Origin: a virus
Lineage: Duplodnaviria > Caudoviricetes
DNA: 64,000 bases
Direction: 5' to 3' (one strand)
IMG/VR virus record: IMGVR_UViG_3300020385_000012
Span: 1,351 to 65,350 of that record
Every line of letters begins with the position of its first letter. Position 1 is the first letter of the stretch. Shown here in pieces: positions 1-64,000 of this stretch. Both the position numbers and the translations under genes were made by a program. The notes below the pieces were generated by a model, which searched no databases, was not told where the DNA came from, and saw only the letters and a list, made by a program, of their open reading frames with translations.

Positions 1-3000
1 GAAGATGTTCCTATTCCTACGTTGCCACCATTGAAATATGAATTACCGCCAGTAGATAATCTAATTTTTTCAGCCTCAGATGCATCATACATACTAAGCA
101 TTGAACCATTACCACTTCGCCCAACACTAAAATTAAATCTTTGTTCACCATTATCAGCTCTAAATCTAACATTCCTATCAATACTATTATCACCAGTGGC
201 TGAATTTGTTAGTACGTCTAATCTAGCTGTCGGCGAAGTTGTTCCTATACCAACATTACCGTCTCTATCAATACGCATTTTCTCGGTATTACCAACTCCT
301 GCTTTGTATGTTTTAAAAGCTATATCTCTACCATCAACACTATTAGCATTATTATTATGAACCCCTATACCTCCATCTCCATTGTTGAAAGTTAAGAGAC
401 ATCCATCACCTCCTCTAATATCAATATTACCATTTACAGTAAACTTTTGATATAATGCAGTATGCCCAATACCTACTTTTCCAGAACTATCAATACGCAT
501 TTTTTCACTTCCACCTGTATATAATCTAATACCACCAACTGAGCCATCGCCTGCCCTTAATTGTAATAAACCACCATTTCCACTTTCATTACCTGATATA
601 TGAACAGATGCACCCCTTGTATCTCCAGAAGCACCACCACCACTAATAATTATTTGCGCATTATCTGAGCCATCAGCAGTATTTGATAAAATTGTAGCAT
701 TACCATTAAATTGCATATTTCCAGAACTGTCAATACGCATTCTTTCTGTTGGTGAACCACCACTTGTTGTCCAAAAAGCTAAATCAGTTGGATTATTACT
801 TGAAGCAGTGTTTATAGCTTGTATTCCAGCACCACCTTTAAATTCAGAATCTCCTCCTAAACTTGTGGATGTTGCTCCAAAAGATATACCTGTTTTTTTA
901 GGGTAAGAACCTCCTGTTCCAGTATTTACATTTATTGAGACATCATTTGTTGCGTGATATAAACTTAATTTAGCATCAGGCGAAGTAGTACCGATTCCTA
1001 CGTTTCCAGCATTTGTAATACGCATTCTTTCTGAATATGTACCTGTAAAAAATTGATAATTTCCATTTCTTGCATAATATCTCATATCAATACCATTGTT
1101 GGTATTTGCTCTATCAAGACATTCAAAACTAACATTATCAGAACCTGTGGTTACATCTAATTCAGCATCAGTTTGTTTAACTACAAATTTAGCTAATGGC
1201 GAAGTCGTTCCGATTCCTACGTTGCCGCCTAAAGGATTTAACAATAATTTAGCGGTAACTTGATTTGTTGTATATTGACCTTGTATCCATATTGAGGGTG
1301 TGCTTGGGTTTACACCAAACATCATTCTTAATCCACTTGCGCCAAAATTACCTATACCTATTATAGAATTAGCAGCAGTTGTTGTATATGTTGCAGAAGG
1401 GTCACCACTATTTCCATTAATATTTAATTTTGTATCAGGCGAAGATGTTCCTATTCCTAGATTTCCTGAACTGGTTAGTCGCATACTCTCACTGCCATTA
1501 GCTTCCCATTTATGGTAGGAAGGGCTTATATAATAACCATCACTTCCATCACCATTTTGTAAATACAATCCATTAGTACCACCTCTAAAATAAATTATAT
1601 TATTTGTGTGTAATACTGCTGTTGCTGTTGCTATACTTCCGCCAGTAAATTGTACACCACTACCTGCTATAATTTTACCTGTAAAAGTTACATCTGCTCC
1701 TCCTATAGTAAGTCCACTTGTTGTAGTTTGTAGATAACTATGCTCAACATCATTTTTTTCAAAAAGTATTTGTTTTGCATCTGCGGTATCGTCTCTTGAT
1801 AAAGTTAAATATCCTGGTCCAAGTTCGGCGCCGTTAATATCTCCTAATGAAGCACCTACTCCTGCCACAGATGTTCTATTAATTAAAAATGCAGTTCCTT
1901 TGACTGTTCCTGCAAAAGTCGCACTACCATCTACTTGACTAAATGTTTGAAAATCTGTACCGCTTGAATTTCTAAAATGTATAACTGCTCCAGCACCCGT
2001 GTTACTAGGTGTTTGTAATAATGTTCCTAATGATGTATTTGAAAATAATGTATTTGTGTCACTTGCGCCTTTAATCCAACCATTAACTCTTACATTTCCT
2101 GCGAAAGTTGCGTTTCCAGAACTATTAACAGAAAAAGCACTTGTTCCCTGACCTGCGGCTTGACTTCCATATCTTACATCTAAAATATTTCCACTTCCTG
2201 CTTGTTGTATATATACTGCTGTATTACTACTGTTTCTTGTTAGTAAAGAATAATCAGTTGAACCAGTTGTGGTTCTAAATCCATTTGCTTGTACAATAGC
2301 ATTTGAAACAACATCACCTGTAAAAGTTCCTTCACCTGTTACACTAACACCTGTGTTTGTGGTTTCAAATTTTTTGCTACCATTATAATATAAATCTACT
2401 GAGCCATCTTCCGAAAACTCAGCCATAAATTCATTATTAGCGCCCTGTAAGTATATATCATTTGATGATTTTATAAATAAATCACCTGTACCTGTTTCGT
2501 TTATATAACTATGGCTACCATCGTGATATATTTCTAGGTCTTTACCGCTACCCATAAAAATCTTTGACTTATCTGGGAATATTGTAGCTCCTAATGTATC
2601 TGTATTATTTGTATCGGTTCCAGAAAGGTAGAAGTAATTTGCTAAATTACCATCCCCACGATCAGCTTGAAAATATACGTCATTATTATCTACTTGTTGT
2701 TTAATGTAAAGACCACCGGTATCATTTTCTATATATGAGTTACTGCCATCGTGATATATTTTTAAATCTTCACCAGTGCCTAAACTTAATATTGAATCAT
2801 CTGTAAAGTTTACATTTCTATCAACCGTATTAGGTACATCATTTACTCTACCAGCGCCGAATACTTCAATTAAACCATTTGTGGAATGTGATTTAATTAC
2901 GATACCAATTTTTTGTATAAGATTACTTGCGCCAGTTGGTTTTGTATTAGTAAATTCACCCAGCACATCTGATACATACAATTCATCACCTATACTAAAT

Positions 3001-3374
3001 GAATTTGTTGCAATACCTGAAACACTTCCAAGCATTACGCATTCGCCTTCTGCATCAACTGCTAAGGTCTCGTTTAATACACCAATAGCAGGCATTTTGC
3101 TGCTATCGTTATTATCGGCTCTAATTATTTCGATTACATTCCCAGAAGGAGGGTTTGCGCTGGGAGACGCGTGTACGACAGTACCTTTAGATAATGATAT
3201 GCTGTCTTTATTTTTTACAGTAAAAATTACACTCCTAGTTTCATCAGCAGCGTTATCTATGAAGCTTAAAGTTCCAGCTCCATCTGTTTTTATTATCTGG
3301 CCAGACGTTCCGTCAGCCGAAGGCAATGTATACTGGTCGTTTACATTAATATTGCTAAGAAATCTTTTAGCCAT
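1..3374 (-). CDS. Long tail fibre protein, N-terminal part (runs off left edge)
   Basis: ATG at 3374 (MAKRFLSNINVNDQYTLPSADG...), same frame as the codons at position 3. Contains repeated ERMRI..GNVGIGTTSP and DLxIYHDGSNSYI modules. Absent from the ORF track because it has no stop in the window. Confidence 0.85.
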   Translation of the reverse strand, partial: MAKRFLSNINVNDQYTLPSADGTSGQIIKTDGAGTLSFIDNAADETRSVIFTVKNKDSISLSKGTVVHASPSANPPSGNVIEIIRADNNDSSKMPAIGVLNETLAVDAEGECVMLGSVSGIATNSFSIGDELYVSDVLGEFTNTKPTGASNLIQKIGIVIKSHSTNGLIEVFGAGRVNDVPNTVDRNVNFTDDSILSLGTGEDLKIYHDGSNSYIENDTGGLYIKQQVDNNDVYFQADRGDGNLANYFYLSGTDTNNTDTLGATIFPDKSKIFMGSGKDLEIYHDGSHSYINETGTGDLFIKSSNDIYLQGANNEFMAEFSEDGSVDLYYNGSKKFETTNTGVSVTGEGTFTGDVVSNAIVQANGFRTTTGSTDYSLLTRNSSNTAVYIQQAGSGNILDVRYGSQAAGQGTSAFSVNSSGNATFAGNVRVNGWIKGASDTNTLFSNTSLGTLLQTPSNTGAGAVIHFRNSSGTDFQTFSQVDGSATFAGTVKGTAFLINRTSVAGVGASLGDINGAELGPGYLTLSRDDTADAKQILFEKNDVEHSYLQTTTSGLTIGGADVTFTGKIIAGSGVQFTGGSIATATAVLHTNNIIYFRGGTNGLYLQNGDGSDGYYISPSYHKWEANGSESMRLTSSGNLGIGTSSPDTKLNINGNSGDPSATYTTTAANSIIGIGNFGASGLRMMFGVNPSTPSIWIQGQYTTNQVTAKLLLNPLGGNVGIGTTSPLAKFVVKQTDAELDVTTGSDNVSFECLDRANTNNGIDMRYYARNGNYQFFTGTYSERMRITNAGNVGIGTTSPDAKLSLYHATNDVSINVNTGTGGSYPKKTGISFGATSTSLGGDSEFKGGAGIQAINTASSNNPTDLAFWTTSGGSPTERMRIDSSGNMQFNGNATILSNTADGSDNAQIIISGGGASGDTRGASVHISGNESGNGGLLQLRAGDGSVGGIRLYTGGSEKMRIDSSGKVGIGHTALYQKFTVNGNIDIRGGDGCLLTFNNGDGGIGVHNNNANSVDGRDIAFKTYKAGVGNTEKMRIDRDGNVGIGTTSPTARLDVLTNSATGDNSIDRNVRFRADNGEQRFNFSVGRSGNGSMLSMYDASEAEKIRLSTGGNSYFNGGNVGIGTS

Positions 3375-3384
3375 AAATTAAATT

Positions 3385-4728
3385 TTATCCTATTTTAGTT
3401 ACAAGAACTCTAATGTCGTTTGATGCAGGTATTGAATTGCTACTAAATGATACTGTCAATGCGTTTGTATTTGTTCTTACTACATCTGCATAAACTGTAT
3501 CATAAGTACTATTATCATACAATTGAACCGTCACATCTCTACTACCTAAATTGTGTGTTACTGTATACGATGTATTTGACCCATCACCAATAGATGTAAC
3601 ATATGTTGTGGGAACTTTATAAGTTGTTAAAGCAGGAGTTCCAGCATGATTGTACGCTTGGAATTCCCAATCATCATCAGCTTCATTCCATCTAAATTGA
3701 ACATTTGCCCCAGTTCCTCTTTCAATCTCAATACCCGCGTTTTCACTTGGTGTTCCAGTTACATCACTGTTTAATGTAATAATATTATCAGCAATATTTA
3801 ATTCAGTATGATTTATTTCTGTAGTAGTTCCCTCAACAGTTAAATTACCTCTAATTGTTAAATTTGTATCATTATCTGAATCACCAATATACACTGTATC
3901 TCCTGAATTGTATGACGCTAATAAAGTTGCTAATTCTGCTTTTGTTAATTGATCAGGAAATTCAACTGTTTTTGTATTAACAGCAGTAACGTGACCTGTT
4001 GATGATGTTGTAATTCCGTCTACAACAGTAAAGCTATCCCCATCGTTATTGCTTAAATCATTGCTTGTTGTATTTGTTCTAGTTACAGCAGAATGATCAA
4101 CCCTTAATGTGTTTGTTAATGCTGTTGTTTGTAAATCTGTACCACCTGCAATTGTAAATGTTTCAGAATCCAAATCAATAGCCCCTGTGCCAGAATCGCC
4201 AGCATAATCTAAATCTTCTGCTGTAATTTGTGTATCTACATAATCTTTTACCGCTGCCGATGTTGGTAATGTTGTGTCGTTATCATTTGAAGCAATATCT
4301 TCTGCTTGTGTAATAACTAAACTGCCGTTTAATTTTGCAAATGTAATACCGGCGTCTTTTATTTTCACAGCTCCATTACCATCTGTATTTGATAATTCAA
4401 TCGTGCTGTTATCAACAGTAACTTCTATTTCATCCGCGTTTGCGGTAATACCATCCCCACCAACAACATTTATTGTTTGAGCGTGCGCGCCATTTGTTGT
4501 ATTAACAGTTCCAGTTAAACCATTTCCTGCTGTTATATTTATACTTGTAATATCACCACCTAGATCAACCCACCCAGCCGAAGTGTATAAATAAATTGTA
4601 TCATCTGTGCTATGATAATATATTTGTCCTTCTACTGGATTTGAAGGAGCAGCGCTTAATTTATGAATTACTGGTAATTGTAATTCATTTTTATTAAGAT
4701 TAATATGTGTTAAGTATTGTAAAGCCAT
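3385..4728 (-). CDS. Tail fibre / tail-associated structural protein
   Basis: Thr/Gly/Asn-rich; LTVEGTTTEIN..DNIITLN..NAGIEIERG and C-terminal VTHNLGSRDV motifs typical of phage fibres. Confidence 0.7.
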   Translation of the reverse strand: MALQYLTHINLNKNELQLPVIHKLSAAPSNPVEGQIYYHSTDDTIYLYTSAGWVDLGGDITSINITAGNGLTGTVNTTNGAHAQTINVVGGDGITANADEIEVTVDNSTIELSNTDGNGAVKIKDAGITFAKLNGSLVITQAEDIASNDNDTTLPTSAAVKDYVDTQITAEDLDYAGDSGTGAIDLDSETFTIAGGTDLQTTALTNTLRVDHSAVTRTNTTSNDLSNNDGDSFTVVDGITTSSTGHVTAVNTKTVEFPDQLTKAELATLLASYNSGDTVYIGDSDNDTNLTIRGNLTVEGTTTEINHTELNIADNIITLNSDVTGTPSENAGIEIERGTGANVQFRWNEADDDWEFQAYNHAGTPALTTYKVPTTYVTSIGDGSNTSYTVTHNLGSRDVTVQLYDNSTYDTVYADVVRTNTNALTVSFSSNSIPASNDIRVLVTKIG

Positions 4729-4734
4729 GTTTTA

Positions 4735-5421
4735 TTAGTTTGCGTATATTGTTCCAGTAAAACTAGATGTTGTTGTTACTGTTATTTGTGTTGTTGAGTT
4801 GTGTTGTATATCTGCTACAACTTCAGTCCCTGCTGAATCCACAAGAACCACTGTTGGTCTTTTTCCTAAATTATGATTTACCTCCTGGCCAACGCCTGCA
4901 GAGAAAGTTATATCGTTTGAAACAAAGTTTTTATCTGATTGACCTTTATTAGATAAAGACATTGTGTAATATTTGTTGAGTACTAATCCATCGTTGCTTT
5001 CTAAATGTGAAATAGACATAACAGAAAAATTAGTACTTCCCGCTTGTGTTAAGCCATTAAAAACAAAATGGCCAAAATTATTTTTATTATCTGTTTGAGA
5101 TATAATAATATTTTGCCCAACTAAATAATCTAATAAATCTTTTATGTTCTGATTTGACAAATCACTATGCGAAACCGTAATTTTAGAAATCGTGCTAAAC
5201 GAAGGGCCACCTGTTGTTAAATTTAATGATCCGTAAGAATTACTTGTGTTATATTGAAAAGTTAATAAATCCCCTATGTTTAATAAACCGGAATCGTTAA
5301 CTAATTGTATTACATCACTAAGTTTAAAATTTTTAGTACTGCTACCAGATGAATCTGTTCCTATTACTTTATCGTTTTTAGAAACGGTATTATCTAAATT
5401 ATAAGTACTAATTCTAGCCAT
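4735..5421 (-). CDS. Tail-associated structural protein
   Basis: MARISTY..DKVIGTD N-terminus; C-terminal VNHNLGKRPTV motif shared with the neighbouring fibre gene. Confidence 0.6.
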   Translation of the reverse strand: MARISTYNLDNTVSKNDKVIGTDSSGSSTKNFKLSDVIQLVNDSGLLNIGDLLTFQYNTSNSYGSLNLTTGGPSFSTISKITVSHSDLSNQNIKDLLDYLVGQNIIISQTDNKNNFGHFVFNGLTQAGSTNFSVMSISHLESNDGLVLNKYYTMSLSNKGQSDKNFVSNDITFSAGVGQEVNHNLGKRPTVVLVDSAGTEVVADIQHNSTTQITVTTTSSFTGTIYAN

Positions 5422-5427
5422 TAAATT

Positions 5428-5889
5428 TTATTTTTTAAATAAGCTTGTTGCCTTTTCTGTTGTACGCCCACCGAAATAAGCTAAAACAACGGACATCATA
5501 ACTTTTTCGAAAGTATCGTTCCATGTTTCACCTATATGGAATGGTATCGACTCAACACTATCCAATATTCCAGCTAATGAGAATATAACAATACACCACA
5601 CTAAAACTAGTGGGCGTACATTTTTCGAAAGCCAGGAATCTGACATGGAATCCGCTTGCCACCTTGAAGTGATGCTTTCCATTTCTTTATTTTGTTGTTC
5701 AAATATAAGCTGTTGTAATTTTATTTTATCTTCGCTGCTTGCGTCAGATTTACCTATTGCTGCTATAGCTTCTGCCGGGGTTGAAGCGCCACTAATTAGA
5801 TTACCTAAAGTAGGGTTAACTAATGAAGCCGCACCAAACAAAAGTTTACCTACAGTAGTTTCTGCAAATTTCTTTTTTGGTTTACTCAT
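5428..5889 (-). CDS. Putative holin (3TM/GTA-holin-like)
   Basis: RWQADSMSDSWLSKNVRP followed by TM segments and YFGGRT.EK. Confidence 0.7.
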   Translation of the reverse strand: MSKPKKKFAETTVGKLLFGAASLVNPTLGNLISGASTPAEAIAAIGKSDASSEDKIKLQQLIFEQQNKEMESITSRWQADSMSDSWLSKNVRPLVLVWCIVIFSLAGILDSVESIPFHIGETWNDTFEKVMMSVVLAYFGGRTTEKATSLFKK

Positions 5890-6050
5890 CTTTTTTTCAT
5901 TTTATATGGAACAATCTTATTCAATGCATTTTGCCTAGCTTCACAACCACACGGTATGTTTAAACCAGATGATACTTTATCAACTACACGTTTTATGCCT
6001 GTAGCTTTAGTAAACTTTGCTATTGAATCCCCTAAACCTCTACTTTCCAT
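5886..6050 (-). CDS. Small conserved-looking phage protein (54 aa)
   Basis: Hand-translated MESRGLGDSIAKFTKATGIKRVV...CGCEARQNALN; stop overlaps the holin ATG. Confidence 0.7.
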   Translation of the reverse strand: MESRGLGDSIAKFTKATGIKRVVDKVSSGLNIPCGCEARQNALNKIVPYKMKKR

Positions 6051-6338
6051 TTAACAATTCCATTTTCTTCTAGCAGCTCTACCTCTTTCAGATTTCCATC
6101 CTTTTGATCTTGCACAAAACGATTTACGTCTTTTAGCGGCTTTGCTTCCTTTCTTTAATTTAGAAGGAGGTGTTGTTACCGCTGTTTTAAGTTTACTGCC
6201 TGGGTTATCTCTTCTGTATTTAGCTACACCTTTAGCAGTCATTCCACCACCGGCTTTTTTACCAGTACCGCCTTTTTTGTTTACTTTTTTATAGTAACCT
6301 AAAGATTTTTTTCTTGATGGTGCGTTTTTACTGGGCAT
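6051..6338 (-). CDS. Small highly basic protein
   Basis: Lys/Arg-rich; RRKSFCARS...RRKWNC motif common in marine phages. Confidence 0.7.
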   Translation of the reverse strand: MPSKNAPSRKKSLGYYKKVNKKGGTGKKAGGGMTAKGVAKYRRDNPGSKLKTAVTTPPSKLKKGSKAAKRRKSFCARSKGWKSERGRAARRKWNC

Positions 6339-6340
6339 AA

Positions 6341-6451
6341 CTATTTTTTCTTTTTCTTTCTTAATTTAGCAAAATCAGCGCCAGTAATTTTATTAAACGG
6401 TGGCGCCATTTTAGCTATTCTAAGTTGGTTAGCAGTTAATTTTTTTTTCAT
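6341..6451 (-). CDS. Basic microprotein (36 aa)
   Basis: Hand-translated MKKKLTANQLRIAKMAPPFNKITGADFAKLRKKKKK; tightly packed with neighbours. Confidence 0.6.
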   Translation of the reverse strand: MKKKLTANQLRIAKMAPPFNKITGADFAKLRKKKKK

Positions 6452-6537
6452 TTTTTTCCGTAGGATTTTTTCTTTGACATTTTTTTGTAGGACTTTTTAG
6501 TTTTAAGTCCACCACCTTTTTTACTTTTTCCTGGCAT
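6448..6537 (-). CDS. Basic microprotein (29 aa)
   Basis: Hand-translated MPGKSKKGGGLKTKKSYKKMSKKKSYGKK; ATGA overlap with next ORF. Confidence 0.5.
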   Translation of the reverse strand: MPGKSKKGGGLKTKKSYKKMSKKKSYGKK

Positions 6538-6539
6538 AA

Positions 6540-6980
6540 TTATCTGTTTTTATCTTTGATCATATCATCTATAGCTTTATTATAAACTTTATCTGTATAC
6601 GATCGGTTATTAAAAAATTTACTTCTTGTTCCTGTTGGTAAGTCTTCTTCTGCAAGCATTATACGATATATTCGTTTAATTAATTGCTTACATTTAAAAC
6701 TTGTTTTGTATATTGTGTATTTTTGAGTAACACGATTTCTTTCTCTCCAAACATCAATCCAACCATCTCTTCTTAATCTTTCCCATCTGTCTTTATCCCA
6801 ACTATAGGTATACACCCCATCAATAAATTCATTACGTGTAAATCGGTCTTTGCAATCTAAATAAATAAGTAACTCAAGATCTGCATCTTTTATATTATAA
6901 GTTTTACAGGCCCATTTACGAATGAGCCTGTAGTATTTTAATAAATTTAAATCTTTTATGTTATCTGCACTTAATCTCAT
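6540..6980 (-). CDS. Hypothetical protein, possible winged-helix
   Basis: 146 aa, coupled to groES; DLELLIYLD..FT..F pattern. Confidence 0.6.
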   Translation of the reverse strand: MRLSADNIKDLNLLKYYRLIRKWACKTYNIKDADLELLIYLDCKDRFTRNEFIDGVYTYSWDKDRWERLRRDGWIDVWRERNRVTQKYTIYKTSFKCKQLIKRIYRIMLAEEDLPTGTRSKFFNNRSYTDKVYNKAIDDMIKDKNR

Positions 6981-7234
6981 TCCACAAGTACAATATCCCC
7001 TAATTTTAAAACGTAATATAGTTTGTCATTTAATTCTATACCATGACCGGCCATTTTGTCGTAATGTACTATATCATTTTCATTAAGGTTTTCTACTAGA
7101 TTACCAGCAGATATAACTTTACCTTTTAAATACCTAACGTCTTTATTTTGATCTTCAGTAAGTTCTAAACCTCCAACTTTCTTTGGTGCTTCTTTTATTT
7201 TTTCTATGACTACGTAGTAATTAATTGCTTTCAT
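6977..7234 (-). CDS. groS: Co-chaperonin GroES (Cpn10)
   Basis: MKAINYYVVIE..GGL..GKVISAG..DIVHYDK..G..DIV; adjacent to GroEL. Confidence 0.85.
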   Translation of the reverse strand: MKAINYYVVIEKIKEAPKKVGGLELTEDQNKDVRYLKGKVISAGNLVENLNENDIVHYDKMAGHGIELNDKLYYVLKLGDIVLVE

Positions 7235-8783
7235 CTAATCGAATATTATTAATTACACAATCTGCAGAAAAAATAGTATTAACAACACTTACTGCATTTT
7301 TAAGAGCTGTTTTAGTCACAAGAACAGGATCAATAACACCTTCTTTAATCATATCAACAACTTCTCCGTTGATTACATTTATTCCTTTACCTATGTGCCC
7401 AGATTCTTGATATTCTAAATTTGCATTTTCAAGTATAGTAGTGTATGGTGATTTTATTGCTTCAAGCAAAATAGCTTCGCCATCACTTTCAGGTCTTATG
7501 TTATATGAAGCATCTAATAGTGCAACACCGCCGCCTGGAACAATACCTTCTTGCAATGCTGCTTTAGTAGCATATATTGCATCCTCAACTCTATCTTTCT
7601 TTTCTTTTAACTCAACTTTTGAATTAGCACCAACTTTTATAATAGCAACGTATCCATTTAACATTGCTAATCTTTGTTGTAGCTTTTTCTTAAAGTAAGG
7701 GTTCTTTTCTTCTTTTATTTTGTTTTCAACTTTTTCTATTCTTTCATTTAGAATAGGACCTTGATCCATTATAGTTAAGACAGTATTTTTATCGTCTGTA
7801 ACAGACTTTATTGCTTGCCCTAATATATCAGGTTGAATTAAATCTAAATCATCCCCTAACTCTTCGTTTATTACCTTTGCTCCGGTAAGAATCGCAAGAT
7901 CTTCAGTTGTGTCCTGTTTAGTAGGCCCGAATCCAGGTAAGTCAATCACATTGACTTTTATATTGCCTTTAACTTTATTTGCTAGCAATGCTGCTAATGG
8001 CTGCTGTTCTACGGTTGCTACAATAAGCAGACTTCTTTTTTCTTTGATTACAAACTCTAGTACATTCTGAATTTTACGAATGTTGGGAATTGGAGAAGAA
8101 ACTATCATTACGTACGGGTTATCTAGTTCAGCTTTTCCTTTATCCTTATCTGTTACAAAGTATGGCGATTTGAGTCCACAATCTATTTGTGTGCCTTCAA
8201 CAAACTCAACGTTTGTTTTTTCGGTCTCAGACTCTTCCATAAGGACCACTCCGTCCTTACCCACTTTCGAATATGCTTGCGATATAATCTTTCCGAGGCT
8301 TTTATCGTTATTACAACTAATTGAACTTACATTTTCTAACATGTCTCCTTTAACGTCAACTGCCTTATCAGTAAGTTCTTTATTAACTTTTTCTAATCCC
8401 CTTTCTATCCCCTGCTTTATATCTCTTATATTGTTTTTGTCTTTTGCTTTATTAGCTAAATTCAAAAGCGAATGAGCAAGGACGGTAGCTGTAGTAGTAC
8501 CGTCACCTGCTTCTTTCACTGTGTTTTTGGCAGCCTCTTTTATAAGGGTTGCTCCCATATTTTCGACCGGGTCAATTAAGACTACGCTTTCCGCAACGGT
8601 TACTCCGTCTTTTGTTATCACCGGTCTTCCGAGAGCGTCCTCGTAAATTACGCATTTACCAGAAGCGCCGAGGGTTGATTTAACTGCTTTAGTTAATTTA
8701 TCAACACCTGCCATTATTTTTGTTCTAGCATCTGTTCCGAAGGACAGATCCTTTACTATCTCACTTGGGTTATTATATTCCAT
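7221..8783 (-). CDS. groL: Chaperonin GroEL (Cpn60)
   Basis: ITKDGVTVA, AGDGTTTATVLA, KEKKDRVEDA, GIVPGGGVAL, GVIDPVLVT motifs. Confidence 0.97.
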   Translation of the reverse strand: MEYNNPSEIVKDLSFGTDARTKIMAGVDKLTKAVKSTLGASGKCVIYEDALGRPVITKDGVTVAESVVLIDPVENMGATLIKEAAKNTVKEAGDGTTTATVLAHSLLNLANKAKDKNNIRDIKQGIERGLEKVNKELTDKAVDVKGDMLENVSSISCNNDKSLGKIISQAYSKVGKDGVVLMEESETEKTNVEFVEGTQIDCGLKSPYFVTDKDKGKAELDNPYVMIVSSPIPNIRKIQNVLEFVIKEKRSLLIVATVEQQPLAALLANKVKGNIKVNVIDLPGFGPTKQDTTEDLAILTGAKVINEELGDDLDLIQPDILGQAIKSVTDDKNTVLTIMDQGPILNERIEKVENKIKEEKNPYFKKKLQQRLAMLNGYVAIIKVGANSKVELKEKKDRVEDAIYATKAALQEGIVPGGGVALLDASYNIRPESDGEAILLEAIKSPYTTILENANLEYQESGHIGKGINVINGEVVDMIKEGVIDPVLVTKTALKNAVSVVNTIFSADCVINNIRLDESN

Positions 8784-8809
8784 TTAATTAAATTTTTTAG
8801 TATAAGTGG

Positions 8810-9106
8810 TTATTTGAAGGTTTTTACTACTTTAGGTCCTTTTAAAAACTCTAGCTTTTTTGTATAATGAGATATACTCCCATCAATTGCAGCCTCGCAG
8901 CTTTCTAAAGTTTCACGCCTGGTTACATCGATCCATTTTTCTTCATTGTTTAGATCTTTGTATTCGGCCTGGAAAAATCCATTAGGTAGTTGAACAATAC
9001 GCCAGTTTTCTTTCTTAGCGATGTGCTCCCAAAGAGTTCTGGTTTCTTCGGATATTCCTTGGGTACTGTTGTTCCCCCAGGAATAGGTTTTGTAAAAATA
9101 AGTCAT
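8810..9106 (-). CDS. Hypothetical protein
   Basis: 98-aa ORF upstream of groL, preceded by a late-promoter-like motif. Confidence 0.7.
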   Translation of the reverse strand: MTYFYKTYSWGNNSTQGISEETRTLWEHIAKKENWRIVQLPNGFFQAEYKDLNNEEKWIDVTRRETLESCEAAIDGSISHYTKKLEFLKGPKVVKTFK

Positions 9107-9126
9107 TGGTTTTGGTCTTATGTTAC

Positions 9127-9140
9127 TATAATTACGTAAT
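9127..9140 (-). promoter_or_regulatory. Late-promoter-like motif (degenerate copy)
   Basis: ATTACGTAATTATA on minus strand, about 20 nt upstream of ATG 9106. Confidence 0.4.
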
Positions 9141-9151
9141 TGTCAGGTGTT

Positions 9152-11482
9152 TTAACTTGGCTTGGAGGTTATACCGTAGTAACCCCATTGTTGACCTGGA
9201 CTTGAATCAGATATATCTCCGCCTGTAGCGGATAATTGCATGACAGAAGATTGTGCTACTGATGGTAAACCTCCACTTCCGTTTGTATACGAATTAAAAC
9301 TAAAAGAATCAGAACTGTAGTCAGTGTATGTATTTAAAGCAGTCCCAGAAGACATTGTTGCAGATGTTATTGTGAAACCACTACCCAAAGCCCCTGTAGA
9401 TATATCCCCATCACTTGTCCTAATTTTAAAATAGTCATGTCCTGCATTTATGCCTATATCCATGTCAAATGAAAATCCTGCATAGAGATAATCTCCCTGC
9501 ACATATAAACTAGATATACCCTTACATTTTGCATATCCCGGCCAATTTCCATCTGTAGAGCCATTTATATTAATTCTTTTTATCCATTGAAGTGTACCGC
9601 TGGAGTTAAATTTTGCAATAGCAATTCTAAAGTCATTAGTATCGGTACCCACTAAACTATCTCCCCCTGCATAATCTTTTTGATCCATATGCCCACTATC
9701 ATAAAATATATCGTTTGGGACAAAATTAGTTTTTCTAAATTCTTGTTGGGTTGCTACATATACATTATTACTACCATCTAAGGCTATTTGTTTCCAAACG
9801 TAAGATTCTGAATCTTCCCCTGTTGCAAACAAATTTAATTTATATATTTTTTTCCAAGTTAAACTAGAGCCATTTGTTTTTAGTACAAATGCTTTGTATT
9901 GTGATGTTCCTGCCGAAGTTCCAGTTATTCCGCAAATGTAAGAATCGCTTCCATTAACAGCAACCCCTTGGGCAACAGTATGGTCATCACCGAAAATTAA
10001 ATGTTTAGAATAAACTAAACTGGGGCTTGTAATCAAAGCAGCACCTCTGTTTTTATTTTCACTACTTATTGATGTGGTAACATTCCCTACGGCTACTACA
10101 TTTGTAGAATTAGCTGCAACATCTCTAAAGGCAGTATATGGTGTTGATGAAGAATTTATAGTCCAAACTTTTGCACTACTATTACTCCAAACATTAGAGG
10201 ATGTTGCGTTAGCTGCTGTTTGTGAACTAAATTGTATTCTGTACAAAAAAGGGTGGTATTTTTTAGTTGTGTATCTAGCGTAGTCGTCAAAAACTTGTCC
10301 AGCTATATAACAATTAGATACACTGTTTGCGTATGCGCTAGCTACGGATGGTTTTGCGTACCTAGAAGTGAACTTTAAAGGTTGTGTTTGTAAAGAGTTT
10401 TTTTCGAATTTTTTTGTAAAATGTTCAAATAAAAATAATTGCGGGTGATATACACTGCTTTTTGTTTGCAATGCATTTTTAACTGCCCCAAATCTAAAAT
10501 GGTCCAAAAAATTATTCGTATATATATCTGCTGGTTTTGTATCTACCCAAAATATATGAGTAGGGGTAGCTGGGACATCAATCCAGCACATGTCCGATAT
10601 TATGTTATCCGTACTTTCATTCCAATTCCAAACCGTGGCTATTTGTTTAGCAGGTGCGTAAACACCACTTAAACCTGTTTCGCTGGAACTAAATATACCC
10701 GCTGTACCGTATTTATCTGTTAAACCTATTGCTGGCTTGTGATTGTTATCATCTGAATTATATAACCCTCCGCCTGTATAAACGTACTCTTGTGTATCAA
10801 CAATTAAAGAGTGATCGCCAACACCGTTGTATTTTAAATTAAATCTATAATATTTGTCGGTCAATGAATCTCCTCTAGCTTTTAAATAACTTCCGGATGT
10901 TTCATATTTTCTTACATGCTCAAAAGTAGAGCTATACGGTTGATATGGATCTACGTTTAATGTAAATGCTTCATTTGTTGTACTATTTGGATCGCTACTC
11001 GATCCGCAATTTTGTATACCGTACCAAGAGCTGCCTGTCCAATATCTTTTTTCAGTCCCGTTAGAATACCATCCAGCTGCTCGATTAGTTGTTAACGACG
11101 TATTAGAATGTATATCTAATGCAGACTTAACCGGATCAGTTTTATAAAAATCTTGGAACCAATCGCAATAAACTGTAACATTGCTCGCGGTGCATACAGC
11201 AGATGTCGAGGAGCTGTACTTTAATGTGTAACTAACATATGAAGGGTTAGAACTGTAATCGTGGTCGTATTCATAGAATTCACCCATGCCGTGTTCTGCA
11301 ACCCCATTTGGTTTGTGGAAGCTTGATGTATTAACCGCGTCAAAACCCCCATCTGCTGCGTGGGTTGATAAATTTTTTAAACTTACACTGGTAGGTTGAG
11401 TGCTTGTACTGTCGTAGTTATCATGTACAAATTCTTTAGCAATCTTTCCTAAATGCAATGGTCCATCTTCAGGTACTCCCAT
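9152..11482 (-). CDS. Virion/tail-associated protein, probable beta-propeller C-terminus
   Basis: N-terminal MGVPEDGPLHLGKI..EFYEYDH motif; C-terminal IALDGSNNVYV / IAKFNSSGTLQW repeats. Confidence 0.6.
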   Translation of the reverse strand: MGVPEDGPLHLGKIAKEFVHDNYDSTSTQPTSVSLKNLSTHAADGGFDAVNTSSFHKPNGVAEHGMGEFYEYDHDYSSNPSYVSYTLKYSSSTSAVCTASNVTVYCDWFQDFYKTDPVKSALDIHSNTSLTTNRAAGWYSNGTEKRYWTGSSWYGIQNCGSSSDPNSTTNEAFTLNVDPYQPYSSTFEHVRKYETSGSYLKARGDSLTDKYYRFNLKYNGVGDHSLIVDTQEYVYTGGGLYNSDDNNHKPAIGLTDKYGTAGIFSSSETGLSGVYAPAKQIATVWNWNESTDNIISDMCWIDVPATPTHIFWVDTKPADIYTNNFLDHFRFGAVKNALQTKSSVYHPQLFLFEHFTKKFEKNSLQTQPLKFTSRYAKPSVASAYANSVSNCYIAGQVFDDYARYTTKKYHPFLYRIQFSSQTAANATSSNVWSNSSAKVWTINSSSTPYTAFRDVAANSTNVVAVGNVTTSISSENKNRGAALITSPSLVYSKHLIFGDDHTVAQGVAVNGSDSYICGITGTSAGTSQYKAFVLKTNGSSLTWKKIYKLNLFATGEDSESYVWKQIALDGSNNVYVATQQEFRKTNFVPNDIFYDSGHMDQKDYAGGDSLVGTDTNDFRIAIAKFNSSGTLQWIKRININGSTDGNWPGYAKCKGISSLYVQGDYLYAGFSFDMDIGINAGHDYFKIRTSDGDISTGALGSGFTITSATMSSGTALNTYTDYSSDSFSFNSYTNGSGGLPSVAQSSVMQLSATGGDISDSSPGQQWGYYGITSKPS

Positions 11483-11485
11483 AAT

Positions 11486-11716
11486 CTATTCTTTTTTAGT
11501 TCCATTACCAAAGTTACCCCTGTTGTTCTTTACAGAAGTAAACCTCTTTGTTCTGTGATCGTAGTCTTTGCCCTTTAGATTAACGCCACGTTTCTTTGCT
11601 GCCTTACGCTTTTTTTGATTCTCAGCCTTCATCTTTCTTCTTCTAGGTGTCATCGCAACTTTCTTATCTCTTGCTTTCTTAGCAGCTTTTGCTTTCTTAC
11701 TTAGTTTTTGTGCCAT
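11486..11716 (-). CDS. Small basic protein with degenerate HNH-like motif
   Basis: KGKDYDH...SVKNNRG; first gene of the leftward arm. Confidence 0.55.
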   Translation of the reverse strand: MAQKLSKKAKAAKKARDKKVAMTPRRRKMKAENQKKRKAAKKRGVNLKGKDYDHRTKRFTSVKNNRGNFGNGTKKE

Positions 11717-11721
11717 ACGTA

Positions 11722-11735
11722 TAATATCACTTGTT
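11722..11735 (-). promoter_or_regulatory. Late-promoter-like motif
   Basis: AACAAGTGATATTA, 5 nt upstream of ATG 11716. Confidence 0.55.
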
Positions 11736-11754
11736 ATACCTAATTATTAATAAC

Positions 11755-11799
11755 GTGACGTTAGGTAGCTACTTATATACCTTTACAGGCTAATGTCGT
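11755..11799. repeat. 45-bp imperfect palindrome, site A (11-23-11)
   Basis: GTGACGTTAGG-N23-GCTAATGTCGT. Confidence 0.7.
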
Positions 11800-11915
11800 A
11801 TAGGGGAGTAATGGGTTACACCACCGTATTACCCTTGTATACCTTATAATAAAATCAACTTATTTTACCCCACCCCCCTACCTTTTTAAAATTTTCTTAT
11901 AAAGTTTTTACCTTT

Positions 11916-11949
11916 TACAAAGTTACTACGTAGTTATATAGATATTATA
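11916..11949 (+). promoter_or_regulatory. Early promoter-like repeat P1 (degenerate)
   Basis: TACAAAGTTACTACGTAGTTATATAGATATTATA, aligns without gaps to P2. Confidence 0.6.
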
Positions 11950-11984
11950 AGTGTAAGTAAGTATAACAATTAAAATTAAATAAA

Positions 11985-12302
11985 ATGAGTAAATTAAATG
12001 AGACTTTAAGTAAACTAAGTAAAGAAGAATTAAGAGAAATCTTTCCACCAATTCACAGAAACAATTTTGTAGTAAGAAAGAGTTGGTTAGGTAGAAATCA
12101 AATCATTACCTTTATCAATAACAAACATGAACAAGTCACCTACAATCACGACGAAGTATTAAAAGTAATGTTACCTAAACTAAACATTTTACCATGCTGG
12201 ATTAAGCGAGGTTATTGGTCTCAGTCTACCGACATGCCAAGTAATGTTAGAAGTAAAGTAATTGAAAGAATTAATCTACTAGAAAACAGTGACAATAGCT
12301 AG
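11985..12302 (+). CDS. Hypothetical early protein
   Basis: 105-aa ORF after P1; AT-rich leader. Confidence 0.75.
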   Translation: MSKLNETLSKLSKEELREIFPPIHRNNFVVRKSWLGRNQIITFINNKHEQVTYNHDEVLKVMLPKLNILPCWIKRGYWSQSTDMPSNVRSKVIERINLLENSDNS

Positions 12303-12333
12303 TTACTAATTAACCTTAAGTACCTTATGTCAC
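12289..12333. repeat. 45-bp imperfect palindrome, site B (11-23-11)
   Basis: GTGACAATAGC-N23-CCTTATGTCAC. Confidence 0.7.
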
Positions 12334-12422
12334 ACTTTTTGCGGTGAGTGAGGTACAGGGTTACAACTGTAAACAATTTTACAATAGTAAACAAATAACC
12401 TACTTTGCAAATGCTATACAAC

Positions 12423-12456
12423 TACAAAGTAAATACGAAGTGAAATGGATAATATA
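12423..12456 (+). promoter_or_regulatory. Early promoter-like repeat P2
   Basis: TACAAAGTAAATACGAAGTGAAATGGATAATATA. Confidence 0.75.
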
Positions 12457-12481
12457 AGTGTAATAAATAAATAATAATAAA

Positions 12482-12613
12482 ATGAAATTAAATAAAATAT
12501 ATAAAGAAATCAACGAAATAGGTACTTATACTAAACCTAATGAAATTCAAAGAAAAAGATTAGTAGAGTTAATTGCAATGATACCAATTTCTAAATACGA
12601 TAGAGTAAGATAA
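12482..12613 (+). CDS. Small early protein (43 aa)
   Basis: Hand-translated MKLNKIYKEINEIG...KYDRVR, downstream of P2. Confidence 0.6.
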   Translation: MKLNKIYKEINEIGTYTKPNEIQRKRLVELIAMIPISKYDRVR

Positions 12614-12614
12614 T

Positions 12615-12758
12615 ATGAAAAAAATACTATACACCTACGACGAAAATAAGTTAGAAACATTAACTAAAAAAATGTTTGGCGAACAATATACTTTCAGTAA
12701 AATGAGTGAAAGAGAAAAAGGTATGATAAAAAACGAATACAATGATATATACAGATAA
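12615..12758 (+). CDS. Small early protein (47 aa)
   Basis: Hand-translated MKKILYTYDENKLE...EYNDIYR; 1 nt after the previous stop. Confidence 0.6.
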   Translation: MKKILYTYDENKLETLTKKMFGEQYTFSKMSEREKGMIKNEYNDIYR

Positions 12759-12771
12759 ACTAGGTAACGAT

Positions 12772-12873
12772 ATGACTTGGGCAATTTTAAAGCAAATGTC
12801 CGGTGAATTAACTAGGTGGGATATAATTGGAATAATTGAAACTCACAAACTAAACACGAACACTAACGGATAA
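12772..12873 (+). CDS. Possible microprotein (33 aa)
   Basis: MTWAILKQMSGELTRW...HKLNTNTNG; ends inside P3. Confidence 0.4.
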   Translation: MTWAILKQMSGELTRWDIIGIIETHKLNTNTNG

Positions 12874-12877
12874 TATA
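12844..12877 (+). promoter_or_regulatory. Early promoter-like repeat P3
   Basis: CACAAACTAAACACGAACACTAACGGATAATATA. Confidence 0.75.
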
Positions 12878-12884
12878 ATTGAAT

Positions 12885-13025
12885 ATGGAAACAACATTTG
12901 AAAGTTTAATGGAAGAAATAGGATTTCACCTAACACAATACGACAAAGAAAATATAGACAAAGATGATTTAATCAATGCTATACAACAGGTACACGAATT
13001 TTATAATACCACAATAACAATATGA
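12885..13025 (+). CDS. Small acidic early protein (46 aa)
   Basis: Hand-translated METTFESLMEEIGFH...; ATGA overlap with next ORF. Confidence 0.6.
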   Translation: METTFESLMEEIGFHLTQYDKENIDKDDLINAIQQVHEFYNTTITI

Positions 13026-13279
13026 AAAAAAATAAGCAATACTATGTATGTAAGTCGATGAAGGAACTTCTCGCATTCACCAAAGCAAAGAGAAAACAAA
13101 GAGCTCACCAACACTATGAAATGGCAAAAGCATATGGTCCTTGTAGTGGAATGGGTAACAGAAGATACAAAGTAAAGCAAAAATCCACGTTTCTAAAAGG
13201 TAAATCATATGCTTATAAAGGTAGATGGAATTACTACGCGGTGGATCCAAATGGACATTACAAACTAAATACGAACTAA
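13022..13279 (+). CDS. Hypothetical basic early protein
   Basis: 85-aa ORF from the track. Confidence 0.65.
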   Translation: MKKNKQYYVCKSMKELLAFTKAKRKQRAHQHYEMAKAYGPCSGMGNRRYKVKQKSTFLKGKSYAYKGRWNYYAVDPNGHYKLNTN

Positions 13280-13292
13280 ATCGGATAATATA
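13259..13292 (+). promoter_or_regulatory. Early promoter-like repeat P4
   Basis: TACAAACTAAATACGAACTAAATCGGATAATATA. Confidence 0.75.
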
Positions 13293-13306
13293 ATAAATTA
13301 ATAACT

Positions 13307-13489
13307 ATGATAAAAGCAATATTCTTTTCAAAAATGAGTGACTACAAAGTGGTCGACGTAATACTAAAAATAGTTCTTGCAGGATTATTTATAATGTGGG
13401 TGCTAGGTATGGCCCAATTGCTATACCACCTTGTAACTGACCCATCATCAATTGAAAATGCAACCTTTGGAATCTTTGACACACTATAA
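13307..13489 (+). CDS. Small single-pass membrane protein
   Basis: Hydrophobic VILKIVLAGLFIMWVLGMAQLLY segment. Confidence 0.65.
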   Translation: MIKAIFFSKMSDYKVVDVILKIVLAGLFIMWVLGMAQLLYHLVTDPSSIENATFGIFDTL

Positions 13490-13703
13490 TATGGAATTTA
13501 AAGACTACCCTCAACACTTAATTGACGCTAAACTACAAGAATGTCTTGACTACGAAGCGAAATACGGTAAAATACCACAAGTAACTGCTGTAAAAAATTG
13601 GTGTAAAAGCTATGAATACCGTAAAAACGAGTGGGAATGGAGACAAAATGTTGCGAAAAGTATAAAACCTAATGTAAACTATTTAAAACCTTATTATGAG
13701 TAA
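13452..13703 (+). CDS. Hypothetical early protein (true start probably ATG 13491)
   Basis: ORF track; the internal MEFKDYP start follows the previous stop. Confidence 0.6.
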   Translation: MKMQPLESLTHYNMEFKDYPQHLIDAKLQECLDYEAKYGKIPQVTAVKNWCKSYEYRKNEWEWRQNVAKSIKPNVNYLKPYYE

Positions 13704-13911
13704 AATGAAAATTATGGAAGAAGTTGCCGACGTGCAGGTAACTTACATTATAGAAACATTGTATGACTCTATTGCATGGGCAATGGACGGAATTGAAGAG
13801 TTTGAAAAATTAGACGACGAAGCATTTAACACGGTGCACAGTGCTATACAAACCTTGACTATCGAGAAACTTCACGCTGGATATGTACCTGCGGAAGATT
13901 ATACAAACTAA
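13696..13911 (+). CDS. Hypothetical acidic early protein
   Basis: 71-aa ORF overlapping the upstream stop. Confidence 0.65.
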   Translation: MSKMKIMEEVADVQVTYIIETLYDSIAWAMDGIEEFEKLDDEAFNTVHSAIQTLTIEKLHAGYVPAEDYTN

Positions 13912-13935
13912 ATACGAACTCAATTGGATAATATA
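13902..13935 (+). promoter_or_regulatory. Early promoter-like repeat P5
   Basis: TACAAACTAAATACGAACTCAATTGGATAATATA. Confidence 0.75.
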
Positions 13936-13940
13936 TTTGT

Positions 13941-14132
13941 ATGAAAAAATGTAAATGTAAAAATATAATACCAATCGGAAGAGTAAAACTAGGCTACAAT
14001 ACCTGTATTAATTGCAGTACAACTCAACAATACAGTTACGTACCTATAATTGCAAACAAACAAGTACTTGAGGTGCAAATTGTATCTCAAGAAGTAAGTG
14101 CTGCGGTGCATAAATCGTGGCGTAGAAAGTGA
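13941..14132 (+). CDS. C4 zinc-finger protein, DksA/TraR-like finger
   Basis: CKC..IPIGRVKLGYNTCINC pattern. Confidence 0.6.
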   Translation: MKKCKCKNIIPIGRVKLGYNTCINCSTTQQYSYVPIIANKQVLEVQIVSQEVSAAVHKSWRRK

Positions 14133-14227
14133 GAAATAGGAGACAATATATGTATGTGGTGCCGACTATCGACGGATATAAGCGAGCGTACGGAAGTGTA
14201 TTACATATTGCGTCACACTAACTCACT

Positions 14228-14346
14228 TGAGAGGTGGCGGCCTACTGGTCACGTTAGGTAGATCGGTACATTGTACCAGTACGAAACAGAAAGTGTGGAT
14301 AAATGACAATACTAGTTAACTACCAGTCCACAACTTCTACCTCTCA
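14228..14346 (+). ncRNA. Candidate structured non-coding RNA
   Basis: Closing stem TGAGAGGTGG/CTACCTCTCA enclosing TACTGGT/ACCAGTA and TGTGGA/TCCACA stems; GC-richer intergenic DNA ending 3 nt before the tRNA. Confidence 0.45.
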
Positions 14347-14349
14347 TAA

Positions 14350-14422
<73 letters not shown>

Positions 14423-14425
14423 CTA

Positions 14426-14581
14426 ATGAAATATCCGAATGCAAAGAAACATTTTTATGTGTCAATTCTGAAGAGTGTAGTAAGAATCGGCGGGTATACG
14501 CTAATACCTTTCAATATAACAGCGGCATGTATTACACTGGTTATCAGTGAGTTAATCGGTATAATTGAAGAGTTAGTTTAA
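14426..14581 (+). CDS. Small membrane protein (51 aa)
   Basis: Hand-translated MKYPNAKKHFYVSILKSVVRIGGY...LVISELIGIIEELV. Confidence 0.65.
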   Translation: MKYPNAKKHFYVSILKSVVRIGGYTLIPFNITAACITLVISELIGIIEELV

Positions 14582-14615
14582 TACAAACTAAACACGAATA
14601 CAATTGGATAATATA
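14582..14615 (+). promoter_or_regulatory. Early promoter-like repeat P6
   Basis: TACAAACTAAACACGAATACAATTGGATAATATA. Confidence 0.75.
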
Positions 14616-14640
14616 AATGTAAACTAAATAAAATTAAATT

Positions 14641-14865
14641 ATGAGCAAATCACTTTACCACAGGTTATTTCCTGAATTGAAAAAAAATTTAAATGCAAAT
14701 GCGAAACAATACGAAACCGCAAAACACTTAAAGTACAGATTAATGAGCCACACAGCGTGGTATCAATTAACCATTGATGACGTCAGACAGTTGCAAACTT
14801 GGGCAGACTTCTACGACAGATCAGTTGAATCTGTGCTATACGGCGATAACATTATCAAAAAGTAA
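14641..14865 (+). CDS. Hypothetical early protein
   Basis: 74-aa ORF after P6. Confidence 0.7.
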   Translation: MSKSLYHRLFPELKKNLNANAKQYETAKHLKYRLMSHTAWYQLTIDDVRQLQTWADFYDRSVESVLYGDNIIKK

Positions 14866-15116
14866 TGACATTAAACGAACGCGCACACGACAAAATCTGT
14901 GCAAAAATATTTGCCCTTGAGTGGGAAGTATCAGATAAACAAAAAGAAATAGATGACGGTACTGCAACTAGGTTTATACCTATTGATCTACACAAATCTG
15001 TTCTTAAAAGCATGAAACGTGAAAAAGAATTATACGAATATATACTAAAATTAATATTAAATGAGCACAAGAAACCTCACAATGATCGTAAATCGGTCAG
15101 CAGCAAAACAATTTGA
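14865..15116 (+). CDS. Hypothetical early protein
   Basis: TAATG coupling to the upstream ORF. Confidence 0.65.
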   Translation: MTLNERAHDKICAKIFALEWEVSDKQKEIDDGTATRFIPIDLHKSVLKSMKREKELYEYILKLILNEHKKPHNDRKSVSSKTI

Positions 15117-15546
15117 GCAAGGCTTTGCAGTCGAACCCAAAAAAGTAAACGACGATAGCTATGTAAACATGTACATACACCATGACGGTTACCCTTCATG
15201 GCGTGGCGTAGAGCTAGCTAACTGGGTAAACTACATACAAAAAGACCAAGGCTTCACTCAGTTTGGAGATGGTTCTAGAATTGCAAGTCATCTAGTACAC
15301 GATTTTCATTATAACAGTCAATACCTATATCCTAGTGTTGAATCAATTGATCACCAATACACATGGATAATATGGGTTGGTAAACCTGATGTATGGATAA
15401 GTTGTTGGGACAACTACGAAAATAAAAATATATTTGTCGGTAGTCCTGATAGTTTAATTAAAAAATACAGCGAACCCGGTATGGAATATACACAGTGGAA
15501 AGAAGAAAAACTATGTAAAGAAAACTATTTAACAAAGAATATATGA
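15061..15546 (+). CDS. Conserved-looking phage protein of unknown function (YxHxDGYP motif)
   Basis: MSTR...MYIHHDGYP..G..L motif. Confidence 0.7.
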   Translation: MSTRNLTMIVNRSAAKQFEQGFAVEPKKVNDDSYVNMYIHHDGYPSWRGVELANWVNYIQKDQGFTQFGDGSRIASHLVHDFHYNSQYLYPSVESIDHQYTWIIWVGKPDVWISCWDNYENKNIFVGSPDSLIKKYSEPGMEYTQWKEEKLCKENYLTKNI

Positions 15547-15791
15547 AAGAAAATAAATTACCCAAATGGTTTAATGGAACCGTATACAATCAAGGCGATA
15601 GTGTAACAAATCCATTCTCTGGCGAAAGCTACGAACTTAACAACTTAGAATTAAGTATGTACGACTTTGTTATGGGGTGTGCAATGATACCCTCAACAAA
15701 TTTAAATGACTCTGTAATCAAAAATTGGCAAGACGGTTTGTCATGGTTCAGAACAAATAACCCTAAAGCCTACATGGTATTACTAGATTAA
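15543..15791 (+). CDS. Hypothetical protein
   Basis: LPKWFNG..NPFSGE..LSMYD..WFR.NNPKAYMVLLD. Confidence 0.7.
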   Translation: MKENKLPKWFNGTVYNQGDSVTNPFSGESYELNNLELSMYDFVMGCAMIPSTNLNDSVIKNWQDGLSWFRTNNPKAYMVLLD

Positions 15792-15792
15792 T

Positions 15793-16179
15793 ATGGAAAA
15801 GATATACAAAGAAGATATGCACGACGTTACACCTGAAGAGGCAAAGACTTGGATACTAGAGTATTACAATTCTAAAATTACAACTGACTATATGGGAACC
15901 AATACTTGTGACTATATATTTGAATCTGTATACACTGCAGACTCTTATACGGTTTACTGGGCCCACGCTAATGATGACTACGGTTTTAATCCTGAAAATG
16001 TATACTATTATGCTACGGGTATGGTTGAAGACATCATCGGTTGTGTTAAAGACGGTCTTGATATATTCATTGATGAAGAAATTTATGATGAATTATATAT
16101 TGACGATTTACTTCATGAGCAATATATAATAGTGCAAGACAAAATTGAAGCAGAAAAAGAATTAAACGATACAGACTAA
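15793..16179 (+). CDS. Hypothetical acidic protein
   Basis: 128 aa, rich in D/E/Y. Confidence 0.65.
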   Translation: MEKIYKEDMHDVTPEEAKTWILEYYNSKITTDYMGTNTCDYIFESVYTADSYTVYWAHANDDYGFNPENVYYYATGMVEDIIGCVKDGLDIFIDEEIYDELYIDDLLHEQYIIVQDKIEAEKELNDTD

Positions 16180-16203
16180 ACACGAACTTACACGGATAAT
16201 ATT
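16170..16203 (+). promoter_or_regulatory. Early promoter-like repeat P7
   Basis: TACAGACTAAACACGAACTTACACGGATAATATT, 5 nt before ATG 16209. Confidence 0.7.
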
Positions 16204-16208
16204 AATAT

Positions 16209-16466
16209 ATGACAGACGACGAATACAAAATGCTATACCGCCGAATACGCACCGATTTATACAATGAGTTTATAAATCCTGAAACGGCAACTTACGGACT
16301 TGATGTCGTGCGACAACAGGACCCTAAAGAATTCACACCCGGTGAACTAATACAAGAAGAAATAATTAGTTTAACTGAAGTAATGAAAGAATACGAAAGC
16401 AACGAAGAATACGAACAAGCTGCTTTTATTAAAAAACGAATTGATAACCTTAAAAAAAGATTATGA
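16209..16466 (+). CDS. Protein with C-terminal UvrB/UvrC-type coiled-coil motif
   Basis: EYESNEEYEQAAFIKKRID. Confidence 0.6.
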   Translation: MTDDEYKMLYRRIRTDLYNEFINPETATYGLDVVRQQDPKEFTPGELIQEEIISLTEVMKEYESNEEYEQAAFIKKRIDNLKKRL

Positions 16467-17302
16467 TAAGTAAACCAATGTTAGCCCACAAGTTTGATAT
16501 AAACAGAGTTGATTACTCTCAACCTGTATATATACAACCGAAACTCGACGGTATCAGATGTTTATTCACTGCTAATGGCGCGTTCTCACGTAACAAAAAA
16601 CAGTTTATGAACCTTAAACATATCGAAATGGCACTTAAACCATTTTTCGATCAACACCCTGATGTTGTGCTCGATGGTGAATTATACAACCATAAATTAA
16701 AACGAGACTTCGAAAAAATAGTTTCACTTGTGCGTAAGCAAAAGCCAACCGAAGAAGACAGGCGTAATGCACAGCATTTAATTCAGTTTCATGTCTACGA
16801 CTACTTTGATGGTGTACAATATGACTCATACCGAAACAGACACAACAACCTAACTGCATCTGATATTTACGGTCCGAGCGTACATTATGTACCTACTTAC
16901 AGAGTACACAAACATGAAGAGGCGTTGAACATACACCATGATGCGTTCCTTTCTAACGGTTACGAGGGCTCAATATTACGACTTAATGACGTGTACAAAC
17001 ACACGAGATCTTACAGTCTAATGAAGTTCAAAGACTTTAGCGACGCAGAAGCAATTATAGTGGGCTACGAACTTGGTCAGGGTAAACGTACCGGTACCCT
17101 TGGCAAGTTTCTAATGATGGATGATGATGGTAATAGATTTGGTTGTCCTCCCGGTAAAGGTTATAACTATAAAGATTTAGCAAATATGTTAAAAAATATT
17201 AATAAATATATCGGTAGACGTGCAACGTTTACATATTTTCAGCGAACAAATGCAGGCAGTTATAGACACCCACTATTTAAAACAGTTAGAAATTATGAGT
17301 AA
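16463..17302 (+). CDS. ATP-dependent DNA ligase
   Basis: QPKLDGIRC, LDGELY, FHVYD, GYEGSILR, LMKFK ligase motifs. Confidence 0.95.
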   Translation: MISKPMLAHKFDINRVDYSQPVYIQPKLDGIRCLFTANGAFSRNKKQFMNLKHIEMALKPFFDQHPDVVLDGELYNHKLKRDFEKIVSLVRKQKPTEEDRRNAQHLIQFHVYDYFDGVQYDSYRNRHNNLTASDIYGPSVHYVPTYRVHKHEEALNIHHDAFLSNGYEGSILRLNDVYKHTRSYSLMKFKDFSDAEAIIVGYELGQGKRTGTLGKFLMMDDDGNRFGCPPGKGYNYKDLANMLKNINKYIGRRATFTYFQRTNAGSYRHPLFKTVRNYE

Positions 17303-17396
17303 AGTTATATGGCAATTATACAACGAAAATATGATAAGCATAGAAGTTGCTAACATATTATTAGATACACACTATAATAGAGTTAATAAACAATGA
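17295..17396 (+). CDS. Microprotein (33 aa)
   Basis: MSKVIWQLYNENMISIEVANILLD...; overlaps both neighbours and fills the gap. Confidence 0.5.
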   Translation: MSKVIWQLYNENMISIEVANILLDTHYNRVNKQ

Positions 17397-17902
17397 ATAT
17401 ATTTTATTTACACAAGAACCCTTATAAAGCGGCGAGCTATGTTTACGATAAGCACAAGGTTAAAATGATCTTAGAGTCAGCCCAAATGCTTTGTACGGCC
17501 CACAGATACTATGGCAATGAAGACGTGCCTTATAAAACTGCACATCTAAATCACCCATCAAGTATTTGGTGTCGTGAAAATAAAAACCAGTACAGATGGT
17601 TATACAATCATATGTTAGGTTTAAGCCAAGAATATACTGCGCGTTATAATAAAAAACATTTAACAATAACTAAATGCAAAGAAGCATTATCTAAATATCC
17701 GCCTAACATACCCGATGGTAAATTTCAAGAACCACCTCAGTGTATGCCAGACGAGTTTAAACGGTCTAATGCTATACACGGGTATTGGACGTATTACATT
17801 ATTGAAAAAGCAAAAATAGTAAACAAAAATGAAAAACCTTATACTTTTAACACTATTCCTGAAGACGTACGTTACCGCTACGGTTTACCATGCGGTGCCT
17901 GA
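17393..17902 (+). CDS. Pyrimidine-dimer DNA glycosylase / DenV-like protein
   Basis: MNIFYL..DKHKVKMILESAQMLCTAH..HLNHPSSIW..PPQCMPDE signature. Confidence 0.8.
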   Translation: MNIFYLHKNPYKAASYVYDKHKVKMILESAQMLCTAHRYYGNEDVPYKTAHLNHPSSIWCRENKNQYRWLYNHMLGLSQEYTARYNKKHLTITKCKEALSKYPPNIPDGKFQEPPQCMPDEFKRSNAIHGYWTYYIIEKAKIVNKNEKPYTFNTIPEDVRYRYGLPCGA

Positions 17903-18179
17903 ACAGACAGACAGTACTCCATTCGTCACTGCCTCTATGAAACACATAAACCCTGATAATCCTGCGGGTCATCGGTGGATAGCAGTTTCACGAGACCTTG
18001 AAAAGTTGGGTTATACGTTTGGAGCAATTGTCTGCATTGAAGGAATAAATAGAAAATTTGATGGTGACTGGGTTGTACAAGACCGAATGAATAAACGTTT
18101 TACTAAACGTATTGATTTACTTGTAAATGTTGGCACTATGGGAAAATGGAATAACATAAAAATTGAACTAAATGAGTAA
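17829..18179 (+). CDS. 3D-domain (MltA-like) peptidoglycan-associated protein
   Basis: Hydrophobic N-terminus; VTATVY..QTDSTP..TAS..IAVSRDL..VVQDRM..RIDL. Confidence 0.75.
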   Translation: MKNLILLTLFLKTYVTATVYHAVPEQTDSTPFVTASMKHINPDNPAGHRWIAVSRDLEKLGYTFGAIVCIEGINRKFDGDWVVQDRMNKRFTKRIDLLVNVGTMGKWNNIKIELNE

Positions 18180-18285
18180 CACAGCAAAAAATGCAAAGCA
18201 TTTAATTAAAGTTAATTACAGGGGTATTACAGATAAAATCAAAAAATTTCAAAAGCCGAGAAGAGCGACGAAAGCTAATAAATAA
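18172..18285 (+). CDS. Possible basic microprotein (37 aa)
   Basis: MSNTAKNAKHLIKVNYRG...; overlaps the upstream stop. Confidence 0.4.
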   Translation: MSNTAKNAKHLIKVNYRGITDKIKKFQKPRRATKANK

Positions 18286-18309
18286 TAATTAGTAAACAGC
18301 TAATGTCAC
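18265..18309. repeat. 45-bp imperfect palindrome, site C (11-23-11), over the HTH gene start
   Basis: GCGACGAAAGC-N23-GCTAATGTCAC; the right arm contains ATG 18303. Confidence 0.7.
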
Positions 18310-18941
18310 AAGAAAGAAACATACAGTGGCTGAATGATAAGCAGGTTATATATTATCGTAACCCTATCACAGATGAGCCAACCGAGTCAACTGATCTATA
18401 TGATTACTACGCGGAAGGTACGTATCAATGCTATAGTTTGTTCAGAAGTAAAGCAAAGATAACCACATATAAATCTTTAAAGTGGCATTTTCTAGTATTA
18501 TATTATTTAAATTATGATGGTATCGAAGGAGACCATTGGTCATTAGAAGATGATATGACTAGCATATTTAAATTTATTGCTAACAAAGAAAATGGATTTG
18601 TTACATTTTTTATGAAGCAAAAAATACTTAATAATATGATTAATGAAGTACTCGCTGTTGGCGATACACCTCCACGTAATCGTATACGTAAAGTTATATT
18701 TAAATTCAATACAGGATTAACATTGTCGCAAAAGTTGAGCATCGTTGGTACATTGATTGGTAAAGGCAAAAAAGTTTCAGAAGATGATATATACCAATGT
18801 ATGCTTGATTTGAACCACGAAAAACAAAAAATAACAATTAACAAACTGGCCAAACTATTAGGCTGTACAACACGTACAATACATAGAAACATGGGCAACC
18901 AATTAAAAACAGAAAAAGAATTACTTAATAACGAAATATGA
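18303..18941 (+). CDS. DNA-binding protein with C-terminal helix-turn-helix
   Basis: KITINKLAKLLGCTTRTIHRNM HTH. Confidence 0.75.
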   Translation: MSQERNIQWLNDKQVIYYRNPITDEPTESTDLYDYYAEGTYQCYSLFRSKAKITTYKSLKWHFLVLYYLNYDGIEGDHWSLEDDMTSIFKFIANKENGFVTFFMKQKILNNMINEVLAVGDTPPRNRIRKVIFKFNTGLTLSQKLSIVGTLIGKGKKVSEDDIYQCMLDLNHEKQKITINKLAKLLGCTTRTIHRNMGNQLKTEKELLNNEI

Positions 18942-19702
18942 AAAAATATAATATACCAATATATTTAAAGTATAAGCAAGAAGTTGAAGATGCGTGGGAA
19001 GATGTTAATAAACCAATTGACGGCGATTATACTGGATTAACTAATGATGAAATCATTATAAACTTTTTACCATTAGTAGAAAACATAGCAAGAAAACAAT
19101 CAACGTCTGATCAAGCTTCAGGTATATTATCAATACTTGATTTAATACAAGAAGGTAGTGCAGGTTTAATTGCTGCCACAAATAAATTAGATCGTGAAAC
19201 ATTAAGGAAGTCAGACGATCAAGAAAAAACATTAAAGTCGTTTTTATCTAAACGAATCAAAGGTGCAATCAGACGTGCAGTTGATATGAATAGAGGCGAA
19301 ATAAGAATACCCGAGCATAAATTAAATGAGATACGCAGAAATCCAAAAGACGAAAGATTAGTTTCAATGTTCTTTAACTCTGTATTTTCTTCAATTGATG
19401 CTAAGCCAAACAACGACGAAAATTTAGCTTATCAAGTTATAGATAAATCTGAACCATATAACATAGCTTTATTAAATACTTATTTGTTAGGACTAATGCG
19501 AACGCATTTAGACGAACGACAATATAATGTATTGAGATTAAGTTACGGATTAGATTGTGATAAGCATTCAGCAAACGAGATAGCATCAATAGTTGGAATC
19601 AATGTGAGTACTGCTCATGTTCGTATTTCACAGATAAAACGCGATGCTATACAAACCTTAATTGACAACGTAGACGGCTCGCAAGTGCTTGATTACCTGT
19701 AA
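18938..19702 (+). CDS. Sigma70-family RNA polymerase sigma factor
   Basis: Region 2 LPLVENIARK..DLIQEGSAGL..RIKGAIRRA..IRIP; region 4 LDERQYNVLRLSYGL..EIASIVGI..RISQIK. Confidence 0.9.
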   Translation: MKKYNIPIYLKYKQEVEDAWEDVNKPIDGDYTGLTNDEIIINFLPLVENIARKQSTSDQASGILSILDLIQEGSAGLIAATNKLDRETLRKSDDQEKTLKSFLSKRIKGAIRRAVDMNRGEIRIPEHKLNEIRRNPKDERLVSMFFNSVFSSIDAKPNNDENLAYQVIDKSEPYNIALLNTYLLGLMRTHLDERQYNVLRLSYGLDCDKHSANEIASIVGINVSTAHVRISQIKRDAIQTLIDNVDGSQVLDYL

Positions 19703-19736
19703 GTTACGGTGAATAGAGAATTTAAGTTTAATAATT

Positions 19737-19750
19737 AACATGTAATAATA
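19737..19750 (+). promoter_or_regulatory. Middle/late-promoter-like motif heading the replication operon
   Basis: AACATGTAATAATA, 5 nt before ATG 19756. Confidence 0.55.
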
Positions 19751-19755
19751 TTAAT

Positions 19756-20331
19756 ATGACCCTAAACCAAAAACTGTCAACCATTCAGACAAAATTTAAA
19801 TCGAAGAAAAGTAGATTTAACTCATTCGGCAAATACAACTTCAGATCAGCCGAAGACATTCTCGAAGCAATTAAACCCTATCTCTTAGAGTTAGGAGTGT
19901 CAGTAAGGATTAAAGAAAAATTAATCTCAACTGAACCTATGCCTATACTTGAAAGCACAGCTGTTATTCAAGATGAAAAAGGTATGGAATTGAAAGCTAC
20001 AGCATTAGTTGGTGTAGACTTAAATCAGAAGGGTATGCAAACTCCACAAAAGTTTGGTTCCGCTTCGAGTTACGGTAAAAAGTATGCACTTGGCAACTTA
20101 TTACTTATAGACGACACTCAAGATAGTGACGCAACAAACAGTCATGGCAAAGTTACTATTGCTAAGCCTAAACCAGTCGCAAACAAAGCTGAAATAAAAA
20201 ACAAAGAAGATGTTAAATTTCAAAAAGCTTTAGACTATATTAGAGCAGGTGGTAAAATGGCAGTGATTGAAAACAAGTATGTCTTAACACCAGATGTTAA
20301 GAAACAATTAATTGAATTAACTACATTGTAA
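19756..20331 (+). CDS. Erf-family ssDNA annealing protein
   Basis: NSFGKYNFRSAEDILEAIKP..GSASSYGKKYALGNLLLIDD..DSD. Confidence 0.9.
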   Translation: MTLNQKLSTIQTKFKSKKSRFNSFGKYNFRSAEDILEAIKPYLLELGVSVRIKEKLISTEPMPILESTAVIQDEKGMELKATALVGVDLNQKGMQTPQKFGSASSYGKKYALGNLLLIDDTQDSDATNSHGKVTIAKPKPVANKAEIKNKEDVKFQKALDYIRAGGKMAVIENKYVLTPDVKKQLIELTTL

Positions 20332-21063
20332 ATGAACAAAGAAAAGGTATTAGAAAAGTTAAAAGAAGATGAACATTATTATGGCAAGTTTGGTAAACAA
20401 TTCTTGAGTAACAGTGACATATCTACTTTGCTTACTAATCCTTTAGCTTTAGGCGAACAATCAAAAATGTCTTCAGCCTTTCTTGTTGGTGGTTATTTTC
20501 ATACTGCAATACTTGAACCGGATAAATTAAAAAAGTTTAAGATAATTGAAAGCAGTACGAGAAACACAAAACATTATAAAGAAATGTCTGGCGGCGAACT
20601 GTGTTTATTACAACACGAAGTCGATCAAATTGAATTGATGACCGACAAATTAATGAGTAATGATATATGCCGAGGTTTAGTCCGAGGTATAGATGTTGAG
20701 TATGAGAAGCCTGGTATAGTGGAGCTTGAAGGCAATATGTGGAAGGGAAAAGCTGACATCATAAACCATGATGATCAACTAATCATTGACCTGAAAACCA
20801 CTTCCGACATTCACGCTTTCAGGCGTTCCGCTTACCGTTATAATTACGACAGTCAGGCATACATCTATAGTAAATTATTCGGCTATGAATTTGTGTTTAT
20901 GGTAATAGATAAAAAGACACATCAAATAGCAGTTATTGATTGCTCACCAGATTTTTATAAGTCAGGTGAGGCTAAAGTTAAAAGAGCCACTGAGGCTTAC
21001 GACTTATTTTTTAAAACCGAAGGATTTGAACCTTCACAATATTTTATGAATTTAACCCTTTAA
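20332..21063 (+). CDS. PD-(D/E)xK exonuclease (RecE/ExoVIII-like)
   Basis: LSNS..G.YFHTAILEP..KGKADI..IIDLKTT..YDSQAYIY. Confidence 0.85.
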   Translation: MNKEKVLEKLKEDEHYYGKFGKQFLSNSDISTLLTNPLALGEQSKMSSAFLVGGYFHTAILEPDKLKKFKIIESSTRNTKHYKEMSGGELCLLQHEVDQIELMTDKLMSNDICRGLVRGIDVEYEKPGIVELEGNMWKGKADIINHDDQLIIDLKTTSDIHAFRRSAYRYNYDSQAYIYSKLFGYEFVFMVIDKKTHQIAVIDCSPDFYKSGEAKVKRATEAYDLFFKTEGFEPSQYFMNLTL

Positions 21064-21076
21064 AACCCTTATTATT

Positions 21077-21295
21077 ATGGCAAGAAGAAAAAAAGCAACA
21101 ACAAAATTATGTGCAATGACGGGAATGACATTTCCGACAACAGAGTTTTATGCAAACAAAACATCTTCGGATGGATTGCATGCGTATAGCAAAAAAGCTG
21201 ACAACTTCAGAAGAAGATTACAAGCTACAGGAGCTACAGTAGGAACTACTGAGCTAAGAACTATGTTCAATAACTTATTTCAAACAGCAGTATAA
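21077..21295 (+). CDS. Hypothetical protein
   Basis: 72-aa ORF in operon. Confidence 0.7.
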   Translation: MARRKKATTKLCAMTGMTFPTTEFYANKTSSDGLHAYSKKADNFRRRLQATGATVGTTELRTMFNNLFQTAV

Positions 21296-21296
21296 T

Positions 21297-21608
21297 ATGG
21301 CTAGTATAATTAAAACAAGTATTAACCTAAACGAGATACCAAAAGACAAGATCATTATTGGTAAGAAAGGTAAGTATTTACCTATTACAATTACTATCAA
21401 TGATGAAGTTGATCAGTTTGGTAATCAAGGACCGGTTGTAGTTGCTCAATCCAAGGAGGAAAGAGAAGCTAAAAATCCTAAAGTTTATTTAGGTAATGTT
21501 CAAGTAGTTTGGACAAATGGTGATAATGTTGATGCAGCACCAAGATCAGATCAACCAACACAAGCAGCGGCTCCGGCTCCTGCAGTAGCAGATGATTTAC
21601 CATTTTAA
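21297..21608 (+). CDS. Probable single-stranded DNA-binding protein
   Basis: C-terminal DDLPF tail; between recombination genes and primase. Confidence 0.75.
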   Translation: MASIIKTSINLNEIPKDKIIIGKKGKYLPITITINDEVDQFGNQGPVVVAQSKEEREAKNPKVYLGNVQVVWTNGDNVDAAPRSDQPTQAAAPAPAVADDLPF

Positions 21609-21619
21609 ATAGTTAGTTA

Positions 21620-23344
21620 ATGCAAGTAAACAACACGGAGATTAATGGTTTTTTAATCGACCAGTTTAACCAACACAATTTAGCTGTTGGTAAAGCGCAG
21701 GGGATTTGTCCCCTGTGTTCGTCTAATAGAAAACCAGAAAATAGAAAACAAAAGTGTGCCTCTTACGATTGGGAAAGAGGTTTGGGTACTTGCCATCACT
21801 GTGATTCAACATTTCAATTACATTCATATCAACGTAAAGGGTCTGCACTCAAAGAGTATGTTAGGCCCAATGCGTTGGATGTTGTTGACCCTAAACAATT
21901 AGGTTCAAAAGTATATGAGTGGTTCCAATCACGAGGTATATCTCAAAAAACTTTAGATGAATTAAATGTCACGGAAGGTAAAGAGTTTATGCCACAGACC
22001 GGCAAGCCCGAGAATACAATTCAATTTAATTATATAATGGGCGACCAACTCATTAATGTTAAATATAGAGACGGCAGAAAGAATTTCAAATTATACAAAG
22101 GTGCTGAGAAGATATTTTATAACATTAATAGTATAGTTGGTTATGACGATTGTATAATAACAGAAGGTGAAATGGATGTGTTAGCACTACATGAAGCTGG
22201 AATTAAAAATGCAATATCAGTTCCTAACGGAGCTACACTAAATTCAAATAATTTAGATTATTTGGATAACTGTATAGATTACTTTGAGAATAAAGAAAAA
22301 GTAATACTAGCTGTAGATAATGACGAACCAGGTCAAGCACTACAACAAGAATTTATAAGACGACTCGGAGCAGAAGTTTGTTATTTAGTTACATTTGAAG
22401 ATTGCAAAGATGCAAATGAATATTTAATAAAATACGGTAAAGAGAAATTAATTAAACGTATTGAAGGGGCTAGACCAGTTCCATTAGAAAATGTAACAAC
22501 TTTTAAAGATATAGAAGATGAAATTACAGACTTTGTTAAAAATGGTTTCAAACGTGGGTATCAAATTGGTTTACCTAATTTTGATAACATTTTTAGTACT
22601 TATACTGGTCAGTTTATCACTGTTACTGGGATACCTAGTAGCGGAAAATCAGATTTCGTTGATCAGATGGTAGTTGGTTATAACCAAAACTATGCATGGA
22701 AAACAGCATTTGCATCGCCTGAGAATGCACCAACATATTTACATGCTCATAAACTAATGAGAAAAGTTTGGCAAGATATGCCACGTAAGCATGATATTGG
22801 TACAGACAAATGGAATCAAGTAGCAGAACACGTTAATGATAATTTCTTTTTCATTGATATGGAAAGATACACGCTTGAATCTGTATTGCGTAAAGGTGCT
22901 GAGTTAGTAAAACGTAAAGGTATTAAATGTTTAGTCATAGACCCATTTAATAAAATCAGAGACGTCGATTGTAAAACTGAAGACGTTAATAGATACACAA
23001 TGGAGTATCTAACAAAGATTGAAACGTTTGCTAAAAAGTATGACGTATTAGTGTTTATAGTAGCACATCCAACTAAGATGTATAAAGATAGTAATGGTAA
23101 GATTGAAGAACCAACTATGTATAATATTAAAGGTGGAGGTGAATGGTATGACGCATCTTACCACGGTATATTAGTTCATAGAGATTATGAAAACAAAACT
23201 GTTAAAGCTAAAATACTTAAAGTTAAGTTTCAGAATTTAGGAGAGAACGGAGCTGAAGCTCATTTTACGTGGGAACCTAAATCTGGTTGCTTTATACCGC
23301 ACGAACTTGCTATACACGACGATGAACCAATGCCCTGGGATTAA
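21620..23344 (+). CDS. DNA primase-helicase (T7 gp4/Twinkle-like)
   Basis: Zn finger CPLC..CHHC; TOPRIM ITEGEMD..DND..KDANE; Walker A GIPSSGKS; IVAHP. Confidence 0.95.
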   Translation: MQVNNTEINGFLIDQFNQHNLAVGKAQGICPLCSSNRKPENRKQKCASYDWERGLGTCHHCDSTFQLHSYQRKGSALKEYVRPNALDVVDPKQLGSKVYEWFQSRGISQKTLDELNVTEGKEFMPQTGKPENTIQFNYIMGDQLINVKYRDGRKNFKLYKGAEKIFYNINSIVGYDDCIITEGEMDVLALHEAGIKNAISVPNGATLNSNNLDYLDNCIDYFENKEKVILAVDNDEPGQALQQEFIRRLGAEVCYLVTFEDCKDANEYLIKYGKEKLIKRIEGARPVPLENVTTFKDIEDEITDFVKNGFKRGYQIGLPNFDNIFSTYTGQFITVTGIPSSGKSDFVDQMVVGYNQNYAWKTAFASPENAPTYLHAHKLMRKVWQDMPRKHDIGTDKWNQVAEHVNDNFFFIDMERYTLESVLRKGAELVKRKGIKCLVIDPFNKIRDVDCKTEDVNRYTMEYLTKIETFAKKYDVLVFIVAHPTKMYKDSNGKIEEPTMYNIKGGGEWYDASYHGILVHRDYENKTVKAKILKVKFQNLGENGAEAHFTWEPKSGCFIPHELAIHDDEPMPWD

Positions 23345-23625
23345 TGAAAAGTTTATATAAAAGAAGAAAGAAAAACTATTTGCCTTCATACATGGCTTCG
23401 CCTGAAGAACAAGAATGGAAATTATTTTGTACAAGAAAGAACATAAGAATTTCACCTTGGGCTATGCCACAAGATGGTCAATGGAAAATATGTATAAACT
23501 TAGGCCCGTATAAAAAAGGAGAGAAGTGTAACTTTGCTCCACACGTATACGATAAAGAAACACTATGGCCAGAATATTATAGAATGTGTAAATATTATTA
23601 TGATAAATATAGAAAATCAGTATAG
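23344..23625 (+). CDS. Hypothetical protein
   Basis: TAATG coupling to the primase-helicase. Confidence 0.65.
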   Translation: MKSLYKRRKKNYLPSYMASPEEQEWKLFCTRKNIRISPWAMPQDGQWKICINLGPYKKGEKCNFAPHVYDKETLWPEYYRMCKYYYDKYRKSV

Positions 23626-24448
23626 AGGATTAGTTGCTGCAATATTACAGTCAGCTCCTAATAAAGAAGATAGAACAGGTGTTGGAACTAAATCTGTATT
23701 TGGCAGACAGTTAACACACGATATGTCTATAGGCTTTCCCTTACTTACAAATAAAAAAATGTATTTCAATTCCGCAAGAACAGAATTACTATGGATATTA
23801 AATGGTAGAACAGATATGAAATACTTACAGGATAACAACGTGTCTTATTGGGATGCTGATTACAAAAGATCAGGCAGAACAGATGGTACTCTTGGCCCTG
23901 TATATGGCCATCAATGGCGTAAGTGGAAGATAGCAGATGGTGCATACACAAGATATGCAGATCAATTGTATAATTTAGTTAAAAACATTAAGGAAAATCC
24001 TAACTCAAGGAGATTAGTAGTTAACGCATGGAATGCGTCTGAATTAGATAATATGGCATTGCCTCCTTGTCATTATGCTTTTCAAGTATATATAAATAAC
24101 GGCAAAATGGATTTAATGTGGATTCAAAGATCTGCTGATGTGTTTTTAGGATTGCCTTACGATATAGCTATGTATGGTTTATTATTAGAATTATTATGTA
24201 AAGAAACAGAATATATTCCTGGTAAACTTATAGCTCAACTTGGTGATTGTCATATATACAATAATCATATTGATGCTGCAACCTGTTATATGTACAGAAG
24301 AGAATCAAATAACCTACCCGAATTAAAATTAAATGAGGGTATTAAGATAATAGATGATAAATTACATATACCAAATAAAGAATCTATTGAGATATTAAAC
24401 TATAACCCTTTGCCAGCAATACCGGCAAAATTAAACGTTGGAAAATAA
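23600..24448 (+). CDS. thyA: Thymidylate synthase
   Basis: DRTGVGT, ELLW, LGPVYGHQWR, LPPCH, QRSADVFLGLPYD, DCHIY; start moved to ATG 23600. Confidence 0.97.
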   Translation: MINIENQYRGLVAAILQSAPNKEDRTGVGTKSVFGRQLTHDMSIGFPLLTNKKMYFNSARTELLWILNGRTDMKYLQDNNVSYWDADYKRSGRTDGTLGPVYGHQWRKWKIADGAYTRYADQLYNLVKNIKENPNSRRLVVNAWNASELDNMALPPCHYAFQVYINNGKMDLMWIQRSADVFLGLPYDIAMYGLLLELLCKETEYIPGKLIAQLGDCHIYNNHIDAATCYMYRRESNNLPELKLNEGIKIIDDKLHIPNKESIEILNYNPLPAIPAKLNVGK

Positions 24449-25215
24449 TGTATTATTTATATCATATTCCAGGTAAAAAAATCGGCGTTACACGTAATCT
24501 TAATAAGAGAGTTACGCAAACGCAGGGTTATAAGCCTACTGAATACGAAGTTTTAGATCAGTCTGATGATATAGATTACATATCCCAGAAAGAACTAGAA
24601 CTTCAAAAGTCTTATGGCTATAAAGTAGATATTAAACCTTATAAAAATTTATTTAAAATGAAAATAAACGTAACCGATCAAACCACAACATTCCCTGTTC
24701 CTGTTGCTAAAGTTAAAGGCAGATTAATGGATCAAATTGGGATGACATGGACAACCAGCTTTGGTAAAATATTATTAGATGTTGAAATAGCACAATGGAT
24801 TGCATCTAATGCACATACGTCCATGTTTAATAGCGATAGAAGCTATGTATATAATAAAGCATTATGGGAATTTTATTGTTCACATAACAGCTTAGAATCA
24901 TTAAACATTGATGCTGAACAAAACATATTTGATAGTATTAGAACTTGGGCCAAAGTAAGAGGCTTATATGAAAAGGGTGATGAGAACACTCAATATGTAA
25001 AACTTCAAGAAGAAGCTGGCGAGTTAGCTAAAGCTTTATTAAAGAATGACCAACCTGAAGTTATCGATGCTATCGGTGACATTATAGTTGTTCTTACTAA
25101 CTTGGCACATTTAAGAGGTGTTAAGATTGAAGATTGTATTGACTCAGCTTATAATGTTATTAGCAAGAGAACAGGAAAAATGATTAACGGAACATTTGTG
25201 AAAGATGAGCTGTAA
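24448..25215 (+). CDS. MazG-like NTP pyrophosphohydrolase with N-terminal GIY-YIG-like segment
   Basis: C-terminal KLQEEAGELA..DAIGDIIVVL; N-terminal YYLYHI..KIGVTRNL.KR. Confidence 0.75.
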   Translation: MYYLYHIPGKKIGVTRNLNKRVTQTQGYKPTEYEVLDQSDDIDYISQKELELQKSYGYKVDIKPYKNLFKMKINVTDQTTTFPVPVAKVKGRLMDQIGMTWTTSFGKILLDVEIAQWIASNAHTSMFNSDRSYVYNKALWEFYCSHNSLESLNIDAEQNIFDSIRTWAKVRGLYEKGDENTQYVKLQEEAGELAKALLKNDQPEVIDAIGDIIVVLTNLAHLRGVKIEDCIDSAYNVISKRTGKMINGTFVKDEL

Positions 25216-25423
25216 ATGTAAATTCAGAGACCCTGTTGTTGAAAGAGTCGTAGACAAGTTCAAACAACGATCAGATGTAGGCTATAAAAAATATGGCGTT
25301 ACACTTGATGAAGACCCCTCTAAAATGATTGACTGGCTTAATCATTTACAAGAAGAGTTGATGGATGCTGTATTGTATTTACAAAAAGCTAAAGAAACTT
25401 ATGAGAAAGAAAAGAGTATATAA
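25205..25423 (+). CDS. Small all-alpha NTP-pyrophosphatase-like phage protein
   Basis: RSDVGYKKYG.TL..WLNHLQEELMDAVLY. Confidence 0.6.
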   Translation: MSCKCKFRDPVVERVVDKFKQRSDVGYKKYGVTLDEDPSKMIDWLNHLQEELMDAVLYLQKAKETYEKEKSI

Positions 25424-25856
25424 AAGAAAGAGAGGTCCTGTTGTAGCTAAAAAAGTTATTTACGATGGGATCCACTTCGCTTCTGGTTTAGAAAAATATA
25501 TGTATAAAGCTCTCAAGATGGCTAATATAAAAGCTAAATACGAAGGCGAAACTTTTGTATTAATAAATGGTTTTCATTTTGAAAACAAAGTATACGAAAG
25601 ACAGTCTAATAGTAAAGGCATATTTAAAAATAGAGGTTGTAAAAGAATACTACCAATTAAATACACGCCAGACTTTATAGGAGAAGATTTTATAATAGAA
25701 ACTAAAGGTAGACCTAATGAATCGTTTCCAATACGTTGGAAATTATTTAAACATTTAATGACAAAACAATTTCCAGGTTACACTTTATATAAACCACAAA
25801 ATCAAAAAGAATGCGATCAGGTAATAGAATTAATAAAAACGCCGGAAAGCATTTAG
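25401..25856 (+). CDS. Endonuclease I-like Holliday junction resolvase
   Basis: FASGLE..YE..YTPDF..IIETKG (T7 gp3-like). Confidence 0.85.
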   Translation: MRKKRVYKRKRGPVVAKKVIYDGIHFASGLEKYMYKALKMANIKAKYEGETFVLINGFHFENKVYERQSNSKGIFKNRGCKRILPIKYTPDFIGEDFIIETKGRPNESFPIRWKLFKHLMTKQFPGYTLYKPQNQKECDQVIELIKTPESI

Positions 25857-25984
25857 CTCGAAGGAAATATAAAGAACGTAAAATAGACACGTACATTAAA
25901 TGGTCAATAAACAAAAGAGGCTATTTAAAATGGAAAGATCTTATAATGATACACGAACAATATAATATAAAATGTTATGGATGA
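25811..25984 (+). CDS. Small basic protein (57 aa)
   Basis: Hand-translated MRSGNRINKNAGKHLARRKY... Confidence 0.45.
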   Translation: MRSGNRINKNAGKHLARRKYKERKIDTYIKWSINKRGYLKWKDLIMIHEQYNIKCYG

Positions 25985-26132
25985 GAAAGAAGAACCATCA
26001 GGAACATGGAGTATGGCATTAGGAACATACCCAGGAGTACTATTTGGGGCTAGAACTTATGAAGGCCCAACACACACACAACACGTATTTTATCTACCCT
26101 TTGTGGATATAGCAATAGAAATAAAAAATTAA
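25977..26132 (+). CDS. Small protein (51 aa)
   Basis: Hand-translated MDEKEEPSGTWSMALGTYPGVLFGARTY..YLPFVDI; ends 2 nt before nrdB. Confidence 0.6.
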   Translation: MDEKEEPSGTWSMALGTYPGVLFGARTYEGPTHTQHVFYLPFVDIAIEIKN

Positions 26133-26134
26133 TT

Positions 26135-27127
26135 ATGAAAGCACCATTATTTACAGAAAGAATTCCGTACAAACCATTTGAATATCCTGAGTATTACACA
26201 GAGGGTTGGTTAAAACAAGCTCAGGCCTTTTGGCTACATACTGAAATTCCTATGTCCGGTGATTTAAAAGATTGGAACGAAAAACTAAATGACAAAGAGA
26301 AGAACTTGGTCGGAAACATACTACTCGGCTTCGCCCAGACAGAGTGTGCAGTCTCCGACTATTGGACGCAAAATGTTGTCTCGTGGTTTCCTAAGCACGA
26401 GATTCAACAAATGGCAATGATGTTTGGTAGTCAAGAGACTATCCACGCCGTTGCATACAGCTACTTGAATGAAACTTTAGGTCTTGAAGACTATGAAGCA
26501 TTCTTGCATGAACCAGCTACAGCAAAAAGATTTGAAAATCTAGTTGCTTATGAAGGTAACGATCCCGTAGGTATTGGTAAAAGTCTTGCAGTATTTTCTG
26601 CATTTGCTGAAGGTGTATCTTTATATTCTGCATTCGCTGTGCTATACAGTTTTCAAATGCGTAATATGCTTAAAGGTATAGGTCAACAAATGAAGTGGTC
26701 TGTAAGAGATGAATCATTACACAGTAAAATGGGATGCCAGTTATTTAGACATATGTGTTCACAAATACCAGGTCTAAAACAAGAGTGCGAGCCACATATA
26801 TATTTGGCCGCTTTAGAAATGCACAATGCTGAAATGTCTTATATAAATAAGATGTTTGAGATGGGTGATATAGAAAATTTAACAGCTTATGACTTACAAC
26901 ACTTCATCAAAAAAAGAGTTGGCGACAAACTTGAAGAGCTCGGCTACACTGAAAGAAAATACAAGCAGTGGGACTGGACAGAAAAATCGTATGACCAAAA
27001 ATCAATTGACAAAATGGCTTGGTTCGATCATCTTACTGGGGGTCACACTCACACTGATTTCTTCGCTATTAGGCCGACTGACTATAGTAAAGCAAACGAA
27101 GGAGAAGATTTTGAAGACGTTTGGTAA
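26135..27127 (+). CDS. nrdB: Ribonucleotide reductase class I beta subunit
   Basis: FW...E, ETIHAVAYS, FAEGVSLYSAF, RDESLH diiron motifs. Confidence 0.95.
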   Translation: MKAPLFTERIPYKPFEYPEYYTEGWLKQAQAFWLHTEIPMSGDLKDWNEKLNDKEKNLVGNILLGFAQTECAVSDYWTQNVVSWFPKHEIQQMAMMFGSQETIHAVAYSYLNETLGLEDYEAFLHEPATAKRFENLVAYEGNDPVGIGKSLAVFSAFAEGVSLYSAFAVLYSFQMRNMLKGIGQQMKWSVRDESLHSKMGCQLFRHMCSQIPGLKQECEPHIYLAALEMHNAEMSYINKMFEMGDIENLTAYDLQHFIKKRVGDKLEELGYTERKYKQWDWTEKSYDQKSIDKMAWFDHLTGGHTHTDFFAIRPTDYSKANEGEDFEDVW

Positions 27128-27137
27128 AAATTAAATT

Positions 27138-27341
27138 ATGGGAGTACAAAAAAACATTAAACAATTGCAAGAGCAAGTGGGAATTTTAAGTGGTGCTTTA
27201 ACTAATGCATTAAAAGAATTAGATGCTTTAAAAGTATTGTCTCAAGGGACATTAACAGCATTTCAATTACATATTGGTAAAGACGACTGGGACAAACTTG
27301 TTGAAGAACTTAAAGATTTAGATAAAAGAGATGTGGAATAA
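27138..27341 (+). CDS. Hypothetical protein between nrdB and nrdA
   Basis: 67-aa ORF, coiled-coil-like. Confidence 0.65.
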   Translation: MGVQKNIKQLQEQVGILSGALTNALKELDALKVLSQGTLTAFQLHIGKDDWDKLVEELKDLDKRDVE

Positions 27342-29052
27342 AGAATGGAAAAAAGGTGTAGACTACCCTTCGTGGGGTGACACAGATGTATATAAGAAAA
27401 CAATTGGTGGTGGTTATTTAATTAAAAATGAAACACCAAGAGATGCATACAATAGAGTTTGTGAAACTGTAGCGAAGCGTTTAGGACGCCCAGAAATGGC
27501 CAAAACATTTTTTGAATATATATGGAATGGTTGGCTATGTTTAGCTTCCCCTGTGTTGTCTAATACAGGCTCAGATCGAGGTTTGCCAATATCATGCTTT
27601 GGTATAGATGTTGCTGACTCAATATATGACATTGGAAACAAAAATTTAGAGATGATGTTACTCGCTAAGCACGGCGGTGGAGTTGGCATTGGTATAAATC
27701 AAATTAGACCCGCCGGCGATAAAATTACAGGAAATGGAACATCTGATGGAGTTGTGCCTTTTTGTAAGATATACGATTCAACTATACTCGCCACAAATCA
27801 AGGATCTGTCCGAAGAGGAGCTGCAAGCGTTAATATTAATATTGACCACCCCGATTTTGAAGAGTGGTTGGAAATACGAGAACCTAAAGGAGACGTTAAC
27901 CGTCAATCGCTCAACCTCCACCAGTGTGCTGTGGTCGGCGACAAGTTTATGCGAAGACTTGATGCGGGCGATAAAAATGCGAGGAGGTTATGGGGAAAGT
28001 TACTTCAGAAACGTAAAGCAACTGGAGAACCTTATATCTTATTTAAGGGAAATACAAACAAAAATAATCCAGAGCAATACAGAAAGCACGGATTAAAAGT
28101 ACATATGACAAATATATGCAGTGAAATTACATTGCATACTGATGAATCACATTCATTTGTTTGTTGTTTATCATCGTTAAACTTAGCTAAGTACGATGAA
28201 TGGAAAAACACCAATCTAATATACGATAGTATATGGTTTTTAGATGGTGTCTTAGAAGAATTTATACAAAAGTCAAAAGGTAAAGTTGGATTTCATAATT
28301 CAGTAAGATCTGCTGAAAAAGGTAGAGCTTTAGGATTAGGAGTGCTTGGATGGCATACATACTTACAAGAACAAGGTTTACCATTTGAAGGTTTATTAGC
28401 ACAATATGAAACAAGAAAAATATTTTCACAAATTAAAATTGAAAGCGAAAGAGCTTCCATGGCACTTGCAGAGGAGTTTGGTGAACCTCTATGGTGTAGG
28501 GGTTCAGGTTTTAGGAATACTCATCTCCGTGCCATTGCTCCTACTGTTAGCAATAGTAAACTTAGTGGCAATGTTAGTCCCGGTATCGAACCCTGGGCCG
28601 CTAATGTATTTACGGAACAAAGCGCTAAAGGTACTTTCATTCGCAAGAACCCTACATTATTAAAGCTATTAAAAAAGCATAAAATTAATACCGAAAAAGT
28701 TTGGTTAAAAATTATGAAAGATGGGGGGTCAGTTCAAGGCGTTAAAGAACTTAATGATATAACTATAGGTAAATGGGATACATCAGCGAAAGAAGTATTT
28801 AAAACATTTAAAGAAATTAATCAACTGGAATTAGTTAATCAAGCGGGTATAAGACAACAATATATAGATCAGTCTGTTAGTTTGAATTTAGCTTTTCCTA
28901 GTGTTGCAGATCCTAAGTGGATTAATAAAGTTCATTATGAAGCGTGGAAGAAAGGTATTAAAACCTTATATTATATGAGGACGGAATCTGTATTGAGAGG
29001 TGATATTGCGCAAGCAGCAATGGACGAGAATTGTTTAGCTTGTGATGGATAA
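27331..29052 (+). CDS. nrdA: Ribonucleotide reductase class I alpha subunit (no ATP cone)
   Basis: ISCF, GGGVG, TNICSEI, CCLSSLNL, AIAPT, DQSVSLN, TLYY, C-terminal CLACDG. Confidence 0.95.
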   Translation: MWNKEWKKGVDYPSWGDTDVYKKTIGGGYLIKNETPRDAYNRVCETVAKRLGRPEMAKTFFEYIWNGWLCLASPVLSNTGSDRGLPISCFGIDVADSIYDIGNKNLEMMLLAKHGGGVGIGINQIRPAGDKITGNGTSDGVVPFCKIYDSTILATNQGSVRRGAASVNINIDHPDFEEWLEIREPKGDVNRQSLNLHQCAVVGDKFMRRLDAGDKNARRLWGKLLQKRKATGEPYILFKGNTNKNNPEQYRKHGLKVHMTNICSEITLHTDESHSFVCCLSSLNLAKYDEWKNTNLIYDSIWFLDGVLEEFIQKSKGKVGFHNSVRSAEKGRALGLGVLGWHTYLQEQGLPFEGLLAQYETRKIFSQIKIESERASMALAEEFGEPLWCRGSGFRNTHLRAIAPTVSNSKLSGNVSPGIEPWAANVFTEQSAKGTFIRKNPTLLKLLKKHKINTEKVWLKIMKDGGSVQGVKELNDITIGKWDTSAKEVFKTFKEINQLELVNQAGIRQQYIDQSVSLNLAFPSVADPKWINKVHYEAWKKGIKTLYYMRTESVLRGDIAQAAMDENCLACDG

Positions 29053-29106
29053 AATTTGGAAGAAGCGCGCGTGAGGAAATGAGTGGTTGGTGGGATCCAA
29101 ATAATT

Positions 29107-29132
29107 AAGGGGGATTAATTTCCCCCTTTTTT
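29107..29132. terminator. Terminator hairpin at the convergence of the two arms
   Basis: AAGGGGGA-TTAATT-TCCCCCTT followed by a T-run, between nrdA and the convergent ORF. Confidence 0.75.
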
Positions 29133-29780
29133 CATTATTACTTTTGTTGAATTAACAATATCTCTACCCGACTTATTGTTATTATAATTATTAATATCTT
29201 GCCTAGGTGTTATTTTAGATTCAAATCTATTTGGATTTTCTTTTGGCTCAACTCTTGTGTTGTTATTCCAGTTTCTAGAAACATTATTAGGATTCCTGTA
29301 AATTCTTTCTTCTCTATTATCTACTTTCTTTCTTAATCTATTAGCTATAACATCTACATTTGGTGTTCCTCTTCTTTCCTTCATTATAGCTCTCTGTCTC
29401 CATATTTTATATGAATTATATTGCCAAGGGGTATACCATTGATATGCTCCCCAGTTATTATAAGTTAAAGCCCATTCATACCAAAACTGACTTCTGTTCC
29501 AGTAAGCGTCGATAGGACTTAATGGTTTCCAAAACCTATAAACAAATGATGAAGTATAAAACGAATAAGGTTGCTTCATCGCAAACTGTGCATAATCCCA
29601 CCTAAATCTAAAATCAGTTCTCATCTTCCAATTTAATCTTGAAAAAGATAAGGTATCTATTTTTACAGTATTAGGAACTTCTAATACTACAAATTTAGTA
29701 GGCTTATGATTAATAGTGGATAATTGAACAGACCCACATCCTGTTAGTATTAATAATAAAATTAAAATGTAATTTTTCAT
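29115..29780 (-). CDS. Putative lipoprotein
   Basis: MKNYILILLLILTG-C lipobox; Trp/Tyr-rich middle; Arg/Asn-rich tail. Confidence 0.7.
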   Translation of the reverse strand: MKNYILILLLILTGCGSVQLSTINHKPTKFVVLEVPNTVKIDTLSFSRLNWKMRTDFRFRWDYAQFAMKQPYSFYTSSFVYRFWKPLSPIDAYWNRSQFWYEWALTYNNWGAYQWYTPWQYNSYKIWRQRAIMKERRGTPNVDVIANRLRKKVDNREERIYRNPNNVSRNWNNNTRVEPKENPNRFESKITPRQDINNYNNNKSGRDIVNSTKVIMKKGGN

Positions 29781-29862
29781 TTTTTCATGTGTTTAGTTAA
29801 ATTTGGATAAAGCTCTATGACAAAGTCATGTACTTTATTTATAAACTCAATTATGATTTTTT

Positions 29863-30321
29863 TCATATAACCATATATTTAGTTTTGTTGTTCTCGTCTT
29901 TGTATGCTTTCAAACATCTTTTTCTATTTGAATCAGCATCTACATAACTTACATGCACCCAATCTGGGTTTTGATCGGTGCCAAATTCCCAAATCATTTG
30001 ATCGTAATCTAAGTTATCTTTTATGTATTTATACATATCTGCGTTTGACATATAGCCATATGTGTCGTCTAAATCCATTGCTCTGCCTTGGCAATGCTGT
30101 GATTTTGCACTCCCACCAATCGCTTGATTTAATTCTGGGCTGCGATAAAATGAGTTAATTTTAATCGGCCCATTAACGTGTTTTCTTAATGGTTCAAATA
30201 CTTTCTCAGCAATCAATTCCATATTTTGTAATTCATAATCACCGGGTGTATTATCTATACCTGTTCTCATTGCCGTTGCACTAAACGTTGCTTCTTTTTT
30301 ACTAATGTGTTCGCTAATCAT
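29863..30321 (-). CDS. Endolysin, peptidase M15 family
   Basis: INSFYRS..SQHCQGRAMD..WVHVS zinc motifs. Confidence 0.9.
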   Translation of the reverse strand: MISEHISKKEATFSATAMRTGIDNTPGDYELQNMELIAEKVFEPLRKHVNGPIKINSFYRSPELNQAIGGSAKSQHCQGRAMDLDDTYGYMSNADMYKYIKDNLDYDQMIWEFGTDQNPDWVHVSYVDADSNRKRCLKAYKDENNKTKYMVI

Positions 30322-30324
30322 TTT

Positions 30325-31776
30325 TTATAATTTAAATTTACCGCCTATTGTTATTGAATATGTTAATGGAAATGAGTCTGTGCTTTTAGCCACATTAAAA
30401 CCTAAATTCATTCTAAAGGTTTTAGTCATAGAAAAATCAAAGTTAGCACCACCCACGAATAAAGCGTGCTCATTAAAAACAAATCCATTATCTAATGTAC
30501 TGTAACTCACTGGTGTTAATGCGGTAGCTAACATAGGTGATACAGTAAATCTTTTAAAGTTATATGGTTTGGTACCAAAAAATACAAATGAAGGCATTAT
30601 GTTCCAATTTCCTTGGCTATATAATATATTGTTTGATGCAGATACTCCACCAACAAATCCTTTCCATTTATTTTCTTTTTGGCCTATATAAACGTTGCTA
30701 ATACCAAATGACATATTATAAACGCCATACATATACATTAATCCAGCTGATAATGTTTGCACATTAGCAATACTCCCTTTGTCATAAAAATGGCCAAATA
30801 CATATTCTTCACCATTCTCTCTAATTATAACTGGAACTTTTTTATCGTATCTATGAAATACATGACCTCTTGAACCACTTAAACTAAATTGTTTTAAGTT
30901 GTCCCATATCATCATATTAGCGGAATAATTAAATTCACCGTTCATAGATGATTGTGCAAAGCCAATACCTATAACCTGATTTGCAGCACCATCTAATCCT
31001 GACATTCGCATTAGATTAGCAGATATAATTATAGGGTTTGTATTTTTCTTTTTCTTTTTTTTCTTTTCTTCTTCCTCCTCTTCTTCTTCAGACTCTTCCT
31101 CGGATTCTTCTTCCTCCTCTTCTTCTTCTTCTTCTTTATCCTCTTCCTCTTCTTCTTTTTCTTCCTCTTCTTTTTCCTCTTCTTGTTCATCTTCAGAGTC
31201 ATCACTATCATCATCGGAATCGTCGCTATCATCAGAATCATCAGAATCATCTCCATCTCCATCAGAATCATCTCCTCCGTCGTCTCCATCACCTCCATCA
31301 TCACTATCTCCTCCACCGTCATCACCGTCTGAATCTCCACCACCATCTCCATCGCTATCCCCTCCTCCGTCAGAATCACCGCCAGAGTCACCACCGCTAT
31401 CGCCAGTGTCTCCACCGCTATCTCCTCCAGAATCAGATCCACTTCCTGAATTGTCAGAGCCACTTCCGCTTGAATCAGAGCTATTGGTATTTGATGTAGA
31501 TGTTTGTGTTGTTGTTTGTGTGGTTTGGGCTGTAGAACACGCTGATAACGCATACCACCAGGCATACGTTTGTTCCATCCAAGTTCTTAAAGCACCACTG
31601 TAAAAATCATTTGCAGTAAATGTTTTTGTTCTGTTATAAAAAGATACTGTTGTGTATCCTTCCATTTGAATTGAAACTTTTTTAATCTCTCCGGTACATC
31701 TATCCGCAAAGGCTTGTACTAATGTTTGAGAATATATACTTGAGGAAAATAATAATAATATTATTATTTTTTTCAT
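30325..31776 (-). CDS. Secreted protein with long low-complexity linker and probable C-terminal outer-membrane beta-barrel
   Basis: Sec signal peptide; GGDSD/poly-E/poly-K linker; alternating hydrophobic strands ending YSITIGGKFKL. Confidence 0.65.
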   Translation of the reverse strand: MKKIIILLLFSSSIYSQTLVQAFADRCTGEIKKVSIQMEGYTTVSFYNRTKTFTANDFYSGALRTWMEQTYAWWYALSACSTAQTTQTTTQTSTSNTNSSDSSGSGSDNSGSGSDSGGDSGGDTGDSGGDSGGDSDGGGDSDGDGGGDSDGDDGGGDSDDGGDGDDGGDDSDGDGDDSDDSDDSDDSDDDSDDSEDEQEEEKEEEEKEEEEEDKEEEEEEEEEESEEESEEEEEEEEKKKKKKKNTNPIIISANLMRMSGLDGAANQVIGIGFAQSSMNGEFNYSANMMIWDNLKQFSLSGSRGHVFHRYDKKVPVIIRENGEEYVFGHFYDKGSIANVQTLSAGLMYMYGVYNMSFGISNVYIGQKENKWKGFVGGVSASNNILYSQGNWNIMPSFVFFGTKPYNFKRFTVSPMLATALTPVSYSTLDNGFVFNEHALFVGGANFDFSMTKTFRMNLGFNVAKSTDSFPLTYSITIGGKFKL

Positions 31777-32495
31777 TAATGATCAAATATTTTTTTTCTT
31801 ATCATTCGTTTAACAACCTTAGCAACTGCAGTTTCTAAAGCTTTCTTAGTCGATGTACCAATTGATGATTGATTAAACTTAACATCTTCTAAATTCTCAT
31901 TATTTAATAAAGTTAATTCTCTTGTTGTTGTAGCTTTACCTAAGCCAGATCCCGTCATATATAAACCAGTTTCAGAATCAATAAGCTTAACTTGTAATCC
32001 TAATCTTGTAACTAATTTATTTTTAATACCGTCTTTTAAATTAATAGTTTCATCTTCTGATATACTAAAGTCATAAACTTCTATATAACAAAAGTATTTA
32101 GCTAAAACTATTTTACCAATAGGATTTATAACGTTAGCTGTAAAACCTTTTTCACTTGCTTTGAATTGTTTAATCATTCTATCTTTTATCTCATCTCTTG
32201 TTTCTACAAACTCAAAACGAAACGTTTCATCTAAGAATGCTACAGTTATATTAGTTAAACCTAATCCAACTCTATAATCACCTAGTTCAGGATACTGATT
32301 TAATATTTCTTCAGTAACACCAATGTTAAGCAATGCTACAGATACAGGGTCACCGTTATATTCTGGTACACTCCATATAGATTCTCTTGACTCAAAGCTA
32401 CCGACATAATCTTCGGTTGTTGTTTTTCCAATTACTTGGCTATGAACAGAAGCCACAGCCGATACAAATATCGCACATAGTATAAATTTTTTCAT
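31776..32495 (-). CDS. CsgG/TolB-N-like secreted protein
   Basis: Signal peptide; GLTNITVAFLDETFRFEFVE..VYDFSI..LGLQVKLIDSETG..GSGLG..KKALETAV pattern. Confidence 0.65.
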   Translation of the reverse strand: MKKFILCAIFVSAVASVHSQVIGKTTTEDYVGSFESRESIWSVPEYNGDPVSVALLNIGVTEEILNQYPELGDYRVGLGLTNITVAFLDETFRFEFVETRDEIKDRMIKQFKASEKGFTANVINPIGKIVLAKYFCYIEVYDFSISEDETINLKDGIKNKLVTRLGLQVKLIDSETGLYMTGSGLGKATTTRELTLLNNENLEDVKFNQSSIGTSTKKALETAVAKVVKRMIRKKIFDH

Positions 32496-32496
32496 G

Positions 32497-32727
32497 TTAC
32501 CAATCTATTTCTCTTTCCTCTTTCTTTGGTTTTTGTATAACTGTTTTAGTTATAACCAAAGTATCTTTTACAACACTCGGAGGTATTGTTATTGTTTGTT
32601 CCATTGTTGGTGGAGGGGAATCATCTTCAGGACTGAATATAGCTTCCATGTTAGCTATAAATATTCCACCAGCTGCAGTTATAATTAAACCTACTGTAGC
32701 TATTATTTGATTTTTTAATTCTTTCAT
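32497..32727 (-). CDS. Small single-TM protein
   Basis: IIATVGLIITAAGGIFI TM segment, Pro-rich tail. Confidence 0.65.
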   Translation of the reverse strand: MKELKNQIIATVGLIITAAGGIFIANMEAIFSPEDDSPPPTMEQTITIPPSVVKDTLVITKTVIQKPKKEEREIDW

Positions 32728-32728
32728 A

Positions 32729-33088
32729 TTATTTCATTGAAAAGGTTTGTCGACCTATAAATTGATTATTTTTAGTATACAGCTCCACGGTATATGAACT
32801 AACTGGCAATGAATTAACATATATATTTAATATGTTATCGCCTTCTCTGCCTTTTATTATTTCTTGATTAATTATAGTATTTGTAAAATCTAATATTTTA
32901 ATCCTATAGTCACCATCAGAGGGTAGCTTAGTGTTTATTCTCACTTTGTCTTGCACTATATAGCTTTCAAGTTTTAAACCAACAGCTTGAGGCATGAATA
33001 AAGATTCAGGCACTTCTTGTATCGGTCTTTCATTGTATACCTCTGTGGTGCAACTTATAAATAAAAATAGTATAAAAAGTTTTTTCAT
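32729..33088 (-). CDS. Lipoprotein with T9SS C-terminal-domain-like Ig fold
   Basis: LFIS-C lipobox; YRIKILD..IYVNSLPVSSYTVEL..GRQTFSMK resembles a T9SS type A sorting domain. Confidence 0.55.
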   Translation of the reverse strand: MKKLFILFLFISCTTEVYNERPIQEVPESLFMPQAVGLKLESYIVQDKVRINTKLPSDGDYRIKILDFTNTIINQEIIKGREGDNILNIYVNSLPVSSYTVELYTKNNQFIGRQTFSMK

Positions 33089-34713
33089 TATTGTATTTTT
33101 AAAATTACTTTAGTTCCATCGCTTGTAACAGCATCCGTTGTTTTAAAATAAATTAATCCTGATGCGTTTGTCACGGTTTGTTTTGTATTAAATATAATTT
33201 TATAAGGTTTACCAACCTTAATGCTTTCTTGGTTTTCTACACTAATGCTACCAAAATATAATTTATTATCGCGTTCTGTTGCAAAATTAGTTAATAGATT
33301 ACCTGTATCGAATTGAACCTCTTCAAATTCTAATATAGTATCGTCAAACTGAATTACAAATTGCATGCCCGCTAAATAATTTTTTTCGAGTTCAACTAAT
33401 AATTCCACTTTATCGTTAACTAAACTTGTTGAAATATCTAAATCTAAATTTTCAATTTTACCCTGTACAATAGGCATTCTTACAACGCCCTCGTTATTGT
33501 TTCTAGCTATAGGTTCAAATGAATGTGAGAAGTCTACGTCTCCAATAAGTCCGTGACCAAAATCAAAAACCTTATTAGAATCAGTAGGTGTAAAATGTTT
33601 TTTTTGTCCAAAGTAATAATCATCTGTAGCATATCCGTATTGTGTTTTTTCTCCCCAAATATCTTTAGCGCCGTTAGTAGAGCTGGTAAAATATTCACTA
33701 ACATTTTTATCCATTATGTGACTAAGTATAACATAAGAATCATCAAAGTCTACATTACCGCTATTATTAACTTCACCTAATAAAGATTGTAGCGCATGGG
33801 TAAACGTACTTGCCGAACCACTTGGGCTAGAACCAGCGCCGATAGCCTCTTTAAATACTAAAAACACATCAGTAACAGTAACCACATCATCTAACCAATC
33901 AGAAGCCAGTTCATTATCAACAGTAATGTTAATATTGTATTTAACATCGTTTTCTAAGCCAGTTACAATAGCTTGAGAATTAGCATCAAAGTTGCCACTC
34001 ACTACACTATTATTATTACTTAATATATCGTATTTATAATGCGTCGGTTTGTCGTTCTCTGTTTTAAGATTTATAGTAACACTTCCGGCGTCGCCACCTT
34101 CAACATCTGATAATGTTATTTTTTGTTGCATTGCATCAACGTCGTATTTTGTTGATGTTGAATTATCTTCAGCCCTCATCCAGTTAAGATGAGTTACATT
34201 ATTATAATTGCTGTAGTTAGTATTAATCTTATCTTTAATTTTAAAATCAACTTCAATTAAAGTATTATTATATGTTATGCCTACACCATCTTGAATTGTT
34301 ATCCTTTCTACTGACCAATCGTTATTTGTAGGATACGAATTAGTATCTCCTTGTACTTGCGTTCTATTAAACCAACCGTGTAAATACTGATCTGAAAGAT
34401 TATCTTCATCATAAGTACTTAAAACTTTATACTTATAACCGTCCCAATGTGTTAACGACGTTTGCGCATCGGTATTAGCTGAGTTATCGGTTACTTTAAA
34501 TCTATGAGTAATTTTTTGTAACAATTTGTTATTGTACTCATAGTCAAATATATACAAGTTAGGGTCAACATTATTTGTGACTTGTATTGTATTAAACTTT
34601 ATTGTTATAGTATCACCAACTGCAAAATTTTCGGCGTTTGTATAACTGTGATCAAGTTTTAAATCTTGCGATAAACAGAATAATGGTAATAATAAAAACA
34701 ATAGTTTTCTCAT
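33088..34713 (-). CDS. Secreted protein with cohesin-like and dockerin-like domains
   Basis: Signal peptide; VGDTITIKF..FDYEYNNKLLQ; DDVVTVTDVFLV and GEVNNSGNVDFDDSYVIL dockerin-like repeats; LAGMQFVIQFDDTILEF cohesin-like. Confidence 0.6.
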   Translation of the reverse strand: MRKLLFLLLPLFCLSQDLKLDHSYTNAENFAVGDTITIKFNTIQVTNNVDPNLYIFDYEYNNKLLQKITHRFKVTDNSANTDAQTSLTHWDGYKYKVLSTYDEDNLSDQYLHGWFNRTQVQGDTNSYPTNNDWSVERITIQDGVGITYNNTLIEVDFKIKDKINTNYSNYNNVTHLNWMRAEDNSTSTKYDVDAMQQKITLSDVEGGDAGSVTINLKTENDKPTHYKYDILSNNNSVVSGNFDANSQAIVTGLENDVKYNINITVDNELASDWLDDVVTVTDVFLVFKEAIGAGSSPSGSASTFTHALQSLLGEVNNSGNVDFDDSYVILSHIMDKNVSEYFTSSTNGAKDIWGEKTQYGYATDDYYFGQKKHFTPTDSNKVFDFGHGLIGDVDFSHSFEPIARNNNEGVVRMPIVQGKIENLDLDISTSLVNDKVELLVELEKNYLAGMQFVIQFDDTILEFEEVQFDTGNLLTNFATERDNKLYFGSISVENQESIKVGKPYKIIFNTKQTVTNASGLIYFKTTDAVTSDGTKVILKIQ

Positions 34714-35174
34714 AGTTTTAATTTCTTAATAATGTTTTCAGATAATTTTTTTAATGCAACGCTTACACTATTTTGTGTAAACTTCCCTTGTTCATTTAAT
34801 AAAATTAAAGATGTAGTTATATCTTTTGACGTGCCTTTCACTTTTACTTTTTTCTTTTTGTATTTAGCAATAGCAATTATTTCGGTTTGACTCGATGATT
34901 TGCTATACAATGCAATATTTGATTGAGTACGTTTCACATCAAAATAAATTAGCTCAACATCTAAAACATTTTTACTTCTATCATTTAAGCTATAATCTTG
35001 ATCCTGAACCACCTCCTCTAATATGTTTTTCAACCCAAACCCAACGTTTCTATTGCCAACCAAAGGACCAGTTTGAATTGAATTTTTTATATCGTTTATT
35101 TTAATATCTTGTGCAGATATTACAATGCAAAATAATAAACTACTTACTATCTTTATTCCTTTTATGTACTTCAT
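34710..35174 (-). CDS. Secreted protein, short CsgG-like
   Basis: Signal peptide; FGLKNILEEVVQD..VELIYFD..SVALKK, parallel to 31776..32495. Confidence 0.5.
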   Translation of the reverse strand: MKYIKGIKIVSSLLFCIVISAQDIKINDIKNSIQTGPLVGNRNVGFGLKNILEEVVQDQDYSLNDRSKNVLDVELIYFDVKRTQSNIALYSKSSSQTEIIAIAKYKKKKVKVKGTSKDITTSLILLNEQGKFTQNSVSVALKKLSENIIKKLKL

Positions 35175-35304
35175 ACCATCTTTGAACAGTAAAGCCTATT
35201 GAAACTAATAATAATATTATTTTAAGTATATCTTCAACCGAAGTCATTGAAACTGTAAATGCTGATGTGTTCAATGCTAACACTTTTAAATCTTGAGTAT
35301 CCAT
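35140..35304 (-). CDS. Small membrane protein, possible holin (54 aa)
   Basis: Hand-translated MDTQDLKVLALNTSAFTVSMTSVEDILKIILLLVSIGFTVQRWY... Confidence 0.6.
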   Translation of the reverse strand: MDTQDLKVLALNTSAFTVSMTSVEDILKIILLLVSIGFTVQRWYEVHKRNKDSK

Positions 35305-35305
35305 T

Positions 35306-35581
35306 TTATTTTCTTCTTTTAACTGATTTGACCCTTCTTGGTTTTCCTTTTGGTTGTCCTAAGCTTTTCTTTTCTCTGATTTTTTTTGCTTTTTCAGATG
35401 AAGACATTTCGCCCGATGTTTTTGGTGTTTTACTTGATACTCTTTTGCTTGGTCTGCAATACGGCACGCCTCTGCCGTCGCCTTTTTTACGACCACAGGC
35501 TTTTCCTGTTCTAACGTCAACCCATTTTTCTTTGAACCAACGCTTGAGCGCAGCACCTTTTTTAGTTTTTCTTACTGCCAT
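35306..35581 (-). CDS. Small highly basic protein
   Basis: LKRWFKEKWVDV..CG..PYCRPSKRVSSKTPKT. Confidence 0.7.
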   Translation of the reverse strand: MAVRKTKKGAALKRWFKEKWVDVRTGKACGRKKGDGRGVPYCRPSKRVSSKTPKTSGEMSSSEKAKKIREKKSLGQPKGKPRRVKSVKRRK

Positions 35582-35700
35582 TATTTAGGTTTTTTATGAC
35601 CGCAGCCTTTTTTCTTTAAAGCTAAGTGTTCTTTATATGTTTTTGCCATAAACGGTTTGCCTTTGCAATACATTTTATGTGCTTTGAATTTTTCAGCCAT
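35581..35700 (-). CDS. Basic microprotein (39 aa)
   Basis: Hand-translated MAEKFKAHKMYCKGKPFMAKTYKEHLALKKKGCGHKKPK; TAATG coupling on both sides. Confidence 0.6.
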   Translation of the reverse strand: MAEKFKAHKMYCKGKPFMAKTYKEHLALKKKGCGHKKPK

Positions 35701-35816
35701 TATTTTTTATTTTTACCTTTGTTTTTTCTACATTTAGCTATAGCTCCACTCGCATATGCGGATGGGAATACTTTATATTGTCTTTTTACTTTATAGTAAC
35801 ACGCATCTTTTGGCAT
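35700..35816 (-). CDS. Basic microprotein (38 aa)
   Basis: Hand-translated MPKDACYYKVKRQYKVFPSAYASGAIAKCRK... Confidence 0.65.
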   Translation of the reverse strand: MPKDACYYKVKRQYKVFPSAYASGAIAKCRKNKGKNKK

Positions 35817-35818
35817 AA

Positions 35819-38800
35819 TTAATAAATTTTTATTTTTTTAGTTGACTTTCGTTTTTTCTTTTTAGGTTGTTTCCATTCTAATTCCCACTTAGCCCAACCT
35901 AAAGCATTAGCTACTCTCATCCAATCTTCATTTTCAGAGTCTAAAGCATCTTTTATATTTGTTATTTTTTTAATTCCTCTGTCAAGTGGTATATTCGTGC
36001 TCGCACTAACTAAATTACCTAAAGCTAAAGCAGCAGGATTATCTATAGCAAAACCTTTTTCTTTTATTTCTTTTTTATTCCATTGAAAAGTTCTATTTGC
36101 TGACACAACTTTTTTAATTTTAGATGAAATTGGAGGAGATAAATTCAATAATTCAATAGCAGTATCTTGAGGGCTACCTTTATCCGCCATTTTTATTATA
36201 ACATTTTTAAGTGTAGATATTGCTGCTCCATGAAAACCAATACCCCTTAATAATGAATCCGCCATACCGTTTGCAATTCTAGCACTTTTATTTTTTAAAA
36301 GCTCATCATCAGGATCATTACCAAACATCATGGCAAATAAAGCTTGCTGTAATGCGTTAAACATAATATTTTGTACAACACCATAATACATTATCTTAGA
36401 CATATTGGTTTTATCATCCCCACGTCTATTTATAAGATCACTAGCAGCTTTTTGCATTATTCTAGCATATTGTGATGGTGTGTTTGCAAAAGCTAATATA
36501 ACGCGCCCTAATTCGCTGGCTTGTTGTTGGCTAATTCTATCAGGTCTGCTTGATTGCTGAGACTCTTCAGATATTTCTCTAAAATCCAAAAAAGCTTTTT
36601 GCTCAGCTTCAGTTTTTGACATACCATCTTTGATATATGAATTAATTCTATTTCTATAAAAAGCAGCCCCCCCAGAGGATATTGCAAAACTATCCGCTAT
36701 TTGTGTTGGTAAAAATCCTAATTTTAATATTTTAGCAACAAAAGCTTTTGCTTTATTATTAGATTCAGCTGCAATTTCAGCAATATCGGCTTCATTAACA
36801 TTAATTTTTAACCCGTTACGTCTAGTTACTAAGTAATCAGAATTCATTAAAAACATTACGTCTTTCCAATATTGAGGTTGATTAGCAAATGCCGCAGCTG
36901 CTTTCAACGGATTATTATCATTCCAATTTAAATAATTCACTGCAGATATTGTTTGAAGAACAGCTGATCTTGAGTTAAAAAACATTATTGTTCCTACTGA
37001 GCCGTTTATCCAATCAACAAGTCTATTTGTTAAAGCGTCACCACCTTTGGATTTTCTGTTAGTTCCAGTTTTCATACGTTCGAGCATGTTTTCTAAAGCT
37101 AACCTATATTTTTTACCAAAAGCAGCCTCTAATTTATTTAAATTTGTTTCAGAAAATATTATATCAACATTTTGTTGCCATTTTTCTAAAGCTTGCTTTC
37201 TAGAGTCCGTGTTTAACCCTTGTAATAAATCTGTATTTATATTGCCAGCTAACCAATTTTTGTCCGGTTTTATGTATCCATCTTCATTTATTGTCATTAA
37301 ATCGTTAGCAAAATTTCTTAAAGAATTATCTTTAGCAACAAATTTATTTAATTCTTTTTTATCAATTTGAGATAATCCATCAATTTCAAAACCGCTTTGT
37401 GTCCATATATAAACTCTAATTGCTTGATCAACAGTAAAAGGTTCTCCAGGAACTTTTTCATTTAAATCTTTAGGCGATAATTTAGATAATTTTGTAATTT
37501 CATTATATTTATCAGCCATTTTTACCCTAGTGTTAGATATATCAACCATTGCTTGGGCATAAAGATCTGTTATATTTTTTTCAATCCATTTTATTTGTCT
37601 ATCTCCTTCTTTTCCTTTTCCAATAAATTTATACATTAACCCCATAAAATCCTGTGCTGATGGAGGTATACCTATTATATCAAATTTGCCTTTGTCCTTA
37701 CCAGCAACAGTAGCTTTAGCTCTAGCATATCTTTTTCTTGATTCAATTTTTGTAGAATTTTCTAAAATATCATTAAACTCAACATTTAAATCTATACTTT
37801 CACTAGGCTTTATATTTGTAAACACCTCCGCAGTTTGCGGTCCAGCTTTTATTGTTTTAGGTTTTACAACAGCATCATTGTTGCCAAAAAATAAATAAGC
37901 TCTTATATTAAATTTTGTTTTTGTATTATTTTCTCGGGTTTGATCAGTTAAAGAAATTTTTATAACAGTGTCTAAACCAAAATTGTAAATATCTTTTACT
38001 TTTAATTTTAGAGGATTTGTTCCTAATGACACCCACCCTTTGTCACCAAAGTACATGTATTGGTCCCCTTTACTTTTATATAATTTAACTATTGGAGCCA
38101 CCGTTGGTAATGTTTTTGTAGCTGTTCTACTAATAAGTTTACTTAACCATTCGCTCATTTTTAATGGCTCTTTATTTATATCTTTTTCTGTTGGATGAAA
38201 TTTATCTGTAATTACAAATCCATCTGAATCTAACTCATATGGCAGGTTTGCTTCGTCTAATTTTTGAATTATTCTATTGGTTATTTTATTAGCCTCCGCA
38301 AACATTTCATTTGCTATTTCTGGACCAAATTCATTTAGTATATTTTTTTTACCATTTTTAGACCCTATTTTGTCACTAATAGAATTTTTAATTTCAAAAC
38401 CGTATTTTTGTCCATTGAGTTCAATGTCTATATCAACGCCTGTGTCTCCTGTTTTTAGCGCTTTTAAGTCAGACATATTAAGAATTTTAATTCCCGGTAT
38501 CAAAGCTTCTAACTCTTTCGCTACAAAATACTCTAATGCTTGCCCTTTTCTATCCTTTAAATTTAAACCATATTGTACTTGCCCAGCAATTAAAGCGGTC
38601 CAAAATACATTAAAATTTTCTTCTAAACTAATACCGTCTAAAGAATTAACAAGATCTATAATTAAACTAGCAGATTCAGAAAATTTAAAATCTGTAGCTC
38701 TATCAATTTCTTTTGCAACTTGTGATAAGTAATTGTCATCAAACTGCTCCCCTTGCATTTCAACAATGCTTTGTATTTTATTTTGTATTTCTGGATCTCT

Positions 38801-41800
38801 TATAACGTCTAATGTAGCATCAAAAGCAATTTCTTCAGCTAATGCTTCCGCTAATGCTGTTTTTCTTGTTCCTTGCGTAGACCTACCAACATCTTCACCT
38901 AAAAAATAATCTACAAATTCTTTATTTTTTATTTTCTTTTTTCTAAATATAGGATTTCCTTGAGCAGTTTTTTCTCTTTTTTGTTTTCCATTCTCATCTA
39001 AAACCGGCTCTACAAAAGGTTTAAATCTTTTATTTAATGTAGACTGAGGTATTATACTATATAATAAATCAAAATTAACTTGCAAAAATTGCTTATAATC
39101 AACACCTCTTCCTAAAAATTTAGCTATTGTAGGTTTTAATTCTGTTCTAAATGCTTTTTGTAATTTTTTTCTAAAATCTTTTGATTTAACAGATGGTAAT
39201 TTTGTACCAAAAGTTTTAATAACAGAATTTTTAACTTTATTTACAATGCTTTCTGTTAATCCTAAAGATGTCCTAAGACTTTCTCTTTGATCAAGTATTT
39301 CAGGATTGGTAACATCATCAGTAACGCTTTTTGCTTCTGAAACGTCTTCTGTAAATTTAGTTTCAAACATCTGAGATGCTATTGTTTTACTTTTTTGTTT
39401 TAATCTAAAAAGTATATGTGAAGCTAAAACAGGGTTTCTTTTGGCATCATATTGTCTTAAAGAGCCAAGTATTCCATACACTGGGTCTGAAACAAGAGCC
39501 ATTTCAAAATCTTCTTTCATTTCTGAAAACTTAGGAACATCTCTATATTTATTTACAATTTTTTTAATTTCTTGTTTTATATATTTATTATCAGCAATCG
39601 ACATTATTGCATTTTCACCTTTATTTTCAAACATTGTCTGTATTGCTTGAGAATCAGAGGCTGCAACTTTTAATTCTGGTTCAGCTTGAACTTTTTTATC
39701 TGCTTCAATAATTAAATCGCTTAAACCAGCTTTTAATTTTACTAAATCGGTTTTATCTAAAGTTCCATCTTTTATTCTTTGGCCAAAGTTTATAAGTAAA
39801 TTTACAGCATCGGTTTGACCTTTAAAATTAATTTTAGTACCCGCGACTAAATTCATGCTTTCCGCAATTGAACCTAAAAATGTTTTATTTTTAATATTGT
39901 CGGGTTTAATTTTGCCCTCCGCTACTCTTTCTAAAAAGTTAACAACTATTTCTTCAGCATTAGTAATATCTGCCGACTGAGCACCTTTTACTCGCTTCCC
40001 TTTAAATTCAACACCAAACATTTGGTCATAAACTTTTTTATTGTTTACTTTTAACCATTTTTCTATTTGTTCAGCTATTGGTTTATATTCATCGCTTTTT
40101 ATTCCTAAGGATTCAAACAATGCGTTATGTGAAATTTCATGATACCCTGTACCCGCTCTTTCATTTTTAACAGCATTTTCTTTAGATATTAATTCATAAG
40201 ACTTGCCTTTTAATTTAAATTGAATCCCGTTTGTTATACCTTTTCTAAATTTGTTTATAGTGTTTTGGTCAATATTTGCTCCAATTTTTGTTACGTAATC
40301 TAATAGTTGATCATTAGTTTGAAATGACTTAAATTCGTTATTAAGCCCTTTTATTTTTTTACTAGATGCCACCGATTCGTCAAACTTATCTTCAAAATAC
40401 AATTCAGAAGCCTTTTGAAAAACTTTTGTTTCTGATGTATTAGTATTGTAAAATTCAAAAGAATCTTTAGCTTTTTGTATATAACTATTGTATTTTTTAT
40501 TATCCGAAGCTTTTAGTAAACTAAATTCATTGCCAAAAGATTCTTCGCTTCTAAATAAATCTCTAACTTCTTGTAAATTATTAAAATCGCTTTGCAATAT
40601 ATTTAACGCTAATTTTTTTTGTTTGTTAGTTAGCTTGTTATCGTTTAGTATTTCCGAAGCTTTAGATCTTAATGTTTCTTGTTTGGATGTTATATCCATG
40701 TAGCCCTGAAAAGCTTCTTTAGATATTTTTTCGTTTATTTTGTTACTAATATTTGATAATATACTTTCGTTTGCTTCTCTTAATGTTTTAACCTGCTGTT
40801 CAAAGCTTTTAAAAGTAGATGAATTAGTGTTTAAATTCGCCATACTTTGTTCTATCTCACTAATTTTATCATTATTAGCTCGAAACTCTTTATATTTATC
40901 TACGTCGCCAAATTTTTGCATAAACATTCCTGCGGTTGCAGGAGCAGAATTCATTAAAACTGCAAACATAGCGCCAGAAAAAGCAGAGTGATCTACGTTT
41001 TCAAAAGTAGGCCTTCCTGTTAAAATGTTTTGTGTCATAGTAGTTAAAGACTCACCACCAGATTCAATAAAAACTGGTGCGGCAATTTGTTGACCGAAAT
41101 AGCCTTTCATACTTCTTTCAACAACAGATTTACCTGATTTTGACAGAGCGTTAAAAGTGTTTCTTAAAAGCAAATAACTAGGAGCAACACCAAACAAACC
41201 TTCTGCCATACCATAACCAGATGAAATAAGCATTTTTTCCCCAACGCTACGACTAGACATAGGATCTAAAGCGTCTTGTTTTGTCATAGTGGCGTATTGT
41301 TCTCCCGCGCTTGGTAAACTTGCTGCTACTCCTGCGGCTATTGTTTGTCCCGCAGCTCCAGCGCCTGCAAAACTAGCAAGACCACCAGATGCCGCCATAG
41401 ATGCAAATATAGGTAATTGAGTTGATATTTCTTGCCCTAAAAATCTACCGAAGTTTCCATCTTTGAAAGCATCTTTAAATTTTATATTAGGAGAATATTT
41501 ATTCATTGTTCCGTCTACATAATTACCCCAAGCAAGATCAACTTCATCTAAAGCCTTTAAGGTTTTTTCTTTCTGCTCTTCATCGTCTTCAAAAAGTATA
41601 GTAGAAATTCTTGTAGCGTTATTTAAACCATATACAACAGCACTACCTAGCCCAGTACCAATTTTAGCTAAATGTTTATTAAAATGATCATAATCTTTAC
41701 TTAATAAATCAGCACTAATAGCCATTTCTTGCATATCGGCACCTTGTGTTTTTAAATAAGGAAGCTTGCTTAATATAGCCTCTTCTTTTAATTTATATTC

Positions 41801-42832
41801 ATCAAAGTTTGATTTATATTGATTAAATTCATTTTTAGAAATTAACCTGCCGTCTTCTAATTGTAATAATTCACTTTCGGGAACTCCTAATGTTTTAAAA
41901 TTATAATTTGGGTCTTTTACCTTGTCAGTAAAGCTTTGAATTTCATCGCCTAATTGTTTATTTTGATTATACAAATCTTCAACTTTTTGTGAAAATTTCA
42001 TATAATTTTCAATATCTTTTTTTACATTAGTTTTTTGAGACTCAAATTTTTCGTAATCTGGCTGTAAAACTTTACTAGATGGAATATTAATATTGCCAGA
42101 AACACTAGTAAATCCCTCAACCTTTTTGTATTTTTTATATTCAGGATCTTTATCTAAAATTTGATCAACGTTATATTTAAATTTATCAAGCTTATATTTG
42201 CTTTTTAATTGATTTAACAATTCTAAATCTAATTCCTCTCCCTCTAAACCTTGCTCGTTTTTTATTTTTAGTCTTCTTTGCTTTAATTCTTTTTCAGAAA
42301 TATCTAACGATCTTTCATATTCAAAATATTTAGATTGTGTTGTAGACGAGGGGCCAGCTCTTAATGTTCCTCCGCCAACTATAACGCCGGGATTTTGTAT
42401 AATTTCAGTTTTTTCGTTAAAAATATCAAAATTAGGGTTATCATCTGTACCAAATAATCTTTCCATCTCTGCATTTTGCTCGCCTGTAAGTTTTGCTTTT
42501 TCAAGCATAACAGAGGTGTCTTTACTTATAGATGGGACAACAGATATATCTTCCGTAGTTGTTGGAGTTGGTTCTGATTTTTTTATATTTTCAATAGTTA
42601 AGCCTTGAAGCTCATTACCTATTTGGGTTGGCATCGCTGGTGATGCCGAAGAAATATTTCCCGAATTTAAATCCGTATTGGATGCTTTGTTTTCTTCCAC
42701 AGCCGCACCCGGTGTTGTGGACGATTGCTTTCCCTCAGAACTATCGTATTTTTCGTATCCTGGAAATAAGCCTAGCTGAGATTCTTCAACTTCGTATATC
42801 TCACCCTCCCATTTAATTTTAAATTTATCCAT
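35819..42832 (-). CDS. Giant internal virion (ejected) multidomain protein
   Basis: 2337 aa, last of three internal-protein genes; HEISH metallopeptidase-like, sigma-r2-like and PD-(D/E)xK-like segments seen by eye. Confidence 0.75.
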   Translation of the reverse strand: MDKFKIKWEGEIYEVEESQLGLFPGYEKYDSSEGKQSSTTPGAAVEENKASNTDLNSGNISSASPAMPTQIGNELQGLTIENIKKSEPTPTTTEDISVVPSISKDTSVMLEKAKLTGEQNAEMERLFGTDDNPNFDIFNEKTEIIQNPGVIVGGGTLRAGPSSTTQSKYFEYERSLDISEKELKQRRLKIKNEQGLEGEELDLELLNQLKSKYKLDKFKYNVDQILDKDPEYKKYKKVEGFTSVSGNINIPSSKVLQPDYEKFESQKTNVKKDIENYMKFSQKVEDLYNQNKQLGDEIQSFTDKVKDPNYNFKTLGVPESELLQLEDGRLISKNEFNQYKSNFDEYKLKEEAILSKLPYLKTQGADMQEMAISADLLSKDYDHFNKHLAKIGTGLGSAVVYGLNNATRISTILFEDDEEQKEKTLKALDEVDLAWGNYVDGTMNKYSPNIKFKDAFKDGNFGRFLGQEISTQLPIFASMAASGGLASFAGAGAAGQTIAAGVAASLPSAGEQYATMTKQDALDPMSSRSVGEKMLISSGYGMAEGLFGVAPSYLLLRNTFNALSKSGKSVVERSMKGYFGQQIAAPVFIESGGESLTTMTQNILTGRPTFENVDHSAFSGAMFAVLMNSAPATAGMFMQKFGDVDKYKEFRANNDKISEIEQSMANLNTNSSTFKSFEQQVKTLREANESILSNISNKINEKISKEAFQGYMDITSKQETLRSKASEILNDNKLTNKQKKLALNILQSDFNNLQEVRDLFRSEESFGNEFSLLKASDNKKYNSYIQKAKDSFEFYNTNTSETKVFQKASELYFEDKFDESVASSKKIKGLNNEFKSFQTNDQLLDYVTKIGANIDQNTINKFRKGITNGIQFKLKGKSYELISKENAVKNERAGTGYHEISHNALFESLGIKSDEYKPIAEQIEKWLKVNNKKVYDQMFGVEFKGKRVKGAQSADITNAEEIVVNFLERVAEGKIKPDNIKNKTFLGSIAESMNLVAGTKINFKGQTDAVNLLINFGQRIKDGTLDKTDLVKLKAGLSDLIIEADKKVQAEPELKVAASDSQAIQTMFENKGENAIMSIADNKYIKQEIKKIVNKYRDVPKFSEMKEDFEMALVSDPVYGILGSLRQYDAKRNPVLASHILFRLKQKSKTIASQMFETKFTEDVSEAKSVTDDVTNPEILDQRESLRTSLGLTESIVNKVKNSVIKTFGTKLPSVKSKDFRKKLQKAFRTELKPTIAKFLGRGVDYKQFLQVNFDLLYSIIPQSTLNKRFKPFVEPVLDENGKQKREKTAQGNPIFRKKKIKNKEFVDYFLGEDVGRSTQGTRKTALAEALAEEIAFDATLDVIRDPEIQNKIQSIVEMQGEQFDDNYLSQVAKEIDRATDFKFSESASLIIDLVNSLDGISLEENFNVFWTALIAGQVQYGLNLKDRKGQALEYFVAKELEALIPGIKILNMSDLKALKTGDTGVDIDIELNGQKYGFEIKNSISDKIGSKNGKKNILNEFGPEIANEMFAEANKITNRIIQKLDEANLPYELDSDGFVITDKFHPTEKDINKEPLKMSEWLSKLISRTATKTLPTVAPIVKLYKSKGDQYMYFGDKGWVSLGTNPLKLKVKDIYNFGLDTVIKISLTDQTRENNTKTKFNIRAYLFFGNNDAVVKPKTIKAGPQTAEVFTNIKPSESIDLNVEFNDILENSTKIESRKRYARAKATVAGKDKGKFDIIGIPPSAQDFMGLMYKFIGKGKEGDRQIKWIEKNITDLYAQAMVDISNTRVKMADKYNEITKLSKLSPKDLNEKVPGEPFTVDQAIRVYIWTQSGFEIDGLSQIDKKELNKFVAKDNSLRNFANDLMTINEDGYIKPDKNWLAGNINTDLLQGLNTDSRKQALEKWQQNVDIIFSETNLNKLEAAFGKKYRLALENMLERMKTGTNRKSKGGDALTNRLVDWINGSVGTIMFFNSRSAVLQTISAVNYLNWNDNNPLKAAAAFANQPQYWKDVMFLMNSDYLVTRRNGLKINVNEADIAEIAAESNNKAKAFVAKILKLGFLPTQIADSFAISSGGAAFYRNRINSYIKDGMSKTEAEQKAFLDFREISEESQQSSRPDRISQQQASELGRVILAFANTPSQYARIMQKAASDLINRRGDDKTNMSKIMYYGVVQNIMFNALQQALFAMMFGNDPDDELLKNKSARIANGMADSLLRGIGFHGAAISTLKNVIIKMADKGSPQDTAIELLNLSPPISSKIKKVVSANRTFQWNKKEIKEKGFAIDNPAALALGNLVSASTNIPLDRGIKKITNIKDALDSENEDWMRVANALGWAKWELEWKQPKKKKRKSTKKIKIY

Positions 42833-42836
42833 ATAA

Positions 42837-44723
42837 TTATAGTTTTAATGCTTCTCTTTTAAACCAGTCCATTGATGCTAATCGAGGATAGTTTTTTGTT
42901 AAAGATTGAATTGCTTGTTTTCTTGATAAACCTTGATTCTGTGCGTATTTATTTATAACATAAGGCCTAAATTTTGCCATTCTATCATCAGCTAAACCCG
43001 AGGGGTTTTGTATATACTTAAAATAAAATTGCTGATCAAAGTAAGTTTTATAGGCTTGGGACTTTGTACTTTCATTTAATTCACTTTCTTTACCTTGTAA
43101 TCTTTTATAGAATTTTTCAAGGTCATAAGGATCAAACATGTCAAATTTCAAACTTTTTTGTGGGCCCTGCTCCATAACTGCGTTTGGTAAATTCATTAAC
43201 GCTTGGTTTTTTTCATCGTCAGTTTTTGTTGCATATTCAGGGCTGCTAATTAATTCTTTATATTCCTTGCTATTTTTATCAATACCAGAAACTAACTTAC
43301 TTTTTGGTTGGAAAGACAAGGTTAATATACCTTCAGCGTTTATACTAGAATTTTCTACACTTCTTACTACGCCACCGTCACTTATTTCGTTTATGCCCGA
43401 TAAATTGTAATCCATGACAGATCCTTTAAACTCATTACCGTCTGTTCTTTCTCTATCTGAACTAAAATTATTGCCAGGGTTTGCAATTATATTTTGTATA
43501 TCTGAACTTATGTCAAAAGTTCTACTCATCATTTGCTGAGGGTATAACTTACTTGCGTCTCCACCTCCTCCACCGCCACCGCCGCTTCCGCTTTGGCCAC
43601 TGCTATCCTGTGGGGCTTTATAAAATTGGTCTAATACACCTTCATTTTCAATTTGATTCATAGTGTACTGGGCTACTATTTCTGATTTGCCTCTTTGAGA
43701 TTGTTTAAAAATATTTTGAGCAGTTTTTTCGTCAACACCTAATGTTTTTTGAATTTCTTTAAAACCAATATTCATAGGTAGGTCTAAAATTCTTTCGACT
43801 TGATCGGTAGATAATTTTCCACCCAACGCGTTACTCATTATTTCAATCTTTTTTTCTTCAGAAATATCTACGTGGTTATTATAAATATCATTAGCAAGAG
43901 ACAATTCATTCCTAGTCATGTTTTCTTTATCCAGCCCCATAGAATTATAAACTGTTCTTTTAACTTCATCCATAGCTATTTGATAGCTAGTTTCTTTTTC
44001 ATTTGCCTTATCTGCAGTGACTAAATTTTTTAAATTAGCCATTGATCTATTTTTTGCTGATTTTAAATAATCGTCTTTTTTACCGTCAATAATTTCTCTT
44101 TGTTCTTTGCTAGATGATGTAAAAATAGTTTGTAAAAGTTCTGGTGAATATTTTTTGCCGTTGACTATCATGTAGCTTTCAAACTTCCCTAATTCTTTAT
44201 TATAAGTAAAACTAGGTTTAGATTTACCTAATTTTATAGCATCATAAATAGCTTTTTTTTCTTTATATTTTGGTGCACCCCGATCCTCATCTTCGTTAAT
44301 ATCTAAACCTGAAGTATACACATAATCCATTACTGTATTTATAGGAGTGACAGCAGATTGAAAACTATTTTGTGCATCTCTTAGCCCTTTTTTATCCATT
44401 CTATTTTCTTTAGGCATTGAGAATAAACCTCCCAAGCCTTTCTTAGTGGGTTGCTCAACCTTTAAAGCTTCAGAATAAAATTGCTCCAATGCTTGGTTTA
44501 TTTGTTCTTTTGTTTGCGTGCCATTATCTACAGCGGCTTGCAATTCTTTTTCCATTGCTTCGCCTTGCTCATAAATAGAATCTTCATATTCTTTTCTATC
44601 AGCAATCATTTCTTCGCCTTTTTGTATACCAGCTTGCAACCCTTTATTAAAAGTGTCTGTAAAAGCTTTTACGCCTGCAGTGTAATCTACTGTATATGAT
44701 TTTGGATTTTCGTATGCTCCCAT
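42837..44723 (-). CDS. Internal virion protein
   Basis: 628 aa helical protein between the pilot-like and giant proteins (podovirus synteny). Confidence 0.6.
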   Translation of the reverse strand: MGAYENPKSYTVDYTAGVKAFTDTFNKGLQAGIQKGEEMIADRKEYEDSIYEQGEAMEKELQAAVDNGTQTKEQINQALEQFYSEALKVEQPTKKGLGGLFSMPKENRMDKKGLRDAQNSFQSAVTPINTVMDYVYTSGLDINEDEDRGAPKYKEKKAIYDAIKLGKSKPSFTYNKELGKFESYMIVNGKKYSPELLQTIFTSSSKEQREIIDGKKDDYLKSAKNRSMANLKNLVTADKANEKETSYQIAMDEVKRTVYNSMGLDKENMTRNELSLANDIYNNHVDISEEKKIEIMSNALGGKLSTDQVERILDLPMNIGFKEIQKTLGVDEKTAQNIFKQSQRGKSEIVAQYTMNQIENEGVLDQFYKAPQDSSGQSGSGGGGGGGGDASKLYPQQMMSRTFDISSDIQNIIANPGNNFSSDRERTDGNEFKGSVMDYNLSGINEISDGGVVRSVENSSINAEGILTLSFQPKSKLVSGIDKNSKEYKELISSPEYATKTDDEKNQALMNLPNAVMEQGPQKSLKFDMFDPYDLEKFYKRLQGKESELNESTKSQAYKTYFDQQFYFKYIQNPSGLADDRMAKFRPYVINKYAQNQGLSRKQAIQSLTKNYPRLASMDWFKREALKL

Positions 44724-44729
44724 AATTTA

Positions 44730-45563
44730 TTAAAAGTATTTTTTTGGAAATATGTTCGAACTTGGTATGTTTGCCGTTAACCCTCCTGTGAACTTATTAG
44801 GATCTAAAATATCACTAAAGCCACTTTTTGTGCCCCCTAATGATAATCCATTTCCGCCACCAGACATACCTGGTGCACCACTTAATGATTTTTTAAACAT
44901 TCCGCCTCCGATTGCGGCACCCGCTAAACTTCCTAACGCCCCAAATGCAGCACTAGACATTTGACTAGCTTGTTGTCCGTATTGAGCAGCTTGCATTGAA
45001 GCTTGATCTGCTTGCCCAGCTAATCTATTTAATTTAGCCACGTCTCTTTTTTCTTGTGCCCCAAATTTAAAAGCTTTACCTTGCGCTTCTGCTCCTTGGA
45101 CTCTCGCCGCTTCGCTCATTCTTAATTGTTGCATTTTTTGCTCTCCTTGAGCTCTTAACCTTGTGTTTTGAGCTTCTTGTTTTTCAATACCAGCTGCAAT
45201 ACCGGCTTTTGATCTTGCTGCTGCTTGTGCTAAAGCAGTAGCTCCCCCAGCTCCCGCACCTGTAGCTCTTAATGTATCTAAAGTAGTAGCTAAACTAATA
45301 TCAGCCTCAGCGCCTTGTATTTCAGCAGCTTTTGTAGCCACTTGTAAATTAGCAAAAGGGTTTGTTACCATACTGCTCAAATCCTTAACGTTTTCATAAG
45401 GATTAATAACAGATTGCCTGTTGTTCTCTAAATTTGTAATTTGTTTATTTAGTGCAGCTGCCTGCTCTCTAGCTCTTCTAGCAGCTCTTCTGGCTTTCCC
45501 AGCACCAAATAGGCTACCTAAAGCTGACACACCTGCCGAAATTCCCATTGCTAAAAAACTCAT
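44730..45563 (-). CDS. Internal virion / DNA pilot-like protein
   Basis: Ala/Gly/Gln-rich with hydrophobic Gly-rich termini, T7 gp14-like composition. Confidence 0.65.
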   Translation of the reverse strand: MSFLAMGISAGVSALGSLFGAGKARRAARRAREQAAALNKQITNLENNRQSVINPYENVKDLSSMVTNPFANLQVATKAAEIQGAEADISLATTLDTLRATGAGAGGATALAQAAARSKAGIAAGIEKQEAQNTRLRAQGEQKMQQLRMSEAARVQGAEAQGKAFKFGAQEKRDVAKLNRLAGQADQASMQAAQYGQQASQMSSAAFGALGSLAGAAIGGGMFKKSLSGAPGMSGGGNGLSLGGTKSGFSDILDPNKFTGGLTANIPSSNIFPKKYF

Positions 45564-45574
45564 ATATTTTTATT

Positions 45575-46819
45575 TTAATTTGATGATAATACCGTTTCAG
45601 ATGAAACAGCAAATAATTCTTTTTTCGATGTCTCTGTAGTGTTTGTTTCAAACACAGATGATACGTACATTCCTTTTATTCCTGACATAGCTTCTCCAAA
45701 TATTATTTCGTTTTCATCAATAGCTGAACTATTTTGTAAATAAGATAAATATTTGTTTTCTTTTTTATTAAAAGCCTGTAGGCCAGGTAAATCATAATCT
45801 AAAGCGTTGCTATAAGCACTTATATCAAAAGCACTATCAGTAAAGTTAGCATCGTCTAAATCTGTTTTTATGTTATTGACTTTCCAGCCAGTTGTTCCTT
45901 CGTAAGATAAATTTTTAAATACTTTTACCGCCGAAGGAGTATTATTTAATATTACGTTTACTTTTGATGTATTGCTTACATTATAAAAGTTATTGTAATT
46001 CGTTGTTTGATAATGTTTGTAAATATTTGGGCCATTAAATGTGTATAATACATTTTTTAATGTAAACCCTGCATTAGGCTTATAAGTATAAAAACTTGTC
46101 CAACCTTTTGAAGATTCATCATAACCCAAAGTATAATATTCTGAATCGTTTTGAAGCGATAGTACATATTGATCTTTTACATTATCGTATATACCAACAA
46201 TTTTATTAGCTGTTTTTAAATTATCTTTAAACCAGCTTCTCATACCATAATACGACACTTCAGTATGGCCATCTCTTGATAGCCTTATTACAACCCCTCT
46301 TTTTTTATCTGCAAAGTATTTTAATCCTCCTTTTATTGCAAAACTTTCAGGATTTGTACCAATTCCATATCTTCCTGAAAAAGGTATTACTTGGCCAATA
46401 ACTATATTACTTAAAGATTTTATTGAGCTACCTTCTGCAGTGAACACTGCGTCTTTATCTATTAGTGCTCTACTAATTTTATCTTCTTGTAATATTAATA
46501 AATTAGTATCTTCTGCGTGTAGCTTCTGTATACTACCCTGTCCACTATCAACAGCTTTAGTATTAGATTTTCCAATACTAAATTCATTTAATTTATTTAC
46601 ACCTGTTTTAGAATTATAAATACCAGAATATATTAAAGCATTTTTTCTTCTTCTTTCTGCATAATTTTCATCAGTAGCAAAAGCTCTAGTGGCTAATTCC
46701 ATAGACTGGTTGTTAAATCCACCTTTTATTCTGGATTCTTCAATATGAAATTTTCTGCTTGCATGAGCGGGTTTTATAATAAAGGTATTAAAATAACCTA
46801 TTTCTTTTGCTATTCCCAT
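45575..46819 (-). CDS. Tail nozzle/stabilisation protein, second part
   Basis: YGIGTNPESFA..YFADKKRGVVIRLSRDG..GWTSFY motifs seen in Bacteroidota podophage stabilisation proteins. Confidence 0.65.
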   Translation of the reverse strand: MGIAKEIGYFNTFIIKPAHASRKFHIEESRIKGGFNNQSMELATRAFATDENYAERRRKNALIYSGIYNSKTGVNKLNEFSIGKSNTKAVDSGQGSIQKLHAEDTNLLILQEDKISRALIDKDAVFTAEGSSIKSLSNIVIGQVIPFSGRYGIGTNPESFAIKGGLKYFADKKRGVVIRLSRDGHTEVSYYGMRSWFKDNLKTANKIVGIYDNVKDQYVLSLQNDSEYYTLGYDESSKGWTSFYTYKPNAGFTLKNVLYTFNGPNIYKHYQTTNYNNFYNVSNTSKVNVILNNTPSAVKVFKNLSYEGTTGWKVNNIKTDLDDANFTDSAFDISAYSNALDYDLPGLQAFNKKENKYLSYLQNSSAIDENEIIFGEAMSGIKGMYVSSVFETNTTETSKKELFAVSSETVLSSN

Positions 46820-46824
46820 GTTTT

Positions 46825-46838
46825 AAATATTACATGTT
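46825..46838 (-). promoter_or_regulatory. Late-promoter-like motif
   Basis: AACATGTAATATTT, 5 nt upstream of ATG 46819. Confidence 0.55.
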
Positions 46839-46853
46839 TTACCGTATGTCTAA

Positions 46854-49800
46854 TTATGGATTCCCCTGACATGACCTAGAATTATCTATTGACTGCACAA
46901 TTCCACCACTATGTCTTACGTCCGCATATTTTCCTTGATCGTACTGCCCGCCAATAGGTTGTGTTAATATAACACCAAAAAATGTAGAACTTAAGTTTGA
47001 ATTTGTATATATTGTATCCCCTTGTTCTATAGCACTAGGGCCAGCTAATTGTGGTTTTGTTATATATAATGTTTGCGTTGATGGTTGACATAATCCTGGA
47101 GCGGAAGATGCTACAAAATAACTAACTAAAGTTCCTGGCGTTATTGTTACATTTACAGTATGCTGATCAAATGAAGGTGCGGAACCAGTATTCCCAGCAT
47201 CAACAACTTTAATTTTTACGTTATAAACATTACCGACTGTACTTACAGCCATATAGGTGTTTAACTTAAGTTGTCCCGGACTTGGATTACCAGCATCTCC
47301 CGTGTTTGTAATTGTAAATAAATTACTGGATGTCACGTTTGCACCACTTAATAACACTTCTTCTATGCTATACACTAAACCTAAATCATCCCTAGTAGTA
47401 TCTTTACTTCCATTTTCTGTTCCAGCCGCCGCGTTTAAAACAACACCACCAATAGTATAATGTAATGCGTTAGCTGAACTTGCTAATGAGTTTGAAAAAG
47501 TTGGGGCTGCGTTCGTTAATGTTATTACTAATGTGCCATTTAACTGCTCCCCGTTACTATCTGTTACTGTTATCGATACATTATAAGATTCGCCGTTGGT
47601 TCCATAATAAAATACGGGATTAGTAACCCTAAGGTTACTTCCGTTTATATCAAAATTATTTTTTAAATCTGTATTTAAATCAGATTGTGCAAAAACATTA
47701 TTTAAAACAAAAGACAAACTAGACATTGCACCACCTGATGAATTTGTAGCGCCAAGTGCTCCTATAACTGTATTTGCAACTGCTCCCTCTGAAAATGTAG
47801 TTCCTGATATTGTTAATGTTGCTGGCCCACCAGTGTTGCCTAAGATTTGCGTATTTAATTCTGTTACTAATCCAGTTAAAGAAGTTTCATAATATATATC
47901 TAACGCGGACTCTATCGGTTCTGTTTCAAATATTGATAAGCCTAAAGTACCTAAAAAGTTCAAAGGCTGTTGATTTTTAGGGCTACTACTAACAGTAATA
48001 GATTTTCCATATCCATCTGGTAATTCAGCTAATAAAGGATTCTTACTGTAATTATGAAAAACTAAATAAGTGTGTCCTAGTTCTTGTGCTGACCCAGTCG
48101 CTGTAGTATCAAACAATTCCAAACCATGATCCATTGCGGTGCCTATACTTATTACATCTACTTTGCCTTCTTCAGAATTATATATATAAGGATCTGAATT
48201 TGTACCCGCTGGAGTTAAAGCTCCATCTACTATTACAGGAAATAAAGCCGATTCGCTAGGACTTGTTGTTTCTTCTATAATTCCGCCAGCTCCAGGTTTT
48301 TTGGGAACTTTATTTATATTATCTCCGTGTAAAACTAACCAAGTTCTTTTATCTGTGTCGCTAAAATACAAACTTGAATGTGCAGATTGCACGTTTGAAT
48401 TGGGTATATTATCTATAGCATGGGGTGCATATACATTGTAATATTCCTGCTCTGTTTGTTTTACAACAGCTTTCCATGAGTACCAACCAAAAGGATTTAA
48501 ATTCGAGTAAGCATTTGGAATTATATCATTAAACTCAATTCTTAAAGCATATCCAGGCCAATTAGCAGAATCTCCCGTATGTACAGGTACTCTTACTGAA
48601 GATTTATTAGTATCAGAAGGTAATATAACTGGGGATTGTCTTCCATATTTATCAGAAAGTACTAAGCCTATTTGATAAGTACGCCTTGATTTAACAGATT
48701 GATATGGGTATTGTATATTCCAAGTTCCAGTGCTTATTCTGTTTGCATACCCTGCTTCAAAATTAATTGAAGGCAAATTATAATTTTCTTGAAAATTACC
48801 ATAAACCAATCTGCTGCCAACTATTTCTTGAGCTTTTGCTTTTCTTGGTACATTATCAAAAACTCTTGTTAATTGATCTTCTGGTAAAGTTTTAAAAGGT
48901 AAAGTTAACTCATAACTGTAAGTAAATAAATTACCTACAACCCCATAAGAAGCATTATTAGTAACATCATTATCTGTTAACGGTATTTCAGCAACTGCTT
49001 TAATGCCAGGGTTATCAGCTTCTTTGTAAAGTATTTCAATTTTATTTATACCGTAATCAGAAGTTACATTATCAGATGGTAAATCAACTCTTAACTGAAC
49101 CCTCCCAACATCATTTATAAAAGAATCAACTTCTGTTGTTGATGCTGCAGAAGCTATTTGTGCGTCAGTTAAACCAAGGGATGTGTTGTATGTTTTGGGT
49201 ATAAAGCATGTTTGCGTAAACGGCGATATAACGGAATATTCCCCATCTTCAAATTTATATCTATACGCAAATTTTATAAATTCTTCTTCAATTCTATCTT
49301 CAGAATTTTTAAAAGTTAAAGTTACGGTGGCGCTAGCGCTGGCTTGTTTTGTTAATGTTATTGTTAAACCATTGCCACTAATGTTTTTAACGGAGGTGTC
49401 CGCGGGAATTCCGGATCCAGTAACAGCTTGCCCTATATAAATATCATTATTAATACTACCGGTGTAAGTTATACTATCTGAGCCTGATGTTGTTGCAACT
49501 GATTGAGTTGTAGTCAACTTCTGTAATCCAGTTTGATTTAATGTAGGATGTAAAATATTTGGAGCGTTATAAGGATAATACTTAGCTACGCTAATTTTAG
49601 CTTCCGAATTATAATAAGATGTATTTTCTAAAGCTTTTATTATATTTATTTTTCTAGGCTGATTGTTATCATCTGTCCAAAATAACAAATCATCTATTAT
49701 GTTAACTCCAGTAATTAAATGACTAGTGCTAAAATTTAAAAAATTTGATGCATTGTTTATTATAGTAATTGGAGAAGAATTACTGTTTGTATTATGATAA

Positions 49801-50081
49801 TATATATTGTCAGCAACACCTCCGCCGCTAACAAAATAAAAAATTCTATTGCTACCGTCCGCTTGCGACTCAGAATCAGCTATATAACCTATAACTTCTC
49901 CACCATTTATATTACCAATTTTAGAGTTACCTTTTATATTTTGAACAACACCAATATCAGAACCATCAGATTTAGTTATATGGATGTTTTGTGCGTCTAC
50001 GTATTCACCATTAGGTATTAAACGGGCATCGAGATCTTTATTCATTTTACCTTTTAAAAAGGTATTTTTGATTTCTGGCAT
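46854..50081 (-). CDS. Tail nozzle/stabilisation protein with C-terminal cadherin/Ig-like repeats
   Basis: GKMNKDLDARLIPNGEY.DA.N N-terminus; LLFWTDD.NQPRKIN; FAYRYKF.DGEYS..SPF. Confidence 0.75.
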   Translation of the reverse strand: MPEIKNTFLKGKMNKDLDARLIPNGEYVDAQNIHITKSDGSDIGVVQNIKGNSKIGNINGGEVIGYIADSESQADGSNRIFYFVSGGGVADNIYYHNTNSNSSPITIINNASNFLNFSTSHLITGVNIIDDLLFWTDDNNQPRKINIIKALENTSYYNSEAKISVAKYYPYNAPNILHPTLNQTGLQKLTTTQSVATTSGSDSITYTGSINNDIYIGQAVTGSGIPADTSVKNISGNGLTITLTKQASASATVTLTFKNSEDRIEEEFIKFAYRYKFEDGEYSVISPFTQTCFIPKTYNTSLGLTDAQIASAASTTEVDSFINDVGRVQLRVDLPSDNVTSDYGINKIEILYKEADNPGIKAVAEIPLTDNDVTNNASYGVVGNLFTYSYELTLPFKTLPEDQLTRVFDNVPRKAKAQEIVGSRLVYGNFQENYNLPSINFEAGYANRISTGTWNIQYPYQSVKSRRTYQIGLVLSDKYGRQSPVILPSDTNKSSVRVPVHTGDSANWPGYALRIEFNDIIPNAYSNLNPFGWYSWKAVVKQTEQEYYNVYAPHAIDNIPNSNVQSAHSSLYFSDTDKRTWLVLHGDNINKVPKKPGAGGIIEETTSPSESALFPVIVDGALTPAGTNSDPYIYNSEEGKVDVISIGTAMDHGLELFDTTATGSAQELGHTYLVFHNYSKNPLLAELPDGYGKSITVSSSPKNQQPLNFLGTLGLSIFETEPIESALDIYYETSLTGLVTELNTQILGNTGGPATLTISGTTFSEGAVANTVIGALGATNSSGGAMSSLSFVLNNVFAQSDLNTDLKNNFDINGSNLRVTNPVFYYGTNGESYNVSITVTDSNGEQLNGTLVITLTNAAPTFSNSLASSANALHYTIGGVVLNAAAGTENGSKDTTRDDLGLVYSIEEVLLSGANVTSSNLFTITNTGDAGNPSPGQLKLNTYMAVSTVGNVYNVKIKVVDAGNTGSAPSFDQHTVNVTITPGTLVSYFVASSAPGLCQPSTQTLYITKPQLAGPSAIEQGDTIYTNSNLSSTFFGVILTQPIGGQYDQGKYADVRHSGGIVQSIDNSRSCQGNP

Positions 50082-50084
50082 GTA

Positions 50085-51245
50085 TTAGTGTTTAATAAAT
50101 TTTGATTTACCTCTCATTACTTGCTCTAGTTCGGCAATTTTAAGACTAGATAATCTTAATTTGGCATTTCTTATTGCTGCTCTTTTTTCTTTTCTAAATC
50201 TATTTATAATGTATTCAGGAAAATTAATTCTTGAGCTTGCAATTCCATATGTTATATATTTATATATTGCATCTTCAGCAAATTTGTGAACTTGCATTTC
50301 GTCATCTGTTCCTAATCCATCTGAAATATATTTTAATGTTATAATTTGATTGGCCAATTCACTTGAAAAACTAATTGTTCCATTAAGCTCATCTATTAAA
50401 AATATTCCATTTTCTTGTGTGGTTTCTGGGTTTGAACCTTTTCTTCCGCCGTACGATGTTATTTTTTGCAAACCTACATTAGTATCATAAGTAATATCTT
50501 CATCAGCAAAATTACCTGATATTTTTCTATTATCAAATTCTTTAAATCTATCGCTTGTAACTGGTGTTCCAGTTAATAAAGATCCATCCGCATCATAAAG
50601 ATACTTATAATCATCATCTTGTAAAATTGATTCCGAAGGTTTTGATGTATACCTACCTGGGTAAATAATGTGCTCAACCCCAACATCATCTATAAAAGAT
50701 ATTCTTACATAATGGATGTAATCTTGAGGCATTGGTATAGATAAACTAGGACCAATTTCAATTTCTTGTATTTTTTCTATTCTAGAAATATCATAACTAA
50801 ACTCTTGTATGCCGCGTTTAGCGTGGAATAGCACATCAGATTTGTTTGCACTAGATATTAATTTGCCATCGCCTATGTAGGCGACCATATAGTTATTTAT
50901 AATATCCTGCATTGAAATATACCTATAATTACCATATCTTTCTGCTTTTCCAGTTTCTTTTACTTCAATAATTAGCCCGGCATTTGGTCTATATTGTGAA
51001 TTTGCAAAAGTTATTACATCTGCATTATTAGTATTACCTGTAAATGTTACAACGCCTGATGAAGCATTATACGAATAGTTCCCTGTATTTATTTCTTTAC
51101 CATCTATGAAAACAGCAATACTTCCAACTGCAGGCAATGTAGGAAAATAAACGGTAGTTATAGTAACTGTATTTGAAGAACCAGCTGCGGTAAATTGTTG
51201 TGACTGGCTATAATAAGCCTGTTGTGTTACATTTATTAATCCCAT
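50085..51245 (-). CDS. Tail adaptor/ring structural protein
   Basis: VLFHAKRGIQEFSYD..PQDYIHYVRIS..LKYISDGL; downstream of capsid. Confidence 0.65.
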   Translation of the reverse strand: MGLINVTQQAYYSQSQQFTAAGSSNTVTITTVYFPTLPAVGSIAVFIDGKEINTGNYSYNASSGVVTFTGNTNNADVITFANSQYRPNAGLIIEVKETGKAERYGNYRYISMQDIINNYMVAYIGDGKLISSANKSDVLFHAKRGIQEFSYDISRIEKIQEIEIGPSLSIPMPQDYIHYVRISFIDDVGVEHIIYPGRYTSKPSESILQDDDYKYLYDADGSLLTGTPVTSDRFKEFDNRKISGNFADEDITYDTNVGLQKITSYGGRKGSNPETTQENGIFLIDELNGTISFSSELANQIITLKYISDGLGTDDEMQVHKFAEDAIYKYITYGIASSRINFPEYIINRFRKEKRAAIRNAKLRLSSLKIAELEQVMRGKSKFIKH

Positions 51246-51250
51246 TTATT

Positions 51251-52249
51251 TTAATTTTCTAATTGTATTATTTTATTTTCTTCTCCGCTTGCTACTTGAA
51301 TAACTGTTGGGTCTTTTATTATAATTCCAACATAACCTAATATTTTTATTACTAAATCAACTTCGTCAGATTCATGCAACTCAAAATCAGTTGATGACCC
51401 TGAAGCATATTCGTAAGACCCATTAGATGAGTTTTTTGAAAATCCCCAATAAGGATCAGCTGGTATTTTTATATAATCAAAAGTAATGTTTTCACCAATT
51501 AAACTAATCGGGCTTATTTTAAAACCTTCATGGCCTCTATAATAAATAGGGTAAGTTTTAGTTGGGGCTGTTAATTTTGATGAATTAACATAAGTATATT
51601 CTGATTTATCAAGCTCTTCAAAATTTATAGATCTATTTAATCTTGATAGGTTTACTACGCGATACATATCTGCAGGTAGTATAAAATTTCCTGTAACTAA
51701 ATCAGCGCTTTCTATTGGAAATGTGTAAGGATTATTTGCGCCTGTCATTAATGATTGGGCAATAGTAATTACATCACCGGTTGCATAACCTGAACCAGGT
51801 TCTGTGACTGTTATTGACACAAAAGTATTTGTAGTGGCTACAACTGTAACTTTTAAACCTGTCCCACTACCATTTGAGGTTGTGGCCAAGTTTGAATATG
51901 TGCCAGCTGTAACTTGTGTAGGAACACTAACACCTGTAGACGTTGTTCTAGTTCTTACATTTGTGCCAACTTTTATTCCGTTAACACCATACATTAGCAA
52001 TTCAGCTTCTTTTGAAAAAATATCAATTTTTTCTTTTATATTCTTGGGAATATTTGCATAGCCATTATTTGTTATATTAGCTTTTTCTTTATTTATAGCT
52101 TTATTATAATCAAAAAATGCTCTTTCTAAAAGATCGAGCTGCACTTCTCTGCCGATTCTATTAAATTGATCCGGTGTTAAAAAGCCTCTACCCTCTTTAT
52201 TTATTATTGAAAGTACGGTTCTATATACTTTATTTACTGATATTGCCAT
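51251..52249 (-). CDS. Tail adaptor/ring structural protein
   Basis: SVNKVYRTVL.IINKEGRG.LTP.QFN..DFELH.S.E; internal EPGSGY..GD insert. Confidence 0.65.
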   Translation of the reverse strand: MAISVNKVYRTVLSIINKEGRGFLTPDQFNRIGREVQLDLLERAFFDYNKAINKEKANITNNGYANIPKNIKEKIDIFSKEAELLMYGVNGIKVGTNVRTRTTSTGVSVPTQVTAGTYSNLATTSNGSGTGLKVTVVATTNTFVSITVTEPGSGYATGDVITIAQSLMTGANNPYTFPIESADLVTGNFILPADMYRVVNLSRLNRSINFEELDKSEYTYVNSSKLTAPTKTYPIYYRGHEGFKISPISLIGENITFDYIKIPADPYWGFSKNSSNGSYEYASGSSTDFELHESDEVDLVIKILGYVGIIIKDPTVIQVASGEENKIIQLEN

Positions 52250-52268
52250 TTATATTTTTTTATATAAT

Positions 52269-52296
52269 GATTAAGCCGCTTATTTGCGGCCTAACC
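52269..52296 (-). terminator. Intergenic hairpin, possible terminator
   Basis: GGTTAGGCCGC-AAATAA-GCGGCTTAATC on minus strand. Confidence 0.5.
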
Positions 52297-52308
52297 ACCA
52301 TAAGCATT

Positions 52309-53094
52309 TTATTTTAATTTCTTTTCAATAGTTTGATAAACCTCAACACCTTCGTCTGTTTTAAACCACGCAGCTAATGCTGAATACGGGTTTTCATCAA
52401 ATGGAACTGTTATAAGTTTTCTTCCTGTCGATGCCCAAGTAAACGTTCTTTGATCGTTTGACAAAACTATAATATTACTTTCTGCAGCTTTTATACCAAC
52501 ATTTCTAATATTTATGTTTTCATCATTTGCTAATTCTAAGAATAACTCTGGGTTGTTCCGAGCAAATAATAATAAATCTCTTTTAAGCTCCTTAGAAGTC
52601 ATCTTAGATACTTTATCACCAAGCTCAGTTCTTAATATTGCCTCTGCGTGATCAACATCTATGCCCTGTGCTGTAGTTAAAGCTTGAATTTCAAATTCAA
52701 TTAAATCTAAATCATCCTCGGCTTCTTTTATAGGATTATATTCTACAAATTTAACTCCATTGTCAGGATGAATAGCTAAAAACTTTTGTAAAGTTTGTTT
52801 TTCTTTTGGAACAAATAGTTTACCATCTTTAAAAGAAATATGAGATAGTCTTTGTGTTCCCTTCATTTCATCTACAAATACTGTATTTTGATTTTCACAA
52901 TATTTAATTTCTCTTTCATATCCTTTTTTTTCGTCAAAATATAAAACTCCACGAGATTTTAACATAAAAACAATTGGTGTATCATTTATAGATAGCTCGT
53001 AAATTTTATCTTTGAATTCTATAGTTGGTTTTACTTTTGTTGGTTTTTCTTTAATTTTTGTCATGATATAATATAATATAATTAATAAAAGCAA
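52309..53094 (-). CDS. Conserved-looking protein downstream of capsid (start probably about 53064)
   Basis: Long ORF; MTKIKEKP is the more plausible start. Confidence 0.7.
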   Translation of the reverse strand: MLLLIILYYIMTKIKEKPTKVKPTIEFKDKIYELSINDTPIVFMLKSRGVLYFDEKKGYEREIKYCENQNTVFVDEMKGTQRLSHISFKDGKLFVPKEKQTLQKFLAIHPDNGVKFVEYNPIKEAEDDLDLIEFEIQALTTAQGIDVDHAEAILRTELGDKVSKMTSKELKRDLLLFARNNPELFLELANDENINIRNVGIKAAESNIIVLSNDQRTFTWASTGRKLITVPFDENPYSALAAWFKTDEGVEVYQTIEKKLK

Positions 53095-53126
53095 AGAATA
53101 CCCCCACTATTACCGTGGGGATATAC
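53086..53126 (-). terminator. Rho-independent terminator after the major capsid gene
   Basis: CCCCAC-GGTAATA-GTGGGG stem followed by a T-rich tract on minus strand. Confidence 0.65.
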
Positions 53127-53138
53127 TTTACGTGAAAT

Positions 53139-54566
53139 TTATGAATCAAATCTGATAAAGTTGTTAGCAGCCTGTACCACTAAACATCTTTCTGAAAGAT
53201 AGTGAATTTCCATTTTGTCATCACCAATTGTAGATGCTCCACCTACTGAACCAGTAACCCAAGATTTTAATTTTCTATCATCAGCTTGAGAAGCTCTATA
53301 TCTTACGTGTAAGAAAGGTCTTCTAACATTGCTTCCTAAATTTTGGTCATACACTGAAGATGTTCCTGCAGGAATTAACAATCCTTTTAATGATCCTACA
53401 GAACCTCTTGTAGATTTATCATTAAGATATTTCCAATCAGTTTTGTAAAAGTCATAAGAACCTCTTCTAAATCCTGTAAATCCAAGATTTAAAGCCATGT
53501 CTTCAGAATTATTAAATACCCCAAATCCAAGCCCGCCAGCCACATGTGGATTTAAGCCAGCTAATAGGTCATCGATTACTAAATTTGCATCTCTGTTTAA
53601 GAAAAGCATATTTTCTTCGATAGCTCCTTGCTTGTCTAATTCCTTTAATAAGTCATCAAATTCAGATAATACTGCACCTGAATCAAATTGATTTGTAGCT
53701 ACAATTCCTCTTTCGCCAATAGCAGAAAGTAATCCTTGAGAACCAGCAACACCTACTTCAGAGTTTTCAGTGACCGTATTTGAAACTTTAGCTTTTTCAG
53801 CTTCAATTGCAATCATTTCTAAATAGTCATCAAATCTTGCTTTTGTATCAGCAGAAGATTTTAAGTACCATAAGTATCCAGACTCTCCGCCTTCACCACT
53901 TACTTGTACCCACCCGATTTGAGCAGTGTCAGATCCGTTGATTTCAAAGTGATCTTTGATAATCATTGGCTTGTTAGTGAAAGTTTTGAAACCAGGCTCA
54001 ATAGATTCAGTCATACTAGCAGTTCCTTTTTGGAATTCAGAACCGTATACGAAAAATTTGATTGCTTGATTGTCTGTAGTCGCGATTCCCGCTAGGTCAT
54101 CAACGTTTTGTGCACCGTAAGGCTTAATTGTTAAAGCGTTGTTAGCTGTTTCAACTCCAACTGTAACAATCGCTTTAAATACAACACTGTTTACCTCACA
54201 TACTAATGTTGCCCCTTGTCTTACTGCGTGTGTTTCAGCAGCTCCAGAGTCAATACCAGTAATAGTGTCAATTGCACCTGTAATAGGATTAATCTGACCG
54301 TTGTAAGATAAGTGTAGTCTACCTTGCTCAGACCAAATTACTTGATCAGAAGACATAGGCATTTCTGCACTAATTTGTGAAAGGAATCCAGAAATAGTTC
54401 TGTTCCCGTATCTCTGTACTTCACTTTCGTAAAGCTCAGGAAGATATTGTTTAGCCCATCCGTCGTTTTGAATGTCTAAGTAGCTCCCCGGCGTAGTTAT
54501 TTTTGACACCGCTGGGGTTAAAATACTGCCAGCCAATGGGCCAGCAAATGAATTGTTATTCGCCAT
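53139..54566 (-). CDS. Major capsid protein
   Basis: 475 aa after the scaffold gene; QYLPELYE.E..RYG.R, VIWSEQGRLH, HYLSERCL; followed by a terminator. Confidence 0.85.
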   Translation of the reverse strand: MANNNSFAGPLAGSILTPAVSKITTPGSYLDIQNDGWAKQYLPELYESEVQRYGNRTISGFLSQISAEMPMSSDQVIWSEQGRLHLSYNGQINPITGAIDTITGIDSGAAETHAVRQGATLVCEVNSVVFKAIVTVGVETANNALTIKPYGAQNVDDLAGIATTDNQAIKFFVYGSEFQKGTASMTESIEPGFKTFTNKPMIIKDHFEINGSDTAQIGWVQVSGEGGESGYLWYLKSSADTKARFDDYLEMIAIEAEKAKVSNTVTENSEVGVAGSQGLLSAIGERGIVATNQFDSGAVLSEFDDLLKELDKQGAIEENMLFLNRDANLVIDDLLAGLNPHVAGGLGFGVFNNSEDMALNLGFTGFRRGSYDFYKTDWKYLNDKSTRGSVGSLKGLLIPAGTSSVYDQNLGSNVRRPFLHVRYRASQADDRKLKSWVTGSVGGASTIGDDKMEIHYLSERCLVVQAANNFIRFDS

Positions 54567-54585
54567 TTTAATTTTTTTTTGTTAG

Positions 54586-55821
54586 TTAATAATTTTTAAG
54601 TTTAAATTTTAGCTTAGAATTATCATCCCCAGAAATAGCTTTTACTTTTATTCCGCTAGCATCAACATACCCACTAGAAGTTTTTCTAGGGTCCATGTTA
54701 ATGTTCTTGGCCTCCGCGCTCATTTGCTTGATCGCGTCAGCTTTACCTTGTTCATAAAAATGGTTAGCTATTTTGTCAGGATTAGAAGCGGCAAATAAAG
54801 CTTTATGGTAACCCCCGGCGTCTTGTAACATTTTATTGTTACCAACATATTTATTGAAAACATTCAATAAATCACTTTGGGTTTCCTTTACTTTGTTAAC
54901 ATCTTTTACATTGAAACGGTATTTCTTGTCTCCTACGTTAAAATTAAAACCTTTAAATTCTTCGCTAAAAACTTTACTAGTTTCTTGTTTAAAATGTTTT
55001 GTTTGCTGCTGTAATAATTCTTCAGCTGATTTTTGCTCTTTATTGTATCTGTCAAAAAATTCAATAGCTTTTTGTTGTTCAGGAGCTAATCTGGAACCCA
55101 ACTTGACTTCCTTATAGTATTTGTCCTTAGTTTCATTTAAAAACTTATTGGCATTTGCGACTTCCTCTTTGAGAGCAAGTTTTTTTCTTTTAATATCTCT
55201 TTCCTCATCAATTTCTGCGTCAAATGAAAATTTATCGTCTAATAAAAACGACACTTCATCATAACTTAAATGAGGTTTAGTTTGCTTATAGTATTCTCTT
55301 AATAATGTATTTTCATCTACATTAGAATAGTCAGCACTAAGTCTAACGTAATCTTCAAGAGTTCCACCAGTTTCTTCCATAAATTTTACCAGGTCTTGTA
55401 TGTTTTCTGGTAAGTTTACTTCTGGTTCTTGTGTTTTTTCTTCCTGTAATACTTCTTCAGGTTCCGGTGTGGCGTCGGTAGCTTCAACGCTTCCATCCAC
55501 TCCTTCCTCTTCAGTATTATTTTTTTCATTTTCAATAATTTCTTCCAGTACAGGCTCTTCTACTTTTTCTTGCTGTACTTCTTGCAGTTCCACTTTGGCT
55601 TCTTCCCCATTTTTTTCATCTTCGCTGCTTCCGCGTAACACGCCATCTTCTGGGCTTTGTTTTTGAACGGCATCTGTTTCTTCTTTTGATTGATTAATTT
55701 TTCCTAAATCCACAGTGTAATCGCCATCTTCGTTAGTTGATAGCTTTTGTACCTCTGCTTCTTTTTCAGCAATAGACTTTTCTTCGATGTCTAAAGCTTT
55801 TGCTTTGATGTTTTCTGACAT
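54586..55821 (-). CDS. Capsid scaffolding protein
   Basis: Very acidic N-terminus; HFYEQGKADA; between portal and capsid. Confidence 0.75.
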   Translation of the reverse strand: MSENIKAKALDIEEKSIAEKEAEVQKLSTNEDGDYTVDLGKINQSKEETDAVQKQSPEDGVLRGSSEDEKNGEEAKVELQEVQQEKVEEPVLEEIIENEKNNTEEEGVDGSVEATDATPEPEEVLQEEKTQEPEVNLPENIQDLVKFMEETGGTLEDYVRLSADYSNVDENTLLREYYKQTKPHLSYDEVSFLLDDKFSFDAEIDEERDIKRKKLALKEEVANANKFLNETKDKYYKEVKLGSRLAPEQQKAIEFFDRYNKEQKSAEELLQQQTKHFKQETSKVFSEEFKGFNFNVGDKKYRFNVKDVNKVKETQSDLLNVFNKYVGNNKMLQDAGGYHKALFAASNPDKIANHFYEQGKADAIKQMSAEAKNINMDPRKTSSGYVDASGIKVKAISGDDNSKLKFKLKNY

Positions 55822-55844
55822 AATAAAATATAATTGTTTAAGTA

Positions 55845-58256
55845 TTATCTTGGATCAAATTGTTCTAATCCAAATCCACCTAAGTTATCAAACCCAGCGG
55901 ATTCAAAGTTTTTTGGTGGTTTTCCAGATTTTCTCTGGTCTATAAGTTCACTTTGTTGTGAAGCTTGTATTTTTGTTCTTTTGTCTTTACGATCTTCTTT
56001 GTACTCTTCTTTTTTATTAATCACCTGATTGTCCTGCTCCTTAAGCTTCATATTAAGCTGAAACTCAAACTCCATTAGTTCTTTTTTGATTTCTGCTTCT
56101 CTTTCGAGTTTTGCAATATCAAACTGTGATTGTGCTTGCGCAATTTGTACTTTGCTTTCAGCAATCCCTTGCTGTTTTTGTATTTCTGCGGCGGCTCCCG
56201 CTTGAGCTGACTGAGCGTTAGCTTGTGATTGTGCTTGGATATTTTCTTGTTGAATTTGTCTATCTCTATCAAACTTTTGTTTTCTTCTTAGTTTTAATAA
56301 TTGATTAGCTAACTTTAAATTTTTTATTTCCCTAACATCAATAGCATCCTCTAGCTCTATTTGTTTTTGGTTCATTGCCATTTGTATATTATTTTCAAGC
56401 AATTGTTTTTCTTCTTCATCAGGCGATAGCTGTAAAAATATACCAAAATCATGGATGTGCAACCCTTTTATTTCGTCTAAAGTGTTAACATTAAATTTGC
56501 CTAAAGATTGAATAAATGAATTTTTAGTGTTGGAATACTCTAAAACATCAGATATTCTTAAAGATATTGCTTCAGCGGTTTTTAAAGTAATATACAAACC
56601 AGCTTGCAATATATGTCGCGTTGCTGTATTACTATTTGCCGCAGCTAATTTTTGTAAACCAACTAAAGCATTTTTATCAGGGGTGCTTCCGTCCCTTGCT
56701 TCATTCAAACCTGTAACATCTCTCATCATTTGTAGATAGTAATTATAAGACTGAATTAAGCTTTGTATTTTTTGGCCACCAGCGCCAGCCCTTAACTCTT
56801 GTATCGGCACTCTTCCATTATTAAATTCACCATCTTGTGTCATTGATCTACCAATAACTGAACCAGTTTGGAAAAACATGTTCAACGCTTCTTGGGGATT
56901 GTAATTAGTTCCATTGCCTAAATCAACTTCTGCTAAACCATCAGCATCTAAATAAACGCCATCTGGAACCATACGTGATAAAACTTGTTGAAGCTTTAAA
57001 TGTGTAATTTGAATCATATCAGCAAATGATGTCATTCTACTAACTAAAGATTCAGTTTTTCCTTTATACATTCTAGGGGCCACAATATTATAACTCATCT
57101 GAACTTTTGTAATATCAGATTTAGGCCTTGTCATATTAACAGCCTTTTGCCATTTTAATAATTTATCATGACCAACAATTTTTGCACCCTCATATAAACA
57201 TTCTATAGATCTATTTACTTTCTCAAATCTAGCTCTAGAATCTTTAGGAGGATTGAATGTATCGTCTTTTTTAATTGCTTTATCTGCACCGCTATTAGTT
57301 TCTTTTATTTTATACACTTGGTTTTGAAATGTTTTATATTCAAAATACAATACATTTACAAAATTTTTATCAGCAGAATTAGTTCCAAGCTGATTATATA
57401 ATGTAGAACCATCACCCTTCCCTTCAATTTCTTCAATATCTTCGTTTGTTAATTCTGGAAATTGTTTCTTTAACTCAACTAAACTCACTCTTCTAACTTC
57501 GCCAACATAATATAAGTCATCAAAGTATGGTGAATCCGTATAAGAATATACTAAATCAGAAGGATCAACGTACTGTAATTTAATGCCTTCAGCAGTATTA
57601 AAACTATTTTTAACGCATCCAATTCCTAAAACAGCAATATCGTAATCTAATCTTTTCTTTAATAATTCGTATTTATTTAAATTAAAAACATTACTTATAG
57701 CTTCCTCTTGGGCAATTTCTACTGCTTGTTTATAATCAAGCTGCATATGAACAGAAAGTTCTTCTTCGCTTTCTGGAATGTTTTCTTTATCATTTTTAAA
57801 AGTGTCAATTCCAGTTGTGGCAATTACGCCTTCTTTAAATTCACGTAAACGCATATCTTCAACTAATCCCTGAACATATTTTGTTCTGGCAGCAGTAGCT
57901 ATATTATCTACTGAGTATGCTTTCAAGTCATATGCTCTTTCTGCAATACCGTTAACAACTATATCCACAAACTTTGGAATAATAGGTACTGGCTTCCAAT
58001 CTAAATTTAGATAAGATAAATCACCGTTAATGGATAATTCATCTTTATATTTTTTAATGCTTTGTTCGCCTCTAGCATATAACCTAAGGTTATGGTAGTT
58101 ATCTCTATTAGAGAAATAGCGAGATCCTCCTGAATCTTTTTTGAACCATTCTGACTCAACAGCTTTAGCAATTTGAAGTCCATAATCTAAACCTCCTTTT
58201 TCTACGTCGCTAACTGCTTGACTCGGAAAAATACCTTTTGGTGATACTCTTGCCAT
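55845..58256 (-). CDS. Portal protein
   Basis: 803 aa after terminase; LDWKPVPIIPKFVDIVVNG, RDVTGLNEARDG, Gln-rich C-terminal coil. Confidence 0.9.
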   Translation of the reverse strand: MARVSPKGIFPSQAVSDVEKGGLDYGLQIAKAVESEWFKKDSGGSRYFSNRDNYHNLRLYARGEQSIKKYKDELSINGDLSYLNLDWKPVPIIPKFVDIVVNGIAERAYDLKAYSVDNIATAARTKYVQGLVEDMRLREFKEGVIATTGIDTFKNDKENIPESEEELSVHMQLDYKQAVEIAQEEAISNVFNLNKYELLKKRLDYDIAVLGIGCVKNSFNTAEGIKLQYVDPSDLVYSYTDSPYFDDLYYVGEVRRVSLVELKKQFPELTNEDIEEIEGKGDGSTLYNQLGTNSADKNFVNVLYFEYKTFQNQVYKIKETNSGADKAIKKDDTFNPPKDSRARFEKVNRSIECLYEGAKIVGHDKLLKWQKAVNMTRPKSDITKVQMSYNIVAPRMYKGKTESLVSRMTSFADMIQITHLKLQQVLSRMVPDGVYLDADGLAEVDLGNGTNYNPQEALNMFFQTGSVIGRSMTQDGEFNNGRVPIQELRAGAGGQKIQSLIQSYNYYLQMMRDVTGLNEARDGSTPDKNALVGLQKLAAANSNTATRHILQAGLYITLKTAEAISLRISDVLEYSNTKNSFIQSLGKFNVNTLDEIKGLHIHDFGIFLQLSPDEEEKQLLENNIQMAMNQKQIELEDAIDVREIKNLKLANQLLKLRRKQKFDRDRQIQQENIQAQSQANAQSAQAGAAAEIQKQQGIAESKVQIAQAQSQFDIAKLEREAEIKKELMEFEFQLNMKLKEQDNQVINKKEEYKEDRKDKRTKIQASQQSELIDQRKSGKPPKNFESAGFDNLGGFGLEQFDPR

Positions 58257-60467
58257 CTATTGTATTATTTTTGAAAAATTTCCATTATTGTTATATTTAG
58301 AAAAACTAAAATTAACTTTGCTTTTTAATTCTCTTGTTTGATTTGGTGCATATCTATTTTTATTACATGCCATAACCGCCAAGCCTGAACTTATCGCCGC
58401 ATCAAATTTTGTTCTTTTGTTTATATCAAACTTAGCCCAATCGTTTAATGTATTATTAAAATACATATCGCCGTAACTACCATCTCCTTTTTCACCTACG
58501 TAGTTATTTATATAACTTTCAATTGCGGCAGCATGAGCTTGTCTAATGTCTTCACTTGAATTTGGTATACCTCCAATTTCTTTTTCAGTAACCGATAATT
58601 TATTCCATATTTTATCAGGTCTATTCATTGAATAGCCTCTATATCCTCTTCGTTTTAAATAGTATAATAATCTAGGCTTGTTATTTTCTGCTAGTATTGG
58701 CATACCATAAAAGTGTAATGCCATTAATATATCTTCAAAAAACATTTCCGCTGTTTGCGGTCTAGCTATATATTCTAAAAAAAACATATTAGCAGGAATT
58801 TCTTCCATGCTAAACTTCGTGAGACCGTGTAAAGCACCCTTAGATCCTTGACCGTCGGTAGTTCCGGATATATCGTAGCTATCGCAGCCAAATGCACCAC
58901 TGTGTTCGTTCCCAGGATATTTAATTCCATTTTTTAGTATTACTTTATTTTGTAAATGTGCGGGTGGAACCCAACTAATATTAAATCTTCCGTTTGGATT
59001 AGGTATAAATTCAACTTTTGTGTCTTTAATACCATTTTGCCATTGAAAGCTTCCCTTCGTAACTAAAGCACTGTACTTTGCTTCTTCGTTGAAATCTACT
59101 TGTTCGTATATTTTTGCTAAATTAAATATACTGTTTCTAGTTTCATCCCTGAAGGCATGCTCTTGAGTCCTTGGAAACTGACGATAAAATTCATTTAAAC
59201 CGTCTTGATCTCCTTTTAATCCCTCAACTTCATTCTCCCAATGTTCAATAACCCCGATGTCGATATTATCTCCTTGGTGGTCTTTGACAGGGTTGCTCGG
59301 TGTGTTAAAGACAGGTATTCCATAAGAATCGATGAATCCTTCGAAATTCCATTCCATAGGTATGAACAAAGAATATAATCCCGAGCGAGTCTGTCCATTC
59401 TTATTTCTTTTCGTGACGTCCGAGTCATTATATAGTTTTTTAAAGTTTTCACCACCTTTGTCTAATGAGTTACTTGTTGAACCCATCATACACTTACCAA
59501 TTATTCTTGAACCTAATCTAAGAGTTGTTTTAGTAACCCTCCAGTTGTTAAGAATGTTTTCTGGTCTTTCCCATTTACCAGCTTCATCGTGTACAAGCAG
59601 CGTAAGTTTTTCACCATCATAGCTATTGTCTCCAGTATTTTTCCAGTCAATAGTTGTATCTAACCCTTCTAATTGTAATGCTTTGTCTTTTGATTCAAAA
59701 CGTTTACGAGTTAACTTTGACGCTGGCACTCTATATGCAAGTTCTGTTTTAGGTCGATCCATACCATCTTGAATCGGTTTAAAAAAGAACGGGTAGTTAA
59801 TTGATATTGGAACTACTTTATCTGTAAACATTTTTTTGGCATCAGCACCGGACTTGGATAATATACCGTATCTTGAATCGGATGATATGGTTGCTAAGTT
59901 GACTGTTTCGCCAGATGCCATAAACGAAAATCCACTACGTCTATTTTTTAAATAACACATTCCGTAACTCCTCGTGTCTGCTTTACAAGCTTCCCAAAAT
60001 ATAAAGAATAATCTATTTGCTTCTCTAAAATCAGGTTTGCCAACATCAATTTTAGTCCATTGTAGGTACATATAATGAGTTCCCGTTATATAAGTTGGTG
60101 TTCCTTTGTTATTAAACCAATATCCCTCATCTCTTTTAGTGAATTCGGAGTCTATATAGGTGTGCCACCTTTGCTTAAACTCATCCGGATAATCTTTCCA
60201 ATCAAATATACTTTTAACAGATTTAAGCTCCTTAGGGTACTCGTGTGCAACCCACTTATTATTTGTGTTATCTACGTTTGTTGGCTTGGGTAACGCTATC
60301 TTAAGACCCTGGATGCTATACACATCTCCAATCTGACCACTTTTAGATATAACTACAACATCATGTTCTTCATTATATCCATATTTCCATTTTTTAGATC
60401 TATTTAATCTTTTAATGGCAGTTATTTTTATAGGCTCAATAACCTCATATAAACTTTGCTTATACAT
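58257..60467 (-). CDS. Terminase large subunit
   Basis: KNRRSGFS Walker A, LLVHDEAGK Walker B, GSTSN, FGCDSYD nuclease, FDAAISSG. Confidence 0.92.
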   Translation of the reverse strand: MYKQSLYEVIEPIKITAIKRLNRSKKWKYGYNEEHDVVVISKSGQIGDVYSIQGLKIALPKPTNVDNTNNKWVAHEYPKELKSVKSIFDWKDYPDEFKQRWHTYIDSEFTKRDEGYWFNNKGTPTYITGTHYMYLQWTKIDVGKPDFREANRLFFIFWEACKADTRSYGMCYLKNRRSGFSFMASGETVNLATISSDSRYGILSKSGADAKKMFTDKVVPISINYPFFFKPIQDGMDRPKTELAYRVPASKLTRKRFESKDKALQLEGLDTTIDWKNTGDNSYDGEKLTLLVHDEAGKWERPENILNNWRVTKTTLRLGSRIIGKCMMGSTSNSLDKGGENFKKLYNDSDVTKRNKNGQTRSGLYSLFIPMEWNFEGFIDSYGIPVFNTPSNPVKDHQGDNIDIGVIEHWENEVEGLKGDQDGLNEFYRQFPRTQEHAFRDETRNSIFNLAKIYEQVDFNEEAKYSALVTKGSFQWQNGIKDTKVEFIPNPNGRFNISWVPPAHLQNKVILKNGIKYPGNEHSGAFGCDSYDISGTTDGQGSKGALHGLTKFSMEEIPANMFFLEYIARPQTAEMFFEDILMALHFYGMPILAENNKPRLLYYLKRRGYRGYSMNRPDKIWNKLSVTEKEIGGIPNSSEDIRQAHAAAIESYINNYVGEKGDGSYGDMYFNNTLNDWAKFDINKRTKFDAAISSGLAVMACNKNRYAPNQTRELKSKVNFSFSKYNNNGNFSKIIQ

Positions 60468-60739
60468 TATTTAGACCTTCTTTCTGCAAACCCCTTAAAC
60501 GTATTGTCTTTTTCTTCTTTAGGTTTGTTTTCTAATAAACCCTTTTCTTCTTCGATTCTATTTAGGATCTCAAATGCATCGAATATTGCGAGCTTTTTAG
60601 TGGCTGCAGCGTTCTTGAGTCTATCGGCTGAAATGTCATCATCAGTTTCAACAATCGGCTCTTTCGCAACTTTAACAAGTTCTTTGACTGCATCATAACC
60701 AGCTTGGATTATATTCTTTTTCGTTTCCTTGACGTTCAT
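60467..60739 (-). CDS. Probable terminase small subunit
   Basis: 90-aa helical ORF translationally coupled to TerL; call by position. Confidence 0.5.
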   Translation of the reverse strand: MNVKETKKNIIQAGYDAVKELVKVAKEPIVETDDDISADRLKNAAATKKLAIFDAFEILNRIEEEKGLLENKPKEEKDNTFKGFAERRSK

Positions 60740-61286
60740 ATTTAATAGATATTGAATTGGTTAATACTCTATACATTCTTTCACCGTCTACAATAAATTC
60801 ATATTCACTACTAGGTGTAAACCCAACTAAATCTTCTTTTTCTATTAAACCGCTAATGTCTTTATCAACGTATTTTATAATGCCCTTAAAGGGCTGTTCT
60901 TTTTCGTTACTTAATATATTAGTAGATTGAATTGGTTTAACAAAACAATACCCCTTTGGAGCATTCCATTTGTTATTTCTTTTATACAAAAATATTTGAT
61001 CTGATTTTACAAAATATAAATTTTCTTTATAATGGCTGCGTGTATTTCTTTCCTTACCATGTTGGTCATACCATCTTCTAAAAACATTGTGATGTACTAT
61101 AACTTCATCACCAACTTCTATTTCGGTTTTTTCAGATTTTGGCACACCCAAAACTACTCCAGTACGACTAACATACCGATGGTCAGAAATTTCAGTGTTA
61201 ACTAAAAGTTCTTGACCATCAATATATTTTTTATTATCGTATCTTTCGTTTTTTGGTTTTATAATAAAATCAAATAAACTTTGCAT
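60693..61286 (-). CDS. GroES-like protein with apparent tandem Cpn10-like domains
   Basis: FIIKP..GVVLGVP..EVGDEVIV and CFVKP..GIIKY..DLVGF..YEFIVDGERMYRV..I. Confidence 0.55.
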   Translation of the reverse strand: MQSLFDFIIKPKNERYDNKKYIDGQELLVNTEISDHRYVSRTGVVLGVPKSEKTEIEVGDEVIVHHNVFRRWYDQHGKERNTRSHYKENLYFVKSDQIFLYKRNNKWNAPKGYCFVKPIQSTNILSNEKEQPFKGIIKYVDKDISGLIEKEDLVGFTPSSEYEFIVDGERMYRVLTNSISIKYERQGNEKEYNPSWL

Positions 61287-61504
61287 TAATATTCTAAGTT
61301 GTATTCTACGGCTATAGCCATATTTTTATTAAAATCTTTCCACGGTAATACTTCTTTTCCTTTTTTAATAAAGATAGAAAACTTATCAGATTCTTCTATA
61401 ATATCACATATTGTGTGGCCACCATATACCTCTTGGCCAACAGCGTAGTGCATAGCGTCATTTTTATAGTCTCTACCTATACTAATTTTTCTTACCAGTG
61501 ACAT
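61286..61504 (-). CDS. Hypothetical protein
   Basis: RKISIGRDYK.DAMHY.VGQ; coupled to next gene. Confidence 0.7.
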   Translation of the reverse strand: MSLVRKISIGRDYKNDAMHYAVGQEVYGGHTICDIIEESDKFSIFIKKGKEVLPWKDFNKNMAIAVEYNLEY

Positions 61505-61507
61505 TTT

Positions 61508-61780
61508 TTATTTTACTTCTTCTGGTTCAATTACTTCCGCTTCTTCCTCAATTGGTTTAAATGTTCCATCTTGAATATTTATAGAAACTTTACCGTACTT
61601 TTCTTCAAGCTTTGATTGAAATTTATTTAAATCGTTTTGAACTTCACTTGCAGCGTGTTGCAATTGGTGCTTTTGTAATTCAAGATTTCCAATTTGATTT
61701 GCAACATTATTTAGTTTCCCTACATAACCTTGCAATTCTTCTAATTGTTCTGGTGTAATTTTTTGTTCTTGGTTTTCCAT
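61508..61780 (-). CDS. Hypothetical coiled-coil protein
   Basis: 90 aa; LEEKYGKVSINIQDG. Confidence 0.7.
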   Translation of the reverse strand: MENQEQKITPEQLEELQGYVGKLNNVANQIGNLELQKHQLQHAASEVQNDLNKFQSKLEEKYGKVSINIQDGTFKPIEEEAEVIEPEEVK

Positions 61781-61826
61781 AATTTTAATTTTTTTTAAAT
61801 TTAATTTAATTGTTTGGGTTATAATT

Positions 61827-61840
61827 TATTATCACTTGTT
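61827..61840 (-). promoter_or_regulatory. Late-promoter-like motif heading the packaging/head operon
   Basis: AACAAGTGATAATA in the intergenic gap before 61780. Confidence 0.55.
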
Positions 61841-61858
61841 TTACTTGATTTCTAATTA

Positions 61859-62197
61859 TTATTCAACAGACGCAGCAAAAGGCGAACGAAAGGTTTTGTC
61901 TACTGGGGCTTTTTGTAATGCAATTTGTGCATCTAAACCAGTCTTCATGGAAGCAACATCTAACCCAGCCTCTAGCCAAGCTATTACATCGCTTTCCTTT
62001 AAACTAGCGTATTCTGTAAAATTATCTTTATCGTATTTTACAGAGTAAGCCCCTACGCTATTTGCTTGGTAAATATTAGGAGACTTGCCCTCTGAAGCCC
62101 CATAGGTCCAGTGAATTGTGTTGATAACATTGTCTTTGCTATCGTGTGAAATTTTTGCGTCTAACGCATTAATTGTCCATTTGTAAGTTATTGCCAT
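61859..62197 (-). CDS. Tail-fibre-associated protein
   Basis: MAITYKWTINALD..NVINTIHW..F..Y..L.E.DVI.W, commonly found next to fibres. Confidence 0.6.
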   Translation of the reverse strand: MAITYKWTINALDAKISHDSKDNVINTIHWTYGASEGKSPNIYQANSVGAYSVKYDKDNFTEYASLKESDVIAWLEAGLDVASMKTGLDAQIALQKAPVDKTFRSPFAASVE

Positions 62198-62207
62198 TTT
62201 TTTTTAT

Positions 62208-64000
62208 TTATTTATTTATTTGTGTTTTTAAAGTTTCTATTTCTTGTTTTAATTCTTTTATTGCTTCAATTAATATACCTGTTATATTTCCATAAGCAAC
62301 TGATTTTATACCTTCACTATTTTCTTTAACAACTTCAGGTAATATTTTTTCTATTTCTTGTGCTATAACCCCGATTGATTTTTTATCTTCACCAATTTTA
62401 TTGAATTCAACACCTCTTAACTTATTTACTTTTTCTAAAGAGTTATCAATTGTTTTTATATTTTCTTTTAGAGATATGTCTGAAAAAGCAATTACATCAC
62501 CGGAGGCATGAATGTCGCCATCAACATCTAATTCATATTGTGGGTTTGATTCAAGAACACCAAGATAACCCGAGCTGTTTATTCTAAGTCTTTCAGCATT
62601 TTGATTTATATCTTTTAAATAAAAATTGTTAACACCATTAGCACTAAACAACCATTCAGCATCACCTGTACCTGCACATTTTAAATATATACCATCGTTA
62701 AAATCTGTATCAACTGACAATTTATAAGATGGGCTTGTTAGACCAATTCCAAACCTACCGTTGGCATCCATTACTATTTTTGAACTACCTGAGTTTGATA
62801 TAGGATGAGCTCCATAACTAAAATGAAGTTTAGCCGATTGGTTGTTTATTGCCCATCCCTGCCCTTGGGTTGACGTTGTAAACATTAATCTATTTGAATT
62901 TCCGGCAGCCCCTCTATCGTAACTAAGTATAAGACCATCCGCCCCGCTAGACGCAACGTCTAATTTTCCCTGAGGCGTAGCTGTCCCAATTCCAACATTA
63001 TGACTAGAATTTACATTAATACCATTAACAATACTTCCGTCCATGCTTAAATTAACCACATTAGTACTATCGTTATATCCAACAAAACCTTTAAAAGCAT
63101 CAGCTTGTCTAAAATGCAAACCTGCATGACTACCATCCGCGGGATTTATCCAAAAAGAGGGGCTATTAATATCTAATTTAGCTCCAGGAGTAGTCGTTCC
63201 AATCCCGACGTTTCCTGCGTTATCTAGTGCAATTGCTAATGTTTTAGCACCATTATATTCTGTAGTACCAATTTCAGCATAAGGTACACTACCAGTTCTA
63301 CCTGCTTGAAAATACATACCTCTATCATTAGATGTGCCTATTCTAACAACAGCACCACTTCCAGTAGCATCAGATGAACCTTCAAATCTTGCCACTTCTG
63401 CAACATTACCTGCTCCTGCATCATTTTTTACATGAAATTTTGTAGCAGTAGTATCAAAAGCGTGAGGTGTAGTTGTCCCTATTCCTACGTTGCCTCCGTT
63501 AAGCCATGAATTCCCTTCTGTAAATATTCTAACTAATTCAGAGCCTTCATTAAACATTTGAAATATAGTATCATCAGCACCAGTTGCAGATGAGCCTGTT
63601 CCCATAGAAATAATTTTATCTCCACCTTTATCTAATTGAATAATTGGTCGCCCTTGGTCTGCATCTAAATGTAAAATTCTTCCAGGCGAAGTCGTTCCGA
63701 TTCCTACGTTTCCTGCTGGAGTTATAGCCATTCTATACCCACCATTATAAAAAGCTAAAGTTCCATTAGTGCCTAAACCTGTTCGATCGTTTAAAATTTC
63801 CCAAGTACCTTGATCATTTATTAATGATAAAGTTGCATCCCAGCTATATGATTGAACTTTAAGTGTTACACCAGTATTTGCTGTTGGCTCGAAAACATGA
63901 AGCTTAGCTGTAGGGCCTGTTAACCCGATTCCAAAATTTCCTTCTCCGATACACACCGCTGAATTACCGGTTGTTGCAAATCTATGATTTAAAGCATCTA
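62208..64000 (-). CDS. Tail fibre C-terminal part with intramolecular chaperone (peptidase S74)
   Basis: Frame open to the right edge; GNVGIGTTSP repeats; SDISLKENI..GVIAQEIE..LPEVV..LIEAIKEL. Confidence 0.9.
   Translation of the reverse strand, partial: DALNHRFATTGNSAVCIGEGNFGIGLTGPTAKLHVFEPTANTGVTLKVQSYSWDATLSLINDQGTWEILNDRTGLGTNGTLAFYNGGYRMAITPAGNVGIGTTSPGRILHLDADQGRPIIQLDKGGDKIISMGTGSSATGADDTIFQMFNEGSELVRIFTEGNSWLNGGNVGIGTTTPHAFDTTATKFHVKNDAGAGNVAEVARFEGSSDATGSGAVVRIGTSNDRGMYFQAGRTGSVPYAEIGTTEYNGAKTLAIALDNAGNVGIGTTTPGAKLDINSPSFWINPADGSHAGLHFRQADAFKGFVGYNDSTNVVNLSMDGSIVNGINVNSSHNVGIGTATPQGKLDVASSGADGLILSYDRGAAGNSNRLMFTTSTQGQGWAINNQSAKLHFSYGAHPISNSGSSKIVMDANGRFGIGLTSPSYKLSVDTDFNDGIYLKCAGTGDAEWLFSANGVNNFYLKDINQNAERLRINSSGYLGVLESNPQYELDVDGDIHASGDVIAFSDISLKENIKTIDNSLEKVNKLRGVEFNKIGEDKKSIGVIAQEIEKILPEVVKENSEGIKSVAYGNITGILIEAIKELKQEIETLKTQINK

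Follow-up and report, generated by a model that had tools for sequence, protein, structure and literature searches.

What might six exported proteins be doing beside the lysis genes of a marine flavobacterial phage? The locus that raises this question, a conserved and undescribed set of six genes, lies within the 64,000-nt stretch of viral DNA analyzed here as a whole (hereafter, the window). A preliminary description had envisaged a multi-protein machine built at the surface or in the outer membrane of the infected cell. Our answer, tentative and somewhat short of an even chance, is that the cassette represents a module that is expressed late and serves anchoring or display at the outer membrane; we do not think that it is a curli-type pore or a spanin. 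A literature search returned no description of this cassette in print, in line with the earlier remark that the combination is not a described phage system.

Organization of the Cassette

According to the list of open reading frames of the window, the six genes occupy positions 30325–35174 of the minus strand between a holin-like ORF and the gene of an M15 endolysin; together with these two genes, they constitute the 3′ end of an operon bearing the virion genes (Table 1). In the run from hol54 to M15, adjacent genes overlap by 1–35 nt or are separated by gaps of 1–3 nt, the sole exception to the tight spacing being the 82-nt gap before lipo221; the contiguity and tight coupling noted earlier were confirmed, coordinates included. 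The hairpin at the end of the operon possesses a stem of 8 bp with 5 G–C pairs and represents a consensus match only. The window copies of p239, p541, and acid483 yielded no match to any curated family, and those of p154 and lipo119 stay under the Pfam cut-offs; the assignments given here are derived from orthologues, profiles, and predicted structures.

Table 1. Features of the cassette and its immediate surroundings in the window.
Feature	Position	Strand	Description
hol54	35140–35304	−	54-aa holin-like small membrane protein; overlaps the first 35 nt of p154
p154	34710–35174	−	Exported, 154 aa; putative shortened CsgG/YajG-like domain
p541	33088–34713	−	Exported, 541 aa; variable beta-rich N-part, dockerin-like stretch 273–339, C-terminal cohesin ~410–541
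lipo119	32729–33088	−	119-aa lipoprotein; T9SS-CTD-like/DUF3244-like beta-sandwich
tm76	32497–32727	−	76 aa; N-terminal membrane anchor, predicted Pro-rich periplasmic tail, conserved C-terminal end (...DW)
p239	31776–32495	−	Exported, non-lipidated; predicted CsgG/PelC fold; best conserved cassette gene
acid483	30325–31776	−	Signal peptide, N-domain of ~65 aa, linker of ~160 aa, predicted C-terminal barrel 244–483
M15 peptidase, endolysin	29863–30321	−	Neighbor of the cassette, not a member
lipo221	29115–29780	−	Lipoprotein after the endolysin gene; lipobox LTGC; not conserved in the cassette
Bidirectional terminator-like hairpin	29107–29128	.	Minus-strand operon meets plus-strand ribonucleotide reductase genes

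Export Signals

A single N-terminal hydrophobic segment is present in each of p154, p541, p239, acid483, and lipo221; in tm76 and hol54, the segment spans residues 7–31 and 18–42, respectively, and none was found in M15. In lipo119, a short hydrophobic stretch is followed by a Cys, which is invariant in 17 of the 17 aligned orthologues and present in 34 of the 34 copies. The earlier claim that each of the six genes encodes a signal peptide, lipobox, or transmembrane segment is borne out by these findings.

In all four proteins with type I signal peptides (p154, p541, p239, and acid483), the hydrophobic segment is directly followed by Gln, a residue that never varies in the orthologue alignments of p154 (Q22), p239, and acid483 and hardly varies in those of p541. 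This arrangement agrees with the Bacteroidetes Q-rule (PMC5837995). Acidic residues at positions +4 and +5 after the Cys, found in 15 of 34 lipo119 copies, resemble the lipoprotein export signal of Bacteroidetes, C-X-K-(D/E)2 (PMC5080379). In the lipo119 of the window, a single acidic residue follows the Cys (CTTEVYNE), which leaves the surface exposure of this copy uncertain.

Distribution and Mobility

The comparison set comprised the 35 IMG/VR loci with p239 relatives (identity of p239 70–99%). BLAST revealed, in conserved order, p154 in 32 of these loci, p541 and lipo119 in 33 each, tm76 in 23, and acid483 in 34; the misses are chiefly explained by incomplete contigs or divergent small genes. 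The order is kept though the identity falls to 23% for p541 and 29% for acid483; the arrangement is more than a chance one. As a side observation, p239 is far better conserved than the neighboring cassette genes.

The genes of p239 and acid483 adjoin in every locus in which both were detected, including the distant locus L037 and the cultured Flavobacterium phage immuto, a 160-kb myovirus harboring a variant of the cassette; in these two, the remaining gene order differs. The metagenome protein collection contains 5398 p239 relatives, and homologues occur in only four of 50,697 phage records, all of them immuto isolates; hence, portal-related flavobacterial phages lack one. A homologue of the window portal was found in only one of the five cassette-bearing records tested and is missing from complete cassette-bearing records measuring 114 and 191 kb. 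The cassette occurs in several phage lineages; as part of the display reading, and with the same reserve, it would be an accessory, horizontally mobile element of phages infecting Flavobacteriia. Genes of a secreted nuclease and ribonucleotide reductase also recur in its vicinity.

Lysis Neighborhood and a Possible Direct Role in Lysis

The endolysin is readily recognized (Pfam Peptidase_M15_3, 1.7e-15; phrog_894 “endolysin”, 1.1e-29). The PHROG matches of hol54 are weak (phrog_26666, 6.3e-4; phrog_1350, holin, 0.085), and its holin-like label follows from its size, one hydrophobic segment, charged tail, and position along with the weak PHROG holin match; with tblastn, 16 of the 35 loci showed a homologue immediately upstream of the p154 gene. 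The same search found lipo221, whose PHROG match is weak, in only three of the 35 (L003, L008, and L034). Holin-like or wall-acting genes adjoin the cassette in 31 of 35 loci, and an identified wall hydrolase is situated inside the cassette or ≤600 nt from it in 24 of 35. The hydrolases represent four unrelated families (M15, 13; Amidase_2, 6; GH19, 4; DUF5675, 1), and a holin-like gene lies directly downstream in seven further loci. The placement inside the lysis region, pointed out previously for the window, therefore recurs with four endolysin families.

Such a neighborhood could signify that the cassette serves lysis itself, breaching or loosening the outer membrane of Bacteroidota after the endolysin in a spanin-independent manner, or controlling the timing of lysis. 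The cassette separates the holin-like gene from the endolysin gene in the window, L025, and L033, and in L027 the endolysin gene is inside the cassette; the adjacency spans the four hydrolase families and different phage lineages, and in two complete genomes the neighboring Amidase_2 is the only one encoded. The lysis region of the window revealed no spanin pair of the classical kind, and the genes of lipo119, a lipoprotein, and tm76, with its inner-membrane anchor, adjoin like those of spanin subunits. The location and the pairing of an outer-membrane lipoprotein gene with that of an inner-membrane-anchored protein are shared with spanins (Rz/Rz1 or unimolecular). At the same time, tm76, which has counterparts of the same build in the corresponding place in L024, L028, and L033, is Pro-rich and not coiled-coil, and the cassette includes six genes instead of one or two. 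The linker of acid483, with a length of ~40 to ~330 residues among orthologues, would provide no fixed periplasmic ruler, and lectin, cohesin, and sorting-domain content is unexpected for a membrane-disrupting device.

Nine related loci possess a separate secreted spanin-like gene directly after the endolysin gene, and the cassette thus appears to supplement the lysis genes. The five of the nine encoded proteins that were examined are coiled-coil-like by eye; a membrane anchor forms the end of three of them, and the other two finish with a beta-rich stretch whose last residue is Phe. In four loci, as well as in immuto and L037, the cassette resides beside ribonucleotide reductase or nuclease genes, and no lysis gene was found in the sequence stretch examined. 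The confinement of p239 homologues to four immuto records, with portal-related flavobacterial phages lacking one, likewise speaks against a direct part in lysis. The idea of spanin-independent lysis put forward earlier is weakened by the nine loci with spanin-like genes and by the cassettes away from lysis genes, and a direct lysis role is, on balance, rather unlikely.

CsgG-Like Proteins, the Barrel Protein, and the Pore Question

The AlphaFold2 model of p239 (pLDDT 84.8, pTM 0.78) was matched by Foldseek to CsgG (4uv2_P, E 1.2e-7) and PelC (5t0z_D, E 3.2e-7). In the VIA comparison, eight CsgG entries ranked on top (Z 12.1–10.8); the values were 9.6 for PelC, 9.2 for the PelBC entry 9h80, and ~8 for LptE. 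Pfam CsgG is matched by 20 of 36 members of the p239 family (best 1.9e-17), and the family profile retrieved E. coli CsgG from the PDB (3x2r_D, E 0.0027); the p239 of the window matches no Pfam family, the CsgG model included. Alignment of p154 with the p239 family by hhalign (85.9% probability, E 5.2e-6, 118 columns) and the matches of 14 of its 17 orthologues to PF03923, Lipoprotein_16 (best 4.3e-6), indicate that p154, judging from sequence, is related to p239 but shortened; its copy in the window reaches 21.8 bits against PF03923, under the 25-bit cut-off. The surmise of two CsgG/TolB-N-like proteins was thus well founded.

In acid483, an N-terminal domain with two Cys invariant in the alignment (C27 and C80) is followed by a low-complexity linker of Ser, Thr, Asp, Glu, and Lys, and the C-terminus was modeled as a 12-stranded outer-membrane beta-barrel (pLDDT 88.7, pTM 0.75). 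According to VIA, the model is closest to the NalP translocator (199 aligned, rmsd 2.6, Z 21.3), the values for KdgM, EstA, NanC, and FapF being 20.5, 19.9, 19.3, and 19.2, respectively, and the same set was obtained with Foldseek; sequence searches of Pfam and the PDB gave no meaningful match for the barrel domain. The C-terminal barrel, formerly called by eye as probable, is therefore upheld by the model. The order of signal peptide, N-domain, linker, and barrel at the extreme C-terminus is that of type Va autotransporters (NalP, EspP, EstA). Still, the would-be passenger comprises just ~65 residues on a low-complexity linker, the barrel was modeled without a helix threaded through it, and at the sequence level acid483 matches none of the autotransporter families. 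Since the KdgM/NanC porins and FapF are within ~2 Z of NalP, the comparison identifies the class of the barrel and not its family membership.

It is conceivable that p239 is a true oligomeric outer-membrane channel for secretion or uptake, with the acid483 barrel as a second channel; in one version, nucleotides freed by the nuclease would be taken up. The eight CsgG entries heading the structural matches, the long beta-hairpin of the p239 model (residues 134–173), and the best viral-model match (E 6.5e-8), to a phage protein carrying the name CsgG, are in keeping with this possibility, as are the similarity of the acid483 barrel to KdgM/NanC porins and the amyloid exporter FapF and the recurrence of secreted nuclease and ribonucleotide reductase genes nearby. 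A pore is nevertheless improbable. The TM-scores of p239 to CsgG are just 0.46–0.50; the lipobox Cys is absent from all 16 aligned phage copies, although many distant relatives possess one; and the hairpin bears an invariant acidic motif (S144, S146, E147, D148, E149), unexpected for a lipid-facing membrane hairpin. In other proteins, the p239-type domain is found fused behind kinase- and membrane-like segments or before caspase-like segments (called by eye), and such fusions suggest that it can function in soluble form beyond the cytoplasm. No cassette protein gave a Pfam match to CsgA, CsgB, CsgE, or CsgF. The missing lipobox, the acidic hairpin, and the lack of detected curli partners render the CsgG outer-membrane pore of the preliminary description doubtful.

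The nearest precedent is furnished by the CsgG–CsgF genes of pelagimyophages and methylophage Melnitz (PMC9004378, PMC7029224), for which a link to lysis or uptake is a speculation of the authors (PMC9004378). Both systems are marine phage genes for an exported CsgG-fold protein, without curli fiber subunits and with no assigned function. The differences include the host phylum (Bacteroidota here, Pseudomonadota there), the absence of a lipid anchor from p239, which in the window does not by itself pass the Pfam CsgG model, and the lack of a CsgF-type partner detectable with Pfam; in addition, the p239 gene is regularly accompanied by those of the 12-stranded barrel protein, the cohesin protein, the CTD-like lipoprotein, and the small protein with a membrane anchor.

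Cohesin and Sorting-Domain-Like Proteins

Pfam Cohesin is matched by 11 of 17 p541 orthologues (best 4.2e-8) and not by the window copy itself; the family profile retrieved scaffoldin cohesins from the PDB (3l8q_A, E 0.0015). For the stretch 273–339, dockerins account for 8 of 10 PDB profile matches (best 8ajy_B, 0.0028), and Pfam Dockerin_1 is matched by only 1 of 17 members, at 0.075. Of the cohesin/dockerin-like character ascribed to p541, the cohesin half stands and the dockerin half is weak. The two domain kinds recall the cellulosome; unlike the latter, the cassette has no enzymes or scaffoldin repeats, and the cohesin and dockerin-like stretch occur within one protein.

The resemblance of lipo119 to the sorting domain of the type IX secretion system (T9SS), suspected previously, was recovered in its orthologues, 15 of 17 matching DUF3244 and 11 of 17 Por_Secre_tail (best 1.3e-7), all with the lipobox Cys mentioned above. 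The window copy yields E-values of 1.5e-4 and 0.026, respectively, both under the Pfam cut-offs (15.2 bits vs. 27 for the sorting domain family). In contrast to T9SS cargo, in which the domain is the tail of the exported protein, lipo119 is a separate lipoprotein; the exception is L037, where a true Por_Secre_tail (34.8 bits, cut-off 27) is fused to the C-terminus of the cohesin protein. This fused domain was missed by the lipo119 family HMM, and the view of lipo119 as a split-off sorting domain is drawn from the Pfam families that both match and from position rather than from direct homology.

Phage resistance in Flavobacterium often maps to gliding and T9SS genes. One may imagine that lipo119 jams the T9SS of the host, so that receptors are not exported and superinfection is excluded, or that it sorts p541 out in trans. 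The family matches of the orthologues and the fusion in L037, which implies a T9SS-bearing host, are compatible with this scenario. It is hardly probable, given the sub-threshold score in the window, the defining place of the sorting signal at the extreme C-terminus of cargo as opposed to a lipid-anchored, stand-alone protein, and the fact that p239, p154, acid483, and tm76 would be left without a role.

That the products are ordinary virion or assembly components is very improbable: the genes share the strand of the structural block and follow it downstream, but each of the six products bears a Sec-type signal, lipobox, or membrane anchor, none matches a PHROGs virion family at a meaningful E-value, and the cassette moves among phage lineages not sharing the window portal.

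Proposed Function of the Cassette

Predicted features distribute the six products over different layers of the host envelope, and together they appear to place new parts in the outer envelope of the infected cell. In the anchoring or display module that we tentatively favor, the complex would be installed about the time of lysis. Its purpose is most likely a change in the cell surface, e.g., adhesion, or masking against the binding of progeny or superinfecting phages to the cell or its debris; receptor masking and adhesion, both named in the preliminary description, are possible roles. At the same time, the close and recurrent intermingling of the cassette with holin and endolysin genes also fits a direct lysis role, and the display module accounts neither for the recurrent secreted nuclease and ribonucleotide reductase genes nor for the conservation of p239 far above that of its neighbors.

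In this module, tm76 would provide an inner-membrane anchor with a Pro-rich periplasmic tail, and the small two-Cys domain of acid483 would hang from the barrel on its long low-complexity tether. In PelC–PelB of the Pel polysaccharide exporter and in LptE–LptD, a lipoprotein of the same fold class is paired with an outer-membrane barrel. By analogy, p239 may form a periplasmic ring or plug under the acid483 barrel, consistent with its structural matches to PelC and LptE and the location of its gene next to the barrel gene. The proposed pair differs from these two in several respects: p239 is not lipidated, the barrel is 12-stranded, like those of autotransporters and KdgM, unlike the barrels of PelB and LptD, and the cassette contains no polysaccharide or LPS genes. 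Likewise, lipo119 may hold p541 at the outer membrane, because both kinds of domain occur within one protein of the distant phage L037. In L030, two cohesin proteins are accompanied by two small lipoproteins.

Organization of the Operon and Probable Host

Six minus-strand genes (p154, p541, lipo119, tm76, p239 and acid483) form a cassette between a holin-like gene, hol54, and the gene of an M15 peptidase confidently assigned as the endolysin. Both the genes and their conservation as a cassette are real, and the domain calls of the preliminary description, made from the sequence by eye, are largely right; the genes also lie as it described. From hol54 to lipo221, the lipoprotein gene following the endolysin, neighboring genes either overlap or lie no more than 3 nt apart, with the sole exception of 82 nt before lipo221. 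All six cassette proteins carry an N-terminal hydrophobic segment or a lipobox, as described earlier; the M15 peptidase has no hydrophobic segment. In four of the six, the alignments reveal a conserved Gln directly after the type I signal peptide, a feature known as the Bacteroidetes Q-rule (PMC5837995).

Features of the minus-strand operon harboring the cassette
Feature	Position	Strand	Assignment
hol54	35140-35304	-	Holin-like
p154	34710-35174	-	Cassette
p541	33088-34713	-	Cassette
lipo119	32729-33088	-	Cassette
tm76	32497-32727	-	Cassette
p239	31776-32495	-	Cassette
acid483	30325-31776	-	Cassette
M15 peptidase	29863-30321	-	Endolysin; Pfam 1.7e-15, phrog_894 1.1e-29
lipo221	29115-29780	-	Downstream of M15
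Terminator-like hairpin	29107-29128		Closes the minus-strand operon against the converging ribonucleotide reductase genes

The sigma-70 promoter scan performed no better than chance (39 sites vs. 38.4 expected from shuffled sequence), and an NCBIfam scan of 8 proteins returned low-complexity noise only. Metatranscriptome contigs from four runs of two studies cover all of 26000-44000, including both operons, which is not proof of transcription given the possible carry-over of DNA.

The window spans bases 1351-65350 of its source record (65,350 bp), which is rated complete by CheckV. The window encodes a portal protein (phrog_6547, 3.4e-151), virion proteins, ribonucleotide reductase and a GroEL-type chaperonin (7221-8783, minus strand; Cpn60_TCP1, 1.6e-54); GroEL is also encoded, along with a 10-kDa co-chaperonin, by the freshwater relative MW202828. 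Since the portal shows 42-52% identity to those of the Flavobacterium "elemo" podophages, Maribacter phage Panino, Cellulophaga phages and an uncultured freshwater podovirus, the host is very probably a member of Flavobacteriia. Searches of 50,697 deposited phage records with the DNA of the region and with p541 returned nothing.

Conservation and Spread of the Cassette

Scanning IMG/VR with p239 yielded 35 loci at 70-99% identity. Same-order BLAST matches were recorded for acid483 in 34 of them, for p541 and lipo119 in 33 each, for p154 in 32 and for tm76 in 23. The misses fall mostly at contig ends (L027, L029, L036), and in three loci BLAST-negative for tm76 (L024, L028, L033) a protein of the same build occupies its position. 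The lowest identity across the loci was 23% for p541, 29% for acid483 and tm76, 30% for lipo119 and 42% for p154, p239 being by far the most conserved cassette gene. Some loci (L012:7756-7998, L035:7792-7989, L027:3231-3425) encode, between tm76 and p239, a further small membrane protein whose C-terminus carries a conserved motif; the window has no such gene.

The cassette crosses phage lineages: a homologue of the window portal was present in only one of five cassette-bearing records and is missing from the complete 114-kb and 191-kb records. The only cultured carrier is the 160-kb myovirus immuto, a Flavobacterium phage with a variant gene order: cohesin gene gp015, small gene gp016, p239 homologue gp017, acid483-like gp018 and p154-like gp019. 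The homologues of p239, acid483 and p154 and the small anchored-protein gene are all annotated there as "hypothetical". A distant phage locus, L037, was reached via a p239 relative. The HMMs of the lipo119, p541 and barrel (acid483) families did not detect the corresponding proteins of L037 and immuto; the single match of the p541 HMM comprised 33 N-terminal positions of the immuto nuclease.

In a metagenome protein collection, 5398 relatives of p239 were found at E up to 0.001; the 120 of these that were listed had no Pfam domain and no name but "hypothetical protein". No locus was confirmed by pattern scans of 185,579 species genomes that started from the p239 alignment and from P0130, a distant relative, but the method requires near-exact short peptides, and absence from cellular genomes does not follow from this result.

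Association with Lysis Genes

The cassette is repeatedly found next to holin-like genes and wall hydrolases. Such adjacency is unlikely to be due to chance: the holin-like genes and four unrelated wall hydrolases adjoin the cassette in different lineages, and it was argued, therefore, that the cassette is co-expressed with the lysis genes. In two complete genomes, the amidase beside the cassette is the only Amidase_2 gene.

Genes adjoining the cassette in the 35 loci
Gene	Position relative to the cassette	Loci
M15 peptidase	3-12 nt downstream	13
Amidase_2	No more than 600 nt away (5 loci); in L027, inside the cassette	6
GH19 enzyme with peptidoglycan-binding domain	6-18 nt downstream	4
DUF5675 protein	308 nt downstream	1
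Two-segment holin-like gene and ~200-residue protein	Directly downstream	7
None of these	Cassette flanked by ribonucleotide reductase (upstream) and thioredoxin (downstream)	4

The protein taking the endolysin position after the holin-like gene (199-211 aa; L013:8161-8760, L020:10408-11007, also in L014-L016, L021 and L022) has homologues of 46-55% identity, mostly "hypothetical", in crAss-like and other Bacteroides phages and no match among PDB sequences; it may represent an unrecognised endolysin family.

A direct role of the cassette in lysis, suggested by this neighborhood, is nevertheless doubtful. In nine loci, tblastn revealed a separate secreted protein directly after the endolysin, which weakens the earlier idea of spanin-free lysis. 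Five of these spanin-like candidates (140-156 aa) were read, and to the eye all of them look coiled-coil. Three have a membrane anchor at their end (L017:11033-11455, L024:11887-12315, L035:11540-11983), the other two a beta-rich stretch terminating in Phe (L025:10851-11321, L033:10857-11327). The post-endolysin proteins may belong to a spanin-like type undescribed in flavobacterial phages. Within the cassette, the lipoprotein lipo119 together with the anchored tm76 resembles a two-component spanin, but tm76, as read from its sequence, lacks a periplasmic coiled coil, its tail being short and Pro-rich. Furthermore, the cassette is absent from related cultured flavobacterial phages and lies away from the lysis genes in the immuto-like group. 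Because of the spanin candidates, this absence and this position, it looks like an add-on to lysis and not like its outer-membrane step.

Another recurring neighbor is a secreted NUC-type nuclease, encoded inside the L037 cassette (L037:6836-7420), beside that of immuto (gp012) and 2.6-4.7 kb downstream of the cassette in six loci (L013-L016, L022, L027), often together with ribonucleotide reductase. It may hint at nucleotide scavenging or at periplasmic breakdown of incoming DNA.

The CsgG/PelC Fold of p239

The p239 protein of the window matched none of the Pfam families at E up to 1; its close-family profile had no matches in PDB sequences, and nothing was found in Pfam or NCBIfam for either the protein or the profile. 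A profile search of 1.84 billion representatives returned 261 related proteins at E up to 0.001. In an alignment of 36 sequences (31 of the 261 plus five copies from the window and loci), the CsgG family PF03783 was matched by 20 members (best 1.9e-17) and LpoB by seven, and the profile of this alignment reached E. coli CsgG at E 0.0027. At the sequence level, membership of p239 in the wider CsgG superfamily is thus transitive only.

The structural comparisons are in line with this. The AlphaFold2 model of p239 (pLDDT 84.8, pTM 0.78) retrieved CsgG as the first Foldseek match (4uv2_P, E 1.2e-7, TM-scores 0.46/0.50), with PelC close behind. With the structure aligner VIA, the top eight rows were all CsgG (Z 12.1-10.8; best: rmsd 4.9, 167 aligned), followed by PelC (9.6), FlgT and the LPHT ring (9.0-9.3), LptE (about 8) and TraT (6.9). 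The best match among viral models is a phage protein named CsgG, and ESM Atlas leads place p239 near CsgG/LpoB clusters at 0.93-0.94. Since the Pfam matches of the relatives, the profile, the model, Foldseek and VIA all agree, the CsgG-like call for p239 is right as regards its predicted fold.

A shared fold does not make p239 a true CsgG-type channel, which appears improbable. The CsgG pore is a nonameric ring with two membrane-spanning hairpins per subunit and an N-terminal lipid anchor. A lipobox Cys was found at the cleavage site in none of the 16 aligned phage copies of p239, which have an invariant Gln after the signal peptide instead; many distant relatives do possess a Gly-Cys lipobox. 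The predicted long hairpin (residues 134-173) bears five invariant polar or acidic residues (S144, S146, E147, D148, E149), and the second hairpin region is modelled with low confidence (pLDDT about 68). Apart from the missing lipid anchor, p239 differs from CsgG proper in the lack of a PF03783 match and of curli partners: a Pfam scan of ten proteins of the region gave no match to the CsgA, CsgB, CsgE or CsgF families. The domain also occurs in fusions (P0178, P0187, P0223, P0213, P0232, P0229), located, as labelled by eye, after Ser/Thr kinase-like and membrane segments or before caspase-like segments. Hence, in cellular organisms, a p239-type domain may have the role of a sensor or an anchor in the envelope. 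The curli-type pore proposed earlier is disfavored because of the missing lipobox, the invariant hairpin residues and these fusions.

A complex prediction for p239 (residues 20-239) with the N-domain of acid483 (17-86) scored 0.09 vs. a mark of 0.32, a result counting neither for nor against binding.

The Proteins p154, p541 and lipo119

The protein p154, which had been described as a second CsgG/TolB-N-like protein, indeed aligned to the p239 family in a profile-profile comparison (85.9% probability, E 5.2e-6) and lacks the helical middle part of the latter; 14 of 17 orthologues match the YajG-type family PF03923.

In p541, the putative cohesin-dockerin protein, Cohesin (PF00963) was matched by the C-terminal 130 residues of 11 of 17 orthologues (best 4.2e-8), and the family profile found scaffoldin (cellulosomal) cohesins in PDB at E 0.0015-0.48; the window copy itself had no Cohesin match at E up to 1. 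For the dockerin part, the profile of residues 273-339 gave ten PDB matches, eight of them dockerins (best 0.0028), with one alignment spanning both of the duplicated calcium-binding loop-helix segments that define a dockerin, but Pfam Dockerin_1 (PF00404) was near nil on the p541 members (1 of 17, at 0.075). The N-terminal half of p541 is its most variable part. In locus L030, p541 and lipo119 are separated by an insertion encoding a second p541-type protein with a C-type lectin domain and a cohesin domain (636 aa; L030:4863-6773) and then a second small lipoprotein (111 aa; L030:6773-7108); it appears that the genes of the cohesin protein and of the lipoprotein are duplicated together. In immuto, a lectin gene adjoins the cohesin gene.

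All 34 copies of lipo119 have the lipobox Cys. Acidic residues at both +4 and +5 after this Cys, found in 15 of 34 copies (the window copy has one only), resemble the Bacteroidetes lipoprotein export signal (PMC5080379). Matches to DUF3244 were obtained for 15 of 17 orthologues and to the type IX secretion system (T9SS) sorting domain PF18962 for 11 of 17 at E up to 1 (best 1.3e-7), in agreement with the idea of a T9SS-CTD-like lipoprotein. For neither family does the window copy reach the cut-off (15.2 bits vs. 27 for PF18962). Unlike a T9SS sorting signal, lipo119 does not form the extreme C-terminus of a secreted cargo protein but stands alone as a lipoprotein, with a signal peptide and a lipobox of its own. 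Its profile gave chance-level ribosomal matches only in PDB sequences.

The cohesin protein of L037 ends in a true T9SS sorting domain (34.8 bits; cut-off, 27), and this locus showed no gene resembling lipo119 apart from it. This can be read as a hint that p541 and lipo119 work together; direct homology of lipo119 with the L037 domain is not claimed, since the lipo119 HMM missed it. That the cassette interferes with the host T9SS or uses it, as the sorting-domain matches could imply, has at most a slight chance in view of the sub-threshold score and stand-alone nature of lipo119.

The Predicted Barrel of acid483 and Its Tethered N-Domain

The alignment of acid483 displays an N-domain of ~65 residues with two invariant Cys, a low-complexity linker of very variable length and a conserved C-terminal domain of ~235 residues ending in Phe or Leu. 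The latter, modelled separately (residues 244-483), was predicted to be an all-beta barrel (pLDDT 88.7). It aligns best to 12-stranded barrels in Foldseek and VIA, where the NalP translocator (Z 21.3, rmsd 2.6, 199 residues aligned) leads KdgM (20.5), EstA (19.9), NanC (19.3), FapF (19.2) and EspP (18.7). The model thus bears out the suggested C-terminal outer-membrane barrel and shows its 12-stranded class, with no family fixed because the VIA scores lie close together. There was no meaningful match of the barrel domain in Pfam or PDB sequences, PorP/SprF (PF11751) was listed for none of 18 barrel domains scanned at E up to 1, which leaves room for a remote relationship, and ESM Atlas returned Bacteroidota clusters without names.

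Two ideas on the linker were rejected. A polyanion chelating outer-membrane cations, conceivable from the Asp/Ser/Glu-rich linker, is at odds with the Lys/Glu-mixed or Ala/Pro/Thr-rich linkers of other orthologues, and a ruler spanning the periplasm is at odds with a length ranging from about 40 to about 330 residues.

Possible Role of the Cassette and Its Relation to Known Systems

As a system, the cassette matches nothing described; each of its parts has a known fold. Among described cases, the CsgG-CsgF pair of the pelagimyophages and Melnitz comes nearest, which likewise has no assigned function (PMC9004378). The pair p239-acid483 structurally recalls PelC-PelB and LptE-LptD. By itself, acid483 recalls a type Va autotransporter, with which it shares the domain order and, in the model, the 12-stranded C-terminal barrel; porins of the same strand number, such as KdgM, score nearly as high. 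A literature search on phage CsgG, immuto, flavobacterial phage lysis and phage cohesin-dockerin found no description of the cassette; terms for it are absent from the text of the Baltic Flavobacterium phage paper, and the available part of the North Sea flavophage paper, which covers endolysins and a few spanins, has no account of the module.

Quite possibly, the cassette encodes a late-expressed complex for anchoring or display at the outer membrane. This reading is favored because its content (lectin, cohesin, dockerin-like and sorting-domain-like proteins, a barrel with a tethered head) is that expected of surface-anchored proteins; it accounts neither for the nuclease that recurs nearby nor for how extremely p239 is conserved. 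That the cassette proteins are virion parts is scarcely credible.

A further-reaching reading, unlikely with all its parts and purpose as stated, is that the cassette is an unrecognised self-contained trans-envelope machine of Bacteroidota phages, timed with lysis. In such a machine, a non-lipidated ring of CsgG/PelC fold (p239) would dock beneath the autotransporter-like barrel, and the lipid-anchored sorting-domain look-alike would bring, in trans, the cohesin-dockerin lectin-type protein to the cell surface. It could serve either to protect progeny from loss on the debris of cells or to breach the outer membrane independently of spanins.

Flavobacteriia are main degraders of algal bloom carbon, and the handling of the Bacteroidota outer envelope by their phages is, to our knowledge, poorly known. 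If it served for display or export at the outer membrane, the cassette would represent a new viral way to rebuild the host surface, possibly with a secretion signal supplied in trans; were the lysis role true, it would show a new solution to the outer-membrane step in the lysis of Bacteroidota. The number of metagenome relatives of p239 and the spread over phage lineages are further reasons why the cassette matters. Since immuto (vB_FspM_immuto) and its host, Flavobacterium sp. LMO8, are in culture, the question is open to direct experiment.

Other Genes of the Window

A giant ORF of 2337 aa without a Pfam match (35819-42832, minus strand) lies between the virion genes and the cassette. Most related loci have it at 38-58% identity, and L034, which is nearly identical to the window, at 98%; it may code for an internal or ejected virion protein. 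Just upstream of hol54, a small, very basic DUF5872 protein is encoded (35306-35581, minus strand; 1.6e-14), which is kept in 7 of 35 loci. A tail-fibre-like protein (62208-63956, minus strand) carries a C-terminal Peptidase_S74 chaperone domain (7.5e-16).
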